Origin: Parcubacteria group bacterium Gr01-1014_8 | Lineage (GTDB): Bacteria; Patescibacteriota; Minisyncoccia; Phycocordibacterales; UBA2100 | Direction: 5' to 3' | DNA: 64,000 nucleotides | Assembly: GCA_007376385.1 (NCBI GenBank) | Contig: VMGC01000001.1 | Coordinates: 64,001 to 128,000, forward strand | In this document: piece after piece, positions 1 through 64,000 of the stretch | Numbering within the stretch: the stretch's first letter is position 1 | How the letters are laid out: each line of letters opens with the position of its first letter | Notes under the pieces: generated by a model | Databases searched by the model: none | The model's input: the letters and a program-made list of their open reading frames with translations, nothing else | Told to the model about the DNA's origin: nothing | Made by a program: the position numbers and the translations under genes

Positions 1-194
1 TTTTTTGACATTTCTCATACCCTATTCCCTAGTTTCTATTACAGTGCTATACTCGCTTGTACACCATTAATATTTCGTATGAATTTCAACCTTGCTAGCT
101 GCCTTGCACCCGAAACGAGCGTATCGATGTTTTTGCTTCTATAACTGCTGATGATGCTTCAGTAACTAATGCGTTTTGAGTAGGTGCAGACAGC

Positions 195-1745
195 GTGTGG
201 GGAATCCTTACACGTATGTCACTAAAATTAATTCTCGCGCTCCTAGCGCTCTCAGGGATCTTGGGAGTGGGATTCGGGTATTTCCTTCGCTGGATAATCA
301 GTCTCGGAAAACGCGGTTCGATGGAGTTGGAGATAAAGCAGATGATGCTGAACGCGCAAGAGCGCTCACAGAAAATCACAGAAGAAGCAGAAAATCGTGC
401 AAAAGAAAAAGAGGAGCAGCAAACGAGCGACTATAAAGAACGCGAGCGTGACCTGAAACAGACCGAAGAGAGGCTTATCCGAAAGGAGGAGCTTTTGGAT
501 AAGAGACAGACAAACCTCGAAGTCGAGCAAGAATCGCTAAATTCGAAAACAGAAGAGGTACAGAAAGTAAAAGCTCTTGCGGAAGAGGCAGTGCGTGCGC
601 AGCAAGAAAAACTCGAGTCGGTTGCAAAACTTTCCGTAGACGAGGCAAAGGTAGAACTCATAAAGGCGATCGAGAAACGATATGAAAGTGACATCGAGGG
701 TCGCATGCACAAGCTTGAGATCGCAGGAAATGAAAAGTTGGAGCAGCGAGCAAAGGAAATTCTTACGACAGCCGTTCACCGACTCGGTAATTCTGTCGTT
801 TCTGATGTTCTAGCGACAACGGTTAGTCTTCCCAATGACGACATTAAAGGAAAAATAATCGGAAAAGAGGGACGAAACATCCGTTCTTTCGAACGCGCGA
901 CCGGTGTCGACGTTATCATCGACGACACGCCGGGGACCATTACACTTTCGTGTTACGACCCCATCCGAAGACAGATCGCGCGCATCGCGCTCGAGAACTT
1001 AATCCTCGATGGACGCATCCAACCTGCAAAGATCGAGGAAGCAGTGCAGAAAGCCGAATCCGAGATCAATGCGATCATCAAGAAAAAAGGAACCGAAGCC
1101 GCGTACGAAGCTCGTGTGCCGAACGTTGACCCGAAACTCCTAATGATCCTCGGGCGTCTATATTTCCGCACCAGCTATGGACAGAACGTGCTCGACCACT
1201 CGGTTGAAGTGGCTCACCTCGCAGGCATGCTCGCCGAGCAGCTCGGTGCAGACCCAGGCATTGCTCGCGCCGGCGCACTCTTTCACGATGTCGGTAAAGC
1301 GCTCGACCATGAGGTACCTGGCACGCACGTTGAGATCGGCAGACGTATCTTGCAGAAATTCGGCATGGATGAGCGGGTAGTAAAAGCAATGCAGGCCCAC
1401 CATGAAGAATACCCATACGAGACACCCGAATCGATGATAGTGCAGGTTGCCGACGCAATTTCTGGAGGCAGACCCGGCGCTCGCCGTGATTCAGTCGAGA
1501 ATTACATCAAGAGACTTGAAGAACTTGAGGCACTCGCCAAGCAACATCCGGGAGTTGAGAAGAGCTTTGCGATCTCGGCTGGCCGTGAAATCCGTGTCAT
1601 CGTTAAGCCGGAAGATATTTCCGACCTTGACGCCCGTAAACTAGCTCGCGATATCGCCGACCAAATAGAGAAAGAATTGCAATATCCCGGTGAAATAAAA
1701 GTCTCCGTAATTCGGGAGACCCGCGTTATCGAGTACGCGAGATAA
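195..1745 (+). CDS. rny: Ribonuclease Y (N-terminal TM anchor, coiled coil, KH and HD domains)
   Basis: 516-aa ORF with N-terminal hydrophobic segment, a long charged coiled-coil, a KH-like GKEGRNIRSFE segment and HD motif (HDVGK...H). This is the typical RNase Y architecture. The start may be the downstream Met (MSLKLIL). Confidence 0.88.
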   Translation: MWGILTRMSLKLILALLALSGILGVGFGYFLRWIISLGKRGSMELEIKQMMLNAQERSQKITEEAENRAKEKEEQQTSDYKERERDLKQTEERLIRKEELLDKRQTNLEVEQESLNSKTEEVQKVKALAEEAVRAQQEKLESVAKLSVDEAKVELIKAIEKRYESDIEGRMHKLEIAGNEKLEQRAKEILTTAVHRLGNSVVSDVLATTVSLPNDDIKGKIIGKEGRNIRSFERATGVDVIIDDTPGTITLSCYDPIRRQIARIALENLILDGRIQPAKIEEAVQKAESEINAIIKKKGTEAAYEARVPNVDPKLLMILGRLYFRTSYGQNVLDHSVEVAHLAGMLAEQLGADPGIARAGALFHDVGKALDHEVPGTHVEIGRRILQKFGMDERVVKAMQAHHEEYPYETPESMIVQVADAISGGRPGARRDSVENYIKRLEELEALAKQHPGVEKSFAISAGREIRVIVKPEDISDLDARKLARDIADQIEKELQYPGEIKVSVIRETRVIEYAR

Positions 1746-1995
1746 TTCTCTTTACGAGCTCTCTTGCTCACCCTACAATCGTCCCATGATAACGGACGAG
1801 TTCGGCAGTGGACCGCCTACTGACGTCGGTGCAAAAATAGAGAAGATCGAGGGCAACGTCGTTCATACTAGTGTCGGCACATTCACCAGATTTACCGACG
1901 ACGACATTAAAAAGATGGCGGATAGCGTCCGCGTACCCTATACGATGGTCCATCTCACCCCAATGTTCGACCTTGTGCACTTCAAGCCTTAGAGT

Positions 1996-2559
1996 CTAAA
2001 CCTTTTCAGCCGCAATGAAACTCGTGTAGTTGAACTTGGAGTCCTGAATCGATTCCTCAAGTATTTTCAGCTTATACATATGTGCCGCAGCGTGTGATGC
2101 GATGACGGCAGTAGATCCTGATAACTTCCCTTCTGAGAGGTCCTCGGCGGCTTTCGCCGTGTCTTCATATTCCCGAACCTTTACTTTTGGCCATCGCCGC
2201 TTCAAATACATTTTGCATTGCTTTAACGCCTGCTCATGAGACGTAATAACCTTGATGGCATGTGCTGCCACCCCCTTCTTGACCAATAGATTATGATGTA
2301 TGTCTATCTCGAAGAGCTTTTTTATTGAAAACTTGTGCCGCGTCATCGCATAAATCGTCTCGAGAACTACGCCGCCGTTCGAATTCTCAATCGGGAATAT
2401 AGCGAGGTCTATAGCACCTTTTTCCAGGCTAGACAGGACGTTTTCAGCAGAAATCAGATAGGCAATACTGTATTTTTTCAGATTTCCGAACTTTCTTGCA
2501 TACACCCTCGCCGCCTCTTCAGAGAAACTCCCCTTGGCTCCCATCACGCCGATTTTCAT
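1996..2559 (-). CDS. pheA: Prephenate dehydratase (PDT catalytic domain) protein
   Basis: 187-aa ORF with PDT-domain hallmarks (IGVMGAKGSFSEEAA ... IENSNGGVV ... TSHEQALKQC). It is shorter than bifunctional PheA, with no clear ACT domain. Confidence 0.62.
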   Translation of the reverse strand: MKIGVMGAKGSFSEEAARVYARKFGNLKKYSIAYLISAENVLSSLEKGAIDLAIFPIENSNGGVVLETIYAMTRHKFSIKKLFEIDIHHNLLVKKGVAAHAIKVITSHEQALKQCKMYLKRRWPKVKVREYEDTAKAAEDLSEGKLSGSTAVIASHAAAHMYKLKILEESIQDSKFNYTSFIAAEKV

Positions 2560-2739
2560 TTAGCTGATACTATCTCGTGCTCATTCTTTCCGCAACCAAA
2601 AAAGACCGAGAATACGCCACATTATTGAGAAACGCGCAAATATGTGGAAATGTTGGGTTAGGCATTGACACCCCGAAATTCGGGCTCAAAATGGTCCAAG
2701 TCGGTCGATATTAACCGCAAAACAAGTCGTTAATTACAT

Positions 2740-3015
2740 ATGGCAAATAAAATGGATCTGGTCGACCGAGTACATTCGACCATTGGCGGCACTAAGGCCG
2801 ACGCAGAACGTGCAGTTGAAGCAATAATCGCTGCAGTCACCGAGTGGCTCAAAAAAGGCGAAGAGGTTTCTGTTGCGGGCCTCGGCATATTTGAAGCCAA
2901 GACGCGAGCAGGCCGAACAGGTCGTAACCCGCGCACAGGCGCAACAATTCAGATAAAAGCGATGCGAGTCCCGAAATTCCGCGCATCCAAGACCTTGAAG
3001 GACGCAATTAAATAG
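2740..3015 (+). CDS. hup: DNA-binding protein HU
   Basis: 91 aa. MNK-DLV... GFGIFE...R.GRNPRTG motif; canonical HU/IHF fold signature. Confidence 0.9.
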   Translation: MANKMDLVDRVHSTIGGTKADAERAVEAIIAAVTEWLKKGEEVSVAGLGIFEAKTRAGRTGRNPRTGATIQIKAMRVPKFRASKTLKDAIK

Positions 3016-3035
3016 TTTTTCAGAAGTTAAGAGCA

Positions 3036-3060
3036 AAAACCCGCGCAGCGGGTTTTTGTG
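3036..3060 (+). terminator. Rho-independent terminator after hup
   Basis: GC hairpin acccgc-gca-gcgggt followed by tttttgtg; preceded by an A-run, so possibly bidirectional. Confidence 0.7.
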
Positions 3061-3189
3061 TGGGTCAAAGATTTCGTGTAAAGTGTCTCGATACACTCAC
3101 GTGTGCGAGCACGCGACTGGACAATGACCGCCGAAGCGCGCTCTTTTGTGGGCTTGAAGCCCTCTGTTGTTCAGGCTATGGTGGGCAGC

Positions 3190-3260
3190 GCGGGATTCGT
3201 TTAATGGTAGGACATCAGTTTTCCAAACTGAGGACGGGAGTTCGATTCTCCCATCCCGCA
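3190..3260 (+). tRNA. tRNA-Gly(UCC)
   Basis: Cloverleaf read by eye: acceptor GCGGGAT/ATCCCGC, anticodon stem tcagt/actga with loop tt-TCC-aa, T-arm GGGAGTTCGATTCTCCC, discriminator A. The 3' CCA is not encoded (followed by caaa). Confidence 0.85.
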
Positions 3261-3266
3261 CAAAGT

Positions 3267-4442
3267 ATGAGTCCTCGAATATATGAGATTCTCTCCAACA
3301 TAGGAGCGCTAGGATTCCTTGTCATTGTAGTCCTTTTTCTTGTGGACCCGAGAGGTCTCACGACTCGCATTTCTGCGGTCAATACAGGATCTCAAGGAGA
3401 ACGTAACGTACTGGCTCCAGAAATTCAGCGGATCGGAACAAGCACAACAGAGGAGGGCAAAAAAGTGCCTCAAAGTGAGGACATTATCAGTATCGCTGAT
3501 ATAGTCCCTTCAATAAAATCTGCTGAAGAACAAAAGCAAGGCAACGATGAAGTCACTCGAATCATCGATCCGTATCCTCTCCCTCAGCACGATGCATCGT
3601 TCCTCAATCAGGAAGCAAGGTCAGCTCTTATCAACATTCTGTGCGAGAGCGGCAACTCTTCTCTTAAATCTATAAGCGGCAGCGGTGTCATCGTTGATCC
3701 GCGCGGTATAATCATCACAAATGCGCACGTTGCACAATACGTGCTCCTCTCGAACCACTCCAACGCGGACGTAACATGCAAAATTCGCGTTGGTTCCCCC
3801 GCCAGAGCTATGTGGTATCCAGAAATTGTCTTTTTTCCAAGCAAATGGATATCGAAACATGCCTCAAGCATCGTCGAATCAAGCCCCGTAGGGACCGGAG
3901 AACACGACTACGCGATTCTCCGCATAGCGAGAACGATAGATGGCACCCCTCTCCCAAATACATTCCACTATCTCCCAATAGACACACGCGAAGGCATAGG
4001 CTTTGCAGGCGACCCCATACTGATAGCAGCATACCCAGCTGAATTTGGCGGCAGCGCGGCGGCACGTGATTCATTGTATGCATCTACAGTCTTTACGAAT
4101 ATTAAGCAAATGCTGACCTTCAGTGAAAAGCTTGTGGACACAATATCTCTGGGTGGCACAGTTCTTGCGCAAAGCGGCTCCTCCGGCGGAGCAGTCATCA
4201 ATTATTGGGGCCACCTCATCGGCATCGTCTCAACAACAAGCGAAGGAGAGACGACCCAAACTCGCGACTTACGGGCCATTACGACTGCCCACATAGATAG
4301 GAGTGTTCGCGACCATACCGGGATGAGTCTGACTTCCCTGCTCTCGCAGGATCCCCAAGCCTTCGCACAAGAATTCTCCTCAGAGGCAAAAGTACTCGCA
4401 GGAATTCTGGTCGAAGAGGTAACGAAAAAACAAGCACCGTAG
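3267..4442 (+). CDS. Membrane-anchored trypsin-like (S1/HtrA-like) serine protease, no PDZ seen
   Basis: The ORF-track start (3060) runs through the tRNA-Gly gene, so the first ATG after the tRNA (3267, MSPRIYEIL...) is used. It has an N-terminal TM helix, a His region (ITNAHV), GDPIL and a catalytic-Ser motif GSSGGAV typical of chymotrypsin-fold proteases. Confidence 0.68.
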   Translation: MSPRIYEILSNIGALGFLVIVVLFLVDPRGLTTRISAVNTGSQGERNVLAPEIQRIGTSTTEEGKKVPQSEDIISIADIVPSIKSAEEQKQGNDEVTRIIDPYPLPQHDASFLNQEARSALINILCESGNSSLKSISGSGVIVDPRGIIITNAHVAQYVLLSNHSNADVTCKIRVGSPARAMWYPEIVFFPSKWISKHASSIVESSPVGTGEHDYAILRIARTIDGTPLPNTFHYLPIDTREGIGFAGDPILIAAYPAEFGGSAAARDSLYASTVFTNIKQMLTFSEKLVDTISLGGTVLAQSGSSGGAVINYWGHLIGIVSTTSEGETTQTRDLRAITTAHIDRSVRDHTGMSLTSLLSQDPQAFAQEFSSEAKVLAGILVEEVTKKQAP

Positions 4443-4472
4443 AGCCCACCGGACCTAAAGAGATTTTCTCTG

Positions 4473-4543
4473 TCGGGGCGCTGGGAATCGAACCCAGTCT
4501 ACTTGCTCCCAAAGCAAGCGTACTACCGGTATACGACGCCCCG
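4473..4543 (-). tRNA. tRNA-Pro(UGG)
   Basis: On the minus strand: acceptor CGGGGCG/CGCCCCG, anticodon stem CTTGC/GCAAG with loop tt-TGG-ga, T-arm CTGGGTTCGATTCCCAG, discriminator A. CCA is not encoded. Confidence 0.8.
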
Positions 4544-4666
4544 ACAAAACAAACCTCTATTGAATTAGTTTACAAATATTTAACATGCCTATCGCATCCT
4601 AACATAATATTAATAAAGGACACATTTAAATATATCGCGTCCGTTATGATGTCCTATCAAATATCG

Positions 4667-5059
4667 TTACATAATTTGTTCAAACAACCGGCAGCGTGCT
4701 GTTCGTTTCTTTTCGTCAACAAAAACTCCAACAGCGTCTATTTGAAATTCGCGTGAATCGTTTTTCTCATTCATGTATAACTCCGCAGTTCGCGAGATTT
4801 TTTGCAGCTTGACTGGATGGATCTGTTCCTCCGGTCGATAATTCCCCTTTTCACGTGAAATGTCCAAGTTGCTTTCACGTGAAAGAGCCTTCACCTCAAC
4901 AAAATGGATAATATTCTGTTTCTCGGCAATTATGTCTATTTCTCCCCATGGTTTCCTATAATTTCGTTCGACAATCTTATATCCCTTCCTCTCTAAAAAT
5001 ATACTTGCGATTCTCTCGCCGATTTGACCGACTCTTGTTCTTTTGCTGCTAATACCCAT
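4667..5059 (-). CDS. yraN: YraN-family (UPF0102) endonuclease
   Basis: 130 aa; GE.IA...GEIDIIA...FVEVKA motif pattern of UPF0102/YraN restriction-endonuclease-like fold. Confidence 0.78.
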   Translation of the reverse strand: MGISSKRTRVGQIGERIASIFLERKGYKIVERNYRKPWGEIDIIAEKQNIIHFVEVKALSRESNLDISREKGNYRPEEQIHPVKLQKISRTAELYMNEKNDSREFQIDAVGVFVDEKKRTARCRLFEQIM

Positions 5060-5223
5060 GTTTTCACGTGAAATACGTTACTTAAGTACCATTTGTGCTA
5101 TTTTTCTCAAAAACAAAGGACAAAGGACGTATAAATATGTCCTTTATCCACATATCAACATGCTTTTCCACAGCTTCAACATAATTAAGGCGGGAATCGA
5201 ACTCCCGTCGATTACAATAAATC

Positions 5224-5928
5224 TTGATGCGAACTGATAGGCAACTAGCCATAAAGATGAGATCTGAAGGAAAAAGCTACGCAGAGATTTTTCATGAGTT
5301 AAAAATCCCAAGGAGCACACTATCGGGTTGGCTTGGCAATCTCGACTGGTCTACACACATAAAGAAAAGACTGAGCATATTGTCTAACGTCAATAGTACT
5401 ATACGTCTTCGAGAACTAAACAGAATTCGAGGACTTCATTTGATTAGGGTGTACGAACAGGCGAAAAAAGAGGCTGGGGATGAATTTAAGCGTTTCAGAT
5501 ACCATCCTCTATTTATTTCCGGTGTCATGCTCTACTGGGGGGAGGGCGACAAAAGATCCCGTCACCATACGCGACTTATCAATACTGATCCCGAAATGAT
5601 AAAGCTTTTCAGCCTTTTTTTAAGACAGTTATGTAGAATACCTGATCAGAAAATCAAAGCTGCGCTTACTATCTATCCAGATCTAGACGAAAAAGAATGC
5701 CGAAAATATTGGTCCTGGAAATCTGGCATTGATGAGACCAACTTCACTAAGTCCATGATCATCCAAGGACGCCATAAGACCAATAGGCTTTCGTACGGAA
5801 TGTGTACGATACTCGTGACAAGTACCTATTTAAAAGTAAAAATGCTCGAGTGGCTGCAAACGTTACCACAGGAATTGATGAAGCGACAATATTATGAGAG
5901 TATAGGCCGCGAAGCGGATATGGTTTAG
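5224..5928 (+). CDS. Hypothetical protein with N-terminal HTH (resolvase/Hin-like helix-turn-helix)
   Basis: 234 aa; N-terminus KSYAEIFHELKIPRSTLSGWL resembles an HTH_23/Hin-type HTH; the rest is unrecognised. A weak LAGLIDADG-like stretch (LYWGEGDK) is not convincing. The 3' end overlaps tRNA-Gly(GCC) by 15 nt. Confidence 0.4.
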   Translation: MMRTDRQLAIKMRSEGKSYAEIFHELKIPRSTLSGWLGNLDWSTHIKKRLSILSNVNSTIRLRELNRIRGLHLIRVYEQAKKEAGDEFKRFRYHPLFISGVMLYWGEGDKRSRHHTRLINTDPEMIKLFSLFLRQLCRIPDQKIKAALTIYPDLDEKECRKYWSWKSGIDETNFTKSMIIQGRHKTNRLSYGMCTILVTSTYLKVKMLEWLQTLPQELMKRQYYESIGREADMV

Positions 5929-5984
5929 TGGTAGAACGGTACCTTGCCAAGGTACAGATCGGGGTTCGATTCCCCGTATCCGCA
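5914..5984 (+). tRNA. tRNA-Gly(GCC)
   Basis: Acceptor GCGGATA/TATCCGC, anticodon stem gtacc/ggtac with loop tt-GCC-aa, T-arm CGGGGTTCGATTCCCCG, discriminator A; CCA not encoded. Confidence 0.85.
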
Positions 5985-5995
5985 CACGATGCGAT

Positions 5996-6067
5996 TGCTC
6001 CCGCCAGGATTCGAACCTGGAACGTCAGTTCCGAAGACTGATGTGATATCCATTTCACCACAGGAGC
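5996..6067 (-). tRNA. tRNA-Arg(UCG)
   Basis: On the minus strand: acceptor GCTCCTG/CGGGAGC, anticodon stem TCAGT/ACTGA with loop ct-TCG-ga, T-arm CCAGGTTCGAATCCTGG, discriminator A; CCA not encoded. Confidence 0.78.
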
Positions 6068-6119
6068 GTGAGACCCATCATACAGCCCATTTATGTCTGC
6101 ACAATGCTAGAATCTGCAC

Positions 6120-7589
6120 ATGAATAAGGTTCTTCTTTCCGTACCGCAGGAAGTGACTAACCTCCATTCACGTCTCAAAGGAGCTGGTTTTGAGGCCTAT
6201 TTGGTCGGAGGGTGCGTTCGTGACGTTATAGCAGGTAGAATCCCCAAAGATTGGGATATTACAACCAATGCAAAGCCGCAGGAGATCCAAGCGCTTTTTG
6301 AAGAAACATTTTACGAGAACGAATACGGAACTGTCGGTGTCGTTACTGGATCTGATGATCCCAGACTAAAAGTAGTCGAGATTACGCCGTATCGTATAGA
6401 GGGAAAATACTCCAACGCACGCCACCCGGATGAAGTAAAATTCAGCGATACCCTTGAAGATGACCTGAAAAGACGTGATTTCACCATCAATGCTATCGCA
6501 TACGAACCGGACACGGGGGAATTGGTCGACCTGCATGGGGGAAAGAGCGATCTTGAGCGGAAGATCATTGCAACCGTGGGAAATTCGGATGAGCGATTCG
6601 CCGAAGATGCCCTGCGCATGCTTCGCGCGATCCGACTTTCCGCAGAATTGGATTTTGCTATCGATACAAAGACAGCAAGCGGTATCGCGAACAACGCGTC
6701 ACATTTGGCAAAGATATCGAGGGAACGTGTCAGAGATGAGTTGATAAAGATCCTGGAGAGCAACCGACCCATGCAAGCGCTTTATGTGGCTCAAAAATTG
6801 GGTATTTTGAAATACATCATTCCAGAGCTAGAAGAGGGAATTGGCGCTTCTCAAAACCAAGCCCACTCGTACGATGTGTTTGAGCATTCATTGCGGACTC
6901 TACAGCACGCTGCTGACAAGAAATGGCCGCTCGATGTGCGAGTTGGAGCACTCTTGCACGACATAGGTAAACCTGCGACGCGGCAATGGTCTGATGAGAA
7001 AAAAGATTGGACATTTTACGGACACGACGTCGTCGGAGCTAGGATAGCAAAAAGAATTCTCATTGACCTTCGATTTCCGAAAGAACTTATTGAGCGCGTA
7101 CATACCCTTGTGCGTTGGCATATGTTCTTTTCAGACCCAGATAAGATAACACTCTCTGCAGTCAGACGTGTCATAAATAGGGTAGGTACTGATAACATCA
7201 TGGACCTTCTTAATCTGCGCGTCTGCGACCGCATAGGGACTGGCAGACCGAAAGAGCATCCATTTCGCCTGCGCAAATACATGTCGATGGTAGATGAAGC
7301 AATGCGCGATCCTGTATCGGTCTCTATGCTGAAGATCGACGGCGAAGGAATCATTACATTAGGAGAAAGACCTGGACCCCGCATTGGTTGGATTCTGCAT
7401 GCACTTCTTGAAGAGGTACTGGACGACCCCACAAAAAATACCCGCGAATATCTTGAAACACGCTCAAAAGAGATGATGAAATTACCTGAACCTCAATTGC
7501 AAGAGATCGGCGAAAAGGGAAAGGAACGAAAGACGGAAGAAGACGAAGCCGCTATTCAAAAACTAAGAGAAAAACACCACGTACACTAG
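6120..7589 (+). CDS. cca: CCA-adding tRNA nucleotidyltransferase with C-terminal HD domain
   Basis: 489 aa; N-terminal polymerase-beta-like nucleotidyltransferase motif (GGCVRD...DWDI.T) and head/neck region, then an HD motif (HDIGK). Consistent with the tRNAs here lacking encoded CCA. Confidence 0.82.
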   Translation: MNKVLLSVPQEVTNLHSRLKGAGFEAYLVGGCVRDVIAGRIPKDWDITTNAKPQEIQALFEETFYENEYGTVGVVTGSDDPRLKVVEITPYRIEGKYSNARHPDEVKFSDTLEDDLKRRDFTINAIAYEPDTGELVDLHGGKSDLERKIIATVGNSDERFAEDALRMLRAIRLSAELDFAIDTKTASGIANNASHLAKISRERVRDELIKILESNRPMQALYVAQKLGILKYIIPELEEGIGASQNQAHSYDVFEHSLRTLQHAADKKWPLDVRVGALLHDIGKPATRQWSDEKKDWTFYGHDVVGARIAKRILIDLRFPKELIERVHTLVRWHMFFSDPDKITLSAVRRVINRVGTDNIMDLLNLRVCDRIGTGRPKEHPFRLRKYMSMVDEAMRDPVSVSMLKIDGEGIITLGERPGPRIGWILHALLEEVLDDPTKNTREYLETRSKEMMKLPEPQLQEIGEKGKERKTEEDEAAIQKLREKHHVH

Positions 7590-7603
7590 AGTCATAGAAA
7601 GGT

Positions 7604-7680
7604 TAAACCCCGCTTCACTCAGCGAATAAGTCACTCTTTTTCTGGACTTATCCGCAGTTGTAAAGCGGGGTTCAGTGGAT
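7604..7680. other. Long imperfect hairpin (about 75 nt) immediately after cca stop
   Basis: Outer 10-bp stem aaccccgctt/aagcggggtt, inner stem gcgaataagtc/gacttatccgc with one mismatch, 12-nt loop. Function unknown; could be a bidirectional terminator or a structured RNA. Confidence 0.4.
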
Positions 7681-7716
7681 ACGAGGTATCCACAGTTATG
7701 TAGTTTTCCAGAGATT

Positions 7717-7751
7717 GGTACCTATAAGGATAAGCGAACGGTACTTTTTTT
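7717..7751 (+). terminator. Possible weak intrinsic terminator
   Basis: ggtacc ... ggtact stem (6 bp, large loop) followed by T7 run; weak. Confidence 0.3.
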
Positions 7752-7943
7752 CACATTTGGGCCCTCAATGAGAAGCCACGTTTTGGTGAGTGTACCTGCT
7801 ACCTTGGACCTAAAAGAACTTGGAAAACCGAAGGAAAGGTATGAACCTATCCTCTGTCCTAAAGAATACATGGCTTATGGACACTGTAAAGGACATGCTG
7901 TGGATAATCTTGGCTCATTTTCGACATAATATCCTATCGGACA

Positions 7944-8741
7944 TTACTTCAATTCCAGAGAAATCGGGCAGTGATCGGAGCCAAATATGTCAGGATGAAT
8001 TTCTGCTTTGTGGATTCTTGACGCAAGAGATTTTGAAACAAAAAAATAATCTATGCGCCAACCAACATTACGCGCACGCGCATTTCCGAAGTGGCTCCAC
8101 CACGTATAGAACCCTTTTCCTTTGTGCTCGAGCCTGAACGAGTCTATAAATCCGGCGTCGACCAACATTTGGATACCCTCGCGCTCCTCTTTGGTGAATC
8201 CGTGCTCGCCCTCGTTAGCCTTGGGATTGGCCAAATCATCCTCCGTGTGTGCTACGTTCAGGTCTCCCGTAAAAATGACAGGTTTTTTCTTCTCTAGCTG
8301 TTTTATATAGGACAGAAACGCAGGGTCCCAGTGCTTATGCCGCAACGCCAATCGGCTCAAATCCGGTTTCGCATTGGGCGTATACACGTTCACAAGAAAA
8401 AAATCCTTGAATTCCGCGGCCATAACGCGGCCCTCGGCGTTCGGATCCCCGTATCCGTCACCTGATAACTTGAACTTCTTAGCTATTTCCTCAGGAAGTC
8501 CGAGTAAAAGGCCCAGAGGCTTAACTTTCGTAAAAATGGCTGTGCCGGCGTACCCTTTCTTCCTTGTTGAAGAGTTCCAGTACTCCTCGTACTCTGGCAA
8601 GTCGATTACAGCCTGTCCCTTCTCTGCCTTAGTCTCTTGGAGGCAAATAATGTCTGGTTTCAGAGCTCGGACAAAGGGCACAAAAAGCTCCTTTCTATGG
8701 ACAGCTCGCAGTCCATTCACATTCCATGAAACCAGTTTCAT
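7944..8741 (-). CDS. xth: Exodeoxyribonuclease III (AP endonuclease, EEP family)
   Basis: 265 aa; MKLVSWNVNGLRA ... QETK ... GDLNVAH ... SDHCPI motifs of ExoIII/Xth. Confidence 0.9.
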   Translation of the reverse strand: MKLVSWNVNGLRAVHRKELFVPFVRALKPDIICLQETKAEKGQAVIDLPEYEEYWNSSTRKKGYAGTAIFTKVKPLGLLLGLPEEIAKKFKLSGDGYGDPNAEGRVMAAEFKDFFLVNVYTPNAKPDLSRLALRHKHWDPAFLSYIKQLEKKKPVIFTGDLNVAHTEDDLANPKANEGEHGFTKEEREGIQMLVDAGFIDSFRLEHKGKGFYTWWSHFGNARARNVGWRIDYFFVSKSLASRIHKAEIHPDIFGSDHCPISLELK

Positions 8742-8775
8742 GACAAAACACTAACACACCACATCACAGATTGAT

Positions 8776-9636
8776 TTATGCGCTTAAGGTGCTGTCTATG
8801 TAGCGGAACAATTCTTTCATTGTTTTTGCAACCTTTTCATCTTCGATCAGTACTGCGAGAGGATGTTCTTTCGCAAAAGACGCTATAAGGATCTTATTTT
8901 CGTAGATGGCAAGTTCTATATCGAAATCGAACCCGGGCGGCAAGACCTTAGTCAAGCGGAAATCTTTAGAATCGCGTGCCTTTATCCAATGAGGCTCATT
9001 CTTACTGGCTGTTGCAATGTCGAGAAATTCAACTCCGGCTTTTTTTCGGCGAGCGATATAGTATTCTATCCAATCCATATCGATGGATTTCTCACTCAAC
9101 ACTGTATCCGTCCCGGTAAAACCGTATATAACCTTTGATGAATTGTTACGAATCGTATCTTCATATGCCTGTTTCAGCCCTTCCACGCCGTCAAAGTATT
9201 GGATCGCGGGATAGGCTTTGCCACCTGTTTTTCTGACTTGTTCGATTACCGGAACAATGTCCCGCACCCGCTCGATATCAGACGAAAGTCTTTCTCTTGA
9301 TCGCTCAATATAGTCCACAAGGAGGTGCGGCTGGATGGATCGATAAGTTAGGATTCCTCCATCCTCAACTGAAGAAACAAGCCCACGTTTTGAAAGTGTT
9401 TTTAGTATTCCATACAGGGTAGTACGGTTCACTTTCGTATTCTTCGAGATAGTTGAAATTCTCTCTGCACGTCCACTCTCCAACAAGTACGTAAAGACCT
9501 GCCCTTCAGAAGCAGAAAGTCCCAGGTGTTCTAGAACTTCGTTTAGATTGTGTTGCATAAGCCTTGGAGCATGCATACTGTTGTCGGAATTTAACAACAA
9601 AATTACCACAAAACATTGACTCTTGTCAAGCGCCAC
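8776..9636 (-). CDS. TrmB-family transcriptional regulator (HTH + C-terminal effector domain)
   Basis: 286 aa; N-terminal winged HTH (GLSASEGQVFTYLLESG ... ISKNTKVNRTTLYGILKTLSKRGLV) as in archaeal/bacterial TrmB sugar regulators. Confidence 0.68.
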   Translation of the reverse strand: MALDKSQCFVVILLLNSDNSMHAPRLMQHNLNEVLEHLGLSASEGQVFTYLLESGRAERISTISKNTKVNRTTLYGILKTLSKRGLVSSVEDGGILTYRSIQPHLLVDYIERSRERLSSDIERVRDIVPVIEQVRKTGGKAYPAIQYFDGVEGLKQAYEDTIRNNSSKVIYGFTGTDTVLSEKSIDMDWIEYYIARRKKAGVEFLDIATASKNEPHWIKARDSKDFRLTKVLPPGFDFDIELAIYENKILIASFAKEHPLAVLIEDEKVAKTMKELFRYIDSTLSA

Positions 9637-9691
9637 GTAATATTGCCTCGTTATTTTAATAATTTAGAGTTGTATAGCCCTGTCGAATTAT

Positions 9692-10819
9692 ATGGACAAT
9701 TCAGCTAAGTTCATCGGATGGGCCGCAGGAATCGCGGTCGTTGCGGCAGTAATTGTGTTTATGTATGTGGGTACCTCAACCCCTTCTGAGACTGGACCTA
9801 TAACCATCGGCTTTATTGCGCCACTTACTGGGGATGTCGCATCAATAGGCTCCGTCGCACGTACGGCAACGGAGCTTGCAGTAGAAGAGATCAACAGCGC
9901 CGGGGGCATTGACGGCCGACAGCTCAACGTTGTCTACGAGGATGGGCAGTGTTCGGCAACGCCTGCAAACAATGCGGCGACAAAACTCATTAATGCCGAC
10001 AGAGTAATTGCAATAATCGGTGGTGTATGTTCTTCTGAAACCGCTGCATTCGCGCCGACAGCGATGCAGAATAAAATTGTCGTCATTTCGGAATGTTCTT
10101 CTGCGCCGAATCTAAGCAAGACCGGGAAGTACTTCTTCAGAAATTACCCATCCGATGCTTATCAGGGAAAGTATGCGGCGGAGCATGCATATAACATGCT
10201 TGGTGCCCGAAACGCTGCATTGATTTTCCATCAAACTGACTGGGGAACCGGTATTAAAGATGTATTCAAGCAGCGCTTTACGGAGCTCGGAGGCAATATT
10301 GTTGTTGAAGATGGCTCGCCGCAGGAAGCGCGTGATTATCGGACTGCGCTTTCGAAAGTAAAAGTAGCAAATCCTGACTACATCTACGCGCCAACATACC
10401 CCGAAGGCGGAACCGTGCTTCTGAGACAGATAAAAGAAATGGGTATCAACTCGAAAATTCTCGCCGGAGATGCATGGTCTGATACGAGGTTGCAAAAAGA
10501 CGTTGCAAGTTTTGATCTCGACATTCTGTACGTCGAATCAAAAGGAAATGTCACGGATGAGTTCAAGTCAAAGCTTCTAGCGAAAACTGGCGGCGATCAA
10601 GTTCCACTGTGTGCGCCTCAAGTCTATGACGCAACGTACATTCTTGCGGAAGCACTAAAGAAGGCAGGTACTGACCCAGACAAACTCGCTGACGCAATGC
10701 GTGCAACAAAATACGACGGCGTATCGGGACACATTGAATTTGATGCGAATGGCGACATGACGGTCGCAGAATATATCGTTAAACGAATTGAAAACGGCAC
10801 TGCGGCACAAGTTCAATAG
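9692..10819 (+). CDS. ABC transporter substrate-binding protein, branched-chain amino acid (LivJ/K, type I PBP) family
   Basis: 375 aa with N-terminal TM/signal anchor and Peripla_BP_6-like pattern (IGFIAPLTGDVASIG ... GGIDGRQLNVVYEDGQC). Confidence 0.8.
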   Translation: MDNSAKFIGWAAGIAVVAAVIVFMYVGTSTPSETGPITIGFIAPLTGDVASIGSVARTATELAVEEINSAGGIDGRQLNVVYEDGQCSATPANNAATKLINADRVIAIIGGVCSSETAAFAPTAMQNKIVVISECSSAPNLSKTGKYFFRNYPSDAYQGKYAAEHAYNMLGARNAALIFHQTDWGTGIKDVFKQRFTELGGNIVVEDGSPQEARDYRTALSKVKVANPDYIYAPTYPEGGTVLLRQIKEMGINSKILAGDAWSDTRLQKDVASFDLDILYVESKGNVTDEFKSKLLAKTGGDQVPLCAPQVYDATYILAEALKKAGTDPDKLADAMRATKYDGVSGHIEFDANGDMTVAEYIVKRIENGTAAQVQ

Positions 10820-10853
10820 CTGAAGCGGTACATTCGAAGGTATACTGCCGCTT

Positions 10854-11720
10854 ATGGAAATCGCGGTGCAAATCGCACTGAACGCAGTCATCGCTGGCGC
10901 TCTGTACTCGCTCGCGGCACTAGGTTTCAATCTTGTCTACAACACCGCACGATTCTTCGACCTCGGATACGGAGCAGTCGCGGCAACGGGGGCGTACGCT
11001 GTCTTCTATTTCTACAAAACTCTTCAATTCGATCTTCTTTCTTCGATAGCTCTCGGCATTCTCATAGCCGGCGCGCTTGGTTTTTTAATAGAAAAGGTCG
11101 TATATAGACAGCTTCGGGCACGTAAGGCATCTCAAACGGTTCTCCTCATCGCCTCCCTTGGTGTTTTGACTGTCGTGCAGGCAATAATTGCAATAATTTT
11201 CTCCAGCCAGTTCCAAACGTTGTCACGGAATATCGGAGCAAGTCGCATTTATAACGTATATGGGGGTGTCATGACAGAAACGCAAGTCATTATCTTGTGC
11301 TCGGGTCTCAGTATCATGACGGCACTAGGCATAATTCTGCGCTATACACTATTTGGCAAGGCAATAAAGGCGGTTGCAGACGACGAGGAGGTCGCGCAAA
11401 TAGTTGGCATCAACAGCGAGCGCCTTATCGGCATAGTTTTTTTCATCGGCTCCGCGATAGGCGGCATTGCGGGAATTGCAGTTGGCTTTGACACTGGGAT
11501 TCAGCCGACTATGGGAATGACATTACTACTTTCCGGTGTAGTCGCGGCGATAATTGGGGGAATGGGGAATGTATATGGTGGAGTTATCGGCGCGTTCTTA
11601 CTCGCAGCAATCGAAAATGCCGGCGTTTGGTACCTCTCCGGAGAATGGAAGGCCGCTATCGCATTTGCGATTCTTATTCTATTCCTCCTTTTCCGTCCGC
11701 AAGGACTCTTTCAAAAATAA
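10854..11720 (+). CDS. livH: Branched-chain amino acid ABC transporter permease (LivH-like)
   Basis: 288 aa polytopic membrane protein; BPD_transp_2 pattern; conserved order SBP-permease-permease. Confidence 0.85.
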   Translation: MEIAVQIALNAVIAGALYSLAALGFNLVYNTARFFDLGYGAVAATGAYAVFYFYKTLQFDLLSSIALGILIAGALGFLIEKVVYRQLRARKASQTVLLIASLGVLTVVQAIIAIIFSSQFQTLSRNIGASRIYNVYGGVMTETQVIILCSGLSIMTALGIILRYTLFGKAIKAVADDEEVAQIVGINSERLIGIVFFIGSAIGGIAGIAVGFDTGIQPTMGMTLLLSGVVAAIIGGMGNVYGGVIGAFLLAAIENAGVWYLSGEWKAAIAFAILILFLLFRPQGLFQK

Positions 11721-11723
11721 TAT

Positions 11724-12590
11724 ATGGAATATCTTGTACATATAGCAGTGCTGATTTGTATATACGGCATTCTCGGACTCTCGTTAAATCTTGCTGTGGG
11801 GCAGGCGGGATTGCTTTCGGTTACTCACGCAGCATTTTACGGAATCGGAGCATACGTAGTTGCACTACTGCTGATAGCAGTTGGGCTCAATTTCTTTATC
11901 GCGGTACCGATTGCAATGATCCTCGCAGGGGTTGTTGCGCTCGCAGTCGGCGTCGTGTTCTCGAGACTCCGTGAGGTGTATTACGTATTCGGAACACTAG
12001 GGTTCAATATCATCGCATATAGCGTCTTTCTCAATTGGGATAGCGTGACACGTGGACCTCTCGGGATTCCGGGGATCCCGCGACCCGAGATTTTTGGTTT
12101 TCGATTCGGTGAGAATGAATTTTTTCTGATTCTTGCGACAATTTTTCTCGCAATTACATATGCGGTATGCCAATTTGTCACATCCTCGTCATTCGGCCGT
12201 GTGCTTCGCGCGATTCGTGAAGACGAAGAAGTAACATCCGTATTCGGATATGCAACGCACTATCATAAACTCGCTGTTTTTGTCATTTCAGGCATGCTTG
12301 CTGCATTCGCCGGAACACTTTTTGCGACGTACATAACATTCATTGACCCCTCGAGTTTTAATTTGAACGAATCGATATTTATTCTTGCCATCATAATCCT
12401 AGGTGGACTCGCATCACATCGCGGCGCGATTCTGGGAGCGTTTCTTCTCATTATCCTTCCCGAGGCACTTCGATTCGTGGGATTTCCCTCGGACGTCGCG
12501 GCACAGATGAGACAGGTAACCTACGGTTTAATTTTAATTTTACTTATGCTCTATCGTCCACAGGGAATTTGGGGCGAGTTCAGGATGTAG
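11724..12590 (+). CDS. livM: Branched-chain amino acid ABC transporter permease (LivM-like)
   Basis: 288 aa polytopic; follows livH with a 3-nt gap. Confidence 0.85.
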   Translation: MEYLVHIAVLICIYGILGLSLNLAVGQAGLLSVTHAAFYGIGAYVVALLLIAVGLNFFIAVPIAMILAGVVALAVGVVFSRLREVYYVFGTLGFNIIAYSVFLNWDSVTRGPLGIPGIPRPEIFGFRFGENEFFLILATIFLAITYAVCQFVTSSSFGRVLRAIREDEEVTSVFGYATHYHKLAVFVISGMLAAFAGTLFATYITFIDPSSFNLNESIFILAIIILGGLASHRGAILGAFLLIILPEALRFVGFPSDVAAQMRQVTYGLILILLMLYRPQGIWGEFRM

Positions 12591-13332
12591 TCGTCTCGAT
12601 TGCCGGCTTCGATATTTGCCACATCGCTTCGAACATGGCGCGGAAAGCGTTTGCTATATCTTCACTTTCAATCTTTACAGTGAAATATTCTTTTTTTGCT
12701 GAGGTAATCAGTGTCGTATTGCCAAATATGCCTATATCGGTAGCAAAAGGAGAGAATTCTTTTGGCATGAGTCGAACTTGCCGATACGGTCCACTAGCGC
12801 GTCGCGCATAAGCACGCGAAACCTCGCTGTCGTCAGCAATTTCGCGCGTGCGAAATGCGGGCGAAAGAGAAACATACTCGAACTTCTGAAGAGTGCGCGC
12901 AAACACTTCTTGTACCAAATCCATATTGCTCATGTAGAGTATTTCTCCCTTCACAACAAAGCTATCGTCATACGCTCGATCAAGCGCTTCTTTTCCTTCG
13001 AAAACTACCACACGCGGGCGACTATCTTTGTTCAACATCATCGCCTCAAATTGCGGAATCATGTTTTGTATCTCCTTAAGACGAATCTCCGCCTCAGCGA
13101 GAATTTTTCGTGGATGCTGGGGAGCGTAAAGCGTCTGACGTTTTTTCTCTACTCTTGAGACAAGCCCCTTCGATTCGAGCGAATGCAAAATCAAATAAGC
13201 AGTCGGTCGTTTAATTACAGCTTTTTTTGCAATCTTCAAAACAGAAGCCTCTCCGATCTCCAAAAGCGCTAAATAGACGGAAGACTCTTTTTCGTTGAGT
13301 CCGATGTGGCGAAGGGTCTCCCTTGATTCCAT
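12580..13332 (-). CDS. TrmB-family transcriptional regulator (second copy)
   Basis: 250 aa; N-terminal wHTH (LNEKESSVYLALLEIGEASVLKIAKKAVIKRPTAYLILHSLESKGLV); same family and architecture as 8776..9636. Confidence 0.68.
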   Translation of the reverse strand: MESRETLRHIGLNEKESSVYLALLEIGEASVLKIAKKAVIKRPTAYLILHSLESKGLVSRVEKKRQTLYAPQHPRKILAEAEIRLKEIQNMIPQFEAMMLNKDSRPRVVVFEGKEALDRAYDDSFVVKGEILYMSNMDLVQEVFARTLQKFEYVSLSPAFRTREIADDSEVSRAYARRASGPYRQVRLMPKEFSPFATDIGIFGNTTLITSAKKEYFTVKIESEDIANAFRAMFEAMWQISKPAIETTTS

Positions 13333-13515
13333 GCACGTAGATTAGCCAAGTTATGTCCTATTGTCAATATTTCTGACAACACGACATAAAAGATGGTCCA
13401 AAAAGCTTATTAAAAAGGGCTTTTTTGGTCTAAAATCATTGACCCACAATATATAAAAAAGTCAAACTACTGGCCGTGCAGGGGGATTAGCCATAACCAC
13501 CCCCTTCCGAGCTAC

Positions 13516-14682
13516 ATGAAAAACGTACTTGTTTGGGGAATCGGTGGATTGGTAGTGATCAGTGGATTGGTGTTTTATGGAACGGGAATCAGTGGCGGCA
13601 ATCCTTTCACTGCTGCAGTAGGGGGACTTTTTACCAATAGCGATACGATCAGGGTCGGTGCAGCGCTTGGTCTCACCGGGGTGTGTGCCCAATGGGGAGA
13701 AGGGGAGCTGCAAGCCGTTCAGTTGGCGGTGGATGAAACAAATACTAACGGAGGCATCGAGGGGAGACAAATCGAGTTGTTCGTCGAGGATACCCAGTGC
13801 GACCCGAAGGGTGCCGTGAGCGCCATGAAGAAATTGACCGAGGTAAACAGTGTTGAGGCTATCATCGGCCTCACGTGGGGAGACAGCTTCCAAGCTGGAC
13901 ACTTCGTGAACCAAGAAAAGCAAATACTTGCTGTTGCGCCGTCTGCTGCGATGGAAGCGCTGCTTCTTAACAAAATACCGATCACGCACACATTCTCGAC
14001 ATGGTTCCCAGTGCAAACACAAATTGATACACTGCAGGCGTATATGCGAAAGACAGGAAGGACAAACATTGTCGTAGTACATGACCAAGACCCGTATGGG
14101 AAGATGCTTGCGACAGTCTTTGTGAGCAATGCGCAGAAAAATGAGCTCGTGATCATGAGCGAGGAAGAATTTCCTATTGGTTTCGACGATTTCAGGACCA
14201 CCATCATTAAACTCAAGAACACGAAGCCCGATGCGGTCTTCGGCGCGTTCCAATCACCTGATCTTAAAGCCAAATTCTTAAAGCAGTCGCATGAACTCGG
14301 TCTCAAAGTCCAATTGTTCAGTTCTGAAGACATTCAAGATGAAGGCATACTCAAGGAATTCGGCTCGGTAATGGAAGGGGTCATTTATACGTATCCGACT
14401 GCCTCAGGAAACTTCGAAGAGCTGTTTGAAAAACTCAAACAGAAACACGGAGCCGTGCCCGCGGGGGCGAGTGTTGCAAATGCATATGATGCAACGCACG
14501 TGGTAATCCATGCATTAACCGAACACTACAGAAATGGCACCTCTCTTAACGGCGCCGTCGAAGGAATGGCAATCCCCGGCACAGCAGTAAAAGAAATCAG
14601 GTTCAATGAAACGCATCAAATTACCGGAACCGTCTTCCAAGTTAAAACAGTTCGCAACGGCGAATTCGTGGTGATAGAGTAG
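13516..14682 (+). CDS. ABC transporter substrate-binding protein, Liv family (second copy)
   Basis: 388 aa; N-terminal TM anchor; LGLTGVCAQWGEGELQAVQLAVDETNTNGGIEGRQIELFVEDTQCDP matches the LivJ/K family. Confidence 0.75.
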   Translation: MKNVLVWGIGGLVVISGLVFYGTGISGGNPFTAAVGGLFTNSDTIRVGAALGLTGVCAQWGEGELQAVQLAVDETNTNGGIEGRQIELFVEDTQCDPKGAVSAMKKLTEVNSVEAIIGLTWGDSFQAGHFVNQEKQILAVAPSAAMEALLLNKIPITHTFSTWFPVQTQIDTLQAYMRKTGRTNIVVVHDQDPYGKMLATVFVSNAQKNELVIMSEEEFPIGFDDFRTTIIKLKNTKPDAVFGAFQSPDLKAKFLKQSHELGLKVQLFSSEDIQDEGILKEFGSVMEGVIYTYPTASGNFEELFEKLKQKHGAVPAGASVANAYDATHVVIHALTEHYRNGTSLNGAVEGMAIPGTAVKEIRFNETHQITGTVFQVKTVRNGEFVVIE

Positions 14683-14686
14683 CTAG

Positions 14687-15421
14687 ATGGGGTTGTTGGA
14701 AACACGCAAACTCACAAAATCATTCGGTGGAGCTCAAGCGGTGGATCATGTTGACCTCTCGTTCGAAGCGGGAAAGATAACTGCGCTTATTGGCCCCAAC
14801 GGGTCGGGAAAAACTACGCTTATCCATACGATAACCGGCATGATGCCGATGGGTGGTGGCACGGTCGTTATCAGTGATTCAATCGAACTTTCAAAAATAG
14901 CTGCTCAGGACGTAGCATCCTACGGAATCACGCGAACATTCCAGAATTCACGGCTCATCCAGCAAATGAGCGTGCTCGATAATGTGCTGTTTGTTCTTAC
15001 TGAACGAAATTTTTTCGGTTCTTTATTTGAAAGACACGGAACATTTCATCTGGACGCCGCCGAGGATATATTGAAAAAGATCGGACTGTGGGAAAAACGT
15101 GACGAAAAAGCGGAAAATTTGTCGTACGGCCAGCGCAAGCTACTTGAAGTTGCGCGAGCCGTATTGATGAAGGCAAATGTATATTTTTTTGACGAGCCGT
15201 TCGCAGGATTATTCCCTGAAATGCGTAAAACTATTTCAGATATCATGCGCAAATTGAAAAATGCCGGCGCTGCAGTTGTACTTGTCGAACATGACATGGA
15301 ACTCGTGCGCGAACTCGCCGACCACTGTTACGTCCTCGATAGCGGCAAAGTTATTGCCGAGGGAACACCGGAACAGGTTCTCAAGCAAGCTAATGTCGTT
15401 GAGGCGTATTTGGGTAAATGA
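14687..15421 (+). CDS. livG: Branched-chain amino acid ABC transporter ATP-binding protein (LivG-like)
   Basis: 244 aa; Walker A GPNGSGKTT, ABC signature LSYGQRKLLEVARA, Walker B VYFFDEP. Confidence 0.9.
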   Translation: MGLLETRKLTKSFGGAQAVDHVDLSFEAGKITALIGPNGSGKTTLIHTITGMMPMGGGTVVISDSIELSKIAAQDVASYGITRTFQNSRLIQQMSVLDNVLFVLTERNFFGSLFERHGTFHLDAAEDILKKIGLWEKRDEKAENLSYGQRKLLEVARAVLMKANVYFFDEPFAGLFPEMRKTISDIMRKLKNAGAAVVLVEHDMELVRELADHCYVLDSGKVIAEGTPEQVLKQANVVEAYLGK

Positions 15422-15422
15422 T

Positions 15423-16142
15423 ATGAAAGACACATTGCTTCAGCTCAAAGATGCATATGTGCAGTACGGCGGAGTAACTGCTCTCGCTGATGCGACTGTG
15501 CGCATAGATGATGGGGAAATTGCGGCACTGATGGGACCGAACGGGGCAGGAAAATCGACTGTTTTAAAGGCTTTATTCGGAATCGCACCGATGACACATG
15601 GAAAAGTTTTGTGGCACGAGCAAGAACTCAAACCTGTGCCGTATGAGATGGCAGCACGCGGAATTGCATATGTTCCACAGGGAAGACAAGTATTTAAAAA
15701 CCTCACTGTCTATGAAAATCTAGAGCTCGGCGGATATGCCCTGCCGAATAGAAAAGACACAAAGAAAAATATCGAGGCGGTATTGCATATTTTTCCTGCC
15801 ATTGAAGAAAAACTCAATACAAAAGCAGGATTACTCTCCGGAGGCCAGCAGCAAATGCTCACTATCGCGCGTGGGCTTGTATCTGACCCGAAAGTACTTC
15901 TGCTCGATGAGCCATCACTTGGACTTGCACCAAAAATTGTGAAGGACGTGTTCGAGAAAATCAAAGAAATAAACGCTATTCGGAAAATTGCGATTGTCGT
16001 CGTGGAGCACAGCGTGAAATCCGTCCTTTCCATCGCGCATCGTGCGTATATTCTTTCAAGAGGAAAGATATTCGCAGAAAAAAGCGCGCAAGAACTGATG
16101 ACAAGTGATACGCTTTCAAAAGCATTCCTAGGAACAAGCTAA
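15423..16142 (+). CDS. livF: Branched-chain amino acid ABC transporter ATP-binding protein (LivF-like)
   Basis: Start moved to ATG 15423 (MKDTLLQL...), 1 nt after the livG stop. Walker [10 protein letters not shown], signature [15 protein letters not shown], Walker B LLLDEPS. Confidence 0.9.
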
Positions 16143-18358
16143 CGACGTCGTTTACCGTGGAAGGCCTTATGAACTTCTCTAAGGTGCTTATCAGTGACGT
16201 GCGTGTACACTTGCGTAGTTGCAATATTTGCGTGGCCCAAAAGTGCCTGAACGGAACGCAAGTCGGCACCATTCTCCAGCAAGTCTGTTGCGAAAGAGTT
16301 GTGAGAAATGAAACCATCGGTAATAAAGTTGTGCGTTGGTTCTACTGTAAAGTCGTAGACAATTGATGGTTCGCTTAGATTCTCAATACGTTTAACGCGT
16401 AACCAGCGAATCGAATCCAGAGAATGTACAAGTCGCAAATGTTCTACGCACAAGTGCTTTACGTTGTTTTCATCGCACGCTTTAATTAAGGACTGTAATA
16501 ACGTTGGCGTTGTGCATATGCGCGTATATCTTTTAAGATATCGAATACCATACTCCTCTCCCAATAGGTGCATAAAACCCTTCTTTTCCAACAAAACTGG
16601 GTACAGAGTCCGCACTATATTTTGTGTTGGCAATGCAATATCGAGGCGCATCCACTTTTTCTTGGACTGTAAATTTTGCTTAAATGTTGGAATTAGTTCC
16701 ACAAATCGATTCTGACTTGGGGGATATGTAACATACAACGTATATATCGTATGTTGAATCGTACGTCCCTGTGGTAATTTAACCATTCTTGTTCTTGGTA
16801 AAAGGATACTCTCAATCGAGAGTCTTAGTAACAACATTTGCACATCCTTTAAGAGTTCTTTACTTGCTGAAAACATTTTTATCGCGCCATTATTTCCTTC
16901 AGCATCGTAATATCCAGCCAAAAATGAACGAATATTTTCTTCTGATTCTTGAAAGAGTTGCGGAGGGACACGTCTGTATTTTGAACGCTGCGTTATACCA
17001 AATGATCGTACTTTTTTAAGAAAATCGACATTGTAAATATTGAGCGCAAAACCATGACCATTTGACAAAGCAACTATTGTTCCGTACCGACCAGTCACAT
17101 GATGCACAATCTCGTTGTACAAATCGATATGTCGCCTGTCTTTGTCGTTCAAGATTATTCCGCGCCTTGCCTCGCTCAAGGTCCCATCGCCGAGAATATA
17201 GCCGAGTAGGCGCCAGAAGTCGGTTGATTCGGTTTCTGCGTGCTTTTCAAGATGCATCTCAATACCGCGCACCCCGGCAACATAATCACCGATCTTCAGT
17301 TCCTGCACCTGAATAGCAGTAATTCCGTTTTCTGTAACTGTGAAAAAACTATGGTACGGAGTACATAGTATTTCCCGTCCATCCGCCCATAGTGAGATCA
17401 TATGGTCGGTTTTATGTGTTTCTTTGTGCGTAATCGCTGCACGGATAAAGCGATTATTGAACCAGTCGAAGCCAAGTACTTTTTTTGTGTCATTGGCGGT
17501 AAATAATTTTTCTGCTGTAGTCAGAGAAGGATTGCCCATGACTCTCGTTTCAGGATGAAGACAATGGCGAATGACGTGAGGAGTCACTTTGCGTGTGATG
17601 CCAGCCCTGATCGCGTACTGTTTCACTATCCGTTCAACAGAGCGGGGGGTGAGCGTCTGAAGTTTTTTGCCAGCTCGCCCATAGCTGACAAACAATGCGC
17701 CCTCCACATCACCGCGCTTCTCCAAATACTCTTTCACGGCTTTCTTTGCAGTAGGAGAGAGAAATACAACGCGGACTTTATCGCCCTTGCCGCGTATTGA
17801 AAATTCATCTCGGGAGAGATCGAGATCTCTATCGAGCGAACAGAGTTCGGAAACACGAAGACCAGTTGAAAAAAATAATTCAAGAATCGCACGGTCACGA
17901 AGTGCCGTCAGCGAATTACCGCTCGGACCTTTCATGAGCCGCTCAAGTTCCGCAGCCGTGATCAAGTCAAGATCCCGCCCACCGACTTTCGCAAGTTCAA
18001 TACGCTCGGGGGAGAGCGATTCAATGTTCTGTTTCCGCATGTATTTCAAAAACGAGCGCAGAGCGATGAGATAGTAATTCTGCGTCTTTTTTTTCATGTC
18101 ACCAGACACTCCCGGTTGACGATTCAACCACAATCGAAATTCGCGAACCAAAGGCTCAGTGAGTTTCGCGGGAGATGCCACCTTCGTATGAGTGAGGAAA
18201 CGAGTCAGATAGCGGTCGTAATTCTCGACCGTTTTTACGCTCCTTCCTTTTTCTATCTCCAAGTATTCGAGAAATTGCGTCTTCATCTCCTGCAAATCGG
18301 ATGCCATGTGTCGATTATACATCCCATGTCGCACAATATTTTTTTCAACCGCCGGCAT
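16139..18358 (-). CDS. xerC: Tyrosine recombinase XerC/XerD-like, interrupted by an in-frame intein (precursor 739 aa)
   Basis: The N-terminus has Xer core-binding and catalytic regions up to ...KVTPHVIRH. The C-terminus, [34 protein letters not shown]..., completes the R-H-S-F-A-T box and carries the catalytic Tyr. A 422-aa insertion lies between them. Confidence 0.85.
16298..17563 (-). mobile_element. Intein (about 422 aa) with LAGLIDADG homing-endonuclease motifs inside xerC/xerD
   Basis: The insert begins Cys (CLHPETRV, block-A-like) and ends HN, followed by Ser(+1). Two LAGLIDADG-like motifs: [11 protein letters not shown] and [11 protein letters not shown]. The flanks join to give a colinear recombinase. 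Codon boundaries checked on the nucleotide sequence (C266 = 17561-17563, N687 = 16298-16300). Confidence 0.8.
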
Positions 18359-18484
18359 ATGCTACACTTTCAATATGAAGAGCCACGTAACAATGATGAC
18401 CATGATGGGTATGTAGAGCCCGTGGCTGTCACCGATTAATAAAGCAGCCACGGGCACCGTGGCTTTTTTGATCCAACAACAGCT

Positions 18485-19411
18485 ATGCCCCTCATCATCA
18501 ACAAAAAATTACCCGCCTACAAAGCGCTAAAAAAAGAATCCGTCTTCGAAATATCGCCCGAGCGCGCTTCGAAGCAGGATATACGCCCGCTTGAGATAGG
18601 AATCCTGAACCTCATGCCAAGCGCTGTTGTTGAGCGGACAGAACTGCAACTCTTGCGATTTCTTTCGAACACGCCATTGCAAATTCACCCAACCTTCATC
18701 TATTTCGACGAACACAAATCGAAATCGAAGCAGGGACACTTCGACACGTTCTATAAACCATTCAAAGAAGTACGCTCCCAGGGACTCGATGGTCTTATCG
18801 TAACTGGCGCAAACCTAGAAGAATACGACTTTGAAGACGTGCACTATTGGAAAGAACTTGGACCATTCCTTGATTGGGCGGGAAAAAGCGTGACATCAAC
18901 CATCTTCAGCTGCTGGGCAGTGCATGCATCGCTGTACCGCAGCTATGGACTGCGTGCGCGAACGTACAAAAAAAAGCAGTTCGGCATCTTTCAGCACACT
19001 GTGCATCACGGATCGAATTCGCCGTTTATCCTTGGGATGGATGACGTCACATTCATTCCACATTCGAGATGGCGAGGCGTCGAACGAAAAGATATCGCTC
19101 CGCACAAGGAATTAGAGATATTGATCTCAAGCGAGGAAGTTGGACCGCACCTAATAGTCGGACGAAAAGGCCGCGAGCTCTATATCCAGGGGCATCCGGA
19201 GTATGACAGGGGCGATATAGCGGAAGAATACTTTCGCGACAAAGAAAAAGGCGTACGTATAAACAAACCAAAAAATTATTTTCCTGGAGATGACGAAAAA
19301 CGCACGCCTCTCAAAACGTGGGCGGCGAATGGCCAGGTATTTTACGCAAACTGGATAAACTGGGTCTACCAAACCACCAACTTCGACGTCAAAAAGCCGC
19401 TGATGGATTGA
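18485..19411 (+). CDS. metA: Homoserine O-acyltransferase (MetA family, HTS)
   Basis: 308 aa; IGILNLMP ... motif set of MetA (homoserine O-succinyl/acetyltransferase). Confidence 0.85.
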   Translation: MPLIINKKLPAYKALKKESVFEISPERASKQDIRPLEIGILNLMPSAVVERTELQLLRFLSNTPLQIHPTFIYFDEHKSKSKQGHFDTFYKPFKEVRSQGLDGLIVTGANLEEYDFEDVHYWKELGPFLDWAGKSVTSTIFSCWAVHASLYRSYGLRARTYKKKQFGIFQHTVHHGSNSPFILGMDDVTFIPHSRWRGVERKDIAPHKELEILISSEEVGPHLIVGRKGRELYIQGHPEYDRGDIAEEYFRDKEKGVRINKPKNYFPGDDEKRTPLKTWAANGQVFYANWINWVYQTTNFDVKKPLMD

Positions 19412-19417
19412 GATAAC

Positions 19418-20554
19418 CTACTTCAGGTATTTCTTTTTCTTTAGTTTCTCTGGCAAGTAACTTTCGCTATCGTAGAGCGTATAGCCTTTGTGATATCCCA
19501 AGTCTTTCATCAATTTCGTCGGTGCATTTCGGATATTCAATGGAATCGGAAGATTACCGAATTTTTTAACGTCATCGAGTGCTTCAAATATTGCGTCATA
19601 TGAGCGTCTGTCTTTTTTACATTGTGCGAGATACGCAACTCCATGCGCCAGACTTATCGTCGCTTCCGGATAACCTATCTTGTTGACCGCGTCGAACACC
19701 GCATTCGCGACAACGAGCGCAGTCGGTTGTGCCAATCCAATATCTTCGCTCGCAAAAACAACCATACGGCGCGCTATGAACTTCGGATCCTCTCCGGCCT
19801 CAACCATCCGAGCCAAATAATAGAGCGCAGCATCAGGCTGGGATGCGCGCATTGATTTAATGAACGCCGAGATAGTATTGTAGTGCTCCTCGCCTTTTTT
19901 ATCATATCGAAGATGTTTTGATTGGACGGCCTCTTTCAAAGTCTCGACGGAAATCTTTCCATAAAGTTTGTCCGCAGTTTCGAGAACAGTGATTGCTTGC
20001 CTCGCATCGCCTCCGGCCATCTGTATTAACCAGTCGCGTGCCTCTTTTGGAATTTTAAATTTTGTACGGACTAATATCTTCTCCATTTCCTTCTCGCTCA
20101 ATTCGTTCAAGACGAACGCCCGGCAGCGCGAAAGAAGAGGGGAAATGATCTCGAACGAAGGATTCTCCGTTGTTGCCCCAATAAGTGTGATGTCGCCGCG
20201 TTCTACGAACGGGAGCAAGAAATCTTGTTGTGCCTTGTTAAATCGGTGAATTTCATCAACAAACAGGGCCTTTGGCTTCTGTTTTAACAAGGTGCCGCGA
20301 GCACCAATGACCCTCTTTATGTCATCTTTGCCAGAATCAACAGCCGAGAGCTCATAGAATTCAGCGCCAACGGCGTTCGCATAGATACGAGCCAGTGTCG
20401 TCTTTCCAGAGCCGGGTGGACCCCATAATATGAAGGAAAATAGCTCTTTTTTTTCGATCGCAATCCGAAGCGGCTTACCTTTTCCGACCAAATGTTCCTG
20501 ACCAATGAACTCTTTTAAAGCGGTCGGGCGGATGCGTGATGCCAGTGGTTCCAT
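19418..20554 (-). CDS. rarA: Replication-associated recombination protein A (AAA+ ATPase RarA/MgsA)
   Basis: Walker A GPPGSGKTT, Walker B LFVDEIHRFNK, sensor ATTENP. Start set at MEPLASRIRP (conserved PLA.R.RP N-terminus) rather than the longer ORF-track start. Confidence 0.85.
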   Translation of the reverse strand: MEPLASRIRPTALKEFIGQEHLVGKGKPLRIAIEKKELFSFILWGPPGSGKTTLARIYANAVGAEFYELSAVDSGKDDIKRVIGARGTLLKQKPKALFVDEIHRFNKAQQDFLLPFVERGDITLIGATTENPSFEIISPLLSRCRAFVLNELSEKEMEKILVRTKFKIPKEARDWLIQMAGGDARQAITVLETADKLYGKISVETLKEAVQSKHLRYDKKGEEHYNTISAFIKSMRASQPDAALYYLARMVEAGEDPKFIARRMVVFASEDIGLAQPTALVVANAVFDAVNKIGYPEATISLAHGVAYLAQCKKDRRSYDAIFEALDDVKKFGNLPIPLNIRNAPTKLMKDLGYHKGYTLYDSESYLPEKLKKKKYLK

Positions 20555-20649
20555 GCCTGGCAGTATACTCTTTGGACTGTAGTACCCGACATACACAAAA
20601 TACCGCGCAGGCCTATTGCACGAATCGGAAAATGCGTTATCGTTTGGAC

Positions 20650-21150
20650 ATGGGAAAAATAATCGCAATTTTAGTTGTCATTATTCTTATTGGCGGAGGT
20701 ATTTATTATTGGATGACCATGCAACCTACTACGGGAGAAACCCCGAATACAGACCAGCAAGCTGAGGCCACTACTGCTTCAGATCAGGTACAAGGACAAG
20801 ATGTGAAAGTTGGTGAAGGAAAAGAAGCGACGCCAGGTTCACAGGTATCGATACTCTATGAGGGCAGGCTCCAGGACGGCACGATCTTTGACAGCTCTGC
20901 CGCGCACAATAATGAACCATTGGTGTTTGTGCTTGGCGCTCAAGGACTTATTCCGGGCTTCCAGATCGGCGTTAACGGCATGAAGGAGGGAGGAGAACGT
21001 CTCATACTCATACCTCCATCCCTTGGATACGGGGAGCAAGAAGTCAAAGATGCGGCTGGTAAAGTCATAATTCCTGCAAATTCGCCGCTTGTGTTCAGTA
21101 TCAAGCTCCAAAAAGTTGAGGCGGCTCCTGCGGCACCAGTGACGCCATAA
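20650..21150 (+). CDS. FKBP-type peptidyl-prolyl cis-trans isomerase with N-terminal membrane anchor
   Basis: FKBP_C signature (V.YEG.L.DGT.FDSS ... G.G.LIPGF..G..GMK.GG.R.L.IPP.LGYG). Start chosen at MGKIIAILVV (TM anchor); an alternative ATG lies at 20632. Confidence 0.78.
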   Translation: MGKIIAILVVIILIGGGIYYWMTMQPTTGETPNTDQQAEATTASDQVQGQDVKVGEGKEATPGSQVSILYEGRLQDGTIFDSSAAHNNEPLVFVLGAQGLIPGFQIGVNGMKEGGERLILIPPSLGYGEQEVKDAAGKVIIPANSPLVFSIKLQKVEAAPAAPVTP

Positions 21151-21284
21151 AGGCTACCCATTGCCCTTGTTGCGTCTTCAGCCAGGATAATAGCGAAGCA
21201 AGCTATCGCTTTGTGGTTTCTCGCTCGCCGCAATAACCTTCCATAGTATTGCAAAATGTGGCGGAATATGATACCTTTTTGGGG

Positions 21285-21551
21285 ATGCTTACTAAGCGAA
21301 AGAAAAAGAACGAGGTCAAAAAGACCCAGCGTCATGATACCGACACCGGCTCGCCGGAGGTTCAGGTCGCGATTTTAACGCGCCGCATCGAAGAGCTTTC
21401 AGCTCATTTAGATAAGAATCGTAAGGATAAGAGTTCTCGCCGGGGCCTGCTCGGCCTCGTCGCTGACCGACGTAAGCATCTTAAATACCTTGAGAGCACG
21501 AATAAGCGAGCATATTCGGCACTCACCAGAAAACTCGGACTTAAGAAATAG
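21285..21551 (+). CDS. rpsO: 30S ribosomal protein S15
   Basis: 88 aa from MLTKRKK...; GSPEVQVAILT.RI..L..HL..N.KD..SRRGLL..V..RR.LL.YL matches S15. Confidence 0.92.
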   Translation: MLTKRKKKNEVKKTQRHDTDTGSPEVQVAILTRRIEELSAHLDKNRKDKSSRRGLLGLVADRRKHLKYLESTNKRAYSALTRKLGLKK

Positions 21552-21579
21552 TTCGTAGAGAAAAGTCCGCTTTTTTTGT

Positions 21580-21610
21580 GTCGCATCCAGCTGCGACCTT
21601 CATTATTTAT
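21580..21610 (+). terminator. Possible intrinsic terminator after rpsO
   Basis: Hairpin gtcgca-tccagc-tgcgac followed by an interrupted T-rich tract (cttcattatttatta). Confidence 0.4.
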
Positions 21611-21660
21611 TAGAGATGTAGGTTTATACTACGCTCTACGAACTAGTAATCATATGTACT

Positions 21661-22266
21661 ATGGCAATAATCAAACATTCAGAGCAGCGAGTTGGTGTAT
21701 TCATCGACACGCAAAATCTGTACCACAGCGCGAAGAATCTGTACCGTGCACGCGTTAATTTCAGCAATGTTCTTAAGGACTCCGTAGCAGGACGCCGCCT
21801 TATCCGCGCTCGCGCGTACGTCGTTACGACTGATACAGCTGAAGAAAAGAGTTTTTTCGAGGCACTCGCAAAGATAGGCATCGAAACGCGCACAAAAGAC
21901 CTCCAGGTTTTCTTCGGCGGAGCAAAGAAGGCCGACTGGGACGTCGGACTTGCAGTCGATGCTATTACCGCCGCACCAAACCTGGACACCATCATCCTAG
22001 TAACAGGAGACGGGGACTTCGTTCCTCTCGTTCAGTATCTCCAAGTCCACGACGGGTGCCAAGTGGAGGTTGTTTCATTCGGCCGCTCGACATCAGGAAA
22101 ACTGAAGGAGGCCGCTGATGACTTTCTTGACCTTGATCTCGAAGCAAAACGCTACCTTCTGAACTACAGGCCTATGCGACGTACCCCGGGCCGAGGTGGA
22201 ATGCCGGCAAACGGTCAGCCGGAGAGCGGTGTTGATGAGATAGGCGAAAAATTGGGGGTCGAGTAA
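21661..22266 (+). CDS. NYN-domain (LabA-like, PIN-related) protein
   Basis: 201 aa; VGVFIDTQNLYH...ILVTGDGDFVPLV...VEVVSF matches the NYN/DUF88 nuclease-fold pattern (conserved D residues). Confidence 0.72.
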   Translation: MAIIKHSEQRVGVFIDTQNLYHSAKNLYRARVNFSNVLKDSVAGRRLIRARAYVVTTDTAEEKSFFEALAKIGIETRTKDLQVFFGGAKKADWDVGLAVDAITAAPNLDTIILVTGDGDFVPLVQYLQVHDGCQVEVVSFGRSTSGKLKEAADDFLDLDLEAKRYLLNYRPMRRTPGRGGMPANGQPESGVDEIGEKLGVE

Positions 22267-22760
22267 CCCGAAAGTTTGAACTTCGAGCTGCTATTCGTCT
22301 TCCACATCGTCCTCCTCATTGGGTTTGAAGTTTCTTTTCTGCGCATCACGCTACGCTCGCGTGGAAACTTGGGCGAGTTTATCTGTGCGATGCGCATCGC
22401 GGCCCGCTGTCTATCTTCAGGTAGCGTGCCTTGTGCGAGCCATTCACGAAACGTCGTAAACCCTCGAGATTCGACATATGCTTGCGCATCATTAAGCTCC
22501 GAAAGAAAAATTGGTGCCGTGTCTTTGGTTATCTCTCCGTCTTTCTCGAGAGAAGCCACTGCCACCGCGACTGACTTATTTCTTCCGATAACTTGTGCAA
22601 TAAAAGCCCTGACATATGAAAAATTCTCTTTCGCAGAAAGTAACGGGAGACGGATCGCATGTTTGAGTTCCGGCGCCTGTGCCGGCCGAACGGTTCTGTC
22701 GAGGGGGGCCGAATGATACCGCTCAAGCTTCGGAAGCTTGTGTTGGCCGTCATCCGTCAT
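22215..22760 (-). CDS. Hypothetical protein
   Basis: 181-aa ORF. Its composition looks more protein-like than the opposite-strand ORF 22276..22716, which is Cys/Ser-rich. It overlaps the NYN gene 3' end by about 50 nt (convergent). Confidence 0.35.
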   Translation of the reverse strand: MTDDGQHKLPKLERYHSAPLDRTVRPAQAPELKHAIRLPLLSAKENFSYVRAFIAQVIGRNKSVAVAVASLEKDGEITKDTAPIFLSELNDAQAYVESRGFTTFREWLAQGTLPEDRQRAAMRIAQINSPKFPRERSVMRRKETSNPMRRTMWKTNSSSKFKLSGYSTPNFSPISSTPLSG

Positions 22761-22903
22761 GCATAAACTGTATCATGCACTCTGTACGTCTTTCCAATAC
22801 GAAAAATATGCGTATACTGCATCCATTAGCACTAACCGTGGCGCCTGGATAGGCAGCATGGGCACAAAAGGCTCATACTGAAATCTGGTCGTCACACAAG
22901 ACA

Positions 22904-25105
22904 ATGCAAAAGAAGGAATATTCCGTCGAGATCGGCGGAAAAACATTAACAGCTGAATTCAACGATTGGGCGGACCAGGCAAGCGGTTCGGTACTTGTTC
23001 GCTATGGCAACAGCGCAGTATTTGCGACTGCCGTCATGGGAAACAAAGATTCGAACCTTGATTATTTCCCGCTCTCAGTAGAGTACGAGGAAAAATTCTA
23101 TGCGGCAGGCGCTATCTTAGGCAGCCGGTTCATGCGGCGCGAAGGACGTCCATCCGATGAAGCGACGCTTTCAGGACGCATCGTCGACAGAACTATCCGT
23201 CCGCTCTTTCCGAAAGGATTGAAGAGGGATGTACAAGTCATCATCACCGTACTCTCTCTCGAAGATTATGACCCCGATGTGCTCGCCGTGACCGCAGCAT
23301 CGCTCGCACTTGGCACCTCGAACATCCCGTGGAACGGGCCGGTGTCTGCGATTCGCCTCGGCCTTGAAGAGGGAAACGAGGAGTTCATTGTGAACCCGAC
23401 ATACAAACAACGCGAGGAAGAATTGCCGCCAAAAGCGCGCCTCGATCTTCTTGCGTGCGGAAAAGACGGCCTCATCAATATGATAGAAGTCGGTGCGAGA
23501 GAGGTCGGCGAAGATGTGCTTGAGGCTGGATTAAAACGTGCCAGCATAGAGATAGAGCGACTGCAAACATGGCAACAGCAGATAATTGCGGAAAAAGGCG
23601 CCGAAAAAACGACCTTCATCCCGCCATTTCAAGATGACGTGCACCTGGCACCGGCATTCGACGAGATAATCGTCCCGCTTCTGAGCGAAAAGAACGACCG
23701 GCTCGACAAGAAGGATATTGGAAAACTGAAAAGCGAATGGCTCGGCCAAGCTGCTCTTCGATTCGAAGAAATACCTCTCAATCGACTGGAGACATACTAC
23801 GAGCACCGAATGGACCAATACGTGCATGACCTCGCGACAAAAAAAGAAAAACGCGTGGATGGACGCCGGTTTGACCAGGTGCGAGAACTGTATGCGCAGG
23901 CAGGCGGCGTTTCCCCGGTCATTCACGGGACTGGCCTATTCTATAGAGGCGAGACGCACGTTCTCGCCGCGCTCACACTTGGAGGACCAGGAGACGCGCA
24001 GCTCATCGACACCATCGAATACCAAGATGCAAAAAAGCGATTCATGCTCCATTACAACTTTCCTCCCTTCTCTGTCGGAGAAACGGGAAGAGTGGGAGGT
24101 GCAAATCGAAGAATGATAGGGCACGGCGCACTTGCAGAAAAAGCTCTGCGCGCCGTTCTTCCTCAAAAAGAAGTATTTCCCTACACGGTGCGCATCGTAT
24201 CAGAATGCCTTGCGTCAAACGGCTCAACGTCCATGGCGACAGTATGCGCAGGAACGCTCGCGCTGATGGACGCTGGTGTCCCGATCGCAAAACCTGTCGC
24301 CGGTATCGCGATGGGAATGATGAGCGACCCGAAAGCAAAGATATATAAAGTTCTGACTGATATCCAAGGACCCGAAGATCATCATGGCGATATGGATTTT
24401 AAAGTTGCCGGTACCTCAGACGGTGTTACTGCGGTCCAAATGGACGTGAAGGTTGAAGGAGTGCCGATACCAGTACTTGTGGAGGCGTTTGCGCAGGCGA
24501 AAAAAGCACGTCTTGAGATACTGAACGTCATCAAAGAGGCCCTCTTTGAACCGCGAGCAGATATTTCGCCGCGCGCTCCGAAAATAATCACGATGAAAGT
24601 ACAAGTGGATCAGATAGGCCTTGTCATCGGACCGGGAGGAAAGACCATCAATGGCATCCGCGAGCGCACAGGCTGTGAGGACATCACGATAGAAGAAGAC
24701 GGAACCATCTTCATAACTGGCAGGAACGGGACTGCGGAGGCGGCGCATAAAGAGATACACGACCTTACGCGCGAGTACGAACCAGGAGAGCGGTTCGAGG
24801 GTACTGTCACACGACTCATGGACTTCGGAGCATTCGTGAAAATAGGTCCAAATACGGAAGGATTGGTTCATGTGTCGGAGGTCGCACCGTTTCGCATCGA
24901 TGCAATATCCGACGCGGTGCACGTCGGGGACGTTGTTCCGGTCATGCTCAAAGAAATTGACGAGAAAGGACGGTATAATCTCTCCATCAAGGCTGCCGAT
25001 CCGGAGTTTGCTTCAAAGAAGGGGCTGACTCCATCTCAAGGCGGCCCACCACGAGATCATGGCAACGACAGACACAGGAACGAACGGTCCCGACGACGCA
25101 TCTAA
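22904..25105 (+). CDS. pnp: Polynucleotide phosphorylase (PNPase): two RNase PH domains, KH and S1
   Basis: 733 aa; classic PNPase N-terminus and C-terminal KH (GPGGKTINGIRERTG) and S1 (GTVTRLMDFGAFVKIG...GLVHVSE) domains. Confidence 0.95.
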   Translation: MQKKEYSVEIGGKTLTAEFNDWADQASGSVLVRYGNSAVFATAVMGNKDSNLDYFPLSVEYEEKFYAAGAILGSRFMRREGRPSDEATLSGRIVDRTIRPLFPKGLKRDVQVIITVLSLEDYDPDVLAVTAASLALGTSNIPWNGPVSAIRLGLEEGNEEFIVNPTYKQREEELPPKARLDLLACGKDGLINMIEVGAREVGEDVLEAGLKRASIEIERLQTWQQQIIAEKGAEKTTFIPPFQDDVHLAPAFDEIIVPLLSEKNDRLDKKDIGKLKSEWLGQAALRFEEIPLNRLETYYEHRMDQYVHDLATKKEKRVDGRRFDQVRELYAQAGGVSPVIHGTGLFYRGETHVLAALTLGGPGDAQLIDTIEYQDAKKRFMLHYNFPPFSVGETGRVGGANRRMIGHGALAEKALRAVLPQKEVFPYTVRIVSECLASNGSTSMATVCAGTLALMDAGVPIAKPVAGIAMGMMSDPKAKIYKVLTDIQGPEDHHGDMDFKVAGTSDGVTAVQMDVKVEGVPIPVLVEAFAQAKKARLEILNVIKEALFEPRADISPRAPKIITMKVQVDQIGLVIGPGGKTINGIRERTGCEDITIEEDGTIFITGRNGTAEAAHKEIHDLTREYEPGERFEGTVTRLMDFGAFVKIGPNTEGLVHVSEVAPFRIDAISDAVHVGDVVPVMLKEIDEKGRYNLSIKAADPEFASKKGLTPSQGGPPRDHGNDRHRNERSRRRI

Positions 25106-26297
25106 GAGTCCTGCTTCGGGAGTGCCGAATATATCTCCCGACAGTGCAAAGAACATTCCCTCGCCATTCCCGCAAACTCCTGTACCAGGAGCATCCTCAC
25201 CGCTGCCAACCGGGACGCCGGGGGAAGGGCCCCCAGGCAAAACGCTACAGACCGATATCGCTCATATACTCGAGGGTGTAAAACTTCCTGAACGAAGAGG
25301 CGCGGCAACAACTCGCGATACGTCAAAGCCTTCCATATATCCCGCGAGCCCTGCGCCAGAGATGGCTGCACCCCCACCGCAAACACAACAACAACCGCTC
25401 GAAAAAAGCTCAGTAACACCGCTCCATACGCTCAAAGATGACCTGCAATCAGTCGTTCGCGATCAAAAGATATCGGTAGTTCACGCAGCGGCGCTTGAAG
25501 AAGACAAGCGTGCAACACAAGCGAGCATCATTGCACACACAAATGTTCATTCCGCCCAGAAAAGACGCGTCGTAAGTACGTTCGCCGTCATTACGGGCCT
25601 CATTGTTCTTGGTCTCCTCGCACTCGGCGCAGTCTTCATGATAATGAACGAGCGCGCAGGAACTACCGCGACGGAGGTCTTTTCGACCGATTCACTACTT
25701 TTCTCTGAACAAACGATACCGTTCCCGATACAAAACAGAAGCGCCGCAGAATTAAAGCGCTTACTTGCAGATGCCAGGGTCTCGGCAAGCTTAACGCTCG
25801 GGGCCATCACGCGGATAGCGCCTATCGTCGAAGACACGAACCTCGAAACGGGGGAGGTAACGGAGAGACTTGCGACAACTGAAGAATTCTTGGATGCACT
25901 CCGCGCTCAAGCCCCCGAAGAACTCGTGCGCGCACTGGGCAGTGAATTCTTTTTTGGGTTTCATACAGTGGATGAGAATGCCCCTGTACTTATCATCCCC
26001 GTAACGTCATATGAGCGCGCGTTCGCAGGTATGCTCCTCTGGGAAGACATGATCAATACAGAACTCTCGCCTGTATTCACAGCAGTTCCATCGCTCATAC
26101 AAGAAAATGGCTTGCTGAAAAAGCGAACCTTCAAGGACCTCGTGATGCGCAACTACGACGTGCGCGCCCTCACAGACGATAAAGGCGAAGTGCAACTATA
26201 TTATTCTTTCCCGACAAGGGAACTGCTCGTCATCGCAGAAAGCTCTTTCTCATTCACGGAGATCCTTTCGCGCTTGCGCGCAGATAGACGTTTGTAG
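25059..26297 (+). CDS. Hypothetical bitopic membrane protein with Pro-rich disordered N-terminus
   Basis: 412-aa ORF overlapping the pnp 3' end by 47 nt; PT/PS-rich first about 130 aa, one TM helix (VVSTFAVITGLIVLGLLALGAVFMIM), extracytoplasmic C-domain. Start uncertain. Confidence 0.5.
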   Translation: MATTDTGTNGPDDASKSPASGVPNISPDSAKNIPSPFPQTPVPGASSPLPTGTPGEGPPGKTLQTDIAHILEGVKLPERRGAATTRDTSKPSIYPASPAPEMAAPPPQTQQQPLEKSSVTPLHTLKDDLQSVVRDQKISVVHAAALEEDKRATQASIIAHTNVHSAQKRRVVSTFAVITGLIVLGLLALGAVFMIMNERAGTTATEVFSTDSLLFSEQTIPFPIQNRSAAELKRLLADARVSASLTLGAITRIAPIVEDTNLETGEVTERLATTEEFLDALRAQAPEELVRALGSEFFFGFHTVDENAPVLIIPVTSYERAFAGMLLWEDMINTELSPVFTAVPSLIQENGLLKKRTFKDLVMRNYDVRALTDDKGEVQLYYSFPTRELLVIAESSFSFTEILSRLRADRRL

Positions 26298-26327
26298 CTC
26301 CCTCGTATTTCCGGTACTATTCTACCT

Positions 26328-26687
26328 ATGCAACATTTTTCAAAAGAAGACGCACAAGAATTGCGCAGCGCACTCGAAGCAGAAAAAAATAATCTCGAAC
26401 AGGAACTCCGAGAGCACGGGAAAAAACAAGGCGGCGACTGGCAGGGAACAGCTGCGGGCTTTTCGGGGAACGAACCTGATGAAACAGATCTCGCCGATAC
26501 AATGGAGGAGCTCGCAACAAACGTCCCGCTTGTCGAAGCCCTTGAAGCGCGCTTAAAAGATGTTATGGATGCCCTCGCAAAAATGGACAGCGGCACATAT
26601 GGCATCTGCGAAAAAACAGGCAAGCCCATCCCTATCGCTCGGCTTCGCGCAAACCCAGCAGCACGCACGCACGTTGAACACTCCTAA
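26328..26687 (+). CDS. DksA/TraR-family zinc-finger-like protein
   Basis: 119 aa; coiled-coil N-half, C-terminal GTYGICEKTGKPIPIARLRANPAARTHVE resembles the DksA/TraR C4 finger region (the Cys set appears incomplete). Confidence 0.55.
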   Translation: MQHFSKEDAQELRSALEAEKNNLEQELREHGKKQGGDWQGTAAGFSGNEPDETDLADTMEELATNVPLVEALEARLKDVMDALAKMDSGTYGICEKTGKPIPIARLRANPAARTHVEHS

Positions 26688-26691
26688 GTCT

Positions 26692-28218
26692 ATGTCCTTT
26701 GCGCGAGTGTTCGGTGCACAGCCGTCCTTGCCCAAAGCGCATATTGTGAGCGTCGAGGCGGACCTTGCTCGCGGCCTGCACACATTTTCCATCGTAGGTC
26801 TCCCGGATAAAGCAGTCGAGGAAGCACGAGACAGGGTCGCGTCTGCTATAAAGAACAGCGGTCTTGTTTCCCCCAAAAGTCTCAATAAAAAAATAGTCAT
26901 ATCGCTTGCACCGGCCGAACTCAAGAAAGAAGGCTCGACATTCGACCTGCCCGTCGCGCTTTCTTATCTTCACGCAGCTGCAGATATTTCGTTTGACCCT
27001 GCGGGGAAGATGTTCGCTGGCGAAGTCGCGCTCGACGGAACACTGAATCCTATCCGAGGCGCGCTTTCCATAGCGCTTGCAGCTCGGGAAGGAGGATTCA
27101 AGGAGCTATTTCTACCCGATGCGAACGCGGAAGAAGCAGCGCTCGTCTCCTCCATCACCATTTATCCCGTACGAACACTCGGCGACGTACTCAAACACCT
27201 GTCGAAAGACGACTTCACACTGCCCGTGTATAAAAGACGGCACGCAAAACCAGTATTAGATGAGAGCGAGGGTCCGACACTGGATGACATCCGCGGACAA
27301 GAAAGCGCGAAAAGGGGACTCGAGATAGCATCGGCAGGACGACACAATATCGCTCTCTATGGCCCGCCGGGAACAGGTAAAACAATGCTTGCGCGCGCAG
27401 CGAGGGAACTTCTGCCAGACCTCTCCCTCGATGAGACCATCGAGGTTACTGCGATCCATTCGCTTGCTGGGACGTTATCGGGGGGACCCGTGTTTCGACC
27501 GCCGTTTCGCTCGCCTCATCACACATCGTCGTACGCGTCGCTCATCGGCGGCGGCTCCGTACCACGACCAGGAGAAGTCACGCTCGCGCATCGCGGCGTT
27601 CTTTTCCTCGATGAATTCGCGGAGTTTCATCGTGACGTCGTAAATGCACTGCGTGAGCCCCTGGAAGATAAGGTTGTATCCGTGGCACGCGCTCGAGCAT
27701 CGAGCATCTTTCCTGCAAATTTTATGCTCATTGCCGCTCTGAATCCGTGCCCATGCGGACACCTTGGAACAGCGAGGTGTGAATGTTTGCCGCACAACGT
27801 GGAAAAATACAAACGCAAAATTTCTGGCCCCGTTGCAGACAGAATCGATATGTGGGTACAGGTTGGAGACATGCCGCCGGAAGCTCTGACCAAAAAAGCG
27901 AAAAAGGCGAGCGGAGAGGGAGAGAGGACCCGCACGCACATTTCCAGAGCGCGAGAAATCCAGCAGCAGCGATTTAGGGACACTAAAGGGCTTACGACAA
28001 ATGCTGATATGAAAGCAAAACATATAGAAACACATGCAGACCTTTCCGAAAAAGCGGAACAGACACTCGTTGAGGCTGCGCGCCGGCTCAAACTATCGCC
28101 TCGCGGCTTCCATCGAACGATCAAATTGGCGCGCACCATCGCCGATCTTTCTGAGAGCAAAACTATCGAACCCTCTCATATGCTGGAGGCACTGCAGTAT
28201 CGGGTGAGAGAACTTTAA
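26692..28218 (+). CDS. comM: YifB/ComM family Mg-chelatase-like AAA+ ATPase
   Basis: Start at MSFARVFGA... (ATG 26692). ChlI/YifB N-domain, Walker A GPPGTGKT, Walker B LFLDEFAEF, C-terminal Mg_chelatase_C. Confidence 0.9.
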   Translation: MSFARVFGAQPSLPKAHIVSVEADLARGLHTFSIVGLPDKAVEEARDRVASAIKNSGLVSPKSLNKKIVISLAPAELKKEGSTFDLPVALSYLHAAADISFDPAGKMFAGEVALDGTLNPIRGALSIALAAREGGFKELFLPDANAEEAALVSSITIYPVRTLGDVLKHLSKDDFTLPVYKRRHAKPVLDESEGPTLDDIRGQESAKRGLEIASAGRHNIALYGPPGTGKTMLARAARELLPDLSLDETIEVTAIHSLAGTLSGGPVFRPPFRSPHHTSSYASLIGGGSVPRPGEVTLAHRGVLFLDEFAEFHRDVVNALREPLEDKVVSVARARASSIFPANFMLIAALNPCPCGHLGTARCECLPHNVEKYKRKISGPVADRIDMWVQVGDMPPEALTKKAKKASGEGERTRTHISRAREIQQQRFRDTKGLTTNADMKAKHIETHADLSEKAEQTLVEAARRLKLSPRGFHRTIKLARTIADLSESKTIEPSHMLEALQYRVREL

Positions 28219-28535
28219 ACTTTACGCAGGAATTTTTCACTCGCAGCCGCGTCGATAGCCTCCTCCTCTTGTTCTATGTCTGCCAAGAGTTGCGTCGTCG
28301 GCTCGAAACCAGCAGGCAATGCGCCACTCAGGATCGCTTCTATTTCACCGATAGCGCCCGAAAGCTTTGCTTGTTGGGCGTCTATAGCGCCGTTGACCTC
28401 ATCTACCGCTCTCACAATATTTCCGATGCGTAGACGTCTTTCAGCTCGAAGACTTTCGGTTGCAGTTCTGATGTCGGCTAAGAGCCTCTCCGGTGTATCG
28501 TCTGCTGGGGGAACGTATATTTCTTGTGCTTTCAT
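28215..28535 (-). CDS. Hypothetical small acidic coiled-coil protein
   Basis: Start taken at MKAQEIYV (ATG 28535), 4 nt downstream of the upstream gene's stop. No recognisable domain. Confidence 0.4.
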   Translation of the reverse strand: MKAQEIYVPPADDTPERLLADIRTATESLRAERRLRIGNIVRAVDEVNGAIDAQQAKLSGAIGEIEAILSGALPAGFEPTTQLLADIEQEEEAIDAAASEKFLRKV

Positions 28536-28539
28536 ATTA

Positions 28540-29781
28540 TTATGCGGCCTTTTGTTTTTCCTTAAACGCTTCTTTCTCCTCGGCAACACCCATATCAGTG
28601 ATGCCTGATATCACATCTTGGAAATTAACATCGTACAATTCGTGCAGTTTTTTCCCGAACTCAACCAGTGTTAATTCTGTGTCATTGTTCGCTCCGAAGA
28701 TCTTTTTTCCCTTGTCTCCTATCTTATTCTTAGGCGAATCCTCATTTATGCGGTTCCATGCATCGATGAGATTGTCCCTCCCGAATGGTTCTGTCACAAA
28801 TGAAGCATTTTTGAATCGAACCTGCATCAATTCTTTCAAGCTCGCTTCAATATCTGTATTTTCTCTGCCGAGAAGTTCCGCAATTTCCTTGTAGTACTGG
28901 TCGCCTCTTTCTCCAGCTTCTTTCTGCGGGGTGACGCGAGTGCCATCTGGCCCACGCCCTCCTTTTCTTCGCCTCGCATCTTTCAAGTTAACAACTTCCC
29001 CTCCCTTGGACCCAGCGGCCGCGCCAGGCTTCGGCGCTTCTGCTTTCCTTTCTGCAGCAGACGTATCAAATAAGCCGTTCTTTGCAATCTCACCATTACG
29101 CTTTGCCCATCTCGCTGCAGAGCCATGTCGAGCATCCCACTTATCAATCCGAGCACTTGTTGAATCAAGGATGGTATCCACGTCCCTAATATTTTTCTCT
29201 GTGATATTCATTTCGTCTGCGAGTATTGCCATACCTTCTACGATCTGGCGCCTTATATCAGGATTCGCATAGTCCCGTTTTTGTACCAGCGCATCATACC
29301 GGGCCTGAAATTTGACGAATTTCGCACGCTGCTCCGTAAGTTTCGTATCCAATGTACCTCTTTCCTCTCTGCTGGCTTTTATTTTCTCCCTCTGTGTTCC
29401 CATTTCGAGCGGCTCTTTCAACTTTTCTCCATACTTTCGATCCATCACGCCTGCAACGTCGCGCCGCCTGCCTCCCAGTTTCGTTATTCTGTCTATGTGG
29501 GCATTCCGCCTTCTGGTGAGTTCGACAATGCTTGCGGCATCACCACCCTTTTCATTAATCCCATTGATCTGCGCACCGATCGCATCCGCCTCAAGTTGAG
29601 AGTTACCGATCTTCTTTCCAAGACTCTCGACTCTCATACCTGCAATCCAACGCACCCCTGGCGCATCTTGATTCTTGATGCGCTGCCATGTTTTAGTCTC
29701 TCCGATGACCTCCGCGGCTTTTGTTACCGCATCCACGGTGGCATCTTTTGCTCGTTTCACCATCTGTAGCGGACGAATCAT
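28540..29781 (-). CDS. Hypothetical highly charged (K/E/R-rich) protein
   Basis: 413 aa, no TM, no recognised motif; apparently co-transcribed with purA upstream and the 106-aa ORF downstream. Confidence 0.5.
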   Translation of the reverse strand: MIRPLQMVKRAKDATVDAVTKAAEVIGETKTWQRIKNQDAPGVRWIAGMRVESLGKKIGNSQLEADAIGAQINGINEKGGDAASIVELTRRRNAHIDRITKLGGRRRDVAGVMDRKYGEKLKEPLEMGTQREKIKASREERGTLDTKLTEQRAKFVKFQARYDALVQKRDYANPDIRRQIVEGMAILADEMNITEKNIRDVDTILDSTSARIDKWDARHGSAARWAKRNGEIAKNGLFDTSAAERKAEAPKPGAAAGSKGGEVVNLKDARRRKGGRGPDGTRVTPQKEAGERGDQYYKEIAELLGRENTDIEASLKELMQVRFKNASFVTEPFGRDNLIDAWNRINEDSPKNKIGDKGKKIFGANNDTELTLVEFGKKLHELYDVNFQDVISGITDMGVAEEKEAFKEKQKAA

Positions 29782-29874
29782 ACCGTTTCCAGCATTCTAC
29801 ACTAGAAAAAACCCGGATCATCCCGCGTGTGCAAAAAATACTCGATGCATATGCGGCTCAACGACCGGACGAAA

Positions 29875-30900
29875 TCAAATACCGTCCTTATTCTCAGAGA
29901 AGAACAATTTGGAGCGAGGAATGCCGAGCGACGCAAGTCTTTTTTGGAGAAACGATTTCATCTCCCTTTCGCTCTTGAAGGGCATGACTCCCCCATTGTC
30001 TACAACTGCCCACGCGCCAACGGCGCGGAGCACATCTACCTTATTGAACACGACATGCGTTACGGCATTCATGCGGATAGCGCGCTCAAGAAGCTGCATG
30101 TCCATCCAGTTTGTTTGCCGACGGCGTCCAGTTGTAGCGCCAAATTCTTCACCTGCGTCAGCAATTTTATTGAACACCTCGCCTTCAGGCTGGAATTTTT
30201 TCTTACCGACATAGGTCTCGTACATTTTTGCGACCCCCCACACTTCCTTCACCGCAGAGTGAGGTACACCGTTCAAAATTGCTCCCCCTACCGTGCAGTG
30301 ACTTGAAGTCACGTATGGATAATCACCCCAGTCGATGTCGAGACCGAATCCTTGGGCGCCTTCGGCGAGCACTTTGACTGCTTTTGTGCCGCCAAACCAC
30401 GCATCATACAGATCAATGAGATAGGGCTTTAGTTCCGGAACATGTTCTGCTCGAATACCAGTCCGGGCAAATTTATCTCGGTACGCAGGACCATTTCCTT
30501 GCCCCGTGGTCCCTACTTTCGTATCTTTGTTATCCTCTGCTTTATGTGCATCGGTGATAATGTGCACATTGTTCGCGACAAAAACAGTATCTCTCGCTTT
30601 TATGCCGCCATCTTCAAGGCCTTGTATCTCTTTTAGGAATTTTTCGGGATCTACGACGCAACCCGGACCAATAACTGATGGGGTTCCTGCAAATACCCCG
30701 GCAGGAACATGGTGTGTCACGAATTTCCTTCCTTTATGGAAAATTGTGTGACCCGCATTGCATCCGCCGTTGTAGCGAAGGACGTGGGTATATTTCCTCG
30801 TTGTGCAGAGATAGTGGGCTACTTTACCCTTACCGCAGTCTCCATATTGGAGATCCACGATGACATCCATCGAAACCGGATTTTTCGACATCTGCCTCAT
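29875..30900 (-). CDS. purA: Adenylosuccinate synthetase (short form)
   Basis: GDCGKGK P-loop-like motif (canonical GDEGKGK), GTTGQGNGPAY (canonical GTTGRGIGPAY), C-terminal GATTGRRR. About 340 aa from M20. Confidence 0.85.
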   Translation of the reverse strand: MRQMSKNPVSMDVIVDLQYGDCGKGKVAHYLCTTRKYTHVLRYNGGCNAGHTIFHKGRKFVTHHVPAGVFAGTPSVIGPGCVVDPEKFLKEIQGLEDGGIKARDTVFVANNVHIITDAHKAEDNKDTKVGTTGQGNGPAYRDKFARTGIRAEHVPELKPYLIDLYDAWFGGTKAVKVLAEGAQGFGLDIDWGDYPYVTSSHCTVGGAILNGVPHSAVKEVWGVAKMYETYVGKKKFQPEGEVFNKIADAGEEFGATTGRRRQTNWMDMQLLERAIRMNAVTHVVFNKVDVLRAVGAWAVVDNGGVMPFKSEREMKSFLQKRLASLGIPRSKLFFSENKDGI

Positions 30901-30993
30901 GATAACAGGCAGATCGAACGCGAGCAAATTTTTCGCTTTAGCAAAAGAGACGCACAAGGAGAAGCAGATGTTGCATCAGTTGCGGATACATAT

Positions 30994-32019
30994 TTAGAAG
31001 GGATTCCTCGGACCGCCACGGATCTCAAAGTGAACATGAGCGCCTGTCGACCGGCCGGTCGAGCCGACGTACCCGATGACTTGTCCTTGCACTACATGCT
31101 GGCCAACCCCGATGATGAGACTCGAAGCATGAGCATAGAGCGTTTGCGTGCCGTTGTCATGCTTGATGACAACGTACTCACCATACCCGCCGTTCCAACC
31201 AGTACCTTTAGAAACGATGACATCGCCAGGAGCAGATGCAAGGATTGGGGTCCCAGCAGGAGCCGCAAGGTCAACACCGTTATACCCGTGTATGCCCTGA
31301 GAACGGATGCCACCAACGATAGGTCGAAGATAGTACCCTGCGTATTGTGCAGAACTGCCTCCCGACGCTGATAATTTTGGAGTGGCCACCCGAGGCGCCG
31401 ATGCCAATTCACCGTCCGGAATGATGATCTCATCGCCCAACGTCAGCGACGAAGCCGCAATGCCGTTGAAATTTGCAATTTCATCCGCATCGCCATGGAA
31501 TACTTTAGCAATAGAAGCAAGCGTATCTCCCTTCTTAACTTTGTATTTAATACCCGTTACCGGAAGTATGGTTAGGGTCTGGCCGACTCGAATGGTGCCG
31601 CTTGCAGAGATATCGTTGGCCCATTTAATGGTATTCATCGACACGTCAAACATCTCTGCAATCTCCGAAAGCGTGTTGCCTTCCTGCACAACATATATGC
31701 TGATGGATTGATTCTTCGTCTTTACAATGTCCGCTATGGTGCCCGATGGACCTTCATCCGGAAGAAGCGCCGAATCATCGACAACGGTTACGTCACCACC
31801 GCCTTTAGATGGATTAGGGTCAATGTTCATTGCCGCTTTGGGAAGCGGCAACGTTTGTAGGTTCGGGATATTTTGTTCGAGGGCTTCGGCTTTCTTCTCT
31901 TGTGTCATGCTCTCTGTCATCGAGATAAGAAAGCTCCCAACTTTGCCTGCTCCCTCGGATAAGATGCCCAACATAGACGCATGCACCGTACTCGGCAGCA
32001 CCGTTCCTGCAAGAAGCAT
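30994..32019 (-). CDS. Secreted LysM-repeat M23-family metallopeptidase
   Basis: Start set at MLLAGTVLPSTVHA (signal peptide); the upstream in-frame part of the ORF is Arg-rich and not protein-like. Two LysM repeats (YVVQEGNTLSEIA..., YKVKKGDTLASIA...) and the M23 motif block (H..G.D.......I.A...G.V.....GYG..V.I.H..G..T.Y.H.....V..G..V..G..IG.VGSTG.STG.H.HFE). Confidence 0.8.
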   Translation of the reverse strand: MLLAGTVLPSTVHASMLGILSEGAGKVGSFLISMTESMTQEKKAEALEQNIPNLQTLPLPKAAMNIDPNPSKGGGDVTVVDDSALLPDEGPSGTIADIVKTKNQSISIYVVQEGNTLSEIAEMFDVSMNTIKWANDISASGTIRVGQTLTILPVTGIKYKVKKGDTLASIAKVFHGDADEIANFNGIAASSLTLGDEIIIPDGELASAPRVATPKLSASGGSSAQYAGYYLRPIVGGIRSQGIHGYNGVDLAAPAGTPILASAPGDVIVSKGTGWNGGYGEYVVIKHDNGTQTLYAHASSLIIGVGQHVVQGQVIGYVGSTGRSTGAHVHFEIRGGPRNPF

Positions 32020-32369
32020 AAGGGAAATGAAAGAAACGCCTGCCTTGCCGCGTCCAATCCTTCGTATGGTCTGAAGATATCCCCTTTGGGCTACTCCAGA
32101 ACGTGTTTTTTTGTACAAAATATGCCCTTTACGGTCTGTTAACCCGTCTCGTGCGAAAGATGTAGGCCTCTGTCTGAATCTCCTATGAAGGCCTGCACGA
32201 CAGGCCGGAGGATGATTGCCTAAATCTTCAATAACGATTGCGGTACAAAGCCGTTTTTTTGGGGTAGCTGGCCAGAAATGCGGGATTCTTTGGCTCAAAA
32301 TCTCACTTTTTTGAGATTCTCGCCTGACTGGAAAATCAGAATCGCTACCGCCTCTATAACTGTAGCCGG

Positions 32370-34400
32370 ATGGAGTGGGGAGTCAACAACCCTTATATTT
32401 CACAAGGGGATAACTATTTTGTCAAATTAAGCTGTCGATCATGCTATAGTGCGCCAGTGAAGCACTTGCATGGCTTAAATGAAAGACAAATGGAGGCAGC
32501 CCTCCATACAGAAGGGCCTCTCCTCATCGTCGCGGGGGCGGGGGCTGGCAAGACAAAAACCATTACACACCGCATTGCACACCTCATGTCAAAGGGGGTA
32601 TCAGGAGCAAGCATCCTCGCTGTCACATTCACTAACAAGGCTGCCGGGGAGATGAGGGGGCGCATCCGAAAACTCCTTAGCAATAGTGTCCACGAGATGC
32701 CATACGTAGCTACCTTCCATTCGCTGGGGGTAAGGCTCCTCCGAGAGTTTGCAAACAAGGCTGGAATATCACGGCAATTCGTCATTTGGGATAGGGACGA
32801 CAGCACACGGGCGCTAAAAAAAGTCCTAAAGGATAAGAGTCTGGATGAAAGATACAATCCAAGAGCAATCTTGAGCGTGATCTCGCGGGAGAAGGGCGAA
32901 GGAAGGGTCGCCGAAACATATGGCGAAAGCACGCGGACTCCGTTTGAAAAGGCCGTTGCGGAAGCTTGGACACAGTACGAAAAGGATGCCGCAACGGAAC
33001 ATGCGCTCGATTTCGATGACCTTCTCCTACGTACGCTCTTGCTGCTGCAGAAAGATATCGATGTCTTATCCGAACTGCAACAGCGATGGTCATATATCAC
33101 TATTGACGAATACCAGGATACAAACCGCGTGCAATATGAGTTGGCACGCCTCCTTGGGGGAGCGCGGATGAATGTCTGTGCGGTCGGCGATGTCGACCAG
33201 AATATCTACAGCTGGAGAGGGGCTGATATCGCACATCTGCTTTCGTTTGAAACAACATACCCGCACACAAAGACAATTCTCCTCGAAAAAAACTACCGCT
33301 CTACGCAAACCATTCTCACGGCAGCAAACGCAGTCATAGCAAAAAATACGCGCCGCTATGCGAAGAACTTGTACACCGACAACCCGACGGGGGAGGCCAT
33401 CACCCTCTATGGCGCGCCAGATGAACGAATGGAAGCGCAGTTCGTTGTTAGGAGTGCGAGGGAACTCATGTCAAGCGGCGTGGATGCCTCCGAAATTGCG
33501 GTGCTATATCGGGAAAATTTTCAATCTCGATCTCTGGAAGAAGTGTGTATCGAGCTTGGGATCCCGTATCGCGTGCTCGGAGTGCGCTTCTTTGAACGCA
33601 CTGAAGTGAAAGATTTGCTTTCGTATCTGCGTGCTGCACTAAATCCAGCAAGTCGGATGGATATTTCACGCATCATAGCCTCGCCGCCTCGCGGCATCGG
33701 CAAGCAGACATTAGAAAAGCTATTTTCCGGAAATGAGACGCTGCTGCAGGCCAGCGCTCGCGCAAAAATATTGGTTTTTCGCACACTACTCTCGAAGATA
33801 CGGGAAAAAATCGAAACAGCAAGCGCTTCCAAGGCCGTGCACTTTGCCTTCATCGAGAGCGGACTCGAAAAACATTTTAAGGAAGGGGACGAAGAAGACA
33901 GAGAGCGGTTCAACAACGCTCGGGAACTCGTCTCACTCGCAACAAAATATGATGCGCTCCCAGCGCCCCTTGGCATCGAACATTTGCTTGAGGACGCTGC
34001 GCTTATGAGCGAACAGGATTCTCTTGATCCAGCTCTTTCCGGGGGCAAAACTAAACAGAGCGCGATATCACTCATGACCGTTCATGCTTCAAAAGGGTTA
34101 GAATTCGACGCAGTATTCATAACTGGCCTCGAACAAGGTCTTTTCCCATCGATGCACGAATCAGACGACAGGGACCCGGAAGAGGAGCGGCGTTTATTTT
34201 ATGTTGCGCTCACTCGGGCACGAAAACACCTTTTCCTCTCGTACGCGGCAAGCAGATTAAAATATGGCTCTCGCGAATATACGATGCCTTCAGAGTTTCT
34301 CGAAGATATTGATACCCGGCTTTTTGCTCCAGCACCAAGCCCATTTGTGCATCGAAAACGCGGGCTTCTCGACACCTGGAGTGAAGACGCTATTACATGA
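32370..34400 (+). CDS. pcrA: UvrD/PcrA/Rep-family ATP-dependent DNA helicase
   Basis: Helicase motifs: LNERQMEAAL, Walker A GAGAGKTKT, motif II TIDEYQDTN, motif VI VALTRARKHLFLSY. The start may be GTG 32457 rather than ATG 32370. Confidence 0.9.
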   Translation: MEWGVNNPYISQGDNYFVKLSCRSCYSAPVKHLHGLNERQMEAALHTEGPLLIVAGAGAGKTKTITHRIAHLMSKGVSGASILAVTFTNKAAGEMRGRIRKLLSNSVHEMPYVATFHSLGVRLLREFANKAGISRQFVIWDRDDSTRALKKVLKDKSLDERYNPRAILSVISREKGEGRVAETYGESTRTPFEKAVAEAWTQYEKDAATEHALDFDDLLLRTLLLLQKDIDVLSELQQRWSYITIDEYQDTNRVQYELARLLGGARMNVCAVGDVDQNIYSWRGADIAHLLSFETTYPHTKTILLEKNYRSTQTILTAANAVIAKNTRRYAKNLYTDNPTGEAITLYGAPDERMEAQFVVRSARELMSSGVDASEIAVLYRENFQSRSLEEVCIELGIPYRVLGVRFFERTEVKDLLSYLRAALNPASRMDISRIIASPPRGIGKQTLEKLFSGNETLLQASARAKILVFRTLLSKIREKIETASASKAVHFAFIESGLEKHFKEGDEEDRERFNNARELVSLATKYDALPAPLGIEHLLEDAALMSEQDSLDPALSGGKTKQSAISLMTVHASKGLEFDAVFITGLEQGLFPSMHESDDRDPEEERRLFYVALTRARKHLFLSYAASRLKYGSREYTMPSEFLEDIDTRLFAPAPSPFVHRKRGLLDTWSEDAIT

Positions 34401-35200
34401 TACGAAACATCAAGAGAAAAGGAGCGCGGCTGGGACAACATTTTCTCAAATCGTCCTCCGTTGCGGCAGCCCTCGCCGACAGCGCACACATAGCGAACAA
34501 TGATACGGTTTTAGAAATAGGACCTGGCACAGGTGCCTTAACAGGAGAATTATTGCGGCGCGGCGCGCGTATCGTCGCAGTTGAAAAGGATGAGGCATTG
34601 GCTCACATACTAGGGACAACATTCAAAAATTCCCTCGCGAATGGCGCTCTCACCATTGTTGTCGATGATATCCGCAATGTCACACCAGAATCTCTACAAC
34701 TTTCGGAGGGACAATACATACTTGCTGCAAATATCCCGTACTACATCACCGGAGAAATTATCCGGCAATTTCTGTCAGCACACTCACAGCCAAAGACAAT
34801 GGCGCTCCTTATACAAAAAGAGGTCGCTGAGCGGATCGCGAAAAGTAAAAAGGAGAGCATTCTTTCTCTATCTGTAAAAGTGTATGGAATTCCGCACCTT
34901 GCTAAAGCCGTCGGGCGCGGCAATTTTTCCCCGCCTCCGTCGGTCGATTCTGCTATCCTCGCTATCACTGATATTTCACGAGCAAATTTTAAACACATGT
35001 CCGAAGAACAATTTTTCCGTACGGTACGTGCCGGCTTCGCCTCCAAGAGAAAAGTGCTCCGAGCAAACCTTGCCAAAATCTCGTCCGCCCCACGCGTCGA
35101 ACATGCATTTTCCGTCTGCAACCTTCCATTCAATGTTCGTGCGGAAGACGTGCCACTTCAATCATGGCTCGAACTTGCAAAAGCGATTGAACACGACTGA
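34397..35200 (+). CDS. rsmA: 16S rRNA (adenine1518/1519-N6)-dimethyltransferase
   Basis: 267 aa; GQHFL...VLEIGPG.G.LT..L motifs of KsgA/RsmA. 4-nt overlap with the helicase stop. Confidence 0.9.
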   Translation: MIRNIKRKGARLGQHFLKSSSVAAALADSAHIANNDTVLEIGPGTGALTGELLRRGARIVAVEKDEALAHILGTTFKNSLANGALTIVVDDIRNVTPESLQLSEGQYILAANIPYYITGEIIRQFLSAHSQPKTMALLIQKEVAERIAKSKKESILSLSVKVYGIPHLAKAVGRGNFSPPPSVDSAILAITDISRANFKHMSEEQFFRTVRAGFASKRKVLRANLAKISSAPRVEHAFSVCNLPFNVRAEDVPLQSWLELAKAIEHD

Positions 35201-36145
35201 TTACCGTCCCGGCGTGGGAGACGCTTTATCTATCCAGTCTGACGCAGTGTCGGTGTCTCTTGTCGGCAAGCTTCTTGCCATTGAGTGCCCGTCAGGTACA
35301 ACAGGAACCGACGGACTGAACGCATTCGTGTTCGTGCCCCACGACGCTGCATCTGCGGGCGATGCAGAAATTGAACTGCGAATTCGTACCACATCTCCTC
35401 CATTCGTGAGTCCATTTCCGATGGAGCTACCTAGTATTACGACAACAGTGTCCGAAGGAATATTCCATTTATTCTTTGTATTTTCATTTGCGACAATGAG
35501 CATGTATTTTCCGGGCGCAAGCGTTGTGTTACTTGGCAGAGTATCGGAACCTCCTGCATTTTGGATGATCCAGCCTGAAAGATTTACCGTATTCCCAGTG
35601 CCGTTGTACAACTCCACCCATTCATTATCAGGATCGTCTCCATGTGCCCAGTCGACATCGTAGTAAATTTCATTGATCACAAGCTTCGGTGTCTCCGGAG
35701 GCGGCACAGGACTTGGCGATGGAGAGGGAGATGGCGAAGGTGACGGACTCGGGCCTGGGCTTGGACTTGGTGATGGATTTGGCGGCGGCCTGTATGCTGG
35801 CGCAGCCGGACCGCTCGAGCCCATCATCATTATGGAAATAGCAGGCTGCACATAAATGGGACTGACGGACCACAAGCAGTCATATGGAATACCCGTTAAC
35901 CCTAATAGCCACTGTCCTACATTGCGCGGCGGTCCGAACTGGTACGTTCTTGTCGAGCGCGTCCACACATAATCTCCGGGGACTGGCGGTGAGAGCCTTG
36001 TAAAAATTGTTTCGTTGTAGCAGACGTGATAGACCGTGATGCGCCCGCCGAACGGAAATGCAAGCGCGGGGGCGCTGAACAGCGCCCAGAAAAGCAGAGA
36101 CATCAATATGAACAAGGAAAGCTTCGACGCTAAAGCCATATGCAT
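35201..36145 (-). CDS. Secreted lamin-tail-domain (LTD) protein with (Pro-Ser)n linker
   Basis: N-terminal signal/TM; C-terminal LTD-like pattern (VINEIYYD...EWVELYN.....L.GW.I). Confidence 0.6.
   Translation of the reverse strand: MHMALASKLSLFILMSLLFWALFSAPALAFPFGGRITVYHVCYNETIFTRLSPPVPGDYVWTRSTRTYQFGPPRNVGQWLLGLTGIPYDCLWSVSPIYVQPAISIMMMGSSGPAAPAYRPPPNPSPSPSPGPSPSPSPSPSPSPSPVPPPETPKLVINEIYYDVDWAHGDDPDNEWVELYNGTGNTVNLSGWIIQNAGGSDTLPSNTTLAPGKYMLIVANENTKNKWNIPSDTVVVILGSSIGNGLTNGGDVVRIRSSISASPADAASWGTNTNAFSPSVPVVPDGHSMARSLPTRDTDTASDWIDKASPTPGR
35696..35785. repeat. Low-complexity (Pro-Ser)n coding repeat within LTD protein
   Basis: PNPSPSPSPGPSPSPSPSPSPSPSPVPPP; seen on the plus strand as ggcgatggagagggagatggcgaaggtgac repeats. 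Confidence 0.8.
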
Positions 36146-36289
36146 AGTCTAGCATCCACAAAATTACTCGATGCTCTACGCCGTGAGATAGGTGTAGATA
36201 TCGCTCTAAGCGAGTTTAACCGCGTCACAACAAAAAACTGTATATAACAAAACCTCACCTATATCTCATGGGGTATAATAGTTGTGCAT

Positions 36290-37180
36290 ATGCATTGGAT
36301 GGTCGCGCATATATATGTGACCGCACTCGTCGTTGTCGGACTTCTCCTCATCGCAGGTACCGCCCTCGTCACATCACGAACGCCTGTCGGCTCATCCCAA
36401 TCAGAAACAACGTGGGGAGGTGCAGGAGGCATCGCATTTTTGAATGCAATCGGGGGAAGAGCTGGTTCTTCACAAGGCCGCATAAAAACACAGCAACTGC
36501 TGGAACAGCAAGCGCAAGATCATACGCCAGTGAGCATCATACCCACAGATGGATCTGAAATATCACAGGGATATGCCGACATCGAATGGCAGTCGCTCCT
36601 CACACAACTGGTAAGACCGAAATCGACAACAGATGAAGTTGCGACAGAACCGGACGGGACTCCGAGCCTCTATTCTTTCATCCCAAGCGGTCTCATGAGT
36701 ACGACCGGTTCTGCGAAACAAAGAACGCCAGCGCAAGATGAGCTTTTCGAGTACGGAAACAGCGTCGGTTCATATATCCAAGGCTTTGATGATCTGCATG
36801 GGAACATGATACAAGTTTTGAAGGACGCATATGAAGATAGAAAAGATCCAGAAAAAATTGCACGCGCGATGCAAATAGGGGCAGATTATGTTCAATTGGG
36901 AAAAGAACTCGAAGAAATGGAAGTTGGACCTAAAGTGGTGCGATCAGCTCATCTTGCTCTTGCAAAAGCGTACCAGGTCGCGGGTTCGAATATGATCGCG
37001 AAGATGAAAACATCGAGCGACGAAGATTTCATTGCGGCAGTGAACACGTACAATCAGAGCGTCGAGGACTTTACAAAACGCTACATCGCACTCGTCACCA
37101 TATTTGAAGTGGCAGAGGTTCAATTCAGCCAAGACGATCCAGGAAAAGTATTCATGTTTCAGTCCGCACCGTCCCTCTAG
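36290..37180 (+). CDS. Hypothetical N-terminally anchored membrane protein (T4SS-like cluster gene A)
   Basis: N-terminal TM (VAHIYVTALVVVGLLLIAGTALV), otherwise no recognised domain. A perfect TATAAT sits at 36274-36279, only about 10 nt upstream of the first ATG (36290), so this may be a leaderless mRNA. The ORF-track start 36284 is GTG. Confidence 0.45.
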   Translation: MHWMVAHIYVTALVVVGLLLIAGTALVTSRTPVGSSQSETTWGGAGGIAFLNAIGGRAGSSQGRIKTQQLLEQQAQDHTPVSIIPTDGSEISQGYADIEWQSLLTQLVRPKSTTDEVATEPDGTPSLYSFIPSGLMSTTGSAKQRTPAQDELFEYGNSVGSYIQGFDDLHGNMIQVLKDAYEDRKDPEKIARAMQIGADYVQLGKELEEMEVGPKVVRSAHLALAKAYQVAGSNMIAKMKTSSDEDFIAAVNTYNQSVEDFTKRYIALVTIFEVAEVQFSQDDPGKVFMFQSAPSL

Positions 37181-37215
37181 CCAAAGACACGCGAAAGCGC
37201 TGGTATAATTCAAGC

Positions 37216-38055
37216 GTGGAAGGCGGAAGACCATCCTCCATTGTTATTACTGCCGGGCTTGCGGCAGCGATTTTGCTTTCCGCCATCGGCTGGCAGCTCG
37301 GCGGATACTGGGCCAAACATCACGTCGTAAAAAAACCAATTCAATTTGATAGAGCGCCAGATGAGACATCGAAAGCGCCCGTCATCGGCTCGATAAGCAA
37401 CGACTGGCGCGATGAGTTAGCGAGACTCGGACTAGTAAATACCACGACGGACGCAGCCGTTGCGACCTCCTCGGATCCACTCGCGACATTTGGCGATACC
37501 ATTGCTCAAGAATTCCTTACCACCTACCTGTCACTCAAACAATACGGCAGCTATTCCCCGGAAAAAGCTGCGCAACTAGGCAAAGCGCTCGGAAGTAATG
37601 CTCATGTTCCGACAAATTTCACATTACACGCAAGCAGCGAGCTGACCCTTGCTTCCGATACGTCAAAGGAGCGTATCTTGAAATATCGAAGCGAAATGCG
37701 AGATGCCTTACGCATGTTGGTAAATGGCTCGCCGCCAGAATTCGAAACATTGGCGCTCTATATTGAGACAAAAAACCCCGAGCGTCTCATTGAACTCTCG
37801 GAAGCGGCCGAACGCTATCGAGATGCGGAGAAAAATGCCCTCGCCGTGGTCGTGCCAAGCGATGCTGCTGAGCTTCACATCCGGGTCGTTAATGCGCTCG
37901 GTGCATATGGAAGCGCAGTGGATCAACTTGTCCGCAGTATGGCGAGCCCCGTCACCACTTTAGCGGTTTTGAGAACGTATAATGAGGCTGAGCGCGAAAT
38001 GCTCTACGCATTTGACGCGCTTGCTAGCTATTATGTACGAAAGAGTAGTCAGTAA
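37216..38055 (+). CDS. Hypothetical N-terminally anchored membrane protein (gene B, probable paralog of A)
   Basis: 279 aa; same N-terminal TM plus helical C-domain architecture as gene A; the C-terminal regions look weakly alignable. Confidence 0.45.
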   Translation: MEGGRPSSIVITAGLAAAILLSAIGWQLGGYWAKHHVVKKPIQFDRAPDETSKAPVIGSISNDWRDELARLGLVNTTTDAAVATSSDPLATFGDTIAQEFLTTYLSLKQYGSYSPEKAAQLGKALGSNAHVPTNFTLHASSELTLASDTSKERILKYRSEMRDALRMLVNGSPPEFETLALYIETKNPERLIELSEAAERYRDAEKNALAVVVPSDAAELHIRVVNALGAYGSAVDQLVRSMASPVTTLAVLRTYNEAEREMLYAFDALASYYVRKSSQ

Positions 38056-39697
38056 TTTTTACGGTGCCGCATTGCTGCTTCTTCTTGTAGCAATGATCTT
38101 TGGTTTTGACCTTCCGAATGCCCATGCCGCAGAATGCCGAGACGGAAAACTCTATGAAAAACTCGCCGACGGCACTGAAGTTCAAGCGGGCACGTGTGCA
38201 GACGGCAAAGATGTACCCGCATCCCAAAATGCACTTTTAAGAGACGGCATCTTTGGATGCAATGCGAGCAAATACGCAAACATCGGCACACTTTCTGCAG
38301 TTGGCGGCATCTATGTACCGGTCAACGACGCCGCGGTGACCATCAACACTGGTTATTTGGTTTACAAAGAGTGTATTCTCGACGGGGTTGTTTCAAAAAT
38401 AAGCGAAGCGGCCCGCACCGAGCTTGCAGGCACCATTATTCGCCAAATCAATACCGGCCGTGCGGGGCAAGCTCTCTTTGTAAAAAATATCGCGAAAGAA
38501 TTGGACGCACGCGCTGACAGGGTTGCCCTCACGGCTGTAGACAACGCGAATATCGGGGTGATGTGCCCGGCATTTCGCGATGATGTTCGTCGTATTCAGA
38601 TCCGCCGCTACTTGTCCGCCCGCAACTCTCCTAACTCCAGCTTTGCCTGCTCGGTTCCCGTTTCGGCAACAGACCATATAACTGCAATTCGCGCTGGGAT
38701 ATACGCGCCCGACGTACTCGATGCGCTCATCACGCCGGGAAATGACCCGTACACGGCTGATATGATCTTCAACGAATATATGAACGCTTCGATAGCAGAA
38801 GACGCCTATAACCAATATGCGCAGTGGGGATGGGGAAACGGCTTCTACCCGGTGACAACCGAAACAGATAATCCATTCGATGAAGAAACAATGACACCGG
38901 GCCATCTCGTCGCTCAAGGCGCCGCGCAGGTCATCACCGGCGGTTTTCGTTGTCTTGAAGAGGCAGACGAGCCGAGCAAAATATGCGGACCGATGTTCAA
39001 CGCGCTCGCTCAAGCAGCTCTTGACCGCGGTCTCACAGGATTAACACAGGCGCAGAACGGCTTGCCCTCGTATGTAAGCCGCATGGTGTCTGAAGCATCC
39101 GCTGCCGTTCGTCAAGAAGCGGTGAACGCCGCGCTCAATATACTCCTCACATCGAGGCAGATAGAAGCGGCGTACAAACGCGCAAAAGAGGGAATAGCGG
39201 AAGTTTTGACGGGGGCTATAAACAGACTTCGGAGTGCAGAACGAGCTTGTTGGGAGCTCATCATTCCTAAGGTAGAAGAATACGCGAGCACGCAAGGCGC
39301 CCAAATACAGGTCGCAACGACCACCGAATTCTCCCAGGCAGTCATCAACGACCAAATATTGCCCATCGCAGAGTTGGTCGCAGCAGACTTGCAAAAAGCA
39401 GAAAGGGCACTGCAGCAAATTGATAGCCTGATCGCGAGCGTATCGAATAGCGCATCTGCAACAAACCAGAGGGCCGCCCTTGAGCGGCTTGACACCATGG
39501 TCGCAAACGGCCAGCTTCACACTTCGAGTGATGCGACGAACGCTAATAAGCAATTAGAGGATGTGACTGCAAGCGCGAACACTCTCGTTGAAGAGACATT
39601 ACGGGCGTGGGGCGACTCAACTGACCCAAATGTCGGCTGGTGCAACGTGAACAACCCCGCCGTCATCGAGAAGTGGTTCAACAAATGGAAGAAATAA
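38033..39697 (+). CDS. Hypothetical secreted Cys-containing protein with C-terminal coiled coil (gene C)
   Basis: Start at MYERVV... (signal peptide ...LPNAHA/AE); 554 aa; about 10 Cys in the N-half, coiled-coil heptads in the C-half; overlaps gene B by 23 nt. Confidence 0.5.
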   Translation: MYERVVSNFYGAALLLLLVAMIFGFDLPNAHAAECRDGKLYEKLADGTEVQAGTCADGKDVPASQNALLRDGIFGCNASKYANIGTLSAVGGIYVPVNDAAVTINTGYLVYKECILDGVVSKISEAARTELAGTIIRQINTGRAGQALFVKNIAKELDARADRVALTAVDNANIGVMCPAFRDDVRRIQIRRYLSARNSPNSSFACSVPVSATDHITAIRAGIYAPDVLDALITPGNDPYTADMIFNEYMNASIAEDAYNQYAQWGWGNGFYPVTTETDNPFDEETMTPGHLVAQGAAQVITGGFRCLEEADEPSKICGPMFNALAQAALDRGLTGLTQAQNGLPSYVSRMVSEASAAVRQEAVNAALNILLTSRQIEAAYKRAKEGIAEVLTGAINRLRSAERACWELIIPKVEEYASTQGAQIQVATTTEFSQAVINDQILPIAELVAADLQKAERALQQIDSLIASVSNSASATNQRAALERLDTMVANGQLHTSSDATNANKQLEDVTASANTLVEETLRAWGDSTDPNVGWCNVNNPAVIEKWFNKWKK

Positions 39698-39707
39698 CAA
39701 TGAGCAT

Positions 39708-42104
39708 ATGAAGGCTTTCTTGAGAACAGCGAAATATAAAGGGAAGACCATGACGGTAATACTCTTATTATTGTTCTTGTTCCCAATTATTCTCGGAATA
39801 TTTACCCCCGCGACCGCAGCGGCGGCTGAGGAATGTCCCCCAGGCCAAATTTGGGATCCTGGTGAAGATTATGGCGCAGATGTTAGTAGACCAGGTAGGG
39901 CTCCCGGCTGTGTACCAAACACGGCCGAAAACAAAACCGTAATCGCAACGCAGGAAGCACGTCCGGACACAACGGTCGGCCCTGGCGAATGTACTCGCTG
40001 GTGGCATCCCCTCACGCAGCCCATCAACTGCGCGTTCATACCGCTCGCAAGCTGGTCTGGGGCACTCTTCATGTCATTTGGAGCCGCGCTACTGCAGGCG
40101 TCCGGGGCTGTTTTCAATACTCTGGTGAAGTGGATAGTTGTCGAGTTCGGCAGCACCATACAAACGCTCGGCCTCTTGGACGGAATACACCAGGCATGGG
40201 AGATCTTGCGTGACATTTCGAACATCGTCATCATCGGCATGTTCGTCTTTATTGCCATATCGATGATACTGGGGAACGAGACATTCGGAGCAAAAAAATT
40301 AGTCGCGCACGTCCTCATCATCGCCGTCCTGATAAATTTTAGCTTGCTTTTCTCGAAGCTCATTATTGATGCTGGAAACTTTACTGCATACCAATTTTAC
40401 AAAGCCATGGGGGGTACCGCAGACGATGAGTTCGACATTGCGGGCAGATTTTACAGCGTCGTCGGTATAACAAGCGCATGGGACAGCTTTGCCGTTGCCG
40501 AACGCTTCGCGCGCGGCTCGCAAAAAGCAGGTACAAAGCCAGGAGAAAGTAGCACGACGGGTAACAATTTTGCCGCCGGCGTAAGCGGTTTCTTGTACGG
40601 CATATTCGGCGGGATGCTGCTCATCGCATCCGCTATCGTTTTATTCTACGGCTCATATCTCATCATCGTCCGAGCCGTCCTCCTCGTTTTTCTTATGCTT
40701 GTTTCCGCACTCGCATTCGCATCATGGCTCGTACCAAAAATGAACAGTGGCAGCATCAGTTTCAGTGCATGGTGGAAATCGCTCATCAATGCTTCAGTGT
40801 TCGCGCCGCTCCTTATGATCATGCTCTACGTATCACTCCTCATCATGAACCCTGCAGCAGGAAAACGAGAAGGGAGCTTAGGCGCTATCGCAGGTAACCC
40901 GGAAAAAGTGGGGCAAAACTGGAAGACGCTTATCATTTTTATCTTCGGCATCGGCATGCTCTACGTGTCGTTCAAGGTCGCGAACACATTCTCGAGACAG
41001 ATAGCCGGGTTTAGCGTAGCGAGCGGCGCCGTCGGCAAGGCATTTGGAGCAACGGCGGGTACAGCCGGACTTTTTGGCCGCTACTCGCTGGGACTCCTAG
41101 GCTCACAGCTCGCTGCGAGAACTGGGCTTGGCACAATGGACGGCCTCAAAGGCAGGATAGCGCGTGCTGGATTAAGTTCTCTTGCTACAGGCAGTTTTGA
41201 CGTGCGTCGCATCCCTGGCGTTGCCTCCGGCGCAAAATACGGCGTAGATTTTGGTAAAGCAAAAGGAGAAGGCGGATACCTCAAGGCTGTTTCCGATAGA
41301 GAAAAGAGAATAATCGCAACGGAAGCAGGATATCGCCAGATGGTGACCACAAAAACAAACTCCGACTTTAAGGAAGAGCGTTTGCTTGAAGAACAGAAGC
41401 AGGCTGCCGCGAAGCGAATTAGAGAACAAGAAGCTCGTGCGGCAGAGCTTTCTAAACACCCTGCAGTCGCAGGCAAGCCTGCTGAAAAAGCTCAGCCAAC
41501 TCCAGCACCAGCCACGCAAGGCGCTTACGGTAGAACGCAGACCGCGCGCGATATCGCGGACGCTCAGCAACGGCAAGCGCAAACTGCAGCAGCTGGAAAA
41601 GAAGAAGGAAAGATCTCGACAGACGCAGAAACGGCTCGAATTGCTCGCATCGAACGGGGTCTACGAGCAGAAGAGAAACAAAGCTATCTTACCGAAGGCC
41701 AAGTAAGGTCTGCCGCACAAGCTACTCTTGCCGCAGGCGTTGCACCGACCGATGAAAACAGGGCAGTCGTTGAGGAATTACGAAAGGTGCGAGAATCCAT
41801 CACTGCCGAAAAAGAATTGCTAGCGCGTCTGGAAAAAACACCCACATCAAGAGATATCCGTGGACAGAAGTTCGATGACGCTATGAGGAATAGCTTCTAC
41901 TTCTTGGACTTCAGCAAACACCGCACGGCTGCTCGCGCAGAAAAGATAGCAGAGACGGCACGCAAGACAGACTATCAGAAGCTTGCTGAACGATTGGCAA
42001 AAGATATGGAGGATGTCGCCAAAAAAGAAGGAAAAAAGACTGCCGACGTAGTAAAAGAGGCAGTCGAAAAAGCGGCAGGGCCTGCTAAGGAGGCCGGACA
42101 CTAA
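39708..42104 (+). CDS. VirB6/TrbL-like polytopic membrane protein with Cys-rich N-terminal ectodomain and long charged C-terminal tail (gene D)
   Basis: 798 aa; signal peptide, Cys-rich about 100-aa segment, then about 6-7 TM helices in a TrbL/VirB6-like arrangement, then an about 330-aa K/E/A/R-rich predicted coiled-coil tail. Assignment is by topology and synteny with PrgI/VirB4, not strong sequence identity. Confidence 0.5.
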   Translation: MKAFLRTAKYKGKTMTVILLLLFLFPIILGIFTPATAAAAEECPPGQIWDPGEDYGADVSRPGRAPGCVPNTAENKTVIATQEARPDTTVGPGECTRWWHPLTQPINCAFIPLASWSGALFMSFGAALLQASGAVFNTLVKWIVVEFGSTIQTLGLLDGIHQAWEILRDISNIVIIGMFVFIAISMILGNETFGAKKLVAHVLIIAVLINFSLLFSKLIIDAGNFTAYQFYKAMGGTADDEFDIAGRFYSVVGITSAWDSFAVAERFARGSQKAGTKPGESSTTGNNFAAGVSGFLYGIFGGMLLIASAIVLFYGSYLIIVRAVLLVFLMLVSALAFASWLVPKMNSGSISFSAWWKSLINASVFAPLLMIMLYVSLLIMNPAAGKREGSLGAIAGNPEKVGQNWKTLIIFIFGIGMLYVSFKVANTFSRQIAGFSVASGAVGKAFGATAGTAGLFGRYSLGLLGSQLAARTGLGTMDGLKGRIARAGLSSLATGSFDVRRIPGVASGAKYGVDFGKAKGEGGYLKAVSDREKRIIATEAGYRQMVTTKTNSDFKEERLLEEQKQAAAKRIREQEARAAELSKHPAVAGKPAEKAQPTPAPATQGAYGRTQTARDIADAQQRQAQTAAAGKEEGKISTDAETARIARIERGLRAEEKQSYLTEGQVRSAAQATLAAGVAPTDENRAVVEELRKVRESITAEKELLARLEKTPTSRDIRGQKFDDAMRNSFYFLDFSKHRTAARAEKIAETARKTDYQKLAERLAKDMEDVAKKEGKKTADVVKEAVEKAAGPAKEAGH

Positions 42105-42108
42105 ATCT

Positions 42109-42657
42109 ATGGCTGACGATATAAAAAAGGTACTTGAGGAGCGTTTCAATTCACTGCCAGATGCCGTGCAAAAGGCCATTCTTTCCGGCCATATCCAGGA
42201 AAAATTTCAGGAGTTGGCAAGAAAGCACCAGCTGCATGTCGACGCGTGGCAACAAGTCGAGAACAAAATAATGCTGACGGTGCTCGGCGTCATACAGCCT
42301 GAAGAGCTGGTCGACAAAATAGTGAACGAAACCAATGTTGGTGCGGAGAAGGCGGCTACCATCGTGAGCGACATCGCTCTTTCAGTCTTTAAGCCAATTC
42401 GGGAAGAACTTGAGAGAGAGTTGGGACATCCTCAAGCGAGAGAAGAAGTCATATCGGACATAGAGAAAGTCCGACAAGAAGTGTTATCACAGGCGCCTGC
42501 ACCCCAAGTAGCGGCTCCTGTACCTGCAACACCCCCAAATCCGCTGCCGACTGAAAAAGTTGCCCGCGCTCCCGCTTCAGGCGCATACAAACCAGGAGAG
42601 ACGAGCGTCGAGAGAGCAGATGTTCACGACGACCCTTACAGGGAGCCGCCTCTCTGA
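42109..42657 (+). CDS. Hypothetical soluble acidic protein (gene E)
   Basis: 182 aa, no TM, Pro/Ala-rich C-terminus; starts 5 nt after gene D stop. Confidence 0.45.
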   Translation: MADDIKKVLEERFNSLPDAVQKAILSGHIQEKFQELARKHQLHVDAWQQVENKIMLTVLGVIQPEELVDKIVNETNVGAEKAATIVSDIALSVFKPIREELERELGHPQAREEVISDIEKVRQEVLSQAPAPQVAAPVPATPPNPLPTEKVARAPASGAYKPGETSVERADVHDDPYREPPL

Positions 42658-42797
42658 AGAGTTTGCTCACAATACGTACAGAAGATGCGTAACGTACTAA
42701 ACTCATTGTAGTACAATGGTGAGACTGCTAGGGAAATCGAGCATACGCTGCTTGTTGGTCAGCAGTATCTTCTGTGTTGCTCCCTAGGCTTTGATAC

Positions 42798-43298
42798 ATG
42801 CAATTTCAAGTACCCCAATTTATTGAGGTCGAGGATAAGATATTCGGTCCACTCACCTTTAAGCAATTCGTCTATGTCGCAGGAGGCGGCGGATTGGCCT
42901 ACCTCATCTGGCGGGTACTCCCCATCTATCTCGCGGCGCCGCTCGTCGCAGGCTCCCTTGGTCTCGGAGCAGCCCTCGCTTTTATGCAGTACAACGGGCG
43001 CCCCTTCATTCTCGCTCTTGAGCACGGCTTTTATTTTTTTCTGCGTTCGAAACTCTACTTATGGAATAATCAGCGGCGAAACAAGAAGCTGGCGGCGTCT
43101 GCAAACGAGCAACATCAACAGACACCAGAAATTTATGTGCCGAAGCTGTCGGAGAGCAGGTTGCACGAACTTGCGTGGAGCCTCGACATCAAGGAGCGGA
43201 TCGCTGCTGGTGTTGCGAATGAGGATGATAGAAATGAAATGCCTCGTTCCCGGCTCGTTGCTCCTATTCGAACCGCCCGCAGCGCTTTAGTGCAATAA
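42798..43298 (+). CDS. PrgI-family (VirB3-like) small membrane protein
   Basis: The N-terminus FQVPQFIEVEDKIFGPLTFKQFVYVAGGGGLAYLIW plus two TM helices matches the PrgI family, which precedes VirB4 in Gram-positive-type T4SS. Confidence 0.6.
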   Translation: MQFQVPQFIEVEDKIFGPLTFKQFVYVAGGGGLAYLIWRVLPIYLAAPLVAGSLGLGAALAFMQYNGRPFILALEHGFYFFLRSKLYLWNNQRRNKKLAASANEQHQQTPEIYVPKLSESRLHELAWSLDIKERIAAGVANEDDRNEMPRSRLVAPIRTARSALVQ

Positions 43299-43304
43299 TA
43301 GAGT

Positions 43305-43976
43305 ATGTCAGAGATCACATCATCAATACCGCGCGTGAGCAGCAAAGCAACCCAAGATTTTGTGCCCGTGCATGAAGTTCGGGATGGCGTCGTTGTCCTC
43401 AAAGATGGAGGCCTTCGAGCAATACTCCTAGCCTCGTCATTGAACTTCGCACTGAAATCCGAGGACGAGCAAACCGCATTTATCGTTCAATTCCAGAATT
43501 TTCTCAACTCACTGGATTTTTCCGTACAGATATTCGTGCAATCACGAATGCTCGACATACGCCCCTACATCGCCACCTTGGAGTCACAGTTCAAACAACA
43601 ATTGGACGACCTTATGCGCATACAGATACGCGAATACATCGGCTTCATAAAAAGCTTCACTGAAGCCGCTAACATCATGACGAAGAATTTCTTTATCATC
43701 GTGCCGTACTCGCCCGCGATCATCCAAACCGGTCAAGGAATACTCGGCAAATTGCCCTTTACCGGCAAAAAGAAAAATTCTGAAGAAGAGAACCGCACTT
43801 TTGAAGAACAAATATCGCAGCTCGAGCAGCGCATCTCCATCGTCCAGCAGGGGCTCATCCGCACCGGCGTCCGCACCGTCCAGCTTGGAACTGAGGAAGC
43901 GATAGAATTGATGTACAAAATGTTCAACCCCGGTGAAGAAGGGAAGCCAATGGCCGTTCCTGAATCGCAAAAATAG
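43305..43976 (+). CDS. Hypothetical protein between prgI-like and virB4 (gene G)
   Basis: 223 aa soluble; stop TAG 43974-43976 and virB4 ATG at 43978. The N-terminal part (VPVHEVRDGVVVLKDGGLRAILLASSLNFALKSEDEQ) weakly recalls VirB4/TrbE N-terminal segments. Confidence 0.45.
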   Translation: MSEITSSIPRVSSKATQDFVPVHEVRDGVVVLKDGGLRAILLASSLNFALKSEDEQTAFIVQFQNFLNSLDFSVQIFVQSRMLDIRPYIATLESQFKQQLDDLMRIQIREYIGFIKSFTEAANIMTKNFFIIVPYSPAIIQTGQGILGKLPFTGKKKNSEEENRTFEEQISQLEQRISIVQQGLIRTGVRTVQLGTEEAIELMYKMFNPGEEGKPMAVPESQK

Positions 43977-43977
43977 T

Positions 43978-45969
43978 ATGGCGCTCCTCGATCTATTCAA
44001 GAAAAAAGGGCCGCAGTCCGTAGTCTTGCCCGTATTGCCTGAAGAGATATTCCGCACGGGAGTTCTTGACCTTCAAGACGTCATCGCACCTCACGCTCTC
44101 CGCATTTCACCTCGCGAACTCGACCTTGGGGAAAAGATCGCACGCACATTCTTCGTTATCTCGTATCCGCGTTTTCTTACGACAGGATGGTTCGCGCCCA
44201 TCATTAACATGGATAAAATAATCGACATTTCGATATTCATTCACCCGATGGATACGAATGAAATGCTTCGAAAATTCCAAAAGAAAGTGGCAGAGGTTCA
44301 GAGCCAGATATCAACGCGGGAAGGGAAGGGCATGGTCAGAGACCCTATGCTTGACACCGCCTACGCTGACCTTGAAAAATTGCGTGATTCACTCCAGCAA
44401 GCACAGGAGCGCATCTTTGAAGTAGGATTGTATCTCACCATTTACGGCTCCACTCGCGAAGAAGTTGATAAGATAGAAAGCGAGGTACGCTCAATTCTTG
44501 AATCGCGCCTTGTGTATATCCGTCCCGCGCTATTCCAGCAAGAGCAAGGCTTCAGAAGCGTTCTGCCGACGGCAACCGATGAACTGAATGTGCACACAAA
44601 ATTGAATTCAGCCCCTCTTTCATCGGTATTTCCGTTCATTTCCTTCGACCTGACGTCCGACCGGGGAATTCTATATGGCATAAACCGCCATAATTCATCT
44701 CTCATTCTTTTTGATCGCTTCTCGCTTGAGAACTACAATTCAGTGACCTTTGCCAAGTCCGGTGCGGGAAAATCCTACACGACAAAACTTGAGATCCTGC
44801 GTTCGTTGATGTTCGATACAGAAGTCATCGTCATCGACCCCGAACGTGAATACGAATATCTCGCAGAGACGGTCGGCGGACGTTATTTCAATATCTCACT
44901 CTCCTCGGAGCACCACATCAATCCCTTTGACTTGCCGATACCGCGAGAAGATGAGAACCCCGGGGATGTGCTGCGCAACAATATCATCACGCTTGTCGGA
45001 CTTTTCCGTATCATGCTCGGAGGTTTGACGCCCGAAGAAGACGCCATCATCGACAAGGCCATCACCGAAACGTATGCCCTGAAAGACATCACGCAAGATG
45101 CGAATTTCGCAGCAGTCGAGCCGCCGCTTCTTTCCGACTTCGAACTCGTACTCTCCGGCATGGAGGGCAGCGATTCACTGGTTCAGAGACTCTCGAAATA
45201 TACAAAGGGCACGTGGTCAGGATTTATGAACCGCCCGACGAACGTTGACATGAATAAAAAATTGGTCGTCTTCTCGGTGCGAGACATGGAGGACGACCTG
45301 AAACCTGTCGCTATGTACATCATCACGCACCACATCTGGAATACCGTGCGAAAGGAACTCCGTAAACGACTCCTGGTGATCGATGAGGCATGGTGGATGA
45401 TGCGTTCCCAAGATACTGCGTCTTTCCTGTTTTCAATCGCAAAACGTGGACGTAAATACTATCTTGGAATCTCTACCATCACGCAAGACGTATCAGACTT
45501 TTTGAACTCCCCGTATGGAATACCGATGATAACCAACTCTTCTATCCAGCTCCTGCTCCGCCAATCGCCAACATCGGTCGACCTCGTGCAACAGACATTC
45601 AAATTGTCAGACGAGGAAAAATACCTGCTCTTGGAATCCGATGTAGGTGAAGGCATTTTCTTCGCAGGGCTGAAGCACGTAGCCATAAAAGTCATTGCTT
45701 CGTATACGGAAGACCAAATAATCACGTCCGACCCATCGCAGATACTTGCCATCCGCAAAGCGAAACAGGAACTGGTCTTGGCAAACGAGCCACAGAATGT
45801 AGCCCAGACGACCCCGATATCTCAAACCAAGGAAGCGGCCGCTATACTCCAAAGCTCGGCGTTAAAACCCGCTGAAGTGCCAAATACGCCAACGCCGCAG
45901 GCATCACCAACATCCGCGCCAAATACTACCCGACAAGTAGCATCAATTTTGGAGAGACCGGGTAATTGA
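43978..45969 (+). CDS. virB4: VirB4/TrbE/CagE-family type IV secretion ATPase
   Basis: 664 aa from MALLDLFKKK.... Gram-positive-type VirB4 N-terminus (L.D.IAP...IG....RT..V..YPR), Walker A FAKSGAGKS, Walker B LLVIDEAW, conserved C-terminal motifs. Confidence 0.85.
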   Translation: MALLDLFKKKGPQSVVLPVLPEEIFRTGVLDLQDVIAPHALRISPRELDLGEKIARTFFVISYPRFLTTGWFAPIINMDKIIDISIFIHPMDTNEMLRKFQKKVAEVQSQISTREGKGMVRDPMLDTAYADLEKLRDSLQQAQERIFEVGLYLTIYGSTREEVDKIESEVRSILESRLVYIRPALFQQEQGFRSVLPTATDELNVHTKLNSAPLSSVFPFISFDLTSDRGILYGINRHNSSLILFDRFSLENYNSVTFAKSGAGKSYTTKLEILRSLMFDTEVIVIDPEREYEYLAETVGGRYFNISLSSEHHINPFDLPIPREDENPGDVLRNNIITLVGLFRIMLGGLTPEEDAIIDKAITETYALKDITQDANFAAVEPPLLSDFELVLSGMEGSDSLVQRLSKYTKGTWSGFMNRPTNVDMNKKLVVFSVRDMEDDLKPVAMYIITHHIWNTVRKELRKRLLVIDEAWWMMRSQDTASFLFSIAKRGRKYYLGISTITQDVSDFLNSPYGIPMITNSSIQLLLRQSPTSVDLVQQTFKLSDEEKYLLLESDVGEGIFFAGLKHVAIKVIASYTEDQIITSDPSQILAIRKAKQELVLANEPQNVAQTTPISQTKEAAAILQSSALKPAEVPNTPTPQASPTSAPNTTRQVASILERPGN

Positions 45970-46027
45970 CCTCCAAAACATACTGAAGCTAAGGATTAAC
46001 ATCAGACGTTGAAAAACGACTCAATTC

Positions 46028-46468
46028 ATGGATGAAAATCCTCTAGACCAGGTACCAAGTGACGAGGTCGCTGAGTTATCGGTCATGGATCCGCAAGAGG
46101 AGCCTGACTTTCCATTCGTCATCGTGGCAACGGCCGTTCTAAAAGACCTGCTAGACGGATTGGATCTATCTATCATCTTCATAATCCTGACGACTGTATT
46201 ATCCGTTCTGCTGACAATAATTTTGTTCCTATGGGTTGTCGGTAAATTGGGTGGCGGCTGGTGGAAGCGGCAGTTAATAAGATGGTTGTGGACTCGGTAC
46301 GTAGCAACAATTCTTTTAGAATTTATCCCGTTTCTCAAGATGGTACCAGCGGCCACAATTTTCGTTCTCATGGCCCATCACCACGAGAAAAAATCTGTGA
46401 AATTATTCAATGCAGCCTTGGAAGCCTTCCGCGACGGATTATTCAAGGCGCTGCGACAAAAAAACTGA
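46028..46468 (+). CDS. Small polytopic membrane protein (possible VirB2-like pilin candidate)
   Basis: 146 aa; acidic N-terminus then 2-3 TM helices; directly downstream of virB4. Confidence 0.35.
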   Translation: MDENPLDQVPSDEVAELSVMDPQEEPDFPFVIVATAVLKDLLDGLDLSIIFIILTTVLSVLLTIILFLWVVGKLGGGWWKRQLIRWLWTRYVATILLEFIPFLKMVPAATIFVLMAHHHEKKSVKLFNAALEAFRDGLFKALRQKN

Positions 46469-46569
46469 ACGCCTGAAGGGACCCCCTGGTGGCTGCAGAT
46501 CGTTTGCCAATTGCCTGGAATTCACCGCCCTAACATGCAAAACAAATAAGGGATGAAGTCGGCTGTATA

Positions 46570-47619
46570 ATGATGCCAATGTCATCGCGGTTGTTCTTCA
46601 GTATTCCGGCGTTCGCTCTTTTGTTACTTTTTGCTGCGCCCGTATACGCACAATACATCCTTCCTCCTTCTGCTGACCCAATATTATTCAAGCTTAGTCC
46701 TTCGAATCCCGAGCCCGGCTCAATCGTCCATATTTTTGCAAATAGTCTGACATTTGACCTCAAAAAGACTCACGTAACATGGTACGTAAATGACGCTCTG
46801 CTACTTGAAGGCGACGGTCTTACGGAAGTTGATGTGACGCTTGGCTCAACAGGTTCTGCAACTCACGTCATTGCTCTCGCTGAGAAAGACGGCGAGACGC
46901 TGGCCAGCGCAGAAGTATTCATGCGCCCCGCAGAAGTTGATCTCTTGTGGGAAGCGAATTCATATGTTCCCCCCTTCTATAAGGGGAAACATCTCGCTTC
47001 ACCAAATTCGGTAGTTCGTGCAGAAGCCTATGCGCGATTGCGCGATCAAGAGGGAAATCTGATACTGCCTTCCGAAATCGAGTATACATGGCACCGTAAC
47101 GGCGCACTGCTCGCGTCCCAATCCGGCCGAGGGAAATCTTACGCCTCTTTCCCTGCTCCGCTCCTATTCGGAAGCGACACAATATCAGTCGAGGTAACCT
47201 CGATAGATGAGAGTGTGAGTGCTAGCGCGACAACTATTATTCCCTCCGTGGACCCATTTGTCGTCCTCTATCAGGAACATCCTCTGTTTGGGATCTTTTA
47301 TCACGCAGCTGTTGCACGTGCTGCATTCCTGCCAGACGTCGAAGCGACGTTCGTTGCCATTCCATATTTTGCGAGCAGCATCACGAGCCACTCCGACGCA
47401 AGACTATTATATGCCTGGCGCGTGAACGACAGGCCAATAACAGTGGATGGAGCAGAGCCTCATCGCTTGACCATCAATGCTGAAAATTCAACGGGAGAAG
47501 CGCACGTCGAAGTCGCTGTTTCGCACCTCACTAACTACTTTATGGACGCTCGCGGAGCGTGGGACATAGCATTCGACAGAATACCGGGCGGGGACCCATT
47601 CTCCACAAACGGACTATGA
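46570..47619 (+). CDS. Secreted protein with three tandem about 100-aa Ig-like repeats
   Basis: Signal peptide (…AAPVYA/QY); repeated modules starting VTWYVNDALL, YTWHRNGALL and YAWRVNDRPI. Confidence 0.5.
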   Translation: MMPMSSRLFFSIPAFALLLLFAAPVYAQYILPPSADPILFKLSPSNPEPGSIVHIFANSLTFDLKKTHVTWYVNDALLLEGDGLTEVDVTLGSTGSATHVIALAEKDGETLASAEVFMRPAEVDLLWEANSYVPPFYKGKHLASPNSVVRAEAYARLRDQEGNLILPSEIEYTWHRNGALLASQSGRGKSYASFPAPLLFGSDTISVEVTSIDESVSASATTIIPSVDPFVVLYQEHPLFGIFYHAAVARAAFLPDVEATFVAIPYFASSITSHSDARLLYAWRVNDRPITVDGAEPHRLTINAENSTGEAHVEVAVSHLTNYFMDARGAWDIAFDRIPGGDPFSTNGL

Positions 47620-48980
47620 TTCATACGGATATTTCCCGCATATTCAAGTACGCAAGTATCGGGCTCATCTTCGTTCTTATTATAGGGCTTGGCGGATGGT
47701 ACATATACTTGCGCACGCAAACATCATCAATTGACGCGGCGTCAAGCGGACGCGGGTTCCGCGCGAGCATTCCCACTTCAAGTTCGCTGGGGAGTACTTT
47801 CACCAACATAATTTCCGGATTCAGAAGAACCCCCAGTGAAGCGAGCGAAAATCCGCCAGGAATAAGCCCGCAAAGCTTTTCGAGTGGTATTTCTAACTTT
47901 TCCGAAGGCGTAAAAACTGCGTTCGGTAACTTGATATCAGGACTCGGCTCCCTCGTCCCTGGTTCCGCAAGCTCAACGCCGATAAAACAAACCCCTCGTC
48001 TTTGGCAGGTGCAAAAAAGCCCCGTCGCTGGATTCAGGTTCATCGCTGCAACAACGACAACGCTTCGCTTTATGGAACGCTCAAGCGGCTATATTTTCGA
48101 CGTGAACCCGGCGACAGGGAAAACAACGCGAGTAACAAATACTCTTATCCCGAAAGTATATGATGCACGGTTCGCCAGGGACGGTTCTCCGGTTATAAAA
48201 ACTCTTGAAAACGACGTGCGGACAACCTATAGCGCGACATTAGCATCAAGTTCGAACGAAACTCTTGCCACACTCGTTCTAACGCCGCTAGGAAATAACG
48301 TGGCAGATGCAGTACCAAACGCTACATCACGCGAGCTTCTCTCGCTCATCGAAAGTGAGAATGGATCCTCTATTGTGCGCTCAGGATGGAACGGCTCTAA
48401 ACCAACGACGCTCTTTAGCTCATCGCTCTCGGGATGGAGAATGTACTGGACCTATGACAACAAGGTCTACATCGCGCAAAAAGCGGCGACAGGAGTCCCA
48501 GGTAACGCGTACGAACTTCTTGGCAATGGAGAACTTGTTCCACTAGCGCGTTCTGTTTCGGGGCTCACGATAGTGCCAAAAGCAACTTCTACTGCTCTGC
48601 TTATTGCTTCTGATGCTGGCGTTGTGTCTACCCTTGTCAGGCCAAATGCTGACACAGCGTTCATAATACTACCCGTGAAGACGATAGTCGACAAATGTCT
48701 ATGGGCTCCAGGAAATAATCTGATCGCGTATTGCGCAGTGCCATCGAGCATTCCTTCAAAACAATTCTTGGATGAGTGGTATCGAGGGGAGATACATACG
48801 GCTGACTCGTGGTGGCGCGTTGACGCGAGCGCAGGCTCGGCGCAATTGCTGTTTTCGCCCGCGCGCGAGAGCGGCTCTTCGCTTGATGCGGAAACCCCGA
48901 GAATAGACAATAGCGGGACGTACATAGCATTCCTCGATTCACATGACAAGTCACTGTGGATACTGCGCATCAATGAATAG
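47616..48980 (+). CDS. N-terminally anchored extracytoplasmic protein (possible beta-propeller)
   Basis: ATGA start/stop overlap with the upstream gene (translational coupling); one TM (ASIGLIFVLIIGLGGWYIY), Ser/Gly-rich linker, large C-domain. Confidence 0.5.
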   Translation: MIHTDISRIFKYASIGLIFVLIIGLGGWYIYLRTQTSSIDAASSGRGFRASIPTSSSLGSTFTNIISGFRRTPSEASENPPGISPQSFSSGISNFSEGVKTAFGNLISGLGSLVPGSASSTPIKQTPRLWQVQKSPVAGFRFIAATTTTLRFMERSSGYIFDVNPATGKTTRVTNTLIPKVYDARFARDGSPVIKTLENDVRTTYSATLASSSNETLATLVLTPLGNNVADAVPNATSRELLSLIESENGSSIVRSGWNGSKPTTLFSSSLSGWRMYWTYDNKVYIAQKAATGVPGNAYELLGNGELVPLARSVSGLTIVPKATSTALLIASDAGVVSTLVRPNADTAFIILPVKTIVDKCLWAPGNNLIAYCAVPSSIPSKQFLDEWYRGEIHTADSWWRVDASAGSAQLLFSPARESGSSLDAETPRIDNSGTYIAFLDSHDKSLWILRINE

Positions 48981-48982
48981 CC

Positions 48983-49138
48983 ATGAAAAAAGTTGCATCT
49001 AAGGTGCGCAGCGCGCGGAAGACGTTCGCATTTATCTCCCTTTCCGGCCTGAATGGTCCGGAATTCGCTCCGTTCCTCACCGCCGCGTTCAATAGCCAGA
49101 ATTTTCCCACATTCGTGAACGCTCTCTTTAAGGGTTGA
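48983..49138 (+). CDS. Small ORF (51 aa), paralog 1 of duplicated module
   Basis: MKKVASKVRSARKTFAFISLSGLNGPEFAPFLTAAFNSQNFPTFVNALFKG*; starts 2 nt after the upstream gene's stop; contains the 99-bp repeat. Confidence 0.3.
   Translation: MKKVASKVRSARKTFAFISLSGLNGPEFAPFLTAAFNSQNFPTFVNALFKG
49035..49133 (+). repeat. 99-bp perfect direct repeat, copy 1
   Basis: tctccctttccggcctgaatggtccggaattcgctccgttcctcaccgccgcgttcaatagccagaattttcccacattcgtgaacgctctctttaagg is identical at 49645..49743. Confidence 0.9.
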
Positions 49139-49589
49139 ACATTGTGGGCAGGATGAAGCCACTTCCTGCCGCTCCGAGGCTTCCTACGAGCACCGCGCCT
49201 GCGGAAAGCACTTTTACCCCGCCAGACCCGGATCAAACTGTGGTCGCCCCCGTGAATAGCAACGTTGATCGATGGTGTACAACATCAAGTTCTGGAGGAG
49301 CCACACTATGTTTTACCGGGCCTCAAGCGCAGCGAAATTGCAACGCGCAATACGCATCAAGAGGCATCGATAGGCAGTGCACGTCCTTCCCAGCTCAATA
49401 AAGGTTCCTCGGAGCAAGCTCTGAGGTATTGAACCTGTGTTTGCGCATATTGCCCATTTAAAAATAATCATACATCGCTAGAGATGCCCTGCACTCGCGA
49501 TATAATAGAACTGCAGACAACTATAGTGCCTTGCTGCCAGACATTACGACATGCGTAAAGATATGTGTTCGCGACCTGCCTCGCGTACA

Positions 49590-49871
49590 ATGAAAAAAAT
49601 ATTGTCCAAGTTTCGGGAGCTGCCTCACGCGTTCCAGGGTTTCGTCTCCCTTTCCGGCCTGAATGGTCCGGAATTCGCTCCGTTCCTCACCGCCGCGTTC
49701 AATAGCCAGAATTTTCCCACATTCGTGAACGCTCTCTTTAAGGAACAATTCACGCAACCGCCTGCACAGAATTCGTTCTTCGGAGGAGCAGGCGGACAAT
49801 TTGATCCTTCGCTCAATGGAGTTGGCGTCTCAGGTAATGAAATAGGGAACCCAAACCCATCATCACCGTAG
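49590..49871 (+). CDS. Small ORF (93 aa), paralog 2 of duplicated module with Gly-rich C-terminus
   Basis: MKKILSKFRELPHAFQGFVSLSGLNGPEFAPFLTAAFNSQNFPTFVNALFKEQFTQPPAQNSFFGGAGGQFDPSLNGVGVSGNEIGNPNPSSP. It shares the SLSGLNGPEF...FVNALFK core with paralog 1. Confidence 0.35.
   Translation: MKKILSKFRELPHAFQGFVSLSGLNGPEFAPFLTAAFNSQNFPTFVNALFKEQFTQPPAQNSFFGGAGGQFDPSLNGVGVSGNEIGNPNPSSP
49645..49743 (+). repeat. 99-bp perfect direct repeat, copy 2
   Basis: Identical to 49035..49133 by eye over about 99 nt; the flanks diverge. Confidence 0.9.
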
Positions 49872-49872
49872 T

Positions 49873-50376
49873 TTATACATCGCTCGTATATCTAATCACG
49901 ACTCGTCGACTGCGTCCCTCCCCTTGTGATTCTGTTTTAACGTTCGGAGAATCTGCGAGCGTCGTGTGCACAATGAGGCGCTCATAGGCACTCATGGGAG
50001 AGAGCTCCACATCGTATTGAAATGAACGAGCTCGTTCTGCCATCATCAAGGCTTTCGCCTGCAAGTCCTTTATCTGTTTTGAACGATAGTCATTTACGTC
50101 CACCAAAAAATGAGTCTCGTTTGAATTTTCATCAGGTGCGATCGGGACAGTGCGATTGCCCATGAGTCGCTTTTCGACTATTTTTTTTACCAGCTGATCT
50201 ATCGCATGTACCGTATCTCCGTGCATCCCGATAAGGGAGCGCGCATCGTCCGCCTGGATAGCAAATACCGATTGCCCGGCTATTTCTTCGTACTTGACAC
50301 CGGAGTACGCCGCACCCATCGCTGAAAGCGTCTCTTTTAGGACTGATCCGACGATCTCATTGAGCTCAGACTTCAT
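49873..50376 (-). CDS. jag: Jag/KhpB-family RNA-binding protein (KH + R3H)
   Basis: 167 aa; KH-like (IGMHGDTVHAIDQLV) and R3H (SPMSAYERLIVHTTLADSPNVKTESQGEGRSRRVVI); conserved position downstream of yidC. Confidence 0.8.
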   Translation of the reverse strand: MKSELNEIVGSVLKETLSAMGAAYSGVKYEEIAGQSVFAIQADDARSLIGMHGDTVHAIDQLVKKIVEKRLMGNRTVPIAPDENSNETHFLVDVNDYRSKQIKDLQAKALMMAERARSFQYDVELSPMSAYERLIVHTTLADSPNVKTESQGEGRSRRVVIRYTSDV

Positions 50377-50420
50377 CCAGCATTCTTATCACAAAAAGAG
50401 AGCGCCTCCAAATTTCGCCC

Positions 50421-51188
50421 TCAAACCCCCGGCGCCGTAGGCTGCCTGACCTGTTCTGTTGCTTTTTTTTCTTTAAGACGTCGTCCCATGGCAAGCTCCT
50501 GCAGAATCATGAACGTGTTGCTCGCGACCCAGTATAACGGAACAGCAGCGGAAACGGTGTATGCGATGCCACCGATCATGATAGGGAGCACGTAACGGGC
50601 CTGCAGATCGAAACTCCGCGCCATATCCGCAGAGAAAGAGCCGTCCGATTGCGTGGCAGGTTTGCGCGGTCCCATCGAGAGCCGTGCATATATCAATTGC
50701 GTAATCCCGGCAAAAAACGCGAGCAGAATGCTATGCGAACCCATGTTGATGAGACCCAGAAATTCCATGTTCACACTTTCCGGGGTGGGTACGAATGAAT
50801 ACAGATATTCTGGGTGCACATTCGGCAACCCTCCCTTCCAAAAAACCCAGTAGAGGCCGAACAAAATGGGCAGCTGTAAAAGTACTAGAAAAAAGGAGGC
50901 GAACGGACGAATGCTTTTCTCACGATACAGAGCAAAGATGGCGCGCGCCTGTTCCTCCTGCTTGTCCTTGAATTTCTTTTTTATTTCGTCGATTTCCGGA
51001 GCGACTTCTCTCATCGCCGCTTGCGTGCGCACAGCTTGGCGCGAAAGGGGAAAGAGAATGACGCGGACAACGAGGGTCAGAATGACGACCGCGATACCAA
51101 CATCATGCAGAGGAACAACATCTACAAAAAAAACAAGCCCGTTGTAGAGCGGGGTGTAAACGAGTGCGTTGAATATAGCAGAGATCAT
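50421..51188 (-). CDS. yidC: Membrane protein insertase YidC/Oxa1 (short form)
   Basis: 255 aa; 60KD_IMP pattern and polytopic topology. Confidence 0.9.
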   Translation of the reverse strand: MISAIFNALVYTPLYNGLVFFVDVVPLHDVGIAVVILTLVVRVILFPLSRQAVRTQAAMREVAPEIDEIKKKFKDKQEEQARAIFALYREKSIRPFASFFLVLLQLPILFGLYWVFWKGGLPNVHPEYLYSFVPTPESVNMEFLGLINMGSHSILLAFFAGITQLIYARLSMGPRKPATQSDGSFSADMARSFDLQARYVLPIMIGGIAYTVSAAVPLYWVASNTFMILQELAMGRRLKEKKATEQVRQPTAPGV

Positions 51189-51529
51189 TCGGCGTATTGT
51201 ACTGCCTCTCGTATCAGCGACGCAATGTCCTTCGAGAGTTCCGCTCTCGGCGCCTTCAGGGCAGCGGGTTTAATGTGCAACACGAACGCAACAGGTCTTT
51301 TAATGTGGGCAAGCGCTGCACGAGCTAATTCTCTGCACGCGCGTTTCGCAGAATTTCTGTCTACTGCACGCTTCGCGGTTTTTTTTGAAATAACACACGC
51401 GCACTTAGGGCCCGCCGCCTCTTGGAGGATGATTGTCATCAACGAATAGTACTTGCCGCGAAAATGTGCCGAACGAACGCTTGAAAGATGTTTCAAGTCA
51501 CTCCGGCTAATGCGTCTTGCAGCAGGCAT
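51185..51529 (-). CDS. rnpA: Ribonuclease P protein component
   Basis: 114 aa, basic; AVDRNSAKRACRELARAA matches the RnpA RNR-motif region; conserved rpmH-rnpA-yidC order. Confidence 0.85.
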   Translation of the reverse strand: MPAARRISRSDLKHLSSVRSAHFRGKYYSLMTIILQEAAGPKCACVISKKTAKRAVDRNSAKRACRELARAALAHIKRPVAFVLHIKPAALKAPRAELSKDIASLIREAVQYAE

Positions 51530-51664
51530 CTAGAGCGCCAACGTGGCTCGGCCCTTCCTGCGGCGGCGCATAATGATGCGTCTGCCGTTCTTGGTCTTTA
51601 GTCGCGCTCGAAATCCGTGTGTCCGCGCGCGTTTGCGCTTCTTTGGTTGGTATGTTCGTCGCAT
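51530..51664 (-). CDS. rpmH: 50S ribosomal protein L34
   Basis: Not in the ORF track (<60 aa). The minus-strand translation [44 protein letters not shown] is the canonical L34 sequence. Its stop abuts the rnpA start. Confidence 0.9.
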
Positions 51665-51816
51665 CGGGCCAACATATCATAATGAAGAATATTTGACCAC
51701 TCCGAAAATACACGTCGACCAAATATCCCCACTCTATCCACAGCTTGTGAACATACCTCCTTGAGCGCGTATGCGCTTCACGTCTCCTACTTCACGCGTA
51801 TAATGACTCAACTCTC
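51665..51816. promoter_or_regulatory. rpmH-dnaA divergent intergenic region with DnaA-box-like motifs
   Basis: Contains ctcTATCCACAgc and a ttgtgaaca variant, plus AT-rich stretches; classic position of dnaA promoter/oriC-associated boxes. Confidence 0.5.
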
Positions 51817-53175
51817 GTGCGTATGATGTCCAATCGTGAACTTTGGCAGAATGCTTTGGTGCAAATTGAATTGGGCACGTCTGAAGCAAGTTTCAGAACG
51901 TGGTTTCGGGGAACAGACATAATTGGCAGAGAGGGAGGCTCCGTAAACATCGCGGTCCCCAGCAAAATCGTTAAGGAATGGCTTTCCGACAAGCACAACA
52001 AGCTCATTTTGGGCATATTGCGTACCCTAGACAGTACAATTCGCTCAATAGAGTATTCAGTGCATCGCTCCGCAATACCGGTAGAGAGAAAGAACGAGAA
52101 ATCCCCACAACCGCCCCAAAATGCCTCGCTTGACCTTCAGTCTCTGTACATAGATAAACGAGACAATCTGAACCCTCGCTACACCTTTGAGACGTTCGTA
52201 GTAGGGCCATTCAATCAACTAGCGCATGCCGCGGCGAAAGCTGTCATAGAAAGACCCGGGCTCGCTTATAATCCGTTATTCATCTACGGCTCGACCGGAC
52301 ACGGTAAAACGCACCTCATTCAGGCAATAGGCAATTACTTTAAAAAAACGCATGCGAATAAAAAAGTCTTTTACGTGACGTCTGAACGCTTTACGACTGA
52401 TTTTTTGAACGCAATACGCGCTGGAAAAGCAAGCGGATTCAAGGATCAGTACCAGCAATACGATGTTCTCATCATGGATGACGTGCAATTCATCGCAAAT
52501 ACAGAAAAAACACAAGAGGAACTATTCCACGTCTTCAATCGACTGCACGATGACAACAAACAGATAGTATTTTCGTCAGACAAACATCCGAACATGATGC
52601 CCGGCTTCGAAGACAGGCTCAAGGGACGATTCAGCGCGGGTATGATAGCGGAAATTCCAGAGCCTGATGTCGAATCGCGCATCTCCATCATCCGCGCCAA
52701 AATAGAACAGCTCGGGTTTAACATCCCGGACGACATTATCTCTTACATTGCAGAAAGCGTGCGCGGAAATATCCGCGAACTGGAGGGTATTTTGAATATG
52801 ATCGTGTGCAAATCACAGCTCAAGGGCAAGGTTATATCGCACGCAGACGTCCGGATGCTGATAAAACACAACGTGCGGCCGAATAAAGGCGTTTCTATGG
52901 ATGAAGTAGTGAGACGCATCGCGCAATACTACGAAGTAGCGGAGAAAAGCATTTACGAGAAGACAAGAAAGAAAGAGGTGGTGAAGCCGCGCCAGGTCAT
53001 TATGTATATTTTGCGCGAAGAATTCAGTGTTTCATATCCTTCTATCGGAGAAAAACTCGGGGGACGCGATCACACGACGGTCATCCATTCATGCGAGAAG
53101 ATAAAAGAAGAGGCAAAAAGAAATCCATCACTCGAACAAGAGTTGGAGCATGTGCGTTCGCTGGTGCATGCATAA
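51817..53175 (+). CDS. dnaA: Chromosomal replication initiator protein DnaA
   Basis: 452 aa; AAA+ Walker A GSTGHGKTHL, Walker B LIMDDVQF, C-terminal DnaA-box-binding HTH. Confidence 0.95.
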   Translation: MRMMSNRELWQNALVQIELGTSEASFRTWFRGTDIIGREGGSVNIAVPSKIVKEWLSDKHNKLILGILRTLDSTIRSIEYSVHRSAIPVERKNEKSPQPPQNASLDLQSLYIDKRDNLNPRYTFETFVVGPFNQLAHAAAKAVIERPGLAYNPLFIYGSTGHGKTHLIQAIGNYFKKTHANKKVFYVTSERFTTDFLNAIRAGKASGFKDQYQQYDVLIMDDVQFIANTEKTQEELFHVFNRLHDDNKQIVFSSDKHPNMMPGFEDRLKGRFSAGMIAEIPEPDVESRISIIRAKIEQLGFNIPDDIISYIAESVRGNIRELEGILNMIVCKSQLKGKVISHADVRMLIKHNVRPNKGVSMDEVVRRIAQYYEVAEKSIYEKTRKKEVVKPRQVIMYILREEFSVSYPSIGEKLGGRDHTTVIHSCEKIKEEAKRNPSLEQELEHVRSLVHA

Positions 53176-53394
53176 CGCATGTGGATAACAACTGTATGAA
53201 CACTGGATGGAATTGGGGAGAAGAAAAATAAAATACTATCCACATCTTCTTCATGTCACCATTACATTATCTATCCACAAACCAAAATATAAAATATCCA
53301 AGGAGCAGGTCATAAAAATCACTTATTCACCTATCCACACTACCAACAACAGCAACAGTATTTATATACAATAAGTATTAATACGATCTCTACT
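53176..53394. promoter_or_regulatory. Candidate oriC: DnaA-box cluster and AT-rich region between dnaA and dnaN
   Basis: At least four matches to TTATCCACA or its complement: tgtggataa 53180-53188 (perfect reverse complement), and cTATCCACA at 53236-53244, 53271-53279 and 53331-53339; also ttattcacc. The interval is AT-rich. Confidence 0.7.
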
Positions 53395-54495
53395 ATGCAT
53401 TTCACGGTCACAAAAGAAAAATTACAGAATGCCGTTGTACTGGCGGAAAGGGTTGTCGGAAAAAAAGAATCATTACCAGTCCTTTCGTGCGTGCTTCTTA
53501 GTGCGAATAAGGATTTTTCCGTTCGTGCCACAAACCTTGAAGCAGGTATCGAAGTGCATGTACCGGGAGACGTAGGAGAAAAGGGGGTTGTCGCAGTGCC
53601 TGTTTCGGTATTTTCTCAAACACTGCGGGCCATAGCGGGCGACAAGGTTAGTCTAAAAGTTGAAAGTGAAAATTTACTCGTTGAATCGCGAGGAAGCAAA
53701 ACTCTTATTAAGGCGATCCCCCACGGAGAATTTCCAGATCTTTCGTCTTCGGAGAAAGGGAAGTATGGCGTGAATATCCATCGTCAGACTCTACTGCAGG
53801 CATTGCAAGCGGTTTCATACGCGGCATCGCCTTCAATGATCCGACCAGAGCTTGGTTCAGTGTTTGTGTCAATAAAAAACGGCGCTCTCATTACAGCTGC
53901 AACAGACTCATTCCGACTTGCGGAAAAGACATTTCTGAAAGCGGCGGACGATGATGACAAGGAAGTTCTCATCCCACTTAAGCACGCACTCGAAGTAAGT
54001 CATATCCTTGAGCGCATACCCGATGAGCAGATCTCGCTTATAGCGGATGAATCGCAGCTCGTGTTGCGTGCAAGTGGCCTTGAGTATGTTTCGCGCGTCG
54101 TCGAAGCATCATTTCCAAATTATAAAGAGATCGTCCCTAAAACGTTCACGACCGAAGCAACACTTCTCAAAGCTGATCTCATTGAGATGCTGCGCAAAGC
54201 ACGCGTTTTTTCGGGCTCGGAACAAAAAGTGGGATTGCATGTATATCCAAAGAAAAAGATATTCGATGCAACGGCTCAGAGCGCCGCAATAGGCGAAATG
54301 TCTGATTCTATCGATGCGGCGCTTTCAGGGGAAGATATCGACATCAATTTTAATATTGCGTATCTCTCGGATTGCCTGCCGCTCATTCAATCAGAAAGTG
54401 TTACCCTCGGGTTTTCCGGAGGGGGGAAACCGCTCGTTATACGAAGTGCGTCGGACCTCACCTTTACGTATCTGGTGATGCCGCTGAATCGTTAG
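53395..54495 (+). CDS. dnaN: DNA polymerase III beta sliding clamp
   Basis: 366 aa; three-domain clamp pattern (MHFTVTKEKLQNAV...); immediately downstream of dnaA. Confidence 0.9.
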   Translation: MHFTVTKEKLQNAVVLAERVVGKKESLPVLSCVLLSANKDFSVRATNLEAGIEVHVPGDVGEKGVVAVPVSVFSQTLRAIAGDKVSLKVESENLLVESRGSKTLIKAIPHGEFPDLSSSEKGKYGVNIHRQTLLQALQAVSYAASPSMIRPELGSVFVSIKNGALITAATDSFRLAEKTFLKAADDDDKEVLIPLKHALEVSHILERIPDEQISLIADESQLVLRASGLEYVSRVVEASFPNYKEIVPKTFTTEATLLKADLIEMLRKARVFSGSEQKVGLHVYPKKKIFDATAQSAAIGEMSDSIDAALSGEDIDINFNIAYLSDCLPLIQSESVTLGFSGGGKPLVIRSASDLTFTYLVMPLNR

Positions 54496-54746
54496 GGATT
54501 ATTATCGGTGAGGGCTGTGAGAGACATGAACATGTCCGCATGTTTATTTGGAGCGGGGAGACACAAAGTGTCGAAGACCCTTTACTGGGCGGACGTCGAG
54601 AATGCCCCGCAGCTCTGCTGCGGGGATGAATCGGCGCCGGTTCAAATGAGTGCGCCCGGCGGGCGCTCCTCTTCCAGCAAAAACGCCACGGTGGTTTTCC
54701 GCAAATGCCCCGACGCCCGCATCGGGGATCGACGGAAAACCCGTTT

Positions 54747-57146
54747 TTACTGAGCGCCGAACGAGACGCTATTCTCGCGGGGTCCCAGCAGCGTGTCAGC
54801 GACGGCTTTTAAGACAGCAGGCCCGGCGGTCGGGATGAATTCCAGTTCGAACGGTGCCTCTGTAGCCGAACCTATCAGCGCGTCATTGAGATAGTACGTA
54901 ACTTTTTTTATGGAAAGTGATGATTCATACTCTACCGCCGCAGTGATGCGCGTTCCTGCTTTGTACACTTGTCCCCCACTTGGGGAGGCGACAACGAAAT
55001 CTATCACCCCCGTTCCTCCCGGATTTATAGGTTGCTGGTTCGCCCACAGTGATACTGGGTACTCCCACAGTACGAATTGCGGATCTGCGGACGGATTCGA
55101 CGGAGGACCGGAGCGAGGATTGTCTTTATTCACCCAGAAGAGAATTTCATGGACTCCGCGAGAAGGGTCGCTATTCCAATTACCACGGAGGACCGGCGGG
55201 AGAGAATCATATTCCGGGTCCGGCGGGACGGGGGCGAAATCCTCAGACGGGTATTTCTCCAGCGCGTATCGCATGAATTCATTCCATATCGGGGCGATGA
55301 TAAAACCTGCAACTTTCTTTTCCATCACCGAATTGTCGTTGTTTCCTGCCCATGCTCCTGCAGCAAGTCCGGGCGTGTAGCCGATTATCCATGCATCGCG
55401 ATAATCGTTGGTGGTTCCTGTTTTTGCAGCAACATTATGGCCTGGAACTGTGAGCGCAGAGTTCGCTCCGAACGCCGGGATTTTTGCGTTGTCGTCCGAG
55501 AGAACGTCGTTGAGCGTCCGTGCTATTTGCGGCTCGACAACCCGACTCCCCTTGTCCTCATATTTTTCCAACACGTCCTCACCCTCCTTGATTTCCAGAA
55601 TTCCCGTCGGCGGGTTCAAGATTCCGTCGTTCGCGTATCCTGCGTAGGCCCCAGTCATTTCAAGGAGCGTAACCTCGCCGCCGCCAAGAACTAATGTGAG
55701 GCCATAGCGGCTCTTGTCGACAAGTGTCGTTATTCCCATACGCTTGGCCATGTTCAGCGCGTCATCGAGTCCAACCAGGTACAGCACTTTTACTGCAACG
55801 ACGTTGATAGATTGTGCGAGCGCATCGCGCAGACTCATCGGTCCGCGGTATTTTTCATCGTAGTTGCCCGGGGAATAGCAATTATCGTGCGTTGCGAGGT
55901 CATTTGGAGAGCAATAACCGGTGAATTGCGTTGCGAGGTCAAAAAGAATTGTTTCGGGCGTGTATCCTTTCTCAAATGCCGCCGCGTAGACGAACGGCTT
56001 GAATGAGGAGCCAGGTTGGCGCTTCGCAAGAGTGACGTTTACTTTTCCGTCGATCTCCTCGTCAAAGTAGCCGCGCGATCCAACCATACTGAGGATCTGT
56101 CCCGTCTTTGGATCGATGGCGACAAGTCCCGCATTTTCTGCGTTGAAGTTTTTCTTATTTGCGAGCGCGCCTTTTTCCACAACTACTTCAGCTTTTTTTT
56201 GCAGATCATAGTCAAGTGTCGTGATGACGCGAAGTCCGCTGTTCGAGACGACGTCTGCTCCGTACTTTTCTTCCAAATATTCTCGGATAAAGAAGACAAA
56301 GTGCGGCGCTTTGATGCCGGCCTCTGTTTCTTGCTTGAATTCCACTGTTTCCTTCATTGCGGCCTCGTACTCCTCGGCGCTAATGACGCCTAATTTTTGC
56401 ATTTGCGCTAGGACAAGATTTTTTCTGTCTTCCAACTCATCGCGATGATTTCCGTACGGTGAATACCGCGTCGGTGCTCGCGGTAATGCGGCCAAATACG
56501 CAGCTTCTGCAAGCGTTACATCTTTTGCGAGCTTGCCGAAAAAAAATTCGCTTGCTTCCTCGATGCCGTAAATAGTGCCGCCGTATGGATTTTCATTCAG
56601 ATATATCTCCAGGATCTTGTCCTTTGTCGTTGCGCGCTCGAGTTTTATGGCAAGCACCCACTCTTTCATCTTGCGGATGATGGTTTTGTCTTGCGTCAGA
56701 AGAGTGTTTTTCACAACCTGCTGCGTAATGGTGGAACCTCCTTGGCTGAAACCGCCCGACGTAATGTTCGCCCATACGGCTCGCAAGATGGAGAGCGGTC
56801 GTATGCCCTTGTGTTGATAGAACGTGTCGTCCTCTATCGCGATGGTGGCATTCTGGATGAAAATAGAAATTTCGCTCAAGGGGACGTCGGTGCGGCGCAT
56901 CGAACCGTGAACGTCGTAGAGAAGTACATTGCCGGTGCGGTCGTATATCTTGGTTGATTCGGATACCTTGCGGTTCTCAAAGCTATCTACCGAGGGAATA
57001 GAAACGACCATCGCCCACGCGAAAAAAACGCCGAGGGCGCCTATGATGGAGAAGCTGATTATCTTGGTCGATGTCCGCACTTCAGGATGGAATGAACGCC
57101 ACATTTTCCGCAGGGTTCTGGGTGTCTTAAAATCGCTCTCGGGCAT
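54747..57146 (-). CDS. Class A penicillin-binding protein (transglycosylase + transpeptidase) with C-terminal extension
   Basis: 799 aa; N-terminal TM, GT51 motifs (EDDTFYQHKGI, GGSTITQQ), transpeptidase SxxK/SxN/KTG-type motifs (SSFKP; KTGTT). Confidence 0.9.
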   Translation of the reverse strand: MPESDFKTPRTLRKMWRSFHPEVRTSTKIISFSIIGALGVFFAWAMVVSIPSVDSFENRKVSESTKIYDRTGNVLLYDVHGSMRRTDVPLSEISIFIQNATIAIEDDTFYQHKGIRPLSILRAVWANITSGGFSQGGSTITQQVVKNTLLTQDKTIIRKMKEWVLAIKLERATTKDKILEIYLNENPYGGTIYGIEEASEFFFGKLAKDVTLAEAAYLAALPRAPTRYSPYGNHRDELEDRKNLVLAQMQKLGVISAEEYEAAMKETVEFKQETEAGIKAPHFVFFIREYLEEKYGADVVSNSGLRVITTLDYDLQKKAEVVVEKGALANKKNFNAENAGLVAIDPKTGQILSMVGSRGYFDEEIDGKVNVTLAKRQPGSSFKPFVYAAAFEKGYTPETILFDLATQFTGYCSPNDLATHDNCYSPGNYDEKYRGPMSLRDALAQSINVVAVKVLYLVGLDDALNMAKRMGITTLVDKSRYGLTLVLGGGEVTLLEMTGAYAGYANDGILNPPTGILEIKEGEDVLEKYEDKGSRVVEPQIARTLNDVLSDDNAKIPAFGANSALTVPGHNVAAKTGTTNDYRDAWIIGYTPGLAAGAWAGNNDNSVMEKKVAGFIIAPIWNEFMRYALEKYPSEDFAPVPPDPEYDSLPPVLRGNWNSDPSRGVHEILFWVNKDNPRSGPPSNPSADPQFVLWEYPVSLWANQQPINPGGTGVIDFVVASPSGGQVYKAGTRITAAVEYESSLSIKKVTYYLNDALIGSATEAPFELEFIPTAGPAVLKAVADTLLGPRENSVSFGAQ

Positions 57147-57193
57147 ATGCTCGTGGTAGAGGACGCAGTTGTCTCTAGCAAATTACAGACATT

Positions 57194-57682
57194 TTAGCCG
57201 ATTTTGCGTGCGTGAGCCAGATGAGTGACGCCGACGGCGATAGCATCGTATTCATCGTCGTGTTGTATGTCTTTTTCTATCTTGATGAGCGCATGAAGCA
57301 TCGTCGCGACTCCTTTTTTATCTGCTCTCCCAGAGCCAGTCGTCGCCGATTTCACCTGTCCCGGCGTGTATTCAAAAACGGGCACGTTCGCGAGTTCAGC
57401 GACGTGCAAGATGGCGCCTCGTACTTCCGCGACTTGCATCGCTGTCTTTTGATTTGAGTTGAAAAACAGTCTTTCCATTGCGAGCGCCTGGGGAGAGTGT
57501 TTTTTCAAGAGGCGCGAACATTCGTCCGCGACGTGTGAGAGTCTTTCGCCGAAGGAAGAAGAGGCGGATGTTTCGATGCATTCAGAATAGAGAAGTGTCT
57601 CCTTACCGTTCTCCCTTTCCAATACGGCAACGCCGCATCGTCCGTACCCGGGGTCGATGGCAAGCACTTTCATACGCATCAC
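57194..57682 (-). CDS. ruvC: Holliday junction resolvase RuvC
   Basis: 162 aa; VLAIDPGYGRCGVAV ... ERLFFNSNQKTAMQVAEVRG ... DAIAVGVTHL catalytic acidic residues. Confidence 0.9.
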   Translation of the reverse strand: MMRMKVLAIDPGYGRCGVAVLERENGKETLLYSECIETSASSSFGERLSHVADECSRLLKKHSPQALAMERLFFNSNQKTAMQVAEVRGAILHVAELANVPVFEYTPGQVKSATTGSGRADKKGVATMLHALIKIEKDIQHDDEYDAIAVGVTHLAHARKIG

Positions 57683-58290
57683 TCAAGCGGTACCAGGTAG
57701 TGAGTCACCGTTTTTCTCTCCTCTCCTTCCATTTCAGTTTCCGTACGCATGACGCTGCCCTGATTTAGTTCTATGCCCAGCTTTTTGACCAAGGCTTCGC
57801 TCGCTTTATTTCCTTCAACAACAGGAAAAATCAATCTTTCGATAGGCGCTCCTCGCGCTTTTTGTTCTTTTGCGAGTCTGACAACTGCATGAAGCATTTC
57901 GATGCCGTATTTCTTGTTTCGCAATTCCGGAGCAACCCACAACGTTATCTTGTATTCATTGGCGCGTTTGGTCGGGAAGATACCACATCTTCCTATCAAT
58001 TTATTGGTCATCGGGTGCAACGCAACGAGATCAAAGAGCGTTTTTCCTCTGCGCTCGACACGATCGCGTGTTTCCGCGATAGAGGCTTCTATCTCTGAAA
58101 TCGTCTGGGGACGCTTGCCATCAACCCATCTGTCAGCAACCTCCTCAGTGAATGTCGGAAGAATACGAGCTGCATCTTCGTTCCGGATAAATCTGAGTTT
58201 TAAATGCAAACGGGGCGTGTCGATTTTTGTACCTAAAAGGCTCTTGTCTACGACCGGATCTACGTCCATGTCTTCCGGGTGCTGTCTCAT
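57679..58290 (-). CDS. GNAT-family N-acetyltransferase
   Basis: 203 aa; acetyl-CoA-binding motif-like segment (RNKKYGIEMLHAVVRLAKE); 4-nt overlap with the ruvC start. Confidence 0.65.
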   Translation of the reverse strand: MRQHPEDMDVDPVVDKSLLGTKIDTPRLHLKLRFIRNEDAARILPTFTEEVADRWVDGKRPQTISEIEASIAETRDRVERRGKTLFDLVALHPMTNKLIGRCGIFPTKRANEYKITLWVAPELRNKKYGIEMLHAVVRLAKEQKARGAPIERLIFPVVEGNKASEALVKKLGIELNQGSVMRTETEMEGEERKTVTHYLVPLE

Positions 58291-58820
58291 TGAGCATTAG
58301 TATACACCTCCTGCACGTCGTCGTGCGAGTCGATCTGTTCCATTATTTGCATGAGCGTTGCGTCGTCTGTCTCCGACAGGGGAACCGTTGTTTTTGGGTT
58401 GTATGTGCCATCCGGGGTCTTTTCAAATGCCCAGAGGGCACTGCCGGGGGCGGCCAGAGCCAAGCCATTTTTGGAAAGGAGGTGTTTTATTTCCTGGGCC
58501 GTGCGGTTACGGTTGTCAGTCAGAGCATCAATGACAATGGCAGCCCCGCCGGGTCCGTACGCTTCGTAAGTAATAGATTCAAGTTCACCAGCGTCCGCTG
58601 AAGTTCCCTTAGCGATGGCCCGTTCGATAGTGTCTTTCGTCATGTTCGCCGCCTTTGCGGTATCAATAATGGCCCGGAGACCGGCGGAATTCACATCGCC
58701 ATTCGCTTTCTTGCTCTCCACCGCGATGCGTCGCGCGAGCTTGCCCCATACGTTGCTCTTCGCAGCGTCATTCGCGCCTTTCTGTCTCTTTATCTGCGCC
58801 CATTTGTTATGTCCTGCCAT
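58287..58820 (-). CDS. yebC: YebC/PmpR-family DNA-binding regulatory protein (short form)
   Basis: Start at MAGHNKWAQIKRQK (canonical YebC N-terminus MAGHSKWAN...); conserved neighbourhood with ruvC. Confidence 0.8.
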   Translation of the reverse strand: MAGHNKWAQIKRQKGANDAAKSNVWGKLARRIAVESKKANGDVNSAGLRAIIDTAKAANMTKDTIERAIAKGTSADAGELESITYEAYGPGGAAIVIDALTDNRNRTAQEIKHLLSKNGLALAAPGSALWAFEKTPDGTYNPKTTVPLSETDDATLMQIMEQIDSHDDVQEVYTNAQ

Positions 58821-58890
58821 GATTCGGCCACTATACCGCAGAGACCGCGAAAAAAGCAAAATACTCCGCGAATGTTTGTATACTGGGCCT

Positions 58891-59454
58891 ATGGTAGTCA
58901 TGTCACTTCGCGGCTGGATATTGGCGGGCTTTGCACTCATTGGAGTGCAAGCTCTTGCTCTCTACTTCATGGGGCAGCCGTTAATAAGTGCGAGTGGAAT
59001 GGTGAAGCTGTGGCACGGAGCTGTACTCAGTTCTGACAATTCACAGCAGATATCGGATTGGTACACGTTTTCGCATGTCATCCACGGATTCCTTTTTTAT
59101 CTGGGGCTGTGGTTTTTCTTTCCGCGCATGCCGATAGCGATGCGCTTTGCGCTTGCATCCGGGATTGAAGTAGGGTGGGAACTATTCGAGAATACTGACT
59201 TCATCATAAGCCGCTATCGCGAACAGGCGCTCGCACAAGGATACATAGGAGACAGCGTCATCAATTCAATCTGCGACACGCTTGCGATGGTTGTCGGGTT
59301 CGTTCTCGCATGGCGATTACCCGTATCTGCATCCATTGCCGTCATCATTTTCATTGAAGCGTTCATGTTGAATTGGATACGCGACAGCCTCACGTTGAAT
59401 ATCATCCAGCTCATTCATCCTCTTGAAGGAGTAACGAACTGGCAAAGTAGTTAA
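58891..59454 (+). CDS. Hypothetical integral membrane protein
   Basis: Start moved to ATG 58891 (MVVMSLRGWILAGF...), because the upstream part of the ORF-track ORF overlaps yebC on the opposite strand; about 5 TM helices. Confidence 0.45.
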   Translation: MVVMSLRGWILAGFALIGVQALALYFMGQPLISASGMVKLWHGAVLSSDNSQQISDWYTFSHVIHGFLFYLGLWFFFPRMPIAMRFALASGIEVGWELFENTDFIISRYREQALAQGYIGDSVINSICDTLAMVVGFVLAWRLPVSASIAVIIFIEAFMLNWIRDSLTLNIIQLIHPLEGVTNWQSS

Positions 59455-60370
59455 CAAAGCTCTTCACGGCAAGCAAACTGTCGAGGACCTTAATACCAAG
59501 ATCATAAAGCCGTGTTCCGATGCTTGTGCGAGACGGACGATCATGTGGCTGGACCCAGTCTTGGAGATTCACGGTTACCTCGATCATTCCGTCGTGTGAC
59601 GTATAGTCGGATGTAAATGGCTCGAGCGCGTATCCAATGATTCGACCACTTTCGAGCGCTTTCATGCCGGCCCCTGGTGTCGTGCGAGAAATGGTGATCG
59701 CATCGCCAATAGATACGCCGCCGCCGTCAAGTGTCATGCGCACAGGAACGTGACCAGAAAGGCCAATAGGCTGCGGGTGTTTAGCGACGGAGAGAATATC
59801 AACACCAATTATCTGTGCAGGCTGGGTCGCGACAACACCGAGTGCGTTGTTTCGTGATGCGTAGTCGGCTTTTCTCATAATAGGCGTGCTAACGATGTAT
59901 GTTTCCCCGGTCTTCTTTTTCGTTAGCGGATCTCTAATTTCGATTTCACGCGAGACAAGTCCGTCGCTCGGTACGATAATGTCACCGCGAATAACATCGC
60001 TTCTCGTCTCGTGCCATTCCGCGATGTCGCCGTCAGTAATATCGCTGCAGCCGCTCATCACAACATTGCTTTTCCAAAGTTTTCCGTCGCTATCTACACA
60101 CACCGGCTTCAGACCCGTTCCTTGATCGGTCACGGCTTGCGGCAATCCGGCAAAATACACATATGCATCTGCCTCGACATCGTTCTGTACATATAGTTCT
60201 CCGTTTCCTGTGGCATTAGAATTTATACCTCCGGATCCAATTCGTACTGAAAAGGGGAGTGTAACAGCAGAAACATTTTTTGGAAAAATAAGAAAAAGCG
60301 CGGACAATACGAGTGCCGCGCAAATGTAGAAATAGGTGCTACTCCGCCCACGATATGCCGAGACGCTCAT
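59411..60370 (-). CDS. Hypothetical secreted protein
   Basis: 319 aa; N-terminal signal peptide (…IFPKNVSA/VT); Gly/Asp/Val-rich beta-type composition; no motif recognised. Confidence 0.45.
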   Translation of the reverse strand: MSVSAYRGRSSTYFYICAALVLSALFLIFPKNVSAVTLPFSVRIGSGGINSNATGNGELYVQNDVEADAYVYFAGLPQAVTDQGTGLKPVCVDSDGKLWKSNVVMSGCSDITDGDIAEWHETRSDVIRGDIIVPSDGLVSREIEIRDPLTKKKTGETYIVSTPIMRKADYASRNNALGVVATQPAQIIGVDILSVAKHPQPIGLSGHVPVRMTLDGGGVSIGDAITISRTTPGAGMKALESGRIIGYALEPFTSDYTSHDGMIEVTVNLQDWVQPHDRPSRTSIGTRLYDLGIKVLDSLLAVKSFVNYFASSLLLQEDE

Positions 60371-60518
60371 GCAGATTACTGTTACATAGTTTCGAAACTA
60401 TGCAACAAGGAACTGTTAACATATGCCTCATATCCCAACGTGCATAAAACAGTACACTGGTGTTTCTCTGTGACATTTGTCCATTGTTCGTATAGTATGT
60501 TTTTAAAGTTGCGATATC

Positions 60519-60830
60519 ATGAAATCTTCTCTTCCGAAAACCTCGTACGCGCGTAACGCCTCTATATATAAAATTCTCGCGCACCCCACGCGTCTTGAGA
60601 TCCTTAATTTACTGAAGTACAGAGAAATTTCCGTGGAGGAATTGGTTAAAATTCTACGTCTGCCGAAGGCCAATGTTTCTCAGCATCTGGCTCTCTTAAG
60701 GCATACGCGCGTCGTGTCAGTGAGGCGCAACGGTCTTAGAGCATATTACAAGCTAGTTGATCCTCGAATTGTCGAACCTTGTAAGATCCTTCATGAATTG
60801 TGGAAGTCAAAGACCTGGCAGACACCTTGA
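60519..60830 (+). CDS. ArsR/SmtB-family transcriptional regulator
   Basis: 103 aa; wHTH: ILAHPTRLEILNLL ... ISVEELVKILRLPKANVSQHLALLR. Confidence 0.8.
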   Translation: MKSSLPKTSYARNASIYKILAHPTRLEILNLLKYREISVEELVKILRLPKANVSQHLALLRHTRVVSVRRNGLRAYYKLVDPRIVEPCKILHELWKSKTWQTP

Positions 60831-60891
60831 TTAACCAGAACCCATCTCAAAATAAACCGCAGAATATCTGGACAATAGCACTTGGCTACTA

Positions 60892-60995
60892 CGAGGGTTT
60901 TTGCGCGGCTGCGTCACAAAACGGCTCGGTCTCAATGTATCGCGGATACATTTTGTGCTCCACCGCGCTGTCTCGCTCGCACAAAAACCCTCTCG
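60892..60995. other. Nested imperfect inverted repeats (about 104 nt) between convergent arsR and ruvB
   Basis: Outer stem cgagggtttttgcgc / gcacaaaaaccctctcg, middle cacaaaa/ttttgtg, inner tgtatc-gcg-gataca. Possible bidirectional terminator or structured RNA. Confidence 0.3.
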
Positions 60996-61021
60996 TTACG
61001 CCATGTATTTTGAGATGTGTT

Positions 61022-62044
61022 CTAGATGCTTCGGATGCCAAGTAACTGTTTCTGGGGGACTTCAAACCCCAGATGTTGATGGCCTTTTTCGGTAACCATA
61101 CGTCCTCGCGGGGTGCGTTCAAGGAGGCCAAGTTGCATAAGGTACGGTTCGTGCACTTCTTCGAGCGTTGCTTCTTCTTCAGAAAGTGCTGCAGCGAGAG
61201 TTTTTAAGCCCGCTGGTCCACCTTTAAATTTTTCCACGAGGACAGTAAGAAGGTCGCGGTCTGTCTGATTGAGTCCTATTTCATCTATCTCAAGAAGCGC
61301 GAGTGCCTTTTTTACTGTTTTCAAATTAAGCGGTTCGCCGGATACTTCTGCGAAATCGCGCGCTCGTTTCAAAAGGTAGTTCGCGGTGCGAGGCGTCGCG
61401 CGGCTTCGTTTCGCAATTTCTTGTATCGAATCATCGTCGGTAGCAATACCGAGAATTTTTGCTGAGCGTTTAAGGATGGTCCGGATCTCGTCCTCGGTGT
61501 AGTAGGTAAGTCTGAACGTGCCGCCGGAAAAGCGCGAGCGTAGCGGTGCCGAGAGCATAGAGACGCGCGTTGTTGCTGCGATAAGCGTGAACGCCGGGAG
61601 CTCCAATTGTACGGTGCGAGCGGATGGACCTTTGCCGATGACGATGTCGAGAACGCCAGCTTCCATGGCAGGGTACAGAACCTCTTCAATAGTGCGATTC
61701 AAGCGGTGGACCTCGTCTATAAAAAGAACATCGCCGGGGGAGAGGTTCGTGAGGATGGATGCAAGGTCGCCAACGCGCTCGATAGCAGGGCCGGAAGTCG
61801 CGCGCAGGGATGCTCCAATTTCCCGTGTCATCAAATGGGCGAGCGTTGTCTTGCCCAAACCGGGCGGTCCGTATAAAAGCACGTGTTCCGGCTGTTGTTT
61901 TCGTCCTTTTGCGGCAGTAAGGAGGATGCGAAGGTTCTCTTTAATGCCTGCTTGGCCGACGTATTCCTTCCAATCGGCGGGTCGAAGCGCATGATCGAGC
62001 GTTTTAGCACTTCGTTCAATTGGGTTTGTTTCTTTTGTGGTCAT
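61022..62044 (-). CDS. ruvB: Holliday junction branch-migration ATPase RuvB
   Basis: 340 aa; Walker A GPPGLGKTTLA, Walker B FIDEVHRL, sensor 2; RuvB_N/AAA/RuvB_C architecture. Confidence 0.95.
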   Translation of the reverse strand: MTTKETNPIERSAKTLDHALRPADWKEYVGQAGIKENLRILLTAAKGRKQQPEHVLLYGPPGLGKTTLAHLMTREIGASLRATSGPAIERVGDLASILTNLSPGDVLFIDEVHRLNRTIEEVLYPAMEAGVLDIVIGKGPSARTVQLELPAFTLIAATTRVSMLSAPLRSRFSGGTFRLTYYTEDEIRTILKRSAKILGIATDDDSIQEIAKRSRATPRTANYLLKRARDFAEVSGEPLNLKTVKKALALLEIDEIGLNQTDRDLLTVLVEKFKGGPAGLKTLAAALSEEEATLEEVHEPYLMQLGLLERTPRGRMVTEKGHQHLGFEVPQKQLLGIRSI

Positions 62045-62086
62045 ATTTCAAGCCCTTAATGGTGAGCTCCAAGCTCATGAAAGGGG

Positions 62087-62113
62087 TTGACAAAGCTATA
62101 TTTTATGCTAAAG
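62087..62113 (+). promoter_or_regulatory. Sigma70-like promoter (TTGACA -35; extended -10 TGcTAAAGT)
   Basis: Perfect TTGACA at 62087-62092, 15-nt spacer, TG-n-TAAAGT at 62105-62113; it points into a 330-bp non-coding interval. Confidence 0.45.
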
Positions 62114-62119
62114 TCCTGG

Positions 62120-62416
62120 CTGCTTAAATTGTACGCGCGGAGGCGCGAATTTCGCAGCGATATAGGACTTTGCCGAGGATGTAGGCGGTTCCCAGTCTTA
62201 CGATTGGGAGTGCTACCTCTCCCCTTAGGTTCGGATCCACTTTTGATGCATTTCGAAAGCATCGCTGCGAAATTCGCGCTTTCGCGTTTCGCTCCACTTC
62301 CAAACATATCACCTCGTTCCCACTTCACAACTTGCCCGTCACACGAAAAGACACGGTTGCCTACTATGTCAATGTTGTGTGCTAAACATATTCGGTAGAT
62401 CCAATTTTTTTGTTTT
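62120..62416 (+). ncRNA. Candidate structured ncRNA of unknown class
   Basis: Downstream of the promoter: GC hairpin cgcgc-ggag-gcgcg (62134-62147), then an 18-bp perfect long-range inverted repeat cgcgaatttcgcagcgat (62144-62161) / atcgctgcgaaattcgcg (62261-62278) enclosing about 99 nt, and a T-tract at 62404-62416. The ORFs in this interval do not look like coding sequence. Confidence 0.3.
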
Positions 62417-62576
62417 GCTAATATTTTGCAACATGCAGAGAATATCTTTTCGTGTGTGCGGGCTTGCCAAACGGCATTTTTGTTCGTTATTGGTGACGTA
62501 GAGTGAGTGAAATGAAAATGTAGCCGTTTTCATTTCCGAGCCGAGGAGTCAAAATAGATTGTCCTAACGGCAATCT

Positions 62577-63437
62577 TTATAGAGATATTGAAATAATGCC
62601 GACCACAACACATCCAAGCGCAGCCACTTTTAAATAGACATGATGCTCTTTGAAGTAGATCGAGCCGGAGCAAATAGCCCAGAACACAGAAAGAGCGCGT
62701 TTGGCGGCTGTTGCGACGGACGCCGGCATGTAGAGAATGGCAAAACTGAACATGCCGTTGGCTATCGCCCCCGTCGCAAATTGCGCTAATTGAGCAGGGT
62801 GAAATATTCGGTGCAGCGGCCGCTCTCTCTTCATGGTTGCCATTGTAAAAAAGAAGACAACCAACACAAACAGTATGATGCCCTGTTCTGCTTCGACCGA
62901 GTTGTAGTATGTGATGTCGTATTTATAGAGTGAGATGGTGACGACGGCATTCAGCGCGGTGAAAAGAACGAGGAGAGAGCCTCTTTTTTTTATGCCATGA
63001 TACCCAAAAAGGAGGGCGAGCGAGGCGACGATGGCAACGGTGCCAAGTATCTGCGCGCTGGTCATCGCGTACCCGAGCACAAGGTCAGCGACAAGGAGGA
63101 GCGGGATCGTTAGAACGCGGAGGAATGCAAATGTGCTTCGGTCTGCTCGAATGACGGCAAAAAGAGTGACGTATGATTGCGCCACTTCCAAAATGACGCG
63201 CGGAATGAGCGTTGGAAGGGACGCGAGAGAGAACACAAATCCTCCGGGGAAATGCGGCGCAAAATAATTGAGAGGAAGATACAATCCAATGATGAGGATA
63301 CCAATAAGTCCCGCGAGCGTTGAGGTGAAGCCTGTTGTGAACGGCCTCTCCAAGCGCTTGGCGATGGTGTACTTGCCGACAGAGCTTCCGAGCTCTTCGG
63401 CGAACGTCGCGATCGCAACGAGGAAAGCTCCGAACAT
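62577..63437 (-). CDS. Polytopic membrane protein (about 8-10 TM; possibly DMT/EamA-like transporter)
   Basis: 286 aa, hydrophobic throughout; family call is tentative. Confidence 0.45.
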   Translation of the reverse strand: MFGAFLVAIATFAEELGSSVGKYTIAKRLERPFTTGFTSTLAGLIGILIIGLYLPLNYFAPHFPGGFVFSLASLPTLIPRVILEVAQSYVTLFAVIRADRSTFAFLRVLTIPLLLVADLVLGYAMTSAQILGTVAIVASLALLFGYHGIKKRGSLLVLFTALNAVVTISLYKYDITYYNSVEAEQGIILFVLVVFFFTMATMKRERPLHRIFHPAQLAQFATGAIANGMFSFAILYMPASVATAAKRALSVFWAICSGSIYFKEHHVYLKVAALGCVVVGIISISL

Positions 63438-63440
63438 GAA

Positions 63441-64000
63441 TTACTCTTGTCCAAGCGTGTCGTCATGTACGTCAACGATACGGGTCAATTCTTCTAACGA
63501 AGTTACGCCTTGAAGAACTTTTACCGCTCCATCTTGCGCCATGCGACGGATCTTTTGGTGCACAGCTGCTTTCCATAGATCGCGCTCGCTGGATGAATGC
63601 CGAACGGCTTCTTCCATTTCTTTATCCATCAAGATAACCTCAACGATGCCTATTCGTCCTTTGTATCCAAGGCCACCGCATTTTTCACAGCCTTTTGCCT
63701 TCCACATGGTCTCGCGATTTGCCGGCAAGTCTTCTTCGTGTGGAATATTTTTTAGAAGCCTGTCCATAACGATCTTGTCTTCGCCCTGGATGACGGCGGA
63801 TTCTCGGCATTTCTCGCACAATCGCCGGACGAGCCGTTGTGCCATAGCAACAGTCACCGCCGCGCCCAAAATATCTGCGTTCACGCCCATGTCGATGAGG
63901 CGAGGAAATGTGCCCGCGGCGTCGTTAGTGTGAAGTGTCGAGAATACGAGGTGACCTGTCAGCGACGCATGAACGGCAGTCGAAGCGACTTCTGCGTCTC
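63441..64000 (-). CDS. pilB: Type II/IV secretion system ATPase GspE/PilB family (C-terminal part; gene continues beyond window)
   Basis: Hand translation upstream of the ORF-track Met gives ...LTGHLVFSTLHTNDAAGTFPRLIDMGV..., followed by a C-terminal tetracysteine motif CEKC...CEKCGGLGYKGRIGIVE. The N-terminus lies outside the window. Confidence 0.85.
   Translation of the reverse strand, partial: DAEVASTAVHASLTGHLVFSTLHTNDAAGTFPRLIDMGVNADILGAAVTVAMAQRLVRRLCEKCRESAVIQGEDKIVMDRLLKNIPHEEDLPANRETMWKAKGCEKCGGLGYKGRIGIVEVILMDKEMEEAVRHSSSERDLWKAAVHQKIRRMAQDGAVKVLQGVTSLEELTRIVDVHDDTLGQE

What the first reader, a model, noticed from the sequence alone, without database searches (positions are those of the whole stretch)
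48983..49871. 99-bp perfectly identical direct repeat encoding the shared core of two small paralogous ORFs with divergent C-termini, immediately downstream of the T4SS-like cluster
Positions 49035-49133 and 49645-49743 are identical by eye, while the flanking sequence diverges. In both copies the repeat lies in the same frame inside a short ORF that starts MKK: (1) 51 aa ending ...FVNALFKG*, and (2) 93 aa continuing ...FVNALFKEQFTQPPAQNSFFGGAGGQFDPSLNGVGVSGNEIGNPNPSSP. Both copies share the core SLSGLNGPEFAPFLTAAFNSQNFPTFVNALFK. Downstream of copy 1, a +1-frame ORF (49135-49401) encodes a Cys-containing tail (…WCTTSSSGGATLCFTGPQAQRNCNAQYASRGIDRQC…), so copy 1 may be frameshifted or have a different tail. 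A conserved N-terminal module joined to variable C-terminal regions, kept identical at the nucleotide level, suggests gene conversion or a cassette system. Examples would be a leader plus variable core as in secreted peptide, bacteriocin or RiPP precursors, or alternative substrate/pilin subunits for the adjacent apparatus. The repeat could alternatively be a cis-acting RNA element. The antisense ORFs that share ESVHECGKILAIERGGEERSEFRTIQAGKGD are simply the reverse strand of this repeat.
Basis: seen in the sequence. Interest (0 to 1): 0.65.

Follow-up and report, generated by a model that had tools for sequence, protein, structure and literature searches.

The report
Two pilin genes garbled by assembly
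The 99-base repeat and its two "small ORFs" are most likely what an assembler left of two adjacent full-length secretion-system pilin genes that share an identical ~339-base centre, a gene family already known in these tiny symbiotic bacteria.

Summary
Positions 49035-49133 and 49645-49743 are identical, this is the only long repeat in the window, and the ORFs read as described.

The arrangement is almost certainly not the organism's. Two independent assemblies of the same strain have flanks 100% identical to the window. They continue past the repeat into a two-helix hydrophobic pilin body that is absent from the window.

Their contig ends fall exactly one k-mer inside a longer repeat of about 339 nt. 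A de Bruijn simulation of a tandem model reproduces all three ends to the base. The window as given predicts no break.

The source project assembled with idba_ud defaults. From memory the default maximum k is 100, so k-1 = 99, the length of the surviving repeat in both copies.

Reconstructed, the locus holds two tandem VirB2-like T4SS pilin genes (PF18895) of about 201 and 180 aa:
- the leaders are diverged but homologous;
- the mature pilin cores are identical;
- the C-terminal tails are unrelated.

They lie at the end of the VirB4 cluster next to jag-yidC-dnaA. Tandem pilin arrays near oriC are already described in Patescibacteria. An identical core joined to different tails is a modest new twist. 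Read-level confirmation is still needed.

The parts
48983..49034 (+). Leader (A1) of pilin gene 1. Its ATG lies 3 nt after the stop of the upstream 454-aa cluster gene.
   Evidence: The same sequence is contiguous with the 454-aa gene in the independent ENA contig L008. It is homologous to leader A2 but diverged: 0 of 1000 shuffles reach the alignment score.
49035..49133 (+). Repeat copy 1: the first 99 nt of the real ~339-nt identical block. It encodes the mature N-terminus SLSGLNGPEFAPFLTAAFNSQNFPTFVNALFK.
   Evidence: In L008 it continues as GAGCTATTTCC..., which encodes GAISIGAIIAVLQL, the first hydrophobic helix. Third-codon-position substitution pattern against orthologues.
49133..49134 (.). 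Mis-join 1. About 187 nt of pilin body (the two hydrophobic helices) are missing here, which shifts the frame and creates the false stop of 'ORF1'.
   Evidence: L008 and L006 differ from the window at exactly this point. Sizes come from L013 coordinates. Simulation.
49134..49186 (+). The last 53 nt of the real repeat, a linker encoding LNIVGRMKPLPAAPRLP, as retained in copy 1.
   Evidence: It matches L006 5655-5707 at 100%. There it sits between the second hydrophobic helix and tail 2. The branch point lies exactly at 49186|49187 in both the ENA and Logan contigs.
49187..49401 (+). C-terminal tail 1 of pilin gene 1 (71 aa, Pro-rich then 4 Cys) plus the stop codon. This is the '88-aa ORF' of the finding.
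   Evidence: It stays open in the frame of the intact repeat through to the stop. No homologues were found. No independent assembly was recovered for this piece.
49402..49589 (+). Intergenic spacer between the two pilin genes. It contains one promoter-like site at 49479-49506 (TAGAGA-16-TATAAT).
   Evidence: The site is no more than chance expectation: 1 found against 1.3 expected.
49590..49644 (+). Leader (A2) of pilin gene 2. It is the orthologue of the leader of the single pilin gene in relatives.
   Evidence: The leader plus core (49590-49741) is 84% identical in DNA to L013 778-929. The leader aligns with those of P0153, P0003 and P0002.
49645..49743 (+). Repeat copy 2: the first 99 nt of the second copy of the ~339-nt block.
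   Evidence: The last 139-mer of ENA contig L008 starts exactly at the first base of the repeat, as expected if both leaders feed into the repeat followed by the pilin body.
49743..49744 (.). Mis-join 2. About 261 nt are missing: 240 nt of the repeat plus the 21 nt GTTCAGCAAGCCCGGGAATGC that begin tail 2. The loss is in frame, so 'ORF2' stays open.
   Evidence: L006 and L007 both read ...GGCTTCCTA-GTTCAGCAAGCCCGGGAATGC-AACAATTC... here.
49744..49871 (+). C-terminal tail 2 of pilin gene 2 (lacking its first 7 codons) plus the stop codon. Its motif QQFTQPPAQNSFFGG...NGVGV is shared with other family members.
   Evidence: 100% identical to L006 and L007. Similar tails occur in P0153, P0004, P0171 and P0174.
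42798..48980 (+). The T4SS-like cluster that the pilin genes terminate: PrgI/VirB3-like (42798-43298), TraC-like (43305-43976), VirB4 (43933-45969), and three conserved genes of unknown function (46028-46468, 46570-47619, 47616-48980).
   Evidence: Pfam results. Annotations on L008. The same gene order occurs in L001, L010 and L012, and in part in L013.
49873..53175 (.). Origin-proximal neighbours: jag/R3H (49873-50376, minus strand), yidC (50421-51188, minus strand), rnpA, and dnaA (51817-53175, plus strand).

Best explanation
**What is there.** The organism carries two tandem, full-length VirB2-like T4SS pilin genes at the end of its VirB4 cluster.
- Gene 1 is leader A1 (52 nt) + a ~339-nt block + tail 1, about 201 aa.
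- Gene 2 is leader A2 (55 nt) + the same ~339-nt block + tail 2, about 180 aa.
- The block encodes the whole mature pilin: a short helix, two hydrophobic helices and a Pro-rich linker. It is identical between the two genes over at least its first and last 139 nt.

**How the window's arrangement arose (inferred).** The deposited MAG was assembled with IDBA-UD at final k = 100.
- Contigs entering the repeat stopped after k-1 = 99 nt.
- The scaffolder then butt-joined them to the next contigs, losing 187 nt in copy 1 and 261 nt in copy 2.
- This produced the '99-nt repeat', the 51-aa and 93-aa 'ORFs' and the out-of-frame 88-aa 'ORF'.

**How it probably works (inferred from the family).** Each pilin inserts in the membrane by its helical hairpin, loses or retains a short basic leader, and is polymerised by the VirB4 machine. 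The variable C-terminal tails are exposed on the outside. Two isoforms with one polymerisation core and different tails would give the pilus two surface chemistries. The sharp step from 100% identity to about 55% identity (leaders) or no similarity (tails) points to gene conversion or a recent partial duplication of the core.
For: **The window's junctions are contradicted by independent assemblies.**
- L008, L006 and L007 are 100% identical to the window in the flanks.
- They diverge exactly at 49134/49135 and at 49743/49744.
- They encode ...ALFK-GAISIGAIIAVLQL and HIMRDAMVGLLLLMGIWLILRQINPQLLE-LNIVGRMKPLPAAPRLP-SSASPGMQ-QFTQ....

**The contig ends fit a longer repeat.**
- The last 139 nt of L008 begin at the first base of the repeat.
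- The first 139 nt of L006 end at 49186.
- Logan contig L007 starts 30 nt (k-1 of 31) before 49186.
- A de Bruijn simulation of the tandem 339-nt model reproduces all three ends (6558, 7416, 7525).
- The window as given has no branch node at k = 139.

**The repeat length is in frame.** L013 coordinates give 139 + 61 + 139 = 339 nt, which is 113 codons.

**The assembler explains the 99 nt.** SRR8863434 belongs to PRJNA512237. That project used 'idba_ud with default parameters'. From my own knowledge the default maxk is 100, so k-1 = 99.

**Intact close homologues have the reconstructed architecture.** P0153 (197 aa) and P0003 (176 aa) match it almost residue for residue.

**Family assignment.**
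- PF18895 scores 29.6 and 29.9 bits for the two reconstructions, 29.9 for P0153 and 29.8 for P0003, against a gathering threshold of 26.6.
- Two hydrophobic segments are present, and the model shows a helical hairpin.
- The family is large, with 7,880 representatives.

**The repeat is coding.** Differences against L013 are 0/1/18 by codon position.

**Boundaries.** The leaders are homologous and the tails are not.

**Context.** VirB2-like pilin arrays next to virB4 and dnaA are documented in Patescibacteria (PMC12102498).
Against: - No reads or coverage could be examined.
- The middle 61 nt of the block were not recovered. They were borrowed from L013, so identity there is assumed.
- The piece between the copies (49187-49644: tail 1, spacer, leader A2) is known only from the MAG. 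Attempts to recover it from other assemblies failed or were uninformative.
- The right-hand joins keep 53 nt of the repeat in copy 1 and lose 21 nt of tail 2 in copy 2. The k-1 rule alone does not predict this. It needs an extra assumption about how the scaffolder treats negative gap estimates (99-46 = 53; 99-120 = -21), which I recall but could not verify.
- The sample and run behind the ENA assembly are unknown to me. A minor deletion variant in the population cannot be excluded.
- All four syntenic relatives (L001, L010, L012, L013) have one pilin gene here. None of 80 metagenome loci has two subfamily copies. The tandem pair is therefore unusual, or is usually broken by assemblers.
- The fold search gave no significant match to solved pilins.
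Confidence: 0.78

Rival explanations
1. The window is correct as deposited. This strain carries two real, independently truncated pilin-gene remnants (pseudogenes or small proteins of 51 and 93 aa) that share a 99-nt segment kept identical by gene conversion.
For: The sequence is a public MAG contig of 407,897 bp. ORF2 stays open and is annotated. The origin of the ENA assembly is unknown to me, so it could represent a sister population.
Against: - Two other assemblies with 100% identical flanks contain the pilin body instead.
- The window's arrangement predicts no contig break at k = 139, and at k = 31 it predicts breaks at different positions from those observed.
- Both supposed deletions would start at the same base, exactly k-1 of the documented assembler, into the block.
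- The cut falls inside the long helix 42-74 of the model, not at a domain boundary.
- Both pilin genes would be dead in an otherwise intact and conserved T4SS cluster.
Confidence: 0.06
2. There is only one pilin gene per genome at this locus. The second leader and second tail come from a co-occurring strain or from another locus, and the tandem order is a scaffolding chimera.
For: Every syntenic relative has one pilin gene here. None of 80 related metagenome loci has two. Piece X was not recovered independently.
Against: - X runs from tail 1 through a 188-nt spacer into leader A2 as one unique 458-nt stretch. Some genome must therefore carry the block on both sides of it.
- Leader A1 is physically joined to the 454-aa gene and tail 2 to jag in independent contigs.
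- Leader A2 and tail 2 are the orthologous pair in relatives. That leaves A1 with tail 1 upstream, which is the tandem order.
- The contig ends show exactly one in-branch and one out-branch position, as two copies would give.
Confidence: 0.1
3. The 99-mer is a cis-acting RNA or DNA element (riboswitch-like, a recombination site, or the template/variable repeat pair of a diversity-generating retroelement) rather than coding sequence.
For: Perfect nucleotide identity with abrupt edges.
Against: - No Rfam match at E <= 1 in 46000-53000.
- The fold z-score is -0.94, with 31 of 200 shuffles folding as well.
- Substitutions against four orthologues concentrate at third codon positions.
- No reverse transcriptase was found among the window's large ORFs.
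- There are no adenine-specific mismatches, because the copies are identical.
Confidence: 0.02
4. The ORFs are leader-plus-core precursors of secreted or modified peptides (RiPP or bacteriocin).
For: Small size, an MKK start, and a Cys-containing downstream ORF in the window as deposited.
Against: - The small size is an artefact of the assembly.
- The shared part is the conserved mature pilin domain of a family with 7,880 representatives.
- No modification enzymes, peptidase-containing ABC exporter or immunity genes are nearby.
- Cys-containing tails are common C-terminal extensions in this pilin family.
Confidence: 0.02

Closest known systems
VirB2-like pilin genes and tandem pilin arrays of the Patescibacteria T4SS (Pfam PF18895 T4SS_pilin; Microb Genom 2025, PMC12102498)
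   Same: - The same Pfam family.
- The same position, at the end of a VirB4/PrgI(VirB3)/VirB6-like cluster without a relaxase, next to rnpA-rpmH-dnaA-dnaN.
- Two pilin genes in tandem.
- Variable C-terminal extensions.
- The paper reports 441 arrays of 2-11 pilin genes in 383 assemblies.
   Different: - Reported arrays are highly diverged, with mean identity of 25% and a maximum of 54%. Here the whole mature pilin domain (113 codons) appears identical, and only the leaders and tails differ.
- In the deposited MAG neither gene would be recognised as a pilin, because the body is missing. ORF1 and ORF2 gave only a weak, unrelated Pfam hit, far below threshold.
VirB2 paralogue arrays of Bartonella, Anaplasma and Rickettsia T4SSs
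   Same: Tandem amplification of the major pilin gene next to a T4SS in a host-dependent bacterium. The literature interprets this as surface variation or host-range adaptation (as cited in PMC12102498).
   Different: Those paralogues differ along their whole length. Here the variation is confined to a C-terminal appendage and the leader. The lineage is different, and the T4SS is of the monoderm MPF-FATA-like class.
Neisseria pilE/pilS antigenic variation (type IV pilin gene conversion)
   Same: A resemblance in how it may work only: identical conserved pilin segments next to variable segments, with sharp identity boundaries suggesting gene conversion.
   Different: - An unrelated pilin family (type IV pili, not T4SS).
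- The pilS copies are silent and lack a promoter and the N-terminus. Here both copies appear to be complete genes.
- No evidence of switching was obtained.
Repeat-induced local misassembly in de Bruijn-graph scaffolds (IDBA-UD)
   Same: - Both left-hand pieces end exactly k-1 = 99 nt into a repeat longer than k.
- The joins are unsupported by other assemblers.
- From my own knowledge, IDBA-UD scaffolding errors at repeats are a recognised problem that some groups correct by read re-mapping.
   Different: No N-gap was left in the deposited sequence. The exact trimming (46 and 120 nt) can only be explained by an unverified recollection of how the scaffolder treats negative gap estimates.

Membership tests
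T4SS_pilin (PF18895) / VirB2-like pilin | Match to the family HMM above the curated threshold (26.6 bits) | tested here: met
   Reconstructed genes 1 and 2 score 29.6 and 29.9 bits (20 of their residues are borrowed from L013). The intact orthologues P0153 and P0003 score 29.9 and 29.8 bits. The window's ORF1 and ORF2 as deposited do not hit this family.
T4SS_pilin (PF18895) / VirB2-like pilin | Small protein with two hydrophobic helices forming a hairpin | tested here: met
   Kyte-Doolittle peaks lie around residues 51-65 and 93-101 of the reconstructions. The AlphaFold model of P0153 has helices 42-74 and 78-108 with pLDDT of 79-87. This feature is not present in the window ORFs as deposited.
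T4SS_pilin (PF18895) / VirB2-like pilin | Encoded in a cluster with VirB4 and other T4SS components | tested here: met
   PrgI/VirB3-like at 42798-43298, VirB4 (P-loop_TraG, AAA_10) at 43933-45969, and a TraC-like gene. The gene order is conserved in L001, L010 and L012.
T4SS_pilin (PF18895) / VirB2-like pilin | Structural similarity to solved conjugative pilins (TraA, VirB2, TrbC) | tested here: inconclusive
   Foldseek against the PDB gave a best E-value of 1.1 with no pilin among the top 50. A profile search of PDB sequences found nothing relevant. A helical hairpin is too simple a fold for this test to discriminate.
T4SS_pilin (PF18895) / VirB2-like pilin | Forms an extracellular pilus or conduit | not testable with these tools
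   This needs microscopy or biochemistry.
Tandem pilin array with gene conversion (cassette-like variation) | Two or more complete pilin genes adjacent in one genome | tested here: inconclusive
   Inferred from the geometry of the contig ends and the simulation together with piece X of the MAG. No read or contig spans both genes.
Tandem pilin array with gene conversion (cassette-like variation) | Identity between paralogues exceeds identity between orthologues, with sharp tract boundaries | tested here: met
   The paralogues have 0 differences in the 278 recoverable nt. Orthologue identity to L013 over the same parts is 79-88%. The leaders are diverged homologues (29 of 52 A1 bases identical in the alignment; significance), and the tails are unrelated.
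Diversity-generating retroelement (template/variable repeat pair) | Adenine-specific mismatches between the repeats, and a nearby reverse transcriptase | tested here: not met
   The copies are identical. No reverse transcriptase was found among the ORFs scanned.
RiPP or bacteriocin precursor | Short precursor next to modification, export or immunity genes | tested here: not met
   The neighbours are T4SS genes, jag, yidC and dnaA. The short ORFs are truncation artefacts.
Known structured RNA (Rfam) | Covariance-model match or unusually stable fold | tested here: not met
   No match at E <= 1. The fold z-score is -0.94.

The most novel reading that the evidence does not exclude
The two pilin genes form a recombination-based tail-switching unit. 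The ~339-nt identical core is kept homogeneous by gene conversion and serves as a crossover site. Recombination across it would swap or delete leader/tail combinations (for example an A1-core-tail 2 single gene plus an excised A2/tail 1 circle). An episymbiont's T4SS pilus would then have a variable outer surface for host recognition or phage evasion. Such identical-core arrays would be systematically missed in short-read MAG surveys, which report at most 54% identity within arrays.
Probability: 0.12. Interest if true: 0.6.

Novelty: new member of a known kind. Interest (0 to 1): 0.25.

Why it matters
**For this finding.** The striking features are most likely products of the assembler, not of biology. 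These are the exact 99-nt repeat, the tiny paralogous ORFs and the frameshifted Cys-rich ORF. Any peptide or RNA hypothesis built on them would be wasted effort.

**For the organism.** The locus encodes the major pilin of the Patescibacteria T4SS, probably in two isoforms. According to the literature this machine is conserved and sits near the origin of replication, and it proved essential in the one Patescibacteria strain tested experimentally. The deposited MAG hides both pilin genes.

**For the field.** Pilin paralogues with identical cores break short-read assemblies. Surveys of pilin arrays in MAGs may therefore under-count recently converted or duplicated pilins and understate within-array identity. 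A pilin pair with one polymerisation core and two unrelated surface tails would be a tidy natural experiment on what the tails do. That remains to be shown.

Tried and rejected
- **Rfam scan of 46000-53000 and RNA fold of the 99-mer.** Nothing was found, so the RNA-element idea was dropped.
- **Pfam on the window's ORF1, ORF2 and the 88-aa ORF.** Only a weak, unrelated hit (REC114-like, E about 0.07-0.09, far below threshold).
- **tblastn of the relative's pilin against the window.** The hydrophobic body is absent in all six frames, so it has not simply moved elsewhere or been frameshifted in place.
- **DGR and RiPP readings.** No reverse transcriptase or modification enzymes in the window.
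- **Recovery of the middle piece X from independent assemblies.**
  - An exact look-up of the predicted Logan partial product found nothing on record.
  - The cluster look-up of nine predicted products was uninformative, because even the two positive-control partial genes seen on L006 and L008 are not in that collection.
- **Homologues of tail 1.** None found.
- **Reference-genome scan with P0003.** One distant locus only (L009, 42% identity), which I did not pursue.
- **Fold search of the P0153 model against the PDB and profile search of PDB sequences.** No significant or relevant hits.
- **Microhomology at the two junctions as a sign of real deletions.** By eye, none fits the observed junction sequences.
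- **Tian et al. 2020 (PMC7137472) as the possible source of the MAG.** Rejected, because its runs and BioProject differ.
- **Promoter and terminator scan.** No more sites than chance.
Full report
**1. The observation**

In the window, 49035-49133 and 49645-49743 are identical over 99 nt and lie 610 nt apart. No further copy exists even with 3 mismatches, and none arises in shuffles. It is the only repeat of 40 nt or more in the 64 kb.

The ORFs are as described:
- 48983-49138, 51 aa;
- 49590-49871, 93 aa (a longer version starts at 49551);
- 49135-49401, 88 aa.

The antisense ORFs are the reverse strand of the repeat. ORF2 is an annotated hypothetical protein of the MAG 'Parcubacteria group bacterium Gr01-1014_8', on a contig of 407,897 bp.

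**2. Context**

Upstream is a T4SS-like cluster:
- PrgI/VirB3-like, 42798-43298;
- TraC-like, 43305-43976;
- VirB4, 43933-45969;
- three conserved genes with no Pfam family (146, 349 and 454 aa).

Downstream on the other strand are jag (R3H) and yidC, followed by dnaA and dnaN. No reverse transcriptase, peptide-modification enzyme or known RNA family lies nearby.

**3. The repeat is coding sequence of a pilin gene**

Only one other protein in the 5.8-billion-protein collection matched ORF2. This was P0002 (145 aa), from a fully syntenic locus (L001: VirB4, three unknown genes, P0002, jag, yidC, dnaA, dnaN).
- P0002 has the same leader and core and then two hydrophobic helices.
- It hits PF18895 T4SS_pilin just below threshold.
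- An exhaustive HMMER search shows it belongs to a large family (7,880 representatives at E <= 0.001). The matches span core plus helices, and many members carry C-terminal extensions.
- Several members pass the Pfam threshold.

Against orthologues, the 99-mer's substitutions sit at third codon positions. Against L013 the counts are 0/1/18, with 17 synonymous and 1 non-synonymous change. The frame is therefore right and the protein is under purifying selection. The RNA fold is unremarkable, with z = -0.94.

**4. The pilin body is missing from the window, but not from the organism**

tblastn of P0002 against the window matches only residues 6-74, once in each copy. Nothing matches residues 75-145 in any frame. 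Homology to L001 stops exactly at the 3' edge of the repeat in both copies.

Exact look-ups of the flanking genes found independent assemblies of the same strain: two ENA MEGAHIT k139 contigs (L008, L006) and a Logan contig of SRR8863434 (L007). They are 100% identical to the window over 6.5, 5.6 and 5.0 kb and then diverge precisely at the repeat's 3' ends.
- L008 reads leader A1, the repeat, then GAGCTATTTCCATCGGCGCTATTATTGCGGTTCTGCAGCT. This encodes ...ALFK-GAISIGAIIAVLQL, the first hydrophobic helix.
- L006 (reverse complement) reads HIMRDAMVGLLLLMGIWLILRQINPQLLE, then the window's 49134-49186 (LNIVGRMKPLPAAPRLP), then 21 nt absent from the window (SSASPGM), then the window from 49744 (QFTQPPAQ...SSP*), then jag.

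**5. Geometry of the contig ends**

- The last 139 nt of L008 start at the first base of the repeat.
- The first 139 nt of L006 end at 49186.
- L007 starts 30 nt before 49186.

These are the signatures of branch nodes at the two edges of a repeat longer than k. There is an in-branch from two leaders and an out-branch to two tails.

L013 is the closest intact relative, at 81-84% nt identity, with a single pilin gene encoding P0153. Its coordinates size the block at 139 + 61 + 139 = 339 nt, or 113 codons.

I built the tandem model: left flank, A1, the 339-nt block, 49187-49644, the block again, the 21 nt, then 49744 onward. I then computed de Bruijn branch nodes.
- They fall exactly at the observed ends (6558, 7416, 7525).
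- The window as deposited has no branch node at k = 139.
- At k = 31 it has branch nodes only at the edges of the 99-mer, which is not what is seen.

**6. Why 99**

SRR8863434 belongs to PRJNA512237, the Ohio aquifer study (Athens, Greene and Licking counties; samples include October 2014). [quoted passage not shown] From my own knowledge, IDBA-UD's default maximum k is 100, so a contig running into a long repeat ends after k-1 = 99 nt. That is the length retained in both copies.

The right-hand pieces equal the next contig minus 46 nt (99-46 = 53 nt of the block kept) and minus 120 nt (99 nt of the block plus 21 nt of tail 2 lost). This is what would happen if the scaffolder skipped bases for a negative gap estimate without checking the overlap. 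I recall IDBA behaving this way but could not verify it.

The losses are 187 nt, which shifts the frame and produces ORF1's stop and the separate 88-aa ORF, and 261 nt, which is in frame so ORF2 stays open.

**7. Reconstruction**

- Gene 1: 52 + 339 + 215 nt, 201 aa.
- Gene 2: 55 + 339 + 21 + 128 nt, 180 aa.

Twenty residues in the loop between the helices are borrowed from L013. Both reconstructions pass PF18895, at 29.6 and 29.9 bits. They align almost residue for residue with P0153 and P0003.

The family alignment shows the architecture:
- a variable leader, either a short basic MKK...FQG or a classical signal peptide ending AxA;
- a mature start FV(S/P)L(S/T)G, which is exactly where the repeat starts;
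- APF(L/M)TxAF...FVNAxFK;
- helix 1, a loop, and helix 2 ending ...QINPQLLxL;
- a variable tail.

The AlphaFold model of P0153 has helices 29-38, 42-74 and 78-108 (pLDDT 72-87 over blocks 31-110) and a disordered tail. The window's cut point falls inside helix 42-74.

Tail 2's motif recurs in P0153, P0004, P0171 and P0174. Tail 1 (4 Cys) has no detectable relatives, but Cys-containing tails are common in the family.

**8. Evolution of the pair (inferred)**

- The paralogues are identical over the 278 recoverable nt, whereas the orthologue in L013 is 79-88% identical there.
- The leaders are diverged homologues: 0 of 1000 shuffles reach the score, and 29 of the 52 A1 bases are identical in the alignment.
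- The tails are unrelated: 183 of 1000 shuffles match or beat the score.
- Leader A2 and tail 2 are the orthologous pair.
- Relatives have one gene at this position, and 80 metagenome loci of the subfamily have one copy each.

The upstream gene is therefore a lineage-specific addition. Its mature domain was either recently copied from the resident gene or homogenised with it.

**9. Comparison with what is known**

PMC12102498 reports the following for Patescibacteria:
- VirB2-like pilins (PF04956/PF18895) in 1,948 assemblies, lying near virB4 in 1,135 of them;
- 441 tandem arrays of 2-11 pilin genes, with mean within-array identity of 25% and a maximum of 54%;
- frequent placement of the T4SS next to dnaA, dnaN, rnpA, rpmH and ksgA.

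The locus here is a member of that kind. Its particular feature is an identical core with different tails. It is invisible in the deposited MAG.

**10. Limits**

- No reads, depth or assembly graphs could be examined.
- The middle 61 nt and the piece 49187-49644 lack independent confirmation.
- Copy number could exceed two.
- The structural test of pilin membership was inconclusive.

**Verdict**

The headline features are an assembly artefact, and the real genes belong to a known family. Interest is low to moderate.

Noticed in passing
window 16139-18358 (-): A 739-aa XerC/D-type tyrosine recombinase (Phage_integrase plus an N-terminal SAM-like domain) is interrupted by an intein (Intein_splicing spanning residues 292-687, with LAGLIDADG_3 at 475-556).
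   Followed up: no
L001 3314-7024 (GCA_964373725.1, CAYJVW010000020): The VirB4 of the syntenic relative is 1,236 aa and carries an intein with a LAGLIDADG domain. The window's VirB4 (678 aa) has none.
   Followed up: no
window 46028-48980 (+): Three genes lie between VirB4 and the pilin genes: 146 aa (hydrophobic), 349 aa (N-terminus resembling a signal peptide) and 454 aa (N-terminal membrane segment). They have no Pfam family. Where the contigs reach far enough, they are conserved in order in L001, L010, L012 and L013, so they are probably unnamed T4SS components.
   Followed up: partly
window 3060-4442 (+) and 3190-3261: tRNA-Gly(tcc) lies inside the mechanically listed 460-aa ORF. Its trypsin-like domain begins at residue 207, so the true start of that gene must be downstream of the tRNA.
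   Followed up: no
window 49744-49871; P0153, P0004, P0171, P0174: Tail 2's motif (QQFT..PQNSFFGG..NGVGV) is shared with distant family members. In P0153 and P0004 the equivalent tail carries a QGCG..GCG cysteine pair that the window's tail 2 has lost.
   Followed up: partly
L016 1-231, L037 2708-3004, L090 1-222: In three of 80 related metagenome loci the pilin gene is cut by a contig end. This could reflect similar repeat-induced breaks, meaning hidden pilin paralogues, or it could be chance.
   Followed up: no
window 48983-49138 and 49135-49401: ORF1 (51 aa) and the 88-aa ORF are not in the 15-billion-protein collection, whereas ORF2 is. Only ORF2 therefore seems to have been called as a gene in the public record.
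   Followed up: partly
window 35201-36145 (-): A 314-aa protein with a lamin tail domain (PF00932, E = 6e-16) lies between ksgA and the start of the T4SS-like cluster.
   Followed up: no

What the first reader, a model, noticed from the sequence alone, without database searches (positions are those of the whole stretch)
62087..62416. Promoter-driven candidate structured ncRNA in a 530-bp gene-free interval upstream of ruvB
A consensus -35 (TTGACA) with an extended -10 (TGcTAAAGT) points into a region whose ORFs are clearly non-protein-like. The predicted transcript starts near 62120. It contains a GC tetraloop hairpin (cgcgc ggag gcgcg) and an 18-bp perfect inverted repeat (62144-62161 with 62261-62278) that would close an approximately 135-nt domain. 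It ends near a T-tract (62404-62416), giving about 300 nt. I compared it by eye with RNase P RNA (P4 GGAAAGUCCGG, ACAGAACCCGGCUUA), tmRNA ends and the SRP domain IV motif, and none match convincingly. The class is unknown; a MITE-like element with 18-bp terminal inverted repeats is an alternative.
Basis: seen in the sequence. Interest (0 to 1): 0.5.

Follow-up and report, generated by a model that had tools for sequence, protein, structure and literature searches.

The report
New structured small RNA beside ruvB
The gene-free stretch next to the DNA-repair gene ruvB encodes a tightly folded small RNA, absent from the RNA-family catalogue, that sits at the same spot in many ultra-small (CPR/Patescibacteria) bacteria; its job is still unknown.

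Summary
The boundaries and details change.

- **What is there:** A near-consensus promoter with an extended -10 (62087-62114, + strand) drives an RNA whose ends pair in a 27-bp helix (62135-62161 with 62261-62287). This helix closes a three-way junction.
- **Conservation:** Homologues lie at the same place, divergent from ruvB, in every close relative examined and in more distant Paceibacteria-type CPR genomes. That is 27 distinct sequences in two clades.
- **Covariation:** Helices covary in both clades: 20 of 43 and 21 of 36 pairs change on both sides, and 91-93% of cells are paired against 37-52% in slid controls.
- **Strand:** G·U pairs outnumber A·C by 4-8 fold, which puts the RNA on the window's + strand.
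- **Independent test:** A model built without the window's clade finds the window element at E = 7.6e-9.
- **MITE rejected:** It is single-copy and syntenic.
- **No known family:** Rfam 15 gives no credible match for four diverse members.
- **Corrections:** The conserved unit is about 155-175 nt, not 300. The T-tract at 62404-62416 is not conserved.

Function is unknown. My best guess is a stable, trans-acting, protein-binding RNA. A 6S-like role and local control of ruvB remain open.

The parts
62087..62092 (+). -35 hexamer TTGACA of the sRNA promoter
   Evidence: TTGAC[AT] is present at the equivalent position in 21 of 21 orthologous loci (alignments).
62106..62114 (+). Extended -10, TGcTAAAGT
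   Evidence: TG present, 16-nt spacer. TGnTAnnnT is conserved in 21 of 21 loci.
62121..62134 (+). Inferred transcription start (about 62121, +/-2) and short 5' leader CUGCUUAAAUUGUA
   Evidence: Inferred from the usual 6-8 nt between a -10 element and the start site. There are no transcript data. The leader is 14 nt here and 45-75 nt in other clades.
62135..62161 (+). P1, 5' strand of the 27-bp closing helix
   Evidence: 13 of 16 modelled P1 pairs change on both sides in the window clade, and 14 of 21 in the broad clade.
62165..62169 (+). P2, 5' strand (GGACU), pairing with 62233-62238
   Evidence: Relatives have GUGAC/GUCGC or GUAAC/GUUGC. 3 of 5 pairs change on both sides. This is the weakest helix in the window's own subclade.
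62172..62178 (+). P3, 5' strand GCCGAGG; part of the invariant block UUUnCCrAGGAyG
   Evidence: It pairs with CCUUaGGU and has conserved G·U pairs and a bulged A62227.
62183..62218 (+). P4, the apical hairpin of the long arm (loop UUAC, 62198-62201); variable in length
   Evidence: Its length varies from about 17 to about 36 nt among relatives, and pairs are kept through compensatory changes.
62223..62230 (+). P3, 3' strand CCUUaGGU
   Evidence: CCUyMGGU is conserved in all 13 window-clade sequences.
62233..62238 (+). P2, 3' strand (GGaUCC)
62240..62259 (+). P5, a small 3'-side hairpin (CUUUUGA / UCGAAAG) next to P1
   Evidence: The CUUU/AAAG stem is conserved in both clades. 3 of 4 pairs change on both sides in the broad clade.
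62261..62287 (+). P1, 3' strand
62288..62295 (+). Short U-rich tail (UUCGCUCC; with U62287, the last P1 base, it reads UUUCGC); possible 3' end
   Evidence: Conservation in the nearest relatives decays about 15 nt past P1. In the broad clade P1 is followed directly by a U-tract. Inferred; not shown for the window.
62296..62416 (+). Poorly conserved downstream stretch up to the T-tract; possibly a 3' tail of the primary transcript
   Evidence: Only short blocks (AUAUCACC, CACAACUUGCCC) are shared with L092, L094 and L096. No terminator-like hairpin was found. Whether it belongs to the RNA is uncertain.
61022..62044 (-). ruvB, the invariably linked, divergently oriented neighbour
   Evidence: RuvB_N, E = 3.4e-69. 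Linked to the RNA in every locus that holds it.

Best explanation
This is a stand-alone gene for a previously uncatalogued structured small RNA of about 155-175 nt. It is conserved at one genomic position in Paceibacteria-type CPR (Patescibacteria) bacteria, between a pilB-like ATPase gene and ruvB, on the strand opposite to both.

**Shown.** A near-consensus sigma-70-type promoter with an extended -10 fires away from ruvB. The two ends of the transcript pair in a 20-27 bp helix (P1). P1 closes a three-way junction made of a long irregular arm (P2-P3-P4) and a small hairpin (P5). In most relatives a U-tract follows P1 directly, so P1 would also act as the intrinsic terminator. The helices covary. 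The invariant nucleotides cluster in four places:
- the junction-proximal end of P1;
- the UUU/CCG internal loop;
- the G·U- and bulged-A-containing helix GCCGAGGA/UCCUUaGGU;
- the AGGAyG loop.

**Inferred.** The clamp-like P1 makes the RNA stable. The conserved irregular helix surfaces form a protein-contact site. The RNA therefore most probably acts in trans as a protein-binding decoy or scaffold RNA, not by base pairing with mRNAs. Among known paradigms the nearest is 6S RNA, which sequesters RNA polymerase. Membership of that family is not supported.
For: - **Promoter:** present in the window and in 21 of 21 orthologous loci.
- **Homologues at the syntenic site:** found by nhmmer, by CM R1 and by CM R2.
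- **Independent detection:** R2 was built only from the other clade. It finds the window element at 38 bits, E = 7.6e-9.
- **Covariation, window clade (13 distinct sequences):** 91.2% of cells are paired against 37-48% when partners are slid. 20 of 43 pairs change on both sides. In P1 the count is 13 of 16.
- **Covariation, broad clade (14 distinct sequences):** 92.9% are paired against 40-52% slid. 21 of 36 pairs change on both sides.
- **Strand:** G·U/U·G cells number 55-56 against 7-14 A·C/C·A cells. CM scores are 112 against 28 bits (R1) and 38 against 16 bits (R2) for the + and - strands. Fold energies are -83.7 against -67.9 kcal/mol.
- **Terminator:** U-tracts directly follow P1 in L004, L005, L006, L009 and L010. 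The sister subclade has covarying terminator hairpins.
- **Copy number:** single copy and always beside ruvB.
- **Not protein-coding:** the ORFs over the element have no Pfam match, and the homologues differ by indels that are not multiples of three.
Against: - There is no transcript evidence of any kind. The start site, 3' end and abundance are all inferred.
- No protein partner was identified, so the trans-acting protein-binding role is inference from the conservation pattern only.
- The covariation alignments were fitted to the models, and the sequences are related. The shuffle controls therefore overstate significance. The slid controls and the independent-model hit are the stronger evidence.
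- The invariant linkage to ruvB could instead point to a local role. In many relatives the RNA's -35 element overlaps the ruvB start codon.
- A nearly perfect helix of 20-27 bp should be an RNase III substrate, so the mature form may differ from the primary fold.
Confidence: 0.6

Rival explanations
1. It is the 6S RNA analogue of these CPR lineages. It would bind the sigma-70-type RNA polymerase holoenzyme as an open-promoter mimic. P1 would play the downstream duplex, the weakly paired junction strands the bubble, and the P3-P4 arm the upstream duplex. Release would come through synthesis of a product RNA.
For: - The size (155-175 nt) and the strong housekeeping-type promoter fit.
- The layout is closing helix, then 13- and 15-nt junction strands, then an apical arm with a small hairpin on the 3' side.
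- The E. coli 6S control, folded the same way, also gives a multibranch junction with a 3' hairpin. A 3'-bubble hairpin is described for B. subtilis 6S-1 (PMC8876501).
- No canonical 6S was found in the 64-kb window. This is weak evidence, because the window is only a small part of the genome.
Against: - No match to Rfam 6S or any related model at E <= 10 in four diverse members.
- P1 is an almost uninterrupted helix of 20-27 bp. The arms of 6S are described as non-continuous, with loops and bulges (PMC8876501).
- In the window clade the junction strands pair with each other (P2 and P3a, with 3 covarying pairs). Only about 3 nt are left free on the 5' side. Mean unpaired probability there is 0.25-0.5.
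- The broad clade has an extra hairpin in the would-be template path.
Confidence: 0.2
2. It is chiefly a local regulator of ruvB. A strong promoter placed back-to-back or face-to-face with the ruvB start controls ruvB by promoter occlusion, polymerase collision or 5'-end antisense pairing. On this view the RNA body matters mainly as a stable terminator.
For: - The RNA gene stays next to ruvB in every locus that holds it, including after an EamA-like gene was inserted on its other side.
- In L005, L006, L008, L010, L011, L023 and L097-L115 the -35 TTGACAT is the reverse complement of ruvB's ATGTCAA start.
- In 7 loci a ruvB-sense extended -10 lies inside the RNA's 5' leader, which predicts about 25 nt of 5' overlap.
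- The pilB-ruvB gap of about 250 nt is filled entirely by the RNA gene.
Against: - Promoter interference needs no conserved three-way junction, no invariant internal loops and no covariation across about 150 nt.
- In the window and its clade the promoter lies 42-75 nt from the ruvB ATG, and no ruvB-sense promoter is seen in the leader.
- The folded body lies opposite no ORF.
Confidence: 0.15
3. The functional strand is the - strand. On this view the structure is a 5' leader or intercistronic element of the pilB-ruvB mRNA, for example a processing site or attenuator.
For: - It lies upstream of ruvB in the sense orientation.
- The reverse complement also folds better than shuffled sequence (-67.9 kcal/mol, z = -5.0).
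- Both models give weak reverse-strand hits (28 and 16 bits).
Against: - The G·U excess (55-56 cells against 7-14 A·C) would become mismatches on the - strand.
- CM scores are 3-4 fold lower on that strand.
- The conserved promoter and the U-tracts or terminators all point in the + direction.
Confidence: 0.03
4. It is a MITE-like mobile element, or another DNA-level inverted repeat (cruciform or protein-binding palindrome).
For: There is a 26-nt terminal inverted repeat about 100 bp apart.
Against: - One copy in 64 kb.
- All 9 true metagenome matches, and all loci retrieved through RuvB, carry it at the same syntenic site.
- The arms covary to keep pairing instead of keeping their sequence.
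- The G·U asymmetry is specific to one strand.
- No flanking direct repeat is visible.
- No copies in viral contigs, plasmids or phages.
Confidence: 0.01

Closest known systems
6S RNA (ssrS; Rfam RF00013)
   Same: - It is a stand-alone sRNA of about 150-200 nt with a strong housekeeping-type promoter.
- Its 5' and 3' ends form a long closing helix.
- It has an apical arm and a small hairpin on the 3' side of the central region.
- It is conserved through structure more than through sequence.
   Different: - No covariance-model match.
- The closing helix is nearly perfect rather than interrupted.
- The central strands pair with each other, with covariation, instead of forming an open bubble.
- The linked neighbour is ruvB, not the usual 6S neighbours.
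- RNA polymerase binding and product RNA synthesis are untested.
Orphan structured bacterial RNAs known only from comparative genomics (for example raiA, OLE, ROOL and the motifs of Weinberg et al. 2017, PMC5737381)
   Same: - It was defined by covariation and a conserved genomic context.
- It is independently transcribed.
- No biochemical function is known.
- It is restricted to particular lineages.
   Different: - It has no sequence or structure relation to any of them (Rfam searches).
- It is confined, as far as sampled, to Paceibacteria-type CPR bacteria.
- PMC5737381 mentions neither ruvB nor CPR lineages.
Bacterial Y RNAs (for example YrlA, partners of Rsr/Ro60)
   Same: A long helix formed by the two RNA ends closes a structured module. 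The RNA is a protein-binding non-coding RNA encoded as a stand-alone gene.
   Different: - No Rfam match.
- No Rsr/TROVE gene among the called neighbours.
- No tRNA-like module (ARAGORN finds none).
Divergent or overlapping promoter pairs and 5'-overlapping antisense RNAs
   Same: In many relatives the sRNA promoter overlaps the ruvB start codon. In some, a ruvB promoter lies inside the sRNA leader.
   Different: Antisense or interference RNAs normally lack a conserved, covarying tertiary-type fold. In the window clade no overlap is predicted.

Membership tests
6S RNA (RF00013) | Scores against the family covariance model | tested here: not met
   No 6S hit at the gathering threshold in the window. 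No 6S hit at E <= 10 in the window element, L006, L008 or L001.
6S RNA (RF00013) | RNA of about 150-200 nt with a closing stem formed by the 5'/3' ends plus an apical stem | tested here: met
   The core is 153 nt (62135-62287), or about 155-175 nt with the inferred ends. It has P1 plus the P2-P4 arm.
6S RNA (RF00013) | Large, largely unpaired central bubble (PMC8876501) | tested here: inconclusive
   The junction strands are 13 and 15 nt, but they pair as P2/P3a, with 3 covarying pairs. Mean unpaired probability is 0.25-0.5. The E. coli 6S control also folds into a multibranch junction in the MFE structure, so thermodynamic folding alone does not discriminate.
6S RNA (RF00013) | Helical arms interrupted by internal loops and bulges (PMC8876501) | tested here: not met
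   P1 is 27 uninterrupted base pairs in the window. It is 18-27 bp with at most one or two small bulges in relatives.
6S RNA (RF00013) | Binds the primary-sigma RNA polymerase holoenzyme and templates product RNA | not testable with these tools
   This needs biochemistry or small-RNA sequencing.
MITE / mobile inverted-repeat element | Multiple dispersed copies per genome | tested here: not met
   One copy in the 64-kb window. All homologues lie at one syntenic site. Whole genomes could not be scanned.
MITE / mobile inverted-repeat element | Terminal inverted repeats conserved in sequence and flanked by a target-site duplication | tested here: not met
   The arms covary instead of keeping their sequence. 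No direct repeat flanks 62135 and 62287.
Riboswitch / cis-regulatory 5' leader | Lies upstream of a co-oriented ORF whose expression it controls | tested here: not met
   There is no + strand gene downstream. The next genes are on the - strand and convergent. P1 is too long and stable to act as a switch helix.
tRNA / tmRNA / RNase P RNA / SRP RNA | Detected by ARAGORN or by the Rfam models | tested here: not met
   ARAGORN finds only 4 tRNAs, all elsewhere. Rfam gives no match.
Cis-antisense RNA | Transcript overlaps an opposite-strand transcript | tested here: inconclusive
   In L006-like loci, face-to-face promoters predict about 25 nt of 5' overlap. No such signal is seen in the window clade. 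There are no transcript data.

The most novel reading that the evidence does not exclude
The RNA is a Patescibacteria-specific housekeeping RNA with a function not yet described for any RNA class. For example, it could be the RNA subunit or decoy of a conserved protein complex in these minimal, host-dependent cells. Its near-perfect two-turn closing helix and its G·U/bulged-A helix would then be specific protein or RNase III recognition sites. Its fixed pairing with ruvB would reflect coupled expression with recombination or DNA-uptake functions.
Probability: 0.3. Interest if true: 0.8.

Novelty: new variant of a known kind. Interest (0 to 1): 0.6.

Why it matters
CPR/Patescibacteria make up a large share of bacterial diversity. 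Their genomes are tiny, and almost nothing is known about their non-coding RNAs. I found no paper in the searchable library that links 6S RNA or structured sRNAs with these lineages.

This RNA is covariation-supported and promoter-driven. It has kept its fold and its position across a class-level span of such streamlined genomes, so it is likely to do something important.

- If it is a 6S analogue, it extends that regulator to the CPR in an unusual closed form.
- If it is not, it is a new orphan RNA class with a clear route to experiments.
- The arrangement in which its promoter sits on the ruvB start codon is also an unusual case of gene coupling.

Tried and rejected
- **Rfam:** I searched at the gathering threshold on the whole window. 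I also searched at E <= 10 on the element and on three diverse homologues. Only chance-level hits to eukaryotic lncRNA, snoRNA or viral frameshift models appeared.
- **ARAGORN:** no tRNA or tmRNA here.
- **By-eye leads dropped:**
  - A T-loop-like GGUUCGGAUCC occurs only in the window's subclade, with just 2 flanking pairs.
  - A hammerhead-like UGAUG...GAAA is absent in relatives.
  - SRP-like AGGUCCG gets no model support.
  - An SD/anti-SD-like P3 has no ORF following it.
- **MITE:** rejected on copy number, synteny and covariation.
- **Mobile or viral origin:**
  - The window-clade pattern has 0 hits in viral contigs.
  - A looser broad-clade pattern gave more than 120 hits, about what chance predicts. 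Of these, 80 were retrieved and none passed the model.
  - blastn against plasmids and phages gave no match.
- **Chance matches:** two metagenome pattern hits (L084, L090) fall inside a protein-coding region (I read it as hemB) and are chance matches.
- **The T-tract as 3' end:** it is not conserved.
- **Protein-coding reading:** there are no Pfam hits, and the indels break the reading frame.
- **A conserved ruvB promoter inside the window's RNA gene:** none found.

Full report
**1. The observation**

The interval 62045-62576 has no credible ORF. It is flanked by ruvB (61022-62044, - strand; RuvB_N E = 3.4e-69) and a 286-aa EamA-like ORF (62577-63437, - strand).

- **Promoter.** TTGACA, then 16 nt, then TG-c-TAAAGT at 62087-62114 is a 10/12 consensus match with the TG extension. 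In one sequence this is only mildly unusual: the pattern occurs twice in 64 kb against 0.45 expected.
- **Inverted repeat.** It is larger than reported. It is a perfect 19-mer, with 0.07 expected by chance, inside a 26-nt, 92% complementary repeat.
- **Fold.** As RNA on the + strand it forms a 27-bp helix, 62135-62161 with 62261-62287. The + strand folds at -83.7 kcal/mol (z = -7.5). The - strand folds at -67.9 (z = -5.0).
- **'GC tetraloop hairpin'.** This is the outer part of the 5' strand of that helix.
- **T-tract.** It exists at 62404-62416, but no terminator-like hairpin precedes it.

**2. Where the window comes from, and the homologues**

RuvB places the window in the Patescibacteria, near Candidatus Kaiserbacteria. 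It is 79-81% identical to L001-L003 and up to 92% identical to metagenomic proteins.

- nhmmer found the element upstream of ruvB, on the opposite strand, in L003 and L002. A motif search added L001.
- A degenerate pattern of the conserved blocks found 11 metagenome stretches. Nine are true copies, all directly beside ruvB in divergent orientation. Two are chance matches inside a protein-coding region that I read as hemB.
- Loci retrieved through the closest RuvB proteins (L092-L096) carry near-identical copies. L094, a Kaiserbacteria MAG, has the same gene order as the window: pilB-like, EamA-like, RNA, ruvB.

**3. A wider family**

I read the ruvB-upstream regions of more distant CPR loci: Zambryskibacteria, Sungbacteria, Paceibacterota and 'Minisyncoccia' (RuvB 57-70% identical). 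They have the same layout:
- a strong promoter;
- a long closing helix with the conserved sequence AAAUCUCUAAGCAAU / AUUGyUUAGAGAUUU;
- an arm with AAGGACGU ... UAUCCU;
- a 3' hairpin CUUU/AAAG;
- in many, a U-tract right after the closing helix.

Model R2 was built only from ten of these sequences. With filters off, it finds the window element on the + strand at 38 bits, E = 7.6e-9. It also finds the window's relatives at E = 6e-8 to 4e-5. Weak hits in L041 and L015 are again at the syntenic site. There are no hits in the Firmicutes, Chloroflexi or other non-CPR ruvB loci, nor in L013, L021, L029 or L068. In a heavily sampled Paceibacterota group the pilB-ruvB gap is only about 250 nt, and the RNA gene fills it on the opposite strand.

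**4. Structure and covariation**

Helix coordinates in the window:

| Helix | 5' strand | 3' strand | Notes |
|---|---|---|---|
| P1 | 62135-62161 | 62261-62287 | 27 bp |
| P2 | 62165-62169 | 62233-62238 | |
| P3 | 62172-62178 | 62223-62230 | bulged A62227 |
| P4 | 62183-62197 | 62202-62218 | apical hairpin, loop UUAC |
| P5 | 62240-62246 | 62253-62259 | small hairpin |

Covariation counts:

| Measure | Window clade (13 distinct sequences) | Broad clade (14 distinct sequences) |
|---|---|---|
| Cells forming standard pairs | 91.2% | 92.9% |
| Same measure with partners slid | 37-48% | 40-52% |
| Pairs changed on both sides | 20 of 43 | 21 of 36 |
| P1 pairs changed on both sides | 13 of 16 | 14 of 21 |
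| P2 pairs changed on both sides | 3 of 5 | not modelled |

- G·U/U·G cells outnumber A·C/C·A cells, 55 to 14 in the window clade and 56 to 7 in the broad clade. Together with the CM scores (112 against 28 bits; 38 against 16 bits) this fixes the functional strand as the window's + strand.
- The alignments are fitted to the models and the sequences are related, so the shuffle counts are not probabilities. The slid controls and the cross-clade detection carry the argument.
- The invariant nucleotides are UUUnCCrAGGAyG, CCUymGGU, ACUUU, AAAGCAUyGC and the junction-proximal end of P1.

**5. Ends of the RNA**

All 21 loci examined have TTGAC[AT], about 17 nt, then TGnTAnnnT. The inferred start in the window is about 62121.

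- Among the nearest relatives, conservation runs from the promoter to about 15 nt past P1 and then decays. The T-tract is not shared.
- In the broad clade, P1 plus a U-tract looks like the terminator.
- The sister subclade (L001, L003, L087, L089, L091) has a separate 3' tail. It holds an ACGAUAGCACC box and a covarying terminator hairpin.
- The conserved unit is therefore about 155-175 nt. The window's true 3' end is unknown.

**6. What it is not**

- **Rfam.** Rfam 15 gives only four tRNAs in the window at the gathering threshold. At E <= 10 it gives nothing credible for the element or for three diverse homologues.
- **ARAGORN.** It finds nothing here.
- **MITE.** The element is single-copy, syntenic and covarying, and it lacks flanking duplications.
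- **Mobile or viral DNA.** It is absent from the viral, plasmid and phage collections.
- **Protein.** The ORFs over it have no Pfam match, and homologues differ by frame-breaking indels.
- **Riboswitch.** No co-oriented gene follows it.

**7. How it probably works**

*Shown:* this is a conserved, structured, single-copy RNA gene. It has its own strong promoter and, in most relatives, a built-in terminator.

*Inferred:* the clamp-like P1 gives stability. The conserved irregular helices (G·U pairs, a bulged A, the UUU/CCG loop, the AGGAyG loop) look like a protein-recognition surface. A trans-acting protein-binding RNA is therefore the most likely reading. I put about 0.9 on the gene-and-fold part and about 0.6 on the whole statement.

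*6S RNA as the nearest paradigm.* The size, the promoter, the closing helix, the apical arm and the 3'-side hairpin all fit. The junction strands of 13 and 15 nt also fit. The E. coli 6S control folds into a similar multibranch layout. Three things count against it:
- no 6S model match;
- P1 is nearly perfect, whereas 6S arms are interrupted (PMC8876501);
- the junction strands pair with covariation and leave about 3 free nucleotides.

I rate a 6S-like role at about 0.2 and do not file the RNA as a member of that family.

*A local role at ruvB (about 0.15).* This is suggested by the unbroken linkage to ruvB. In many relatives the -35 TTGACAT is the reverse complement of the ruvB start ATGTCAA. 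In seven loci a ruvB-sense extended -10 lies inside the RNA leader. This does not explain the conserved fold, and it is not seen in the window's own clade.

**8. Novelty**

No paper in the searchable library connects 6S RNA or structured sRNAs with CPR lineages. The 224-motif survey mentions neither ruvB nor these phyla. On this evidence it is a new RNA family. I rate it as a new variant of the known kind 'orphan structured bacterial sRNA', with a real chance of being a new functional class.

Noticed in passing
L005, L006, L008, L010, L011, L023, L097, L107, L111, L115 (ruvB start region; e.g. L097:1201-1207): The sRNA promoter's -35 element TTGACAT is the exact reverse complement of ruvB's start, ATGTCAA. 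The sRNA promoter therefore sits on the ruvB start codon. In the window the two are 42 nt apart.
   Followed up: partly
L004:2924, L006:2896, L009:1588, L097:1133, L107:1145, L111:1145, L115:1145: A ruvB-sense extended -10 (TGCTATAAT, TGCTATACT and similar) lies inside the sRNA's 5' leader. This predicts face-to-face promoters and about 25 nt of complementary 5' ends. It is not seen in the window clade.
   Followed up: partly
L001, L003, L087, L089, L091: 12-55 nt downstream of P1 on the RNA strand: The sister subclade has a conserved box ACGAUAGCACC, followed by a covarying terminator hairpin and UUUUGUGG. Its primary transcript would therefore be about 100 nt longer than the core.
   Followed up: partly
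L002, tail region about 2560-2735 (RNA strand), compared with L081: L002 and L081 share the same RNA. L002 has an extra segment of about 125 nt in the 3' tail, bounded by GTTAGAAATTGC and GTCAGAAATTGC. It looks like a small insertion or duplication.
   Followed up: no
window 62340-62351 / 62445-62456 and 62453-62475: There is a perfect 12-nt inverted repeat (CACACGAAAAGA / TCTTTTCGTGTG) 93 nt apart. The block GTGTGCGGGCTTGCCAAACGGC is shared with L096, where it lies just downstream of the pilB-like gene. It may be a leftover of the ancestral pilB 3' region or a terminator.
   Followed up: no
window 62577-63437 (-): A 286-aa EamA-like membrane protein gene (Pfam 22.8 bits, below the cutoff) lies between the pilB-like gene and the RNA. 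This is so only in the window and in L094/L095. In the other relatives pilB is directly convergent with the RNA.
   Followed up: partly
window 9600-9629 (-): This is the only other TTGAC-N13-16-TGnTAnnnT promoter match in the window. It lies in front of a protein-coding ORF (8776-9636, -), whose true start is probably the ATG near 9575.
   Followed up: partly
L084:2249-2325, L090:431-507: Two metagenome hits to the 25-base-equivalent degenerate pattern are chance matches at the 3' end of a protein-coding region and just beyond its stop codon. The reading (...ILTYFAKD...) looks like hemB/porphobilinogen synthase. This is a reminder that pattern scans need confirmation with a model.
   Followed up: yes
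L239 (E. coli ssrS, NC_000913.3:3055983-3056165): The minimum-free-energy fold of genuine 6S RNA shows a multibranch junction with small hairpins where the 'central bubble' is usually drawn. MFE topology alone therefore cannot decide whether an RNA is 6S-like.
   Followed up: yes
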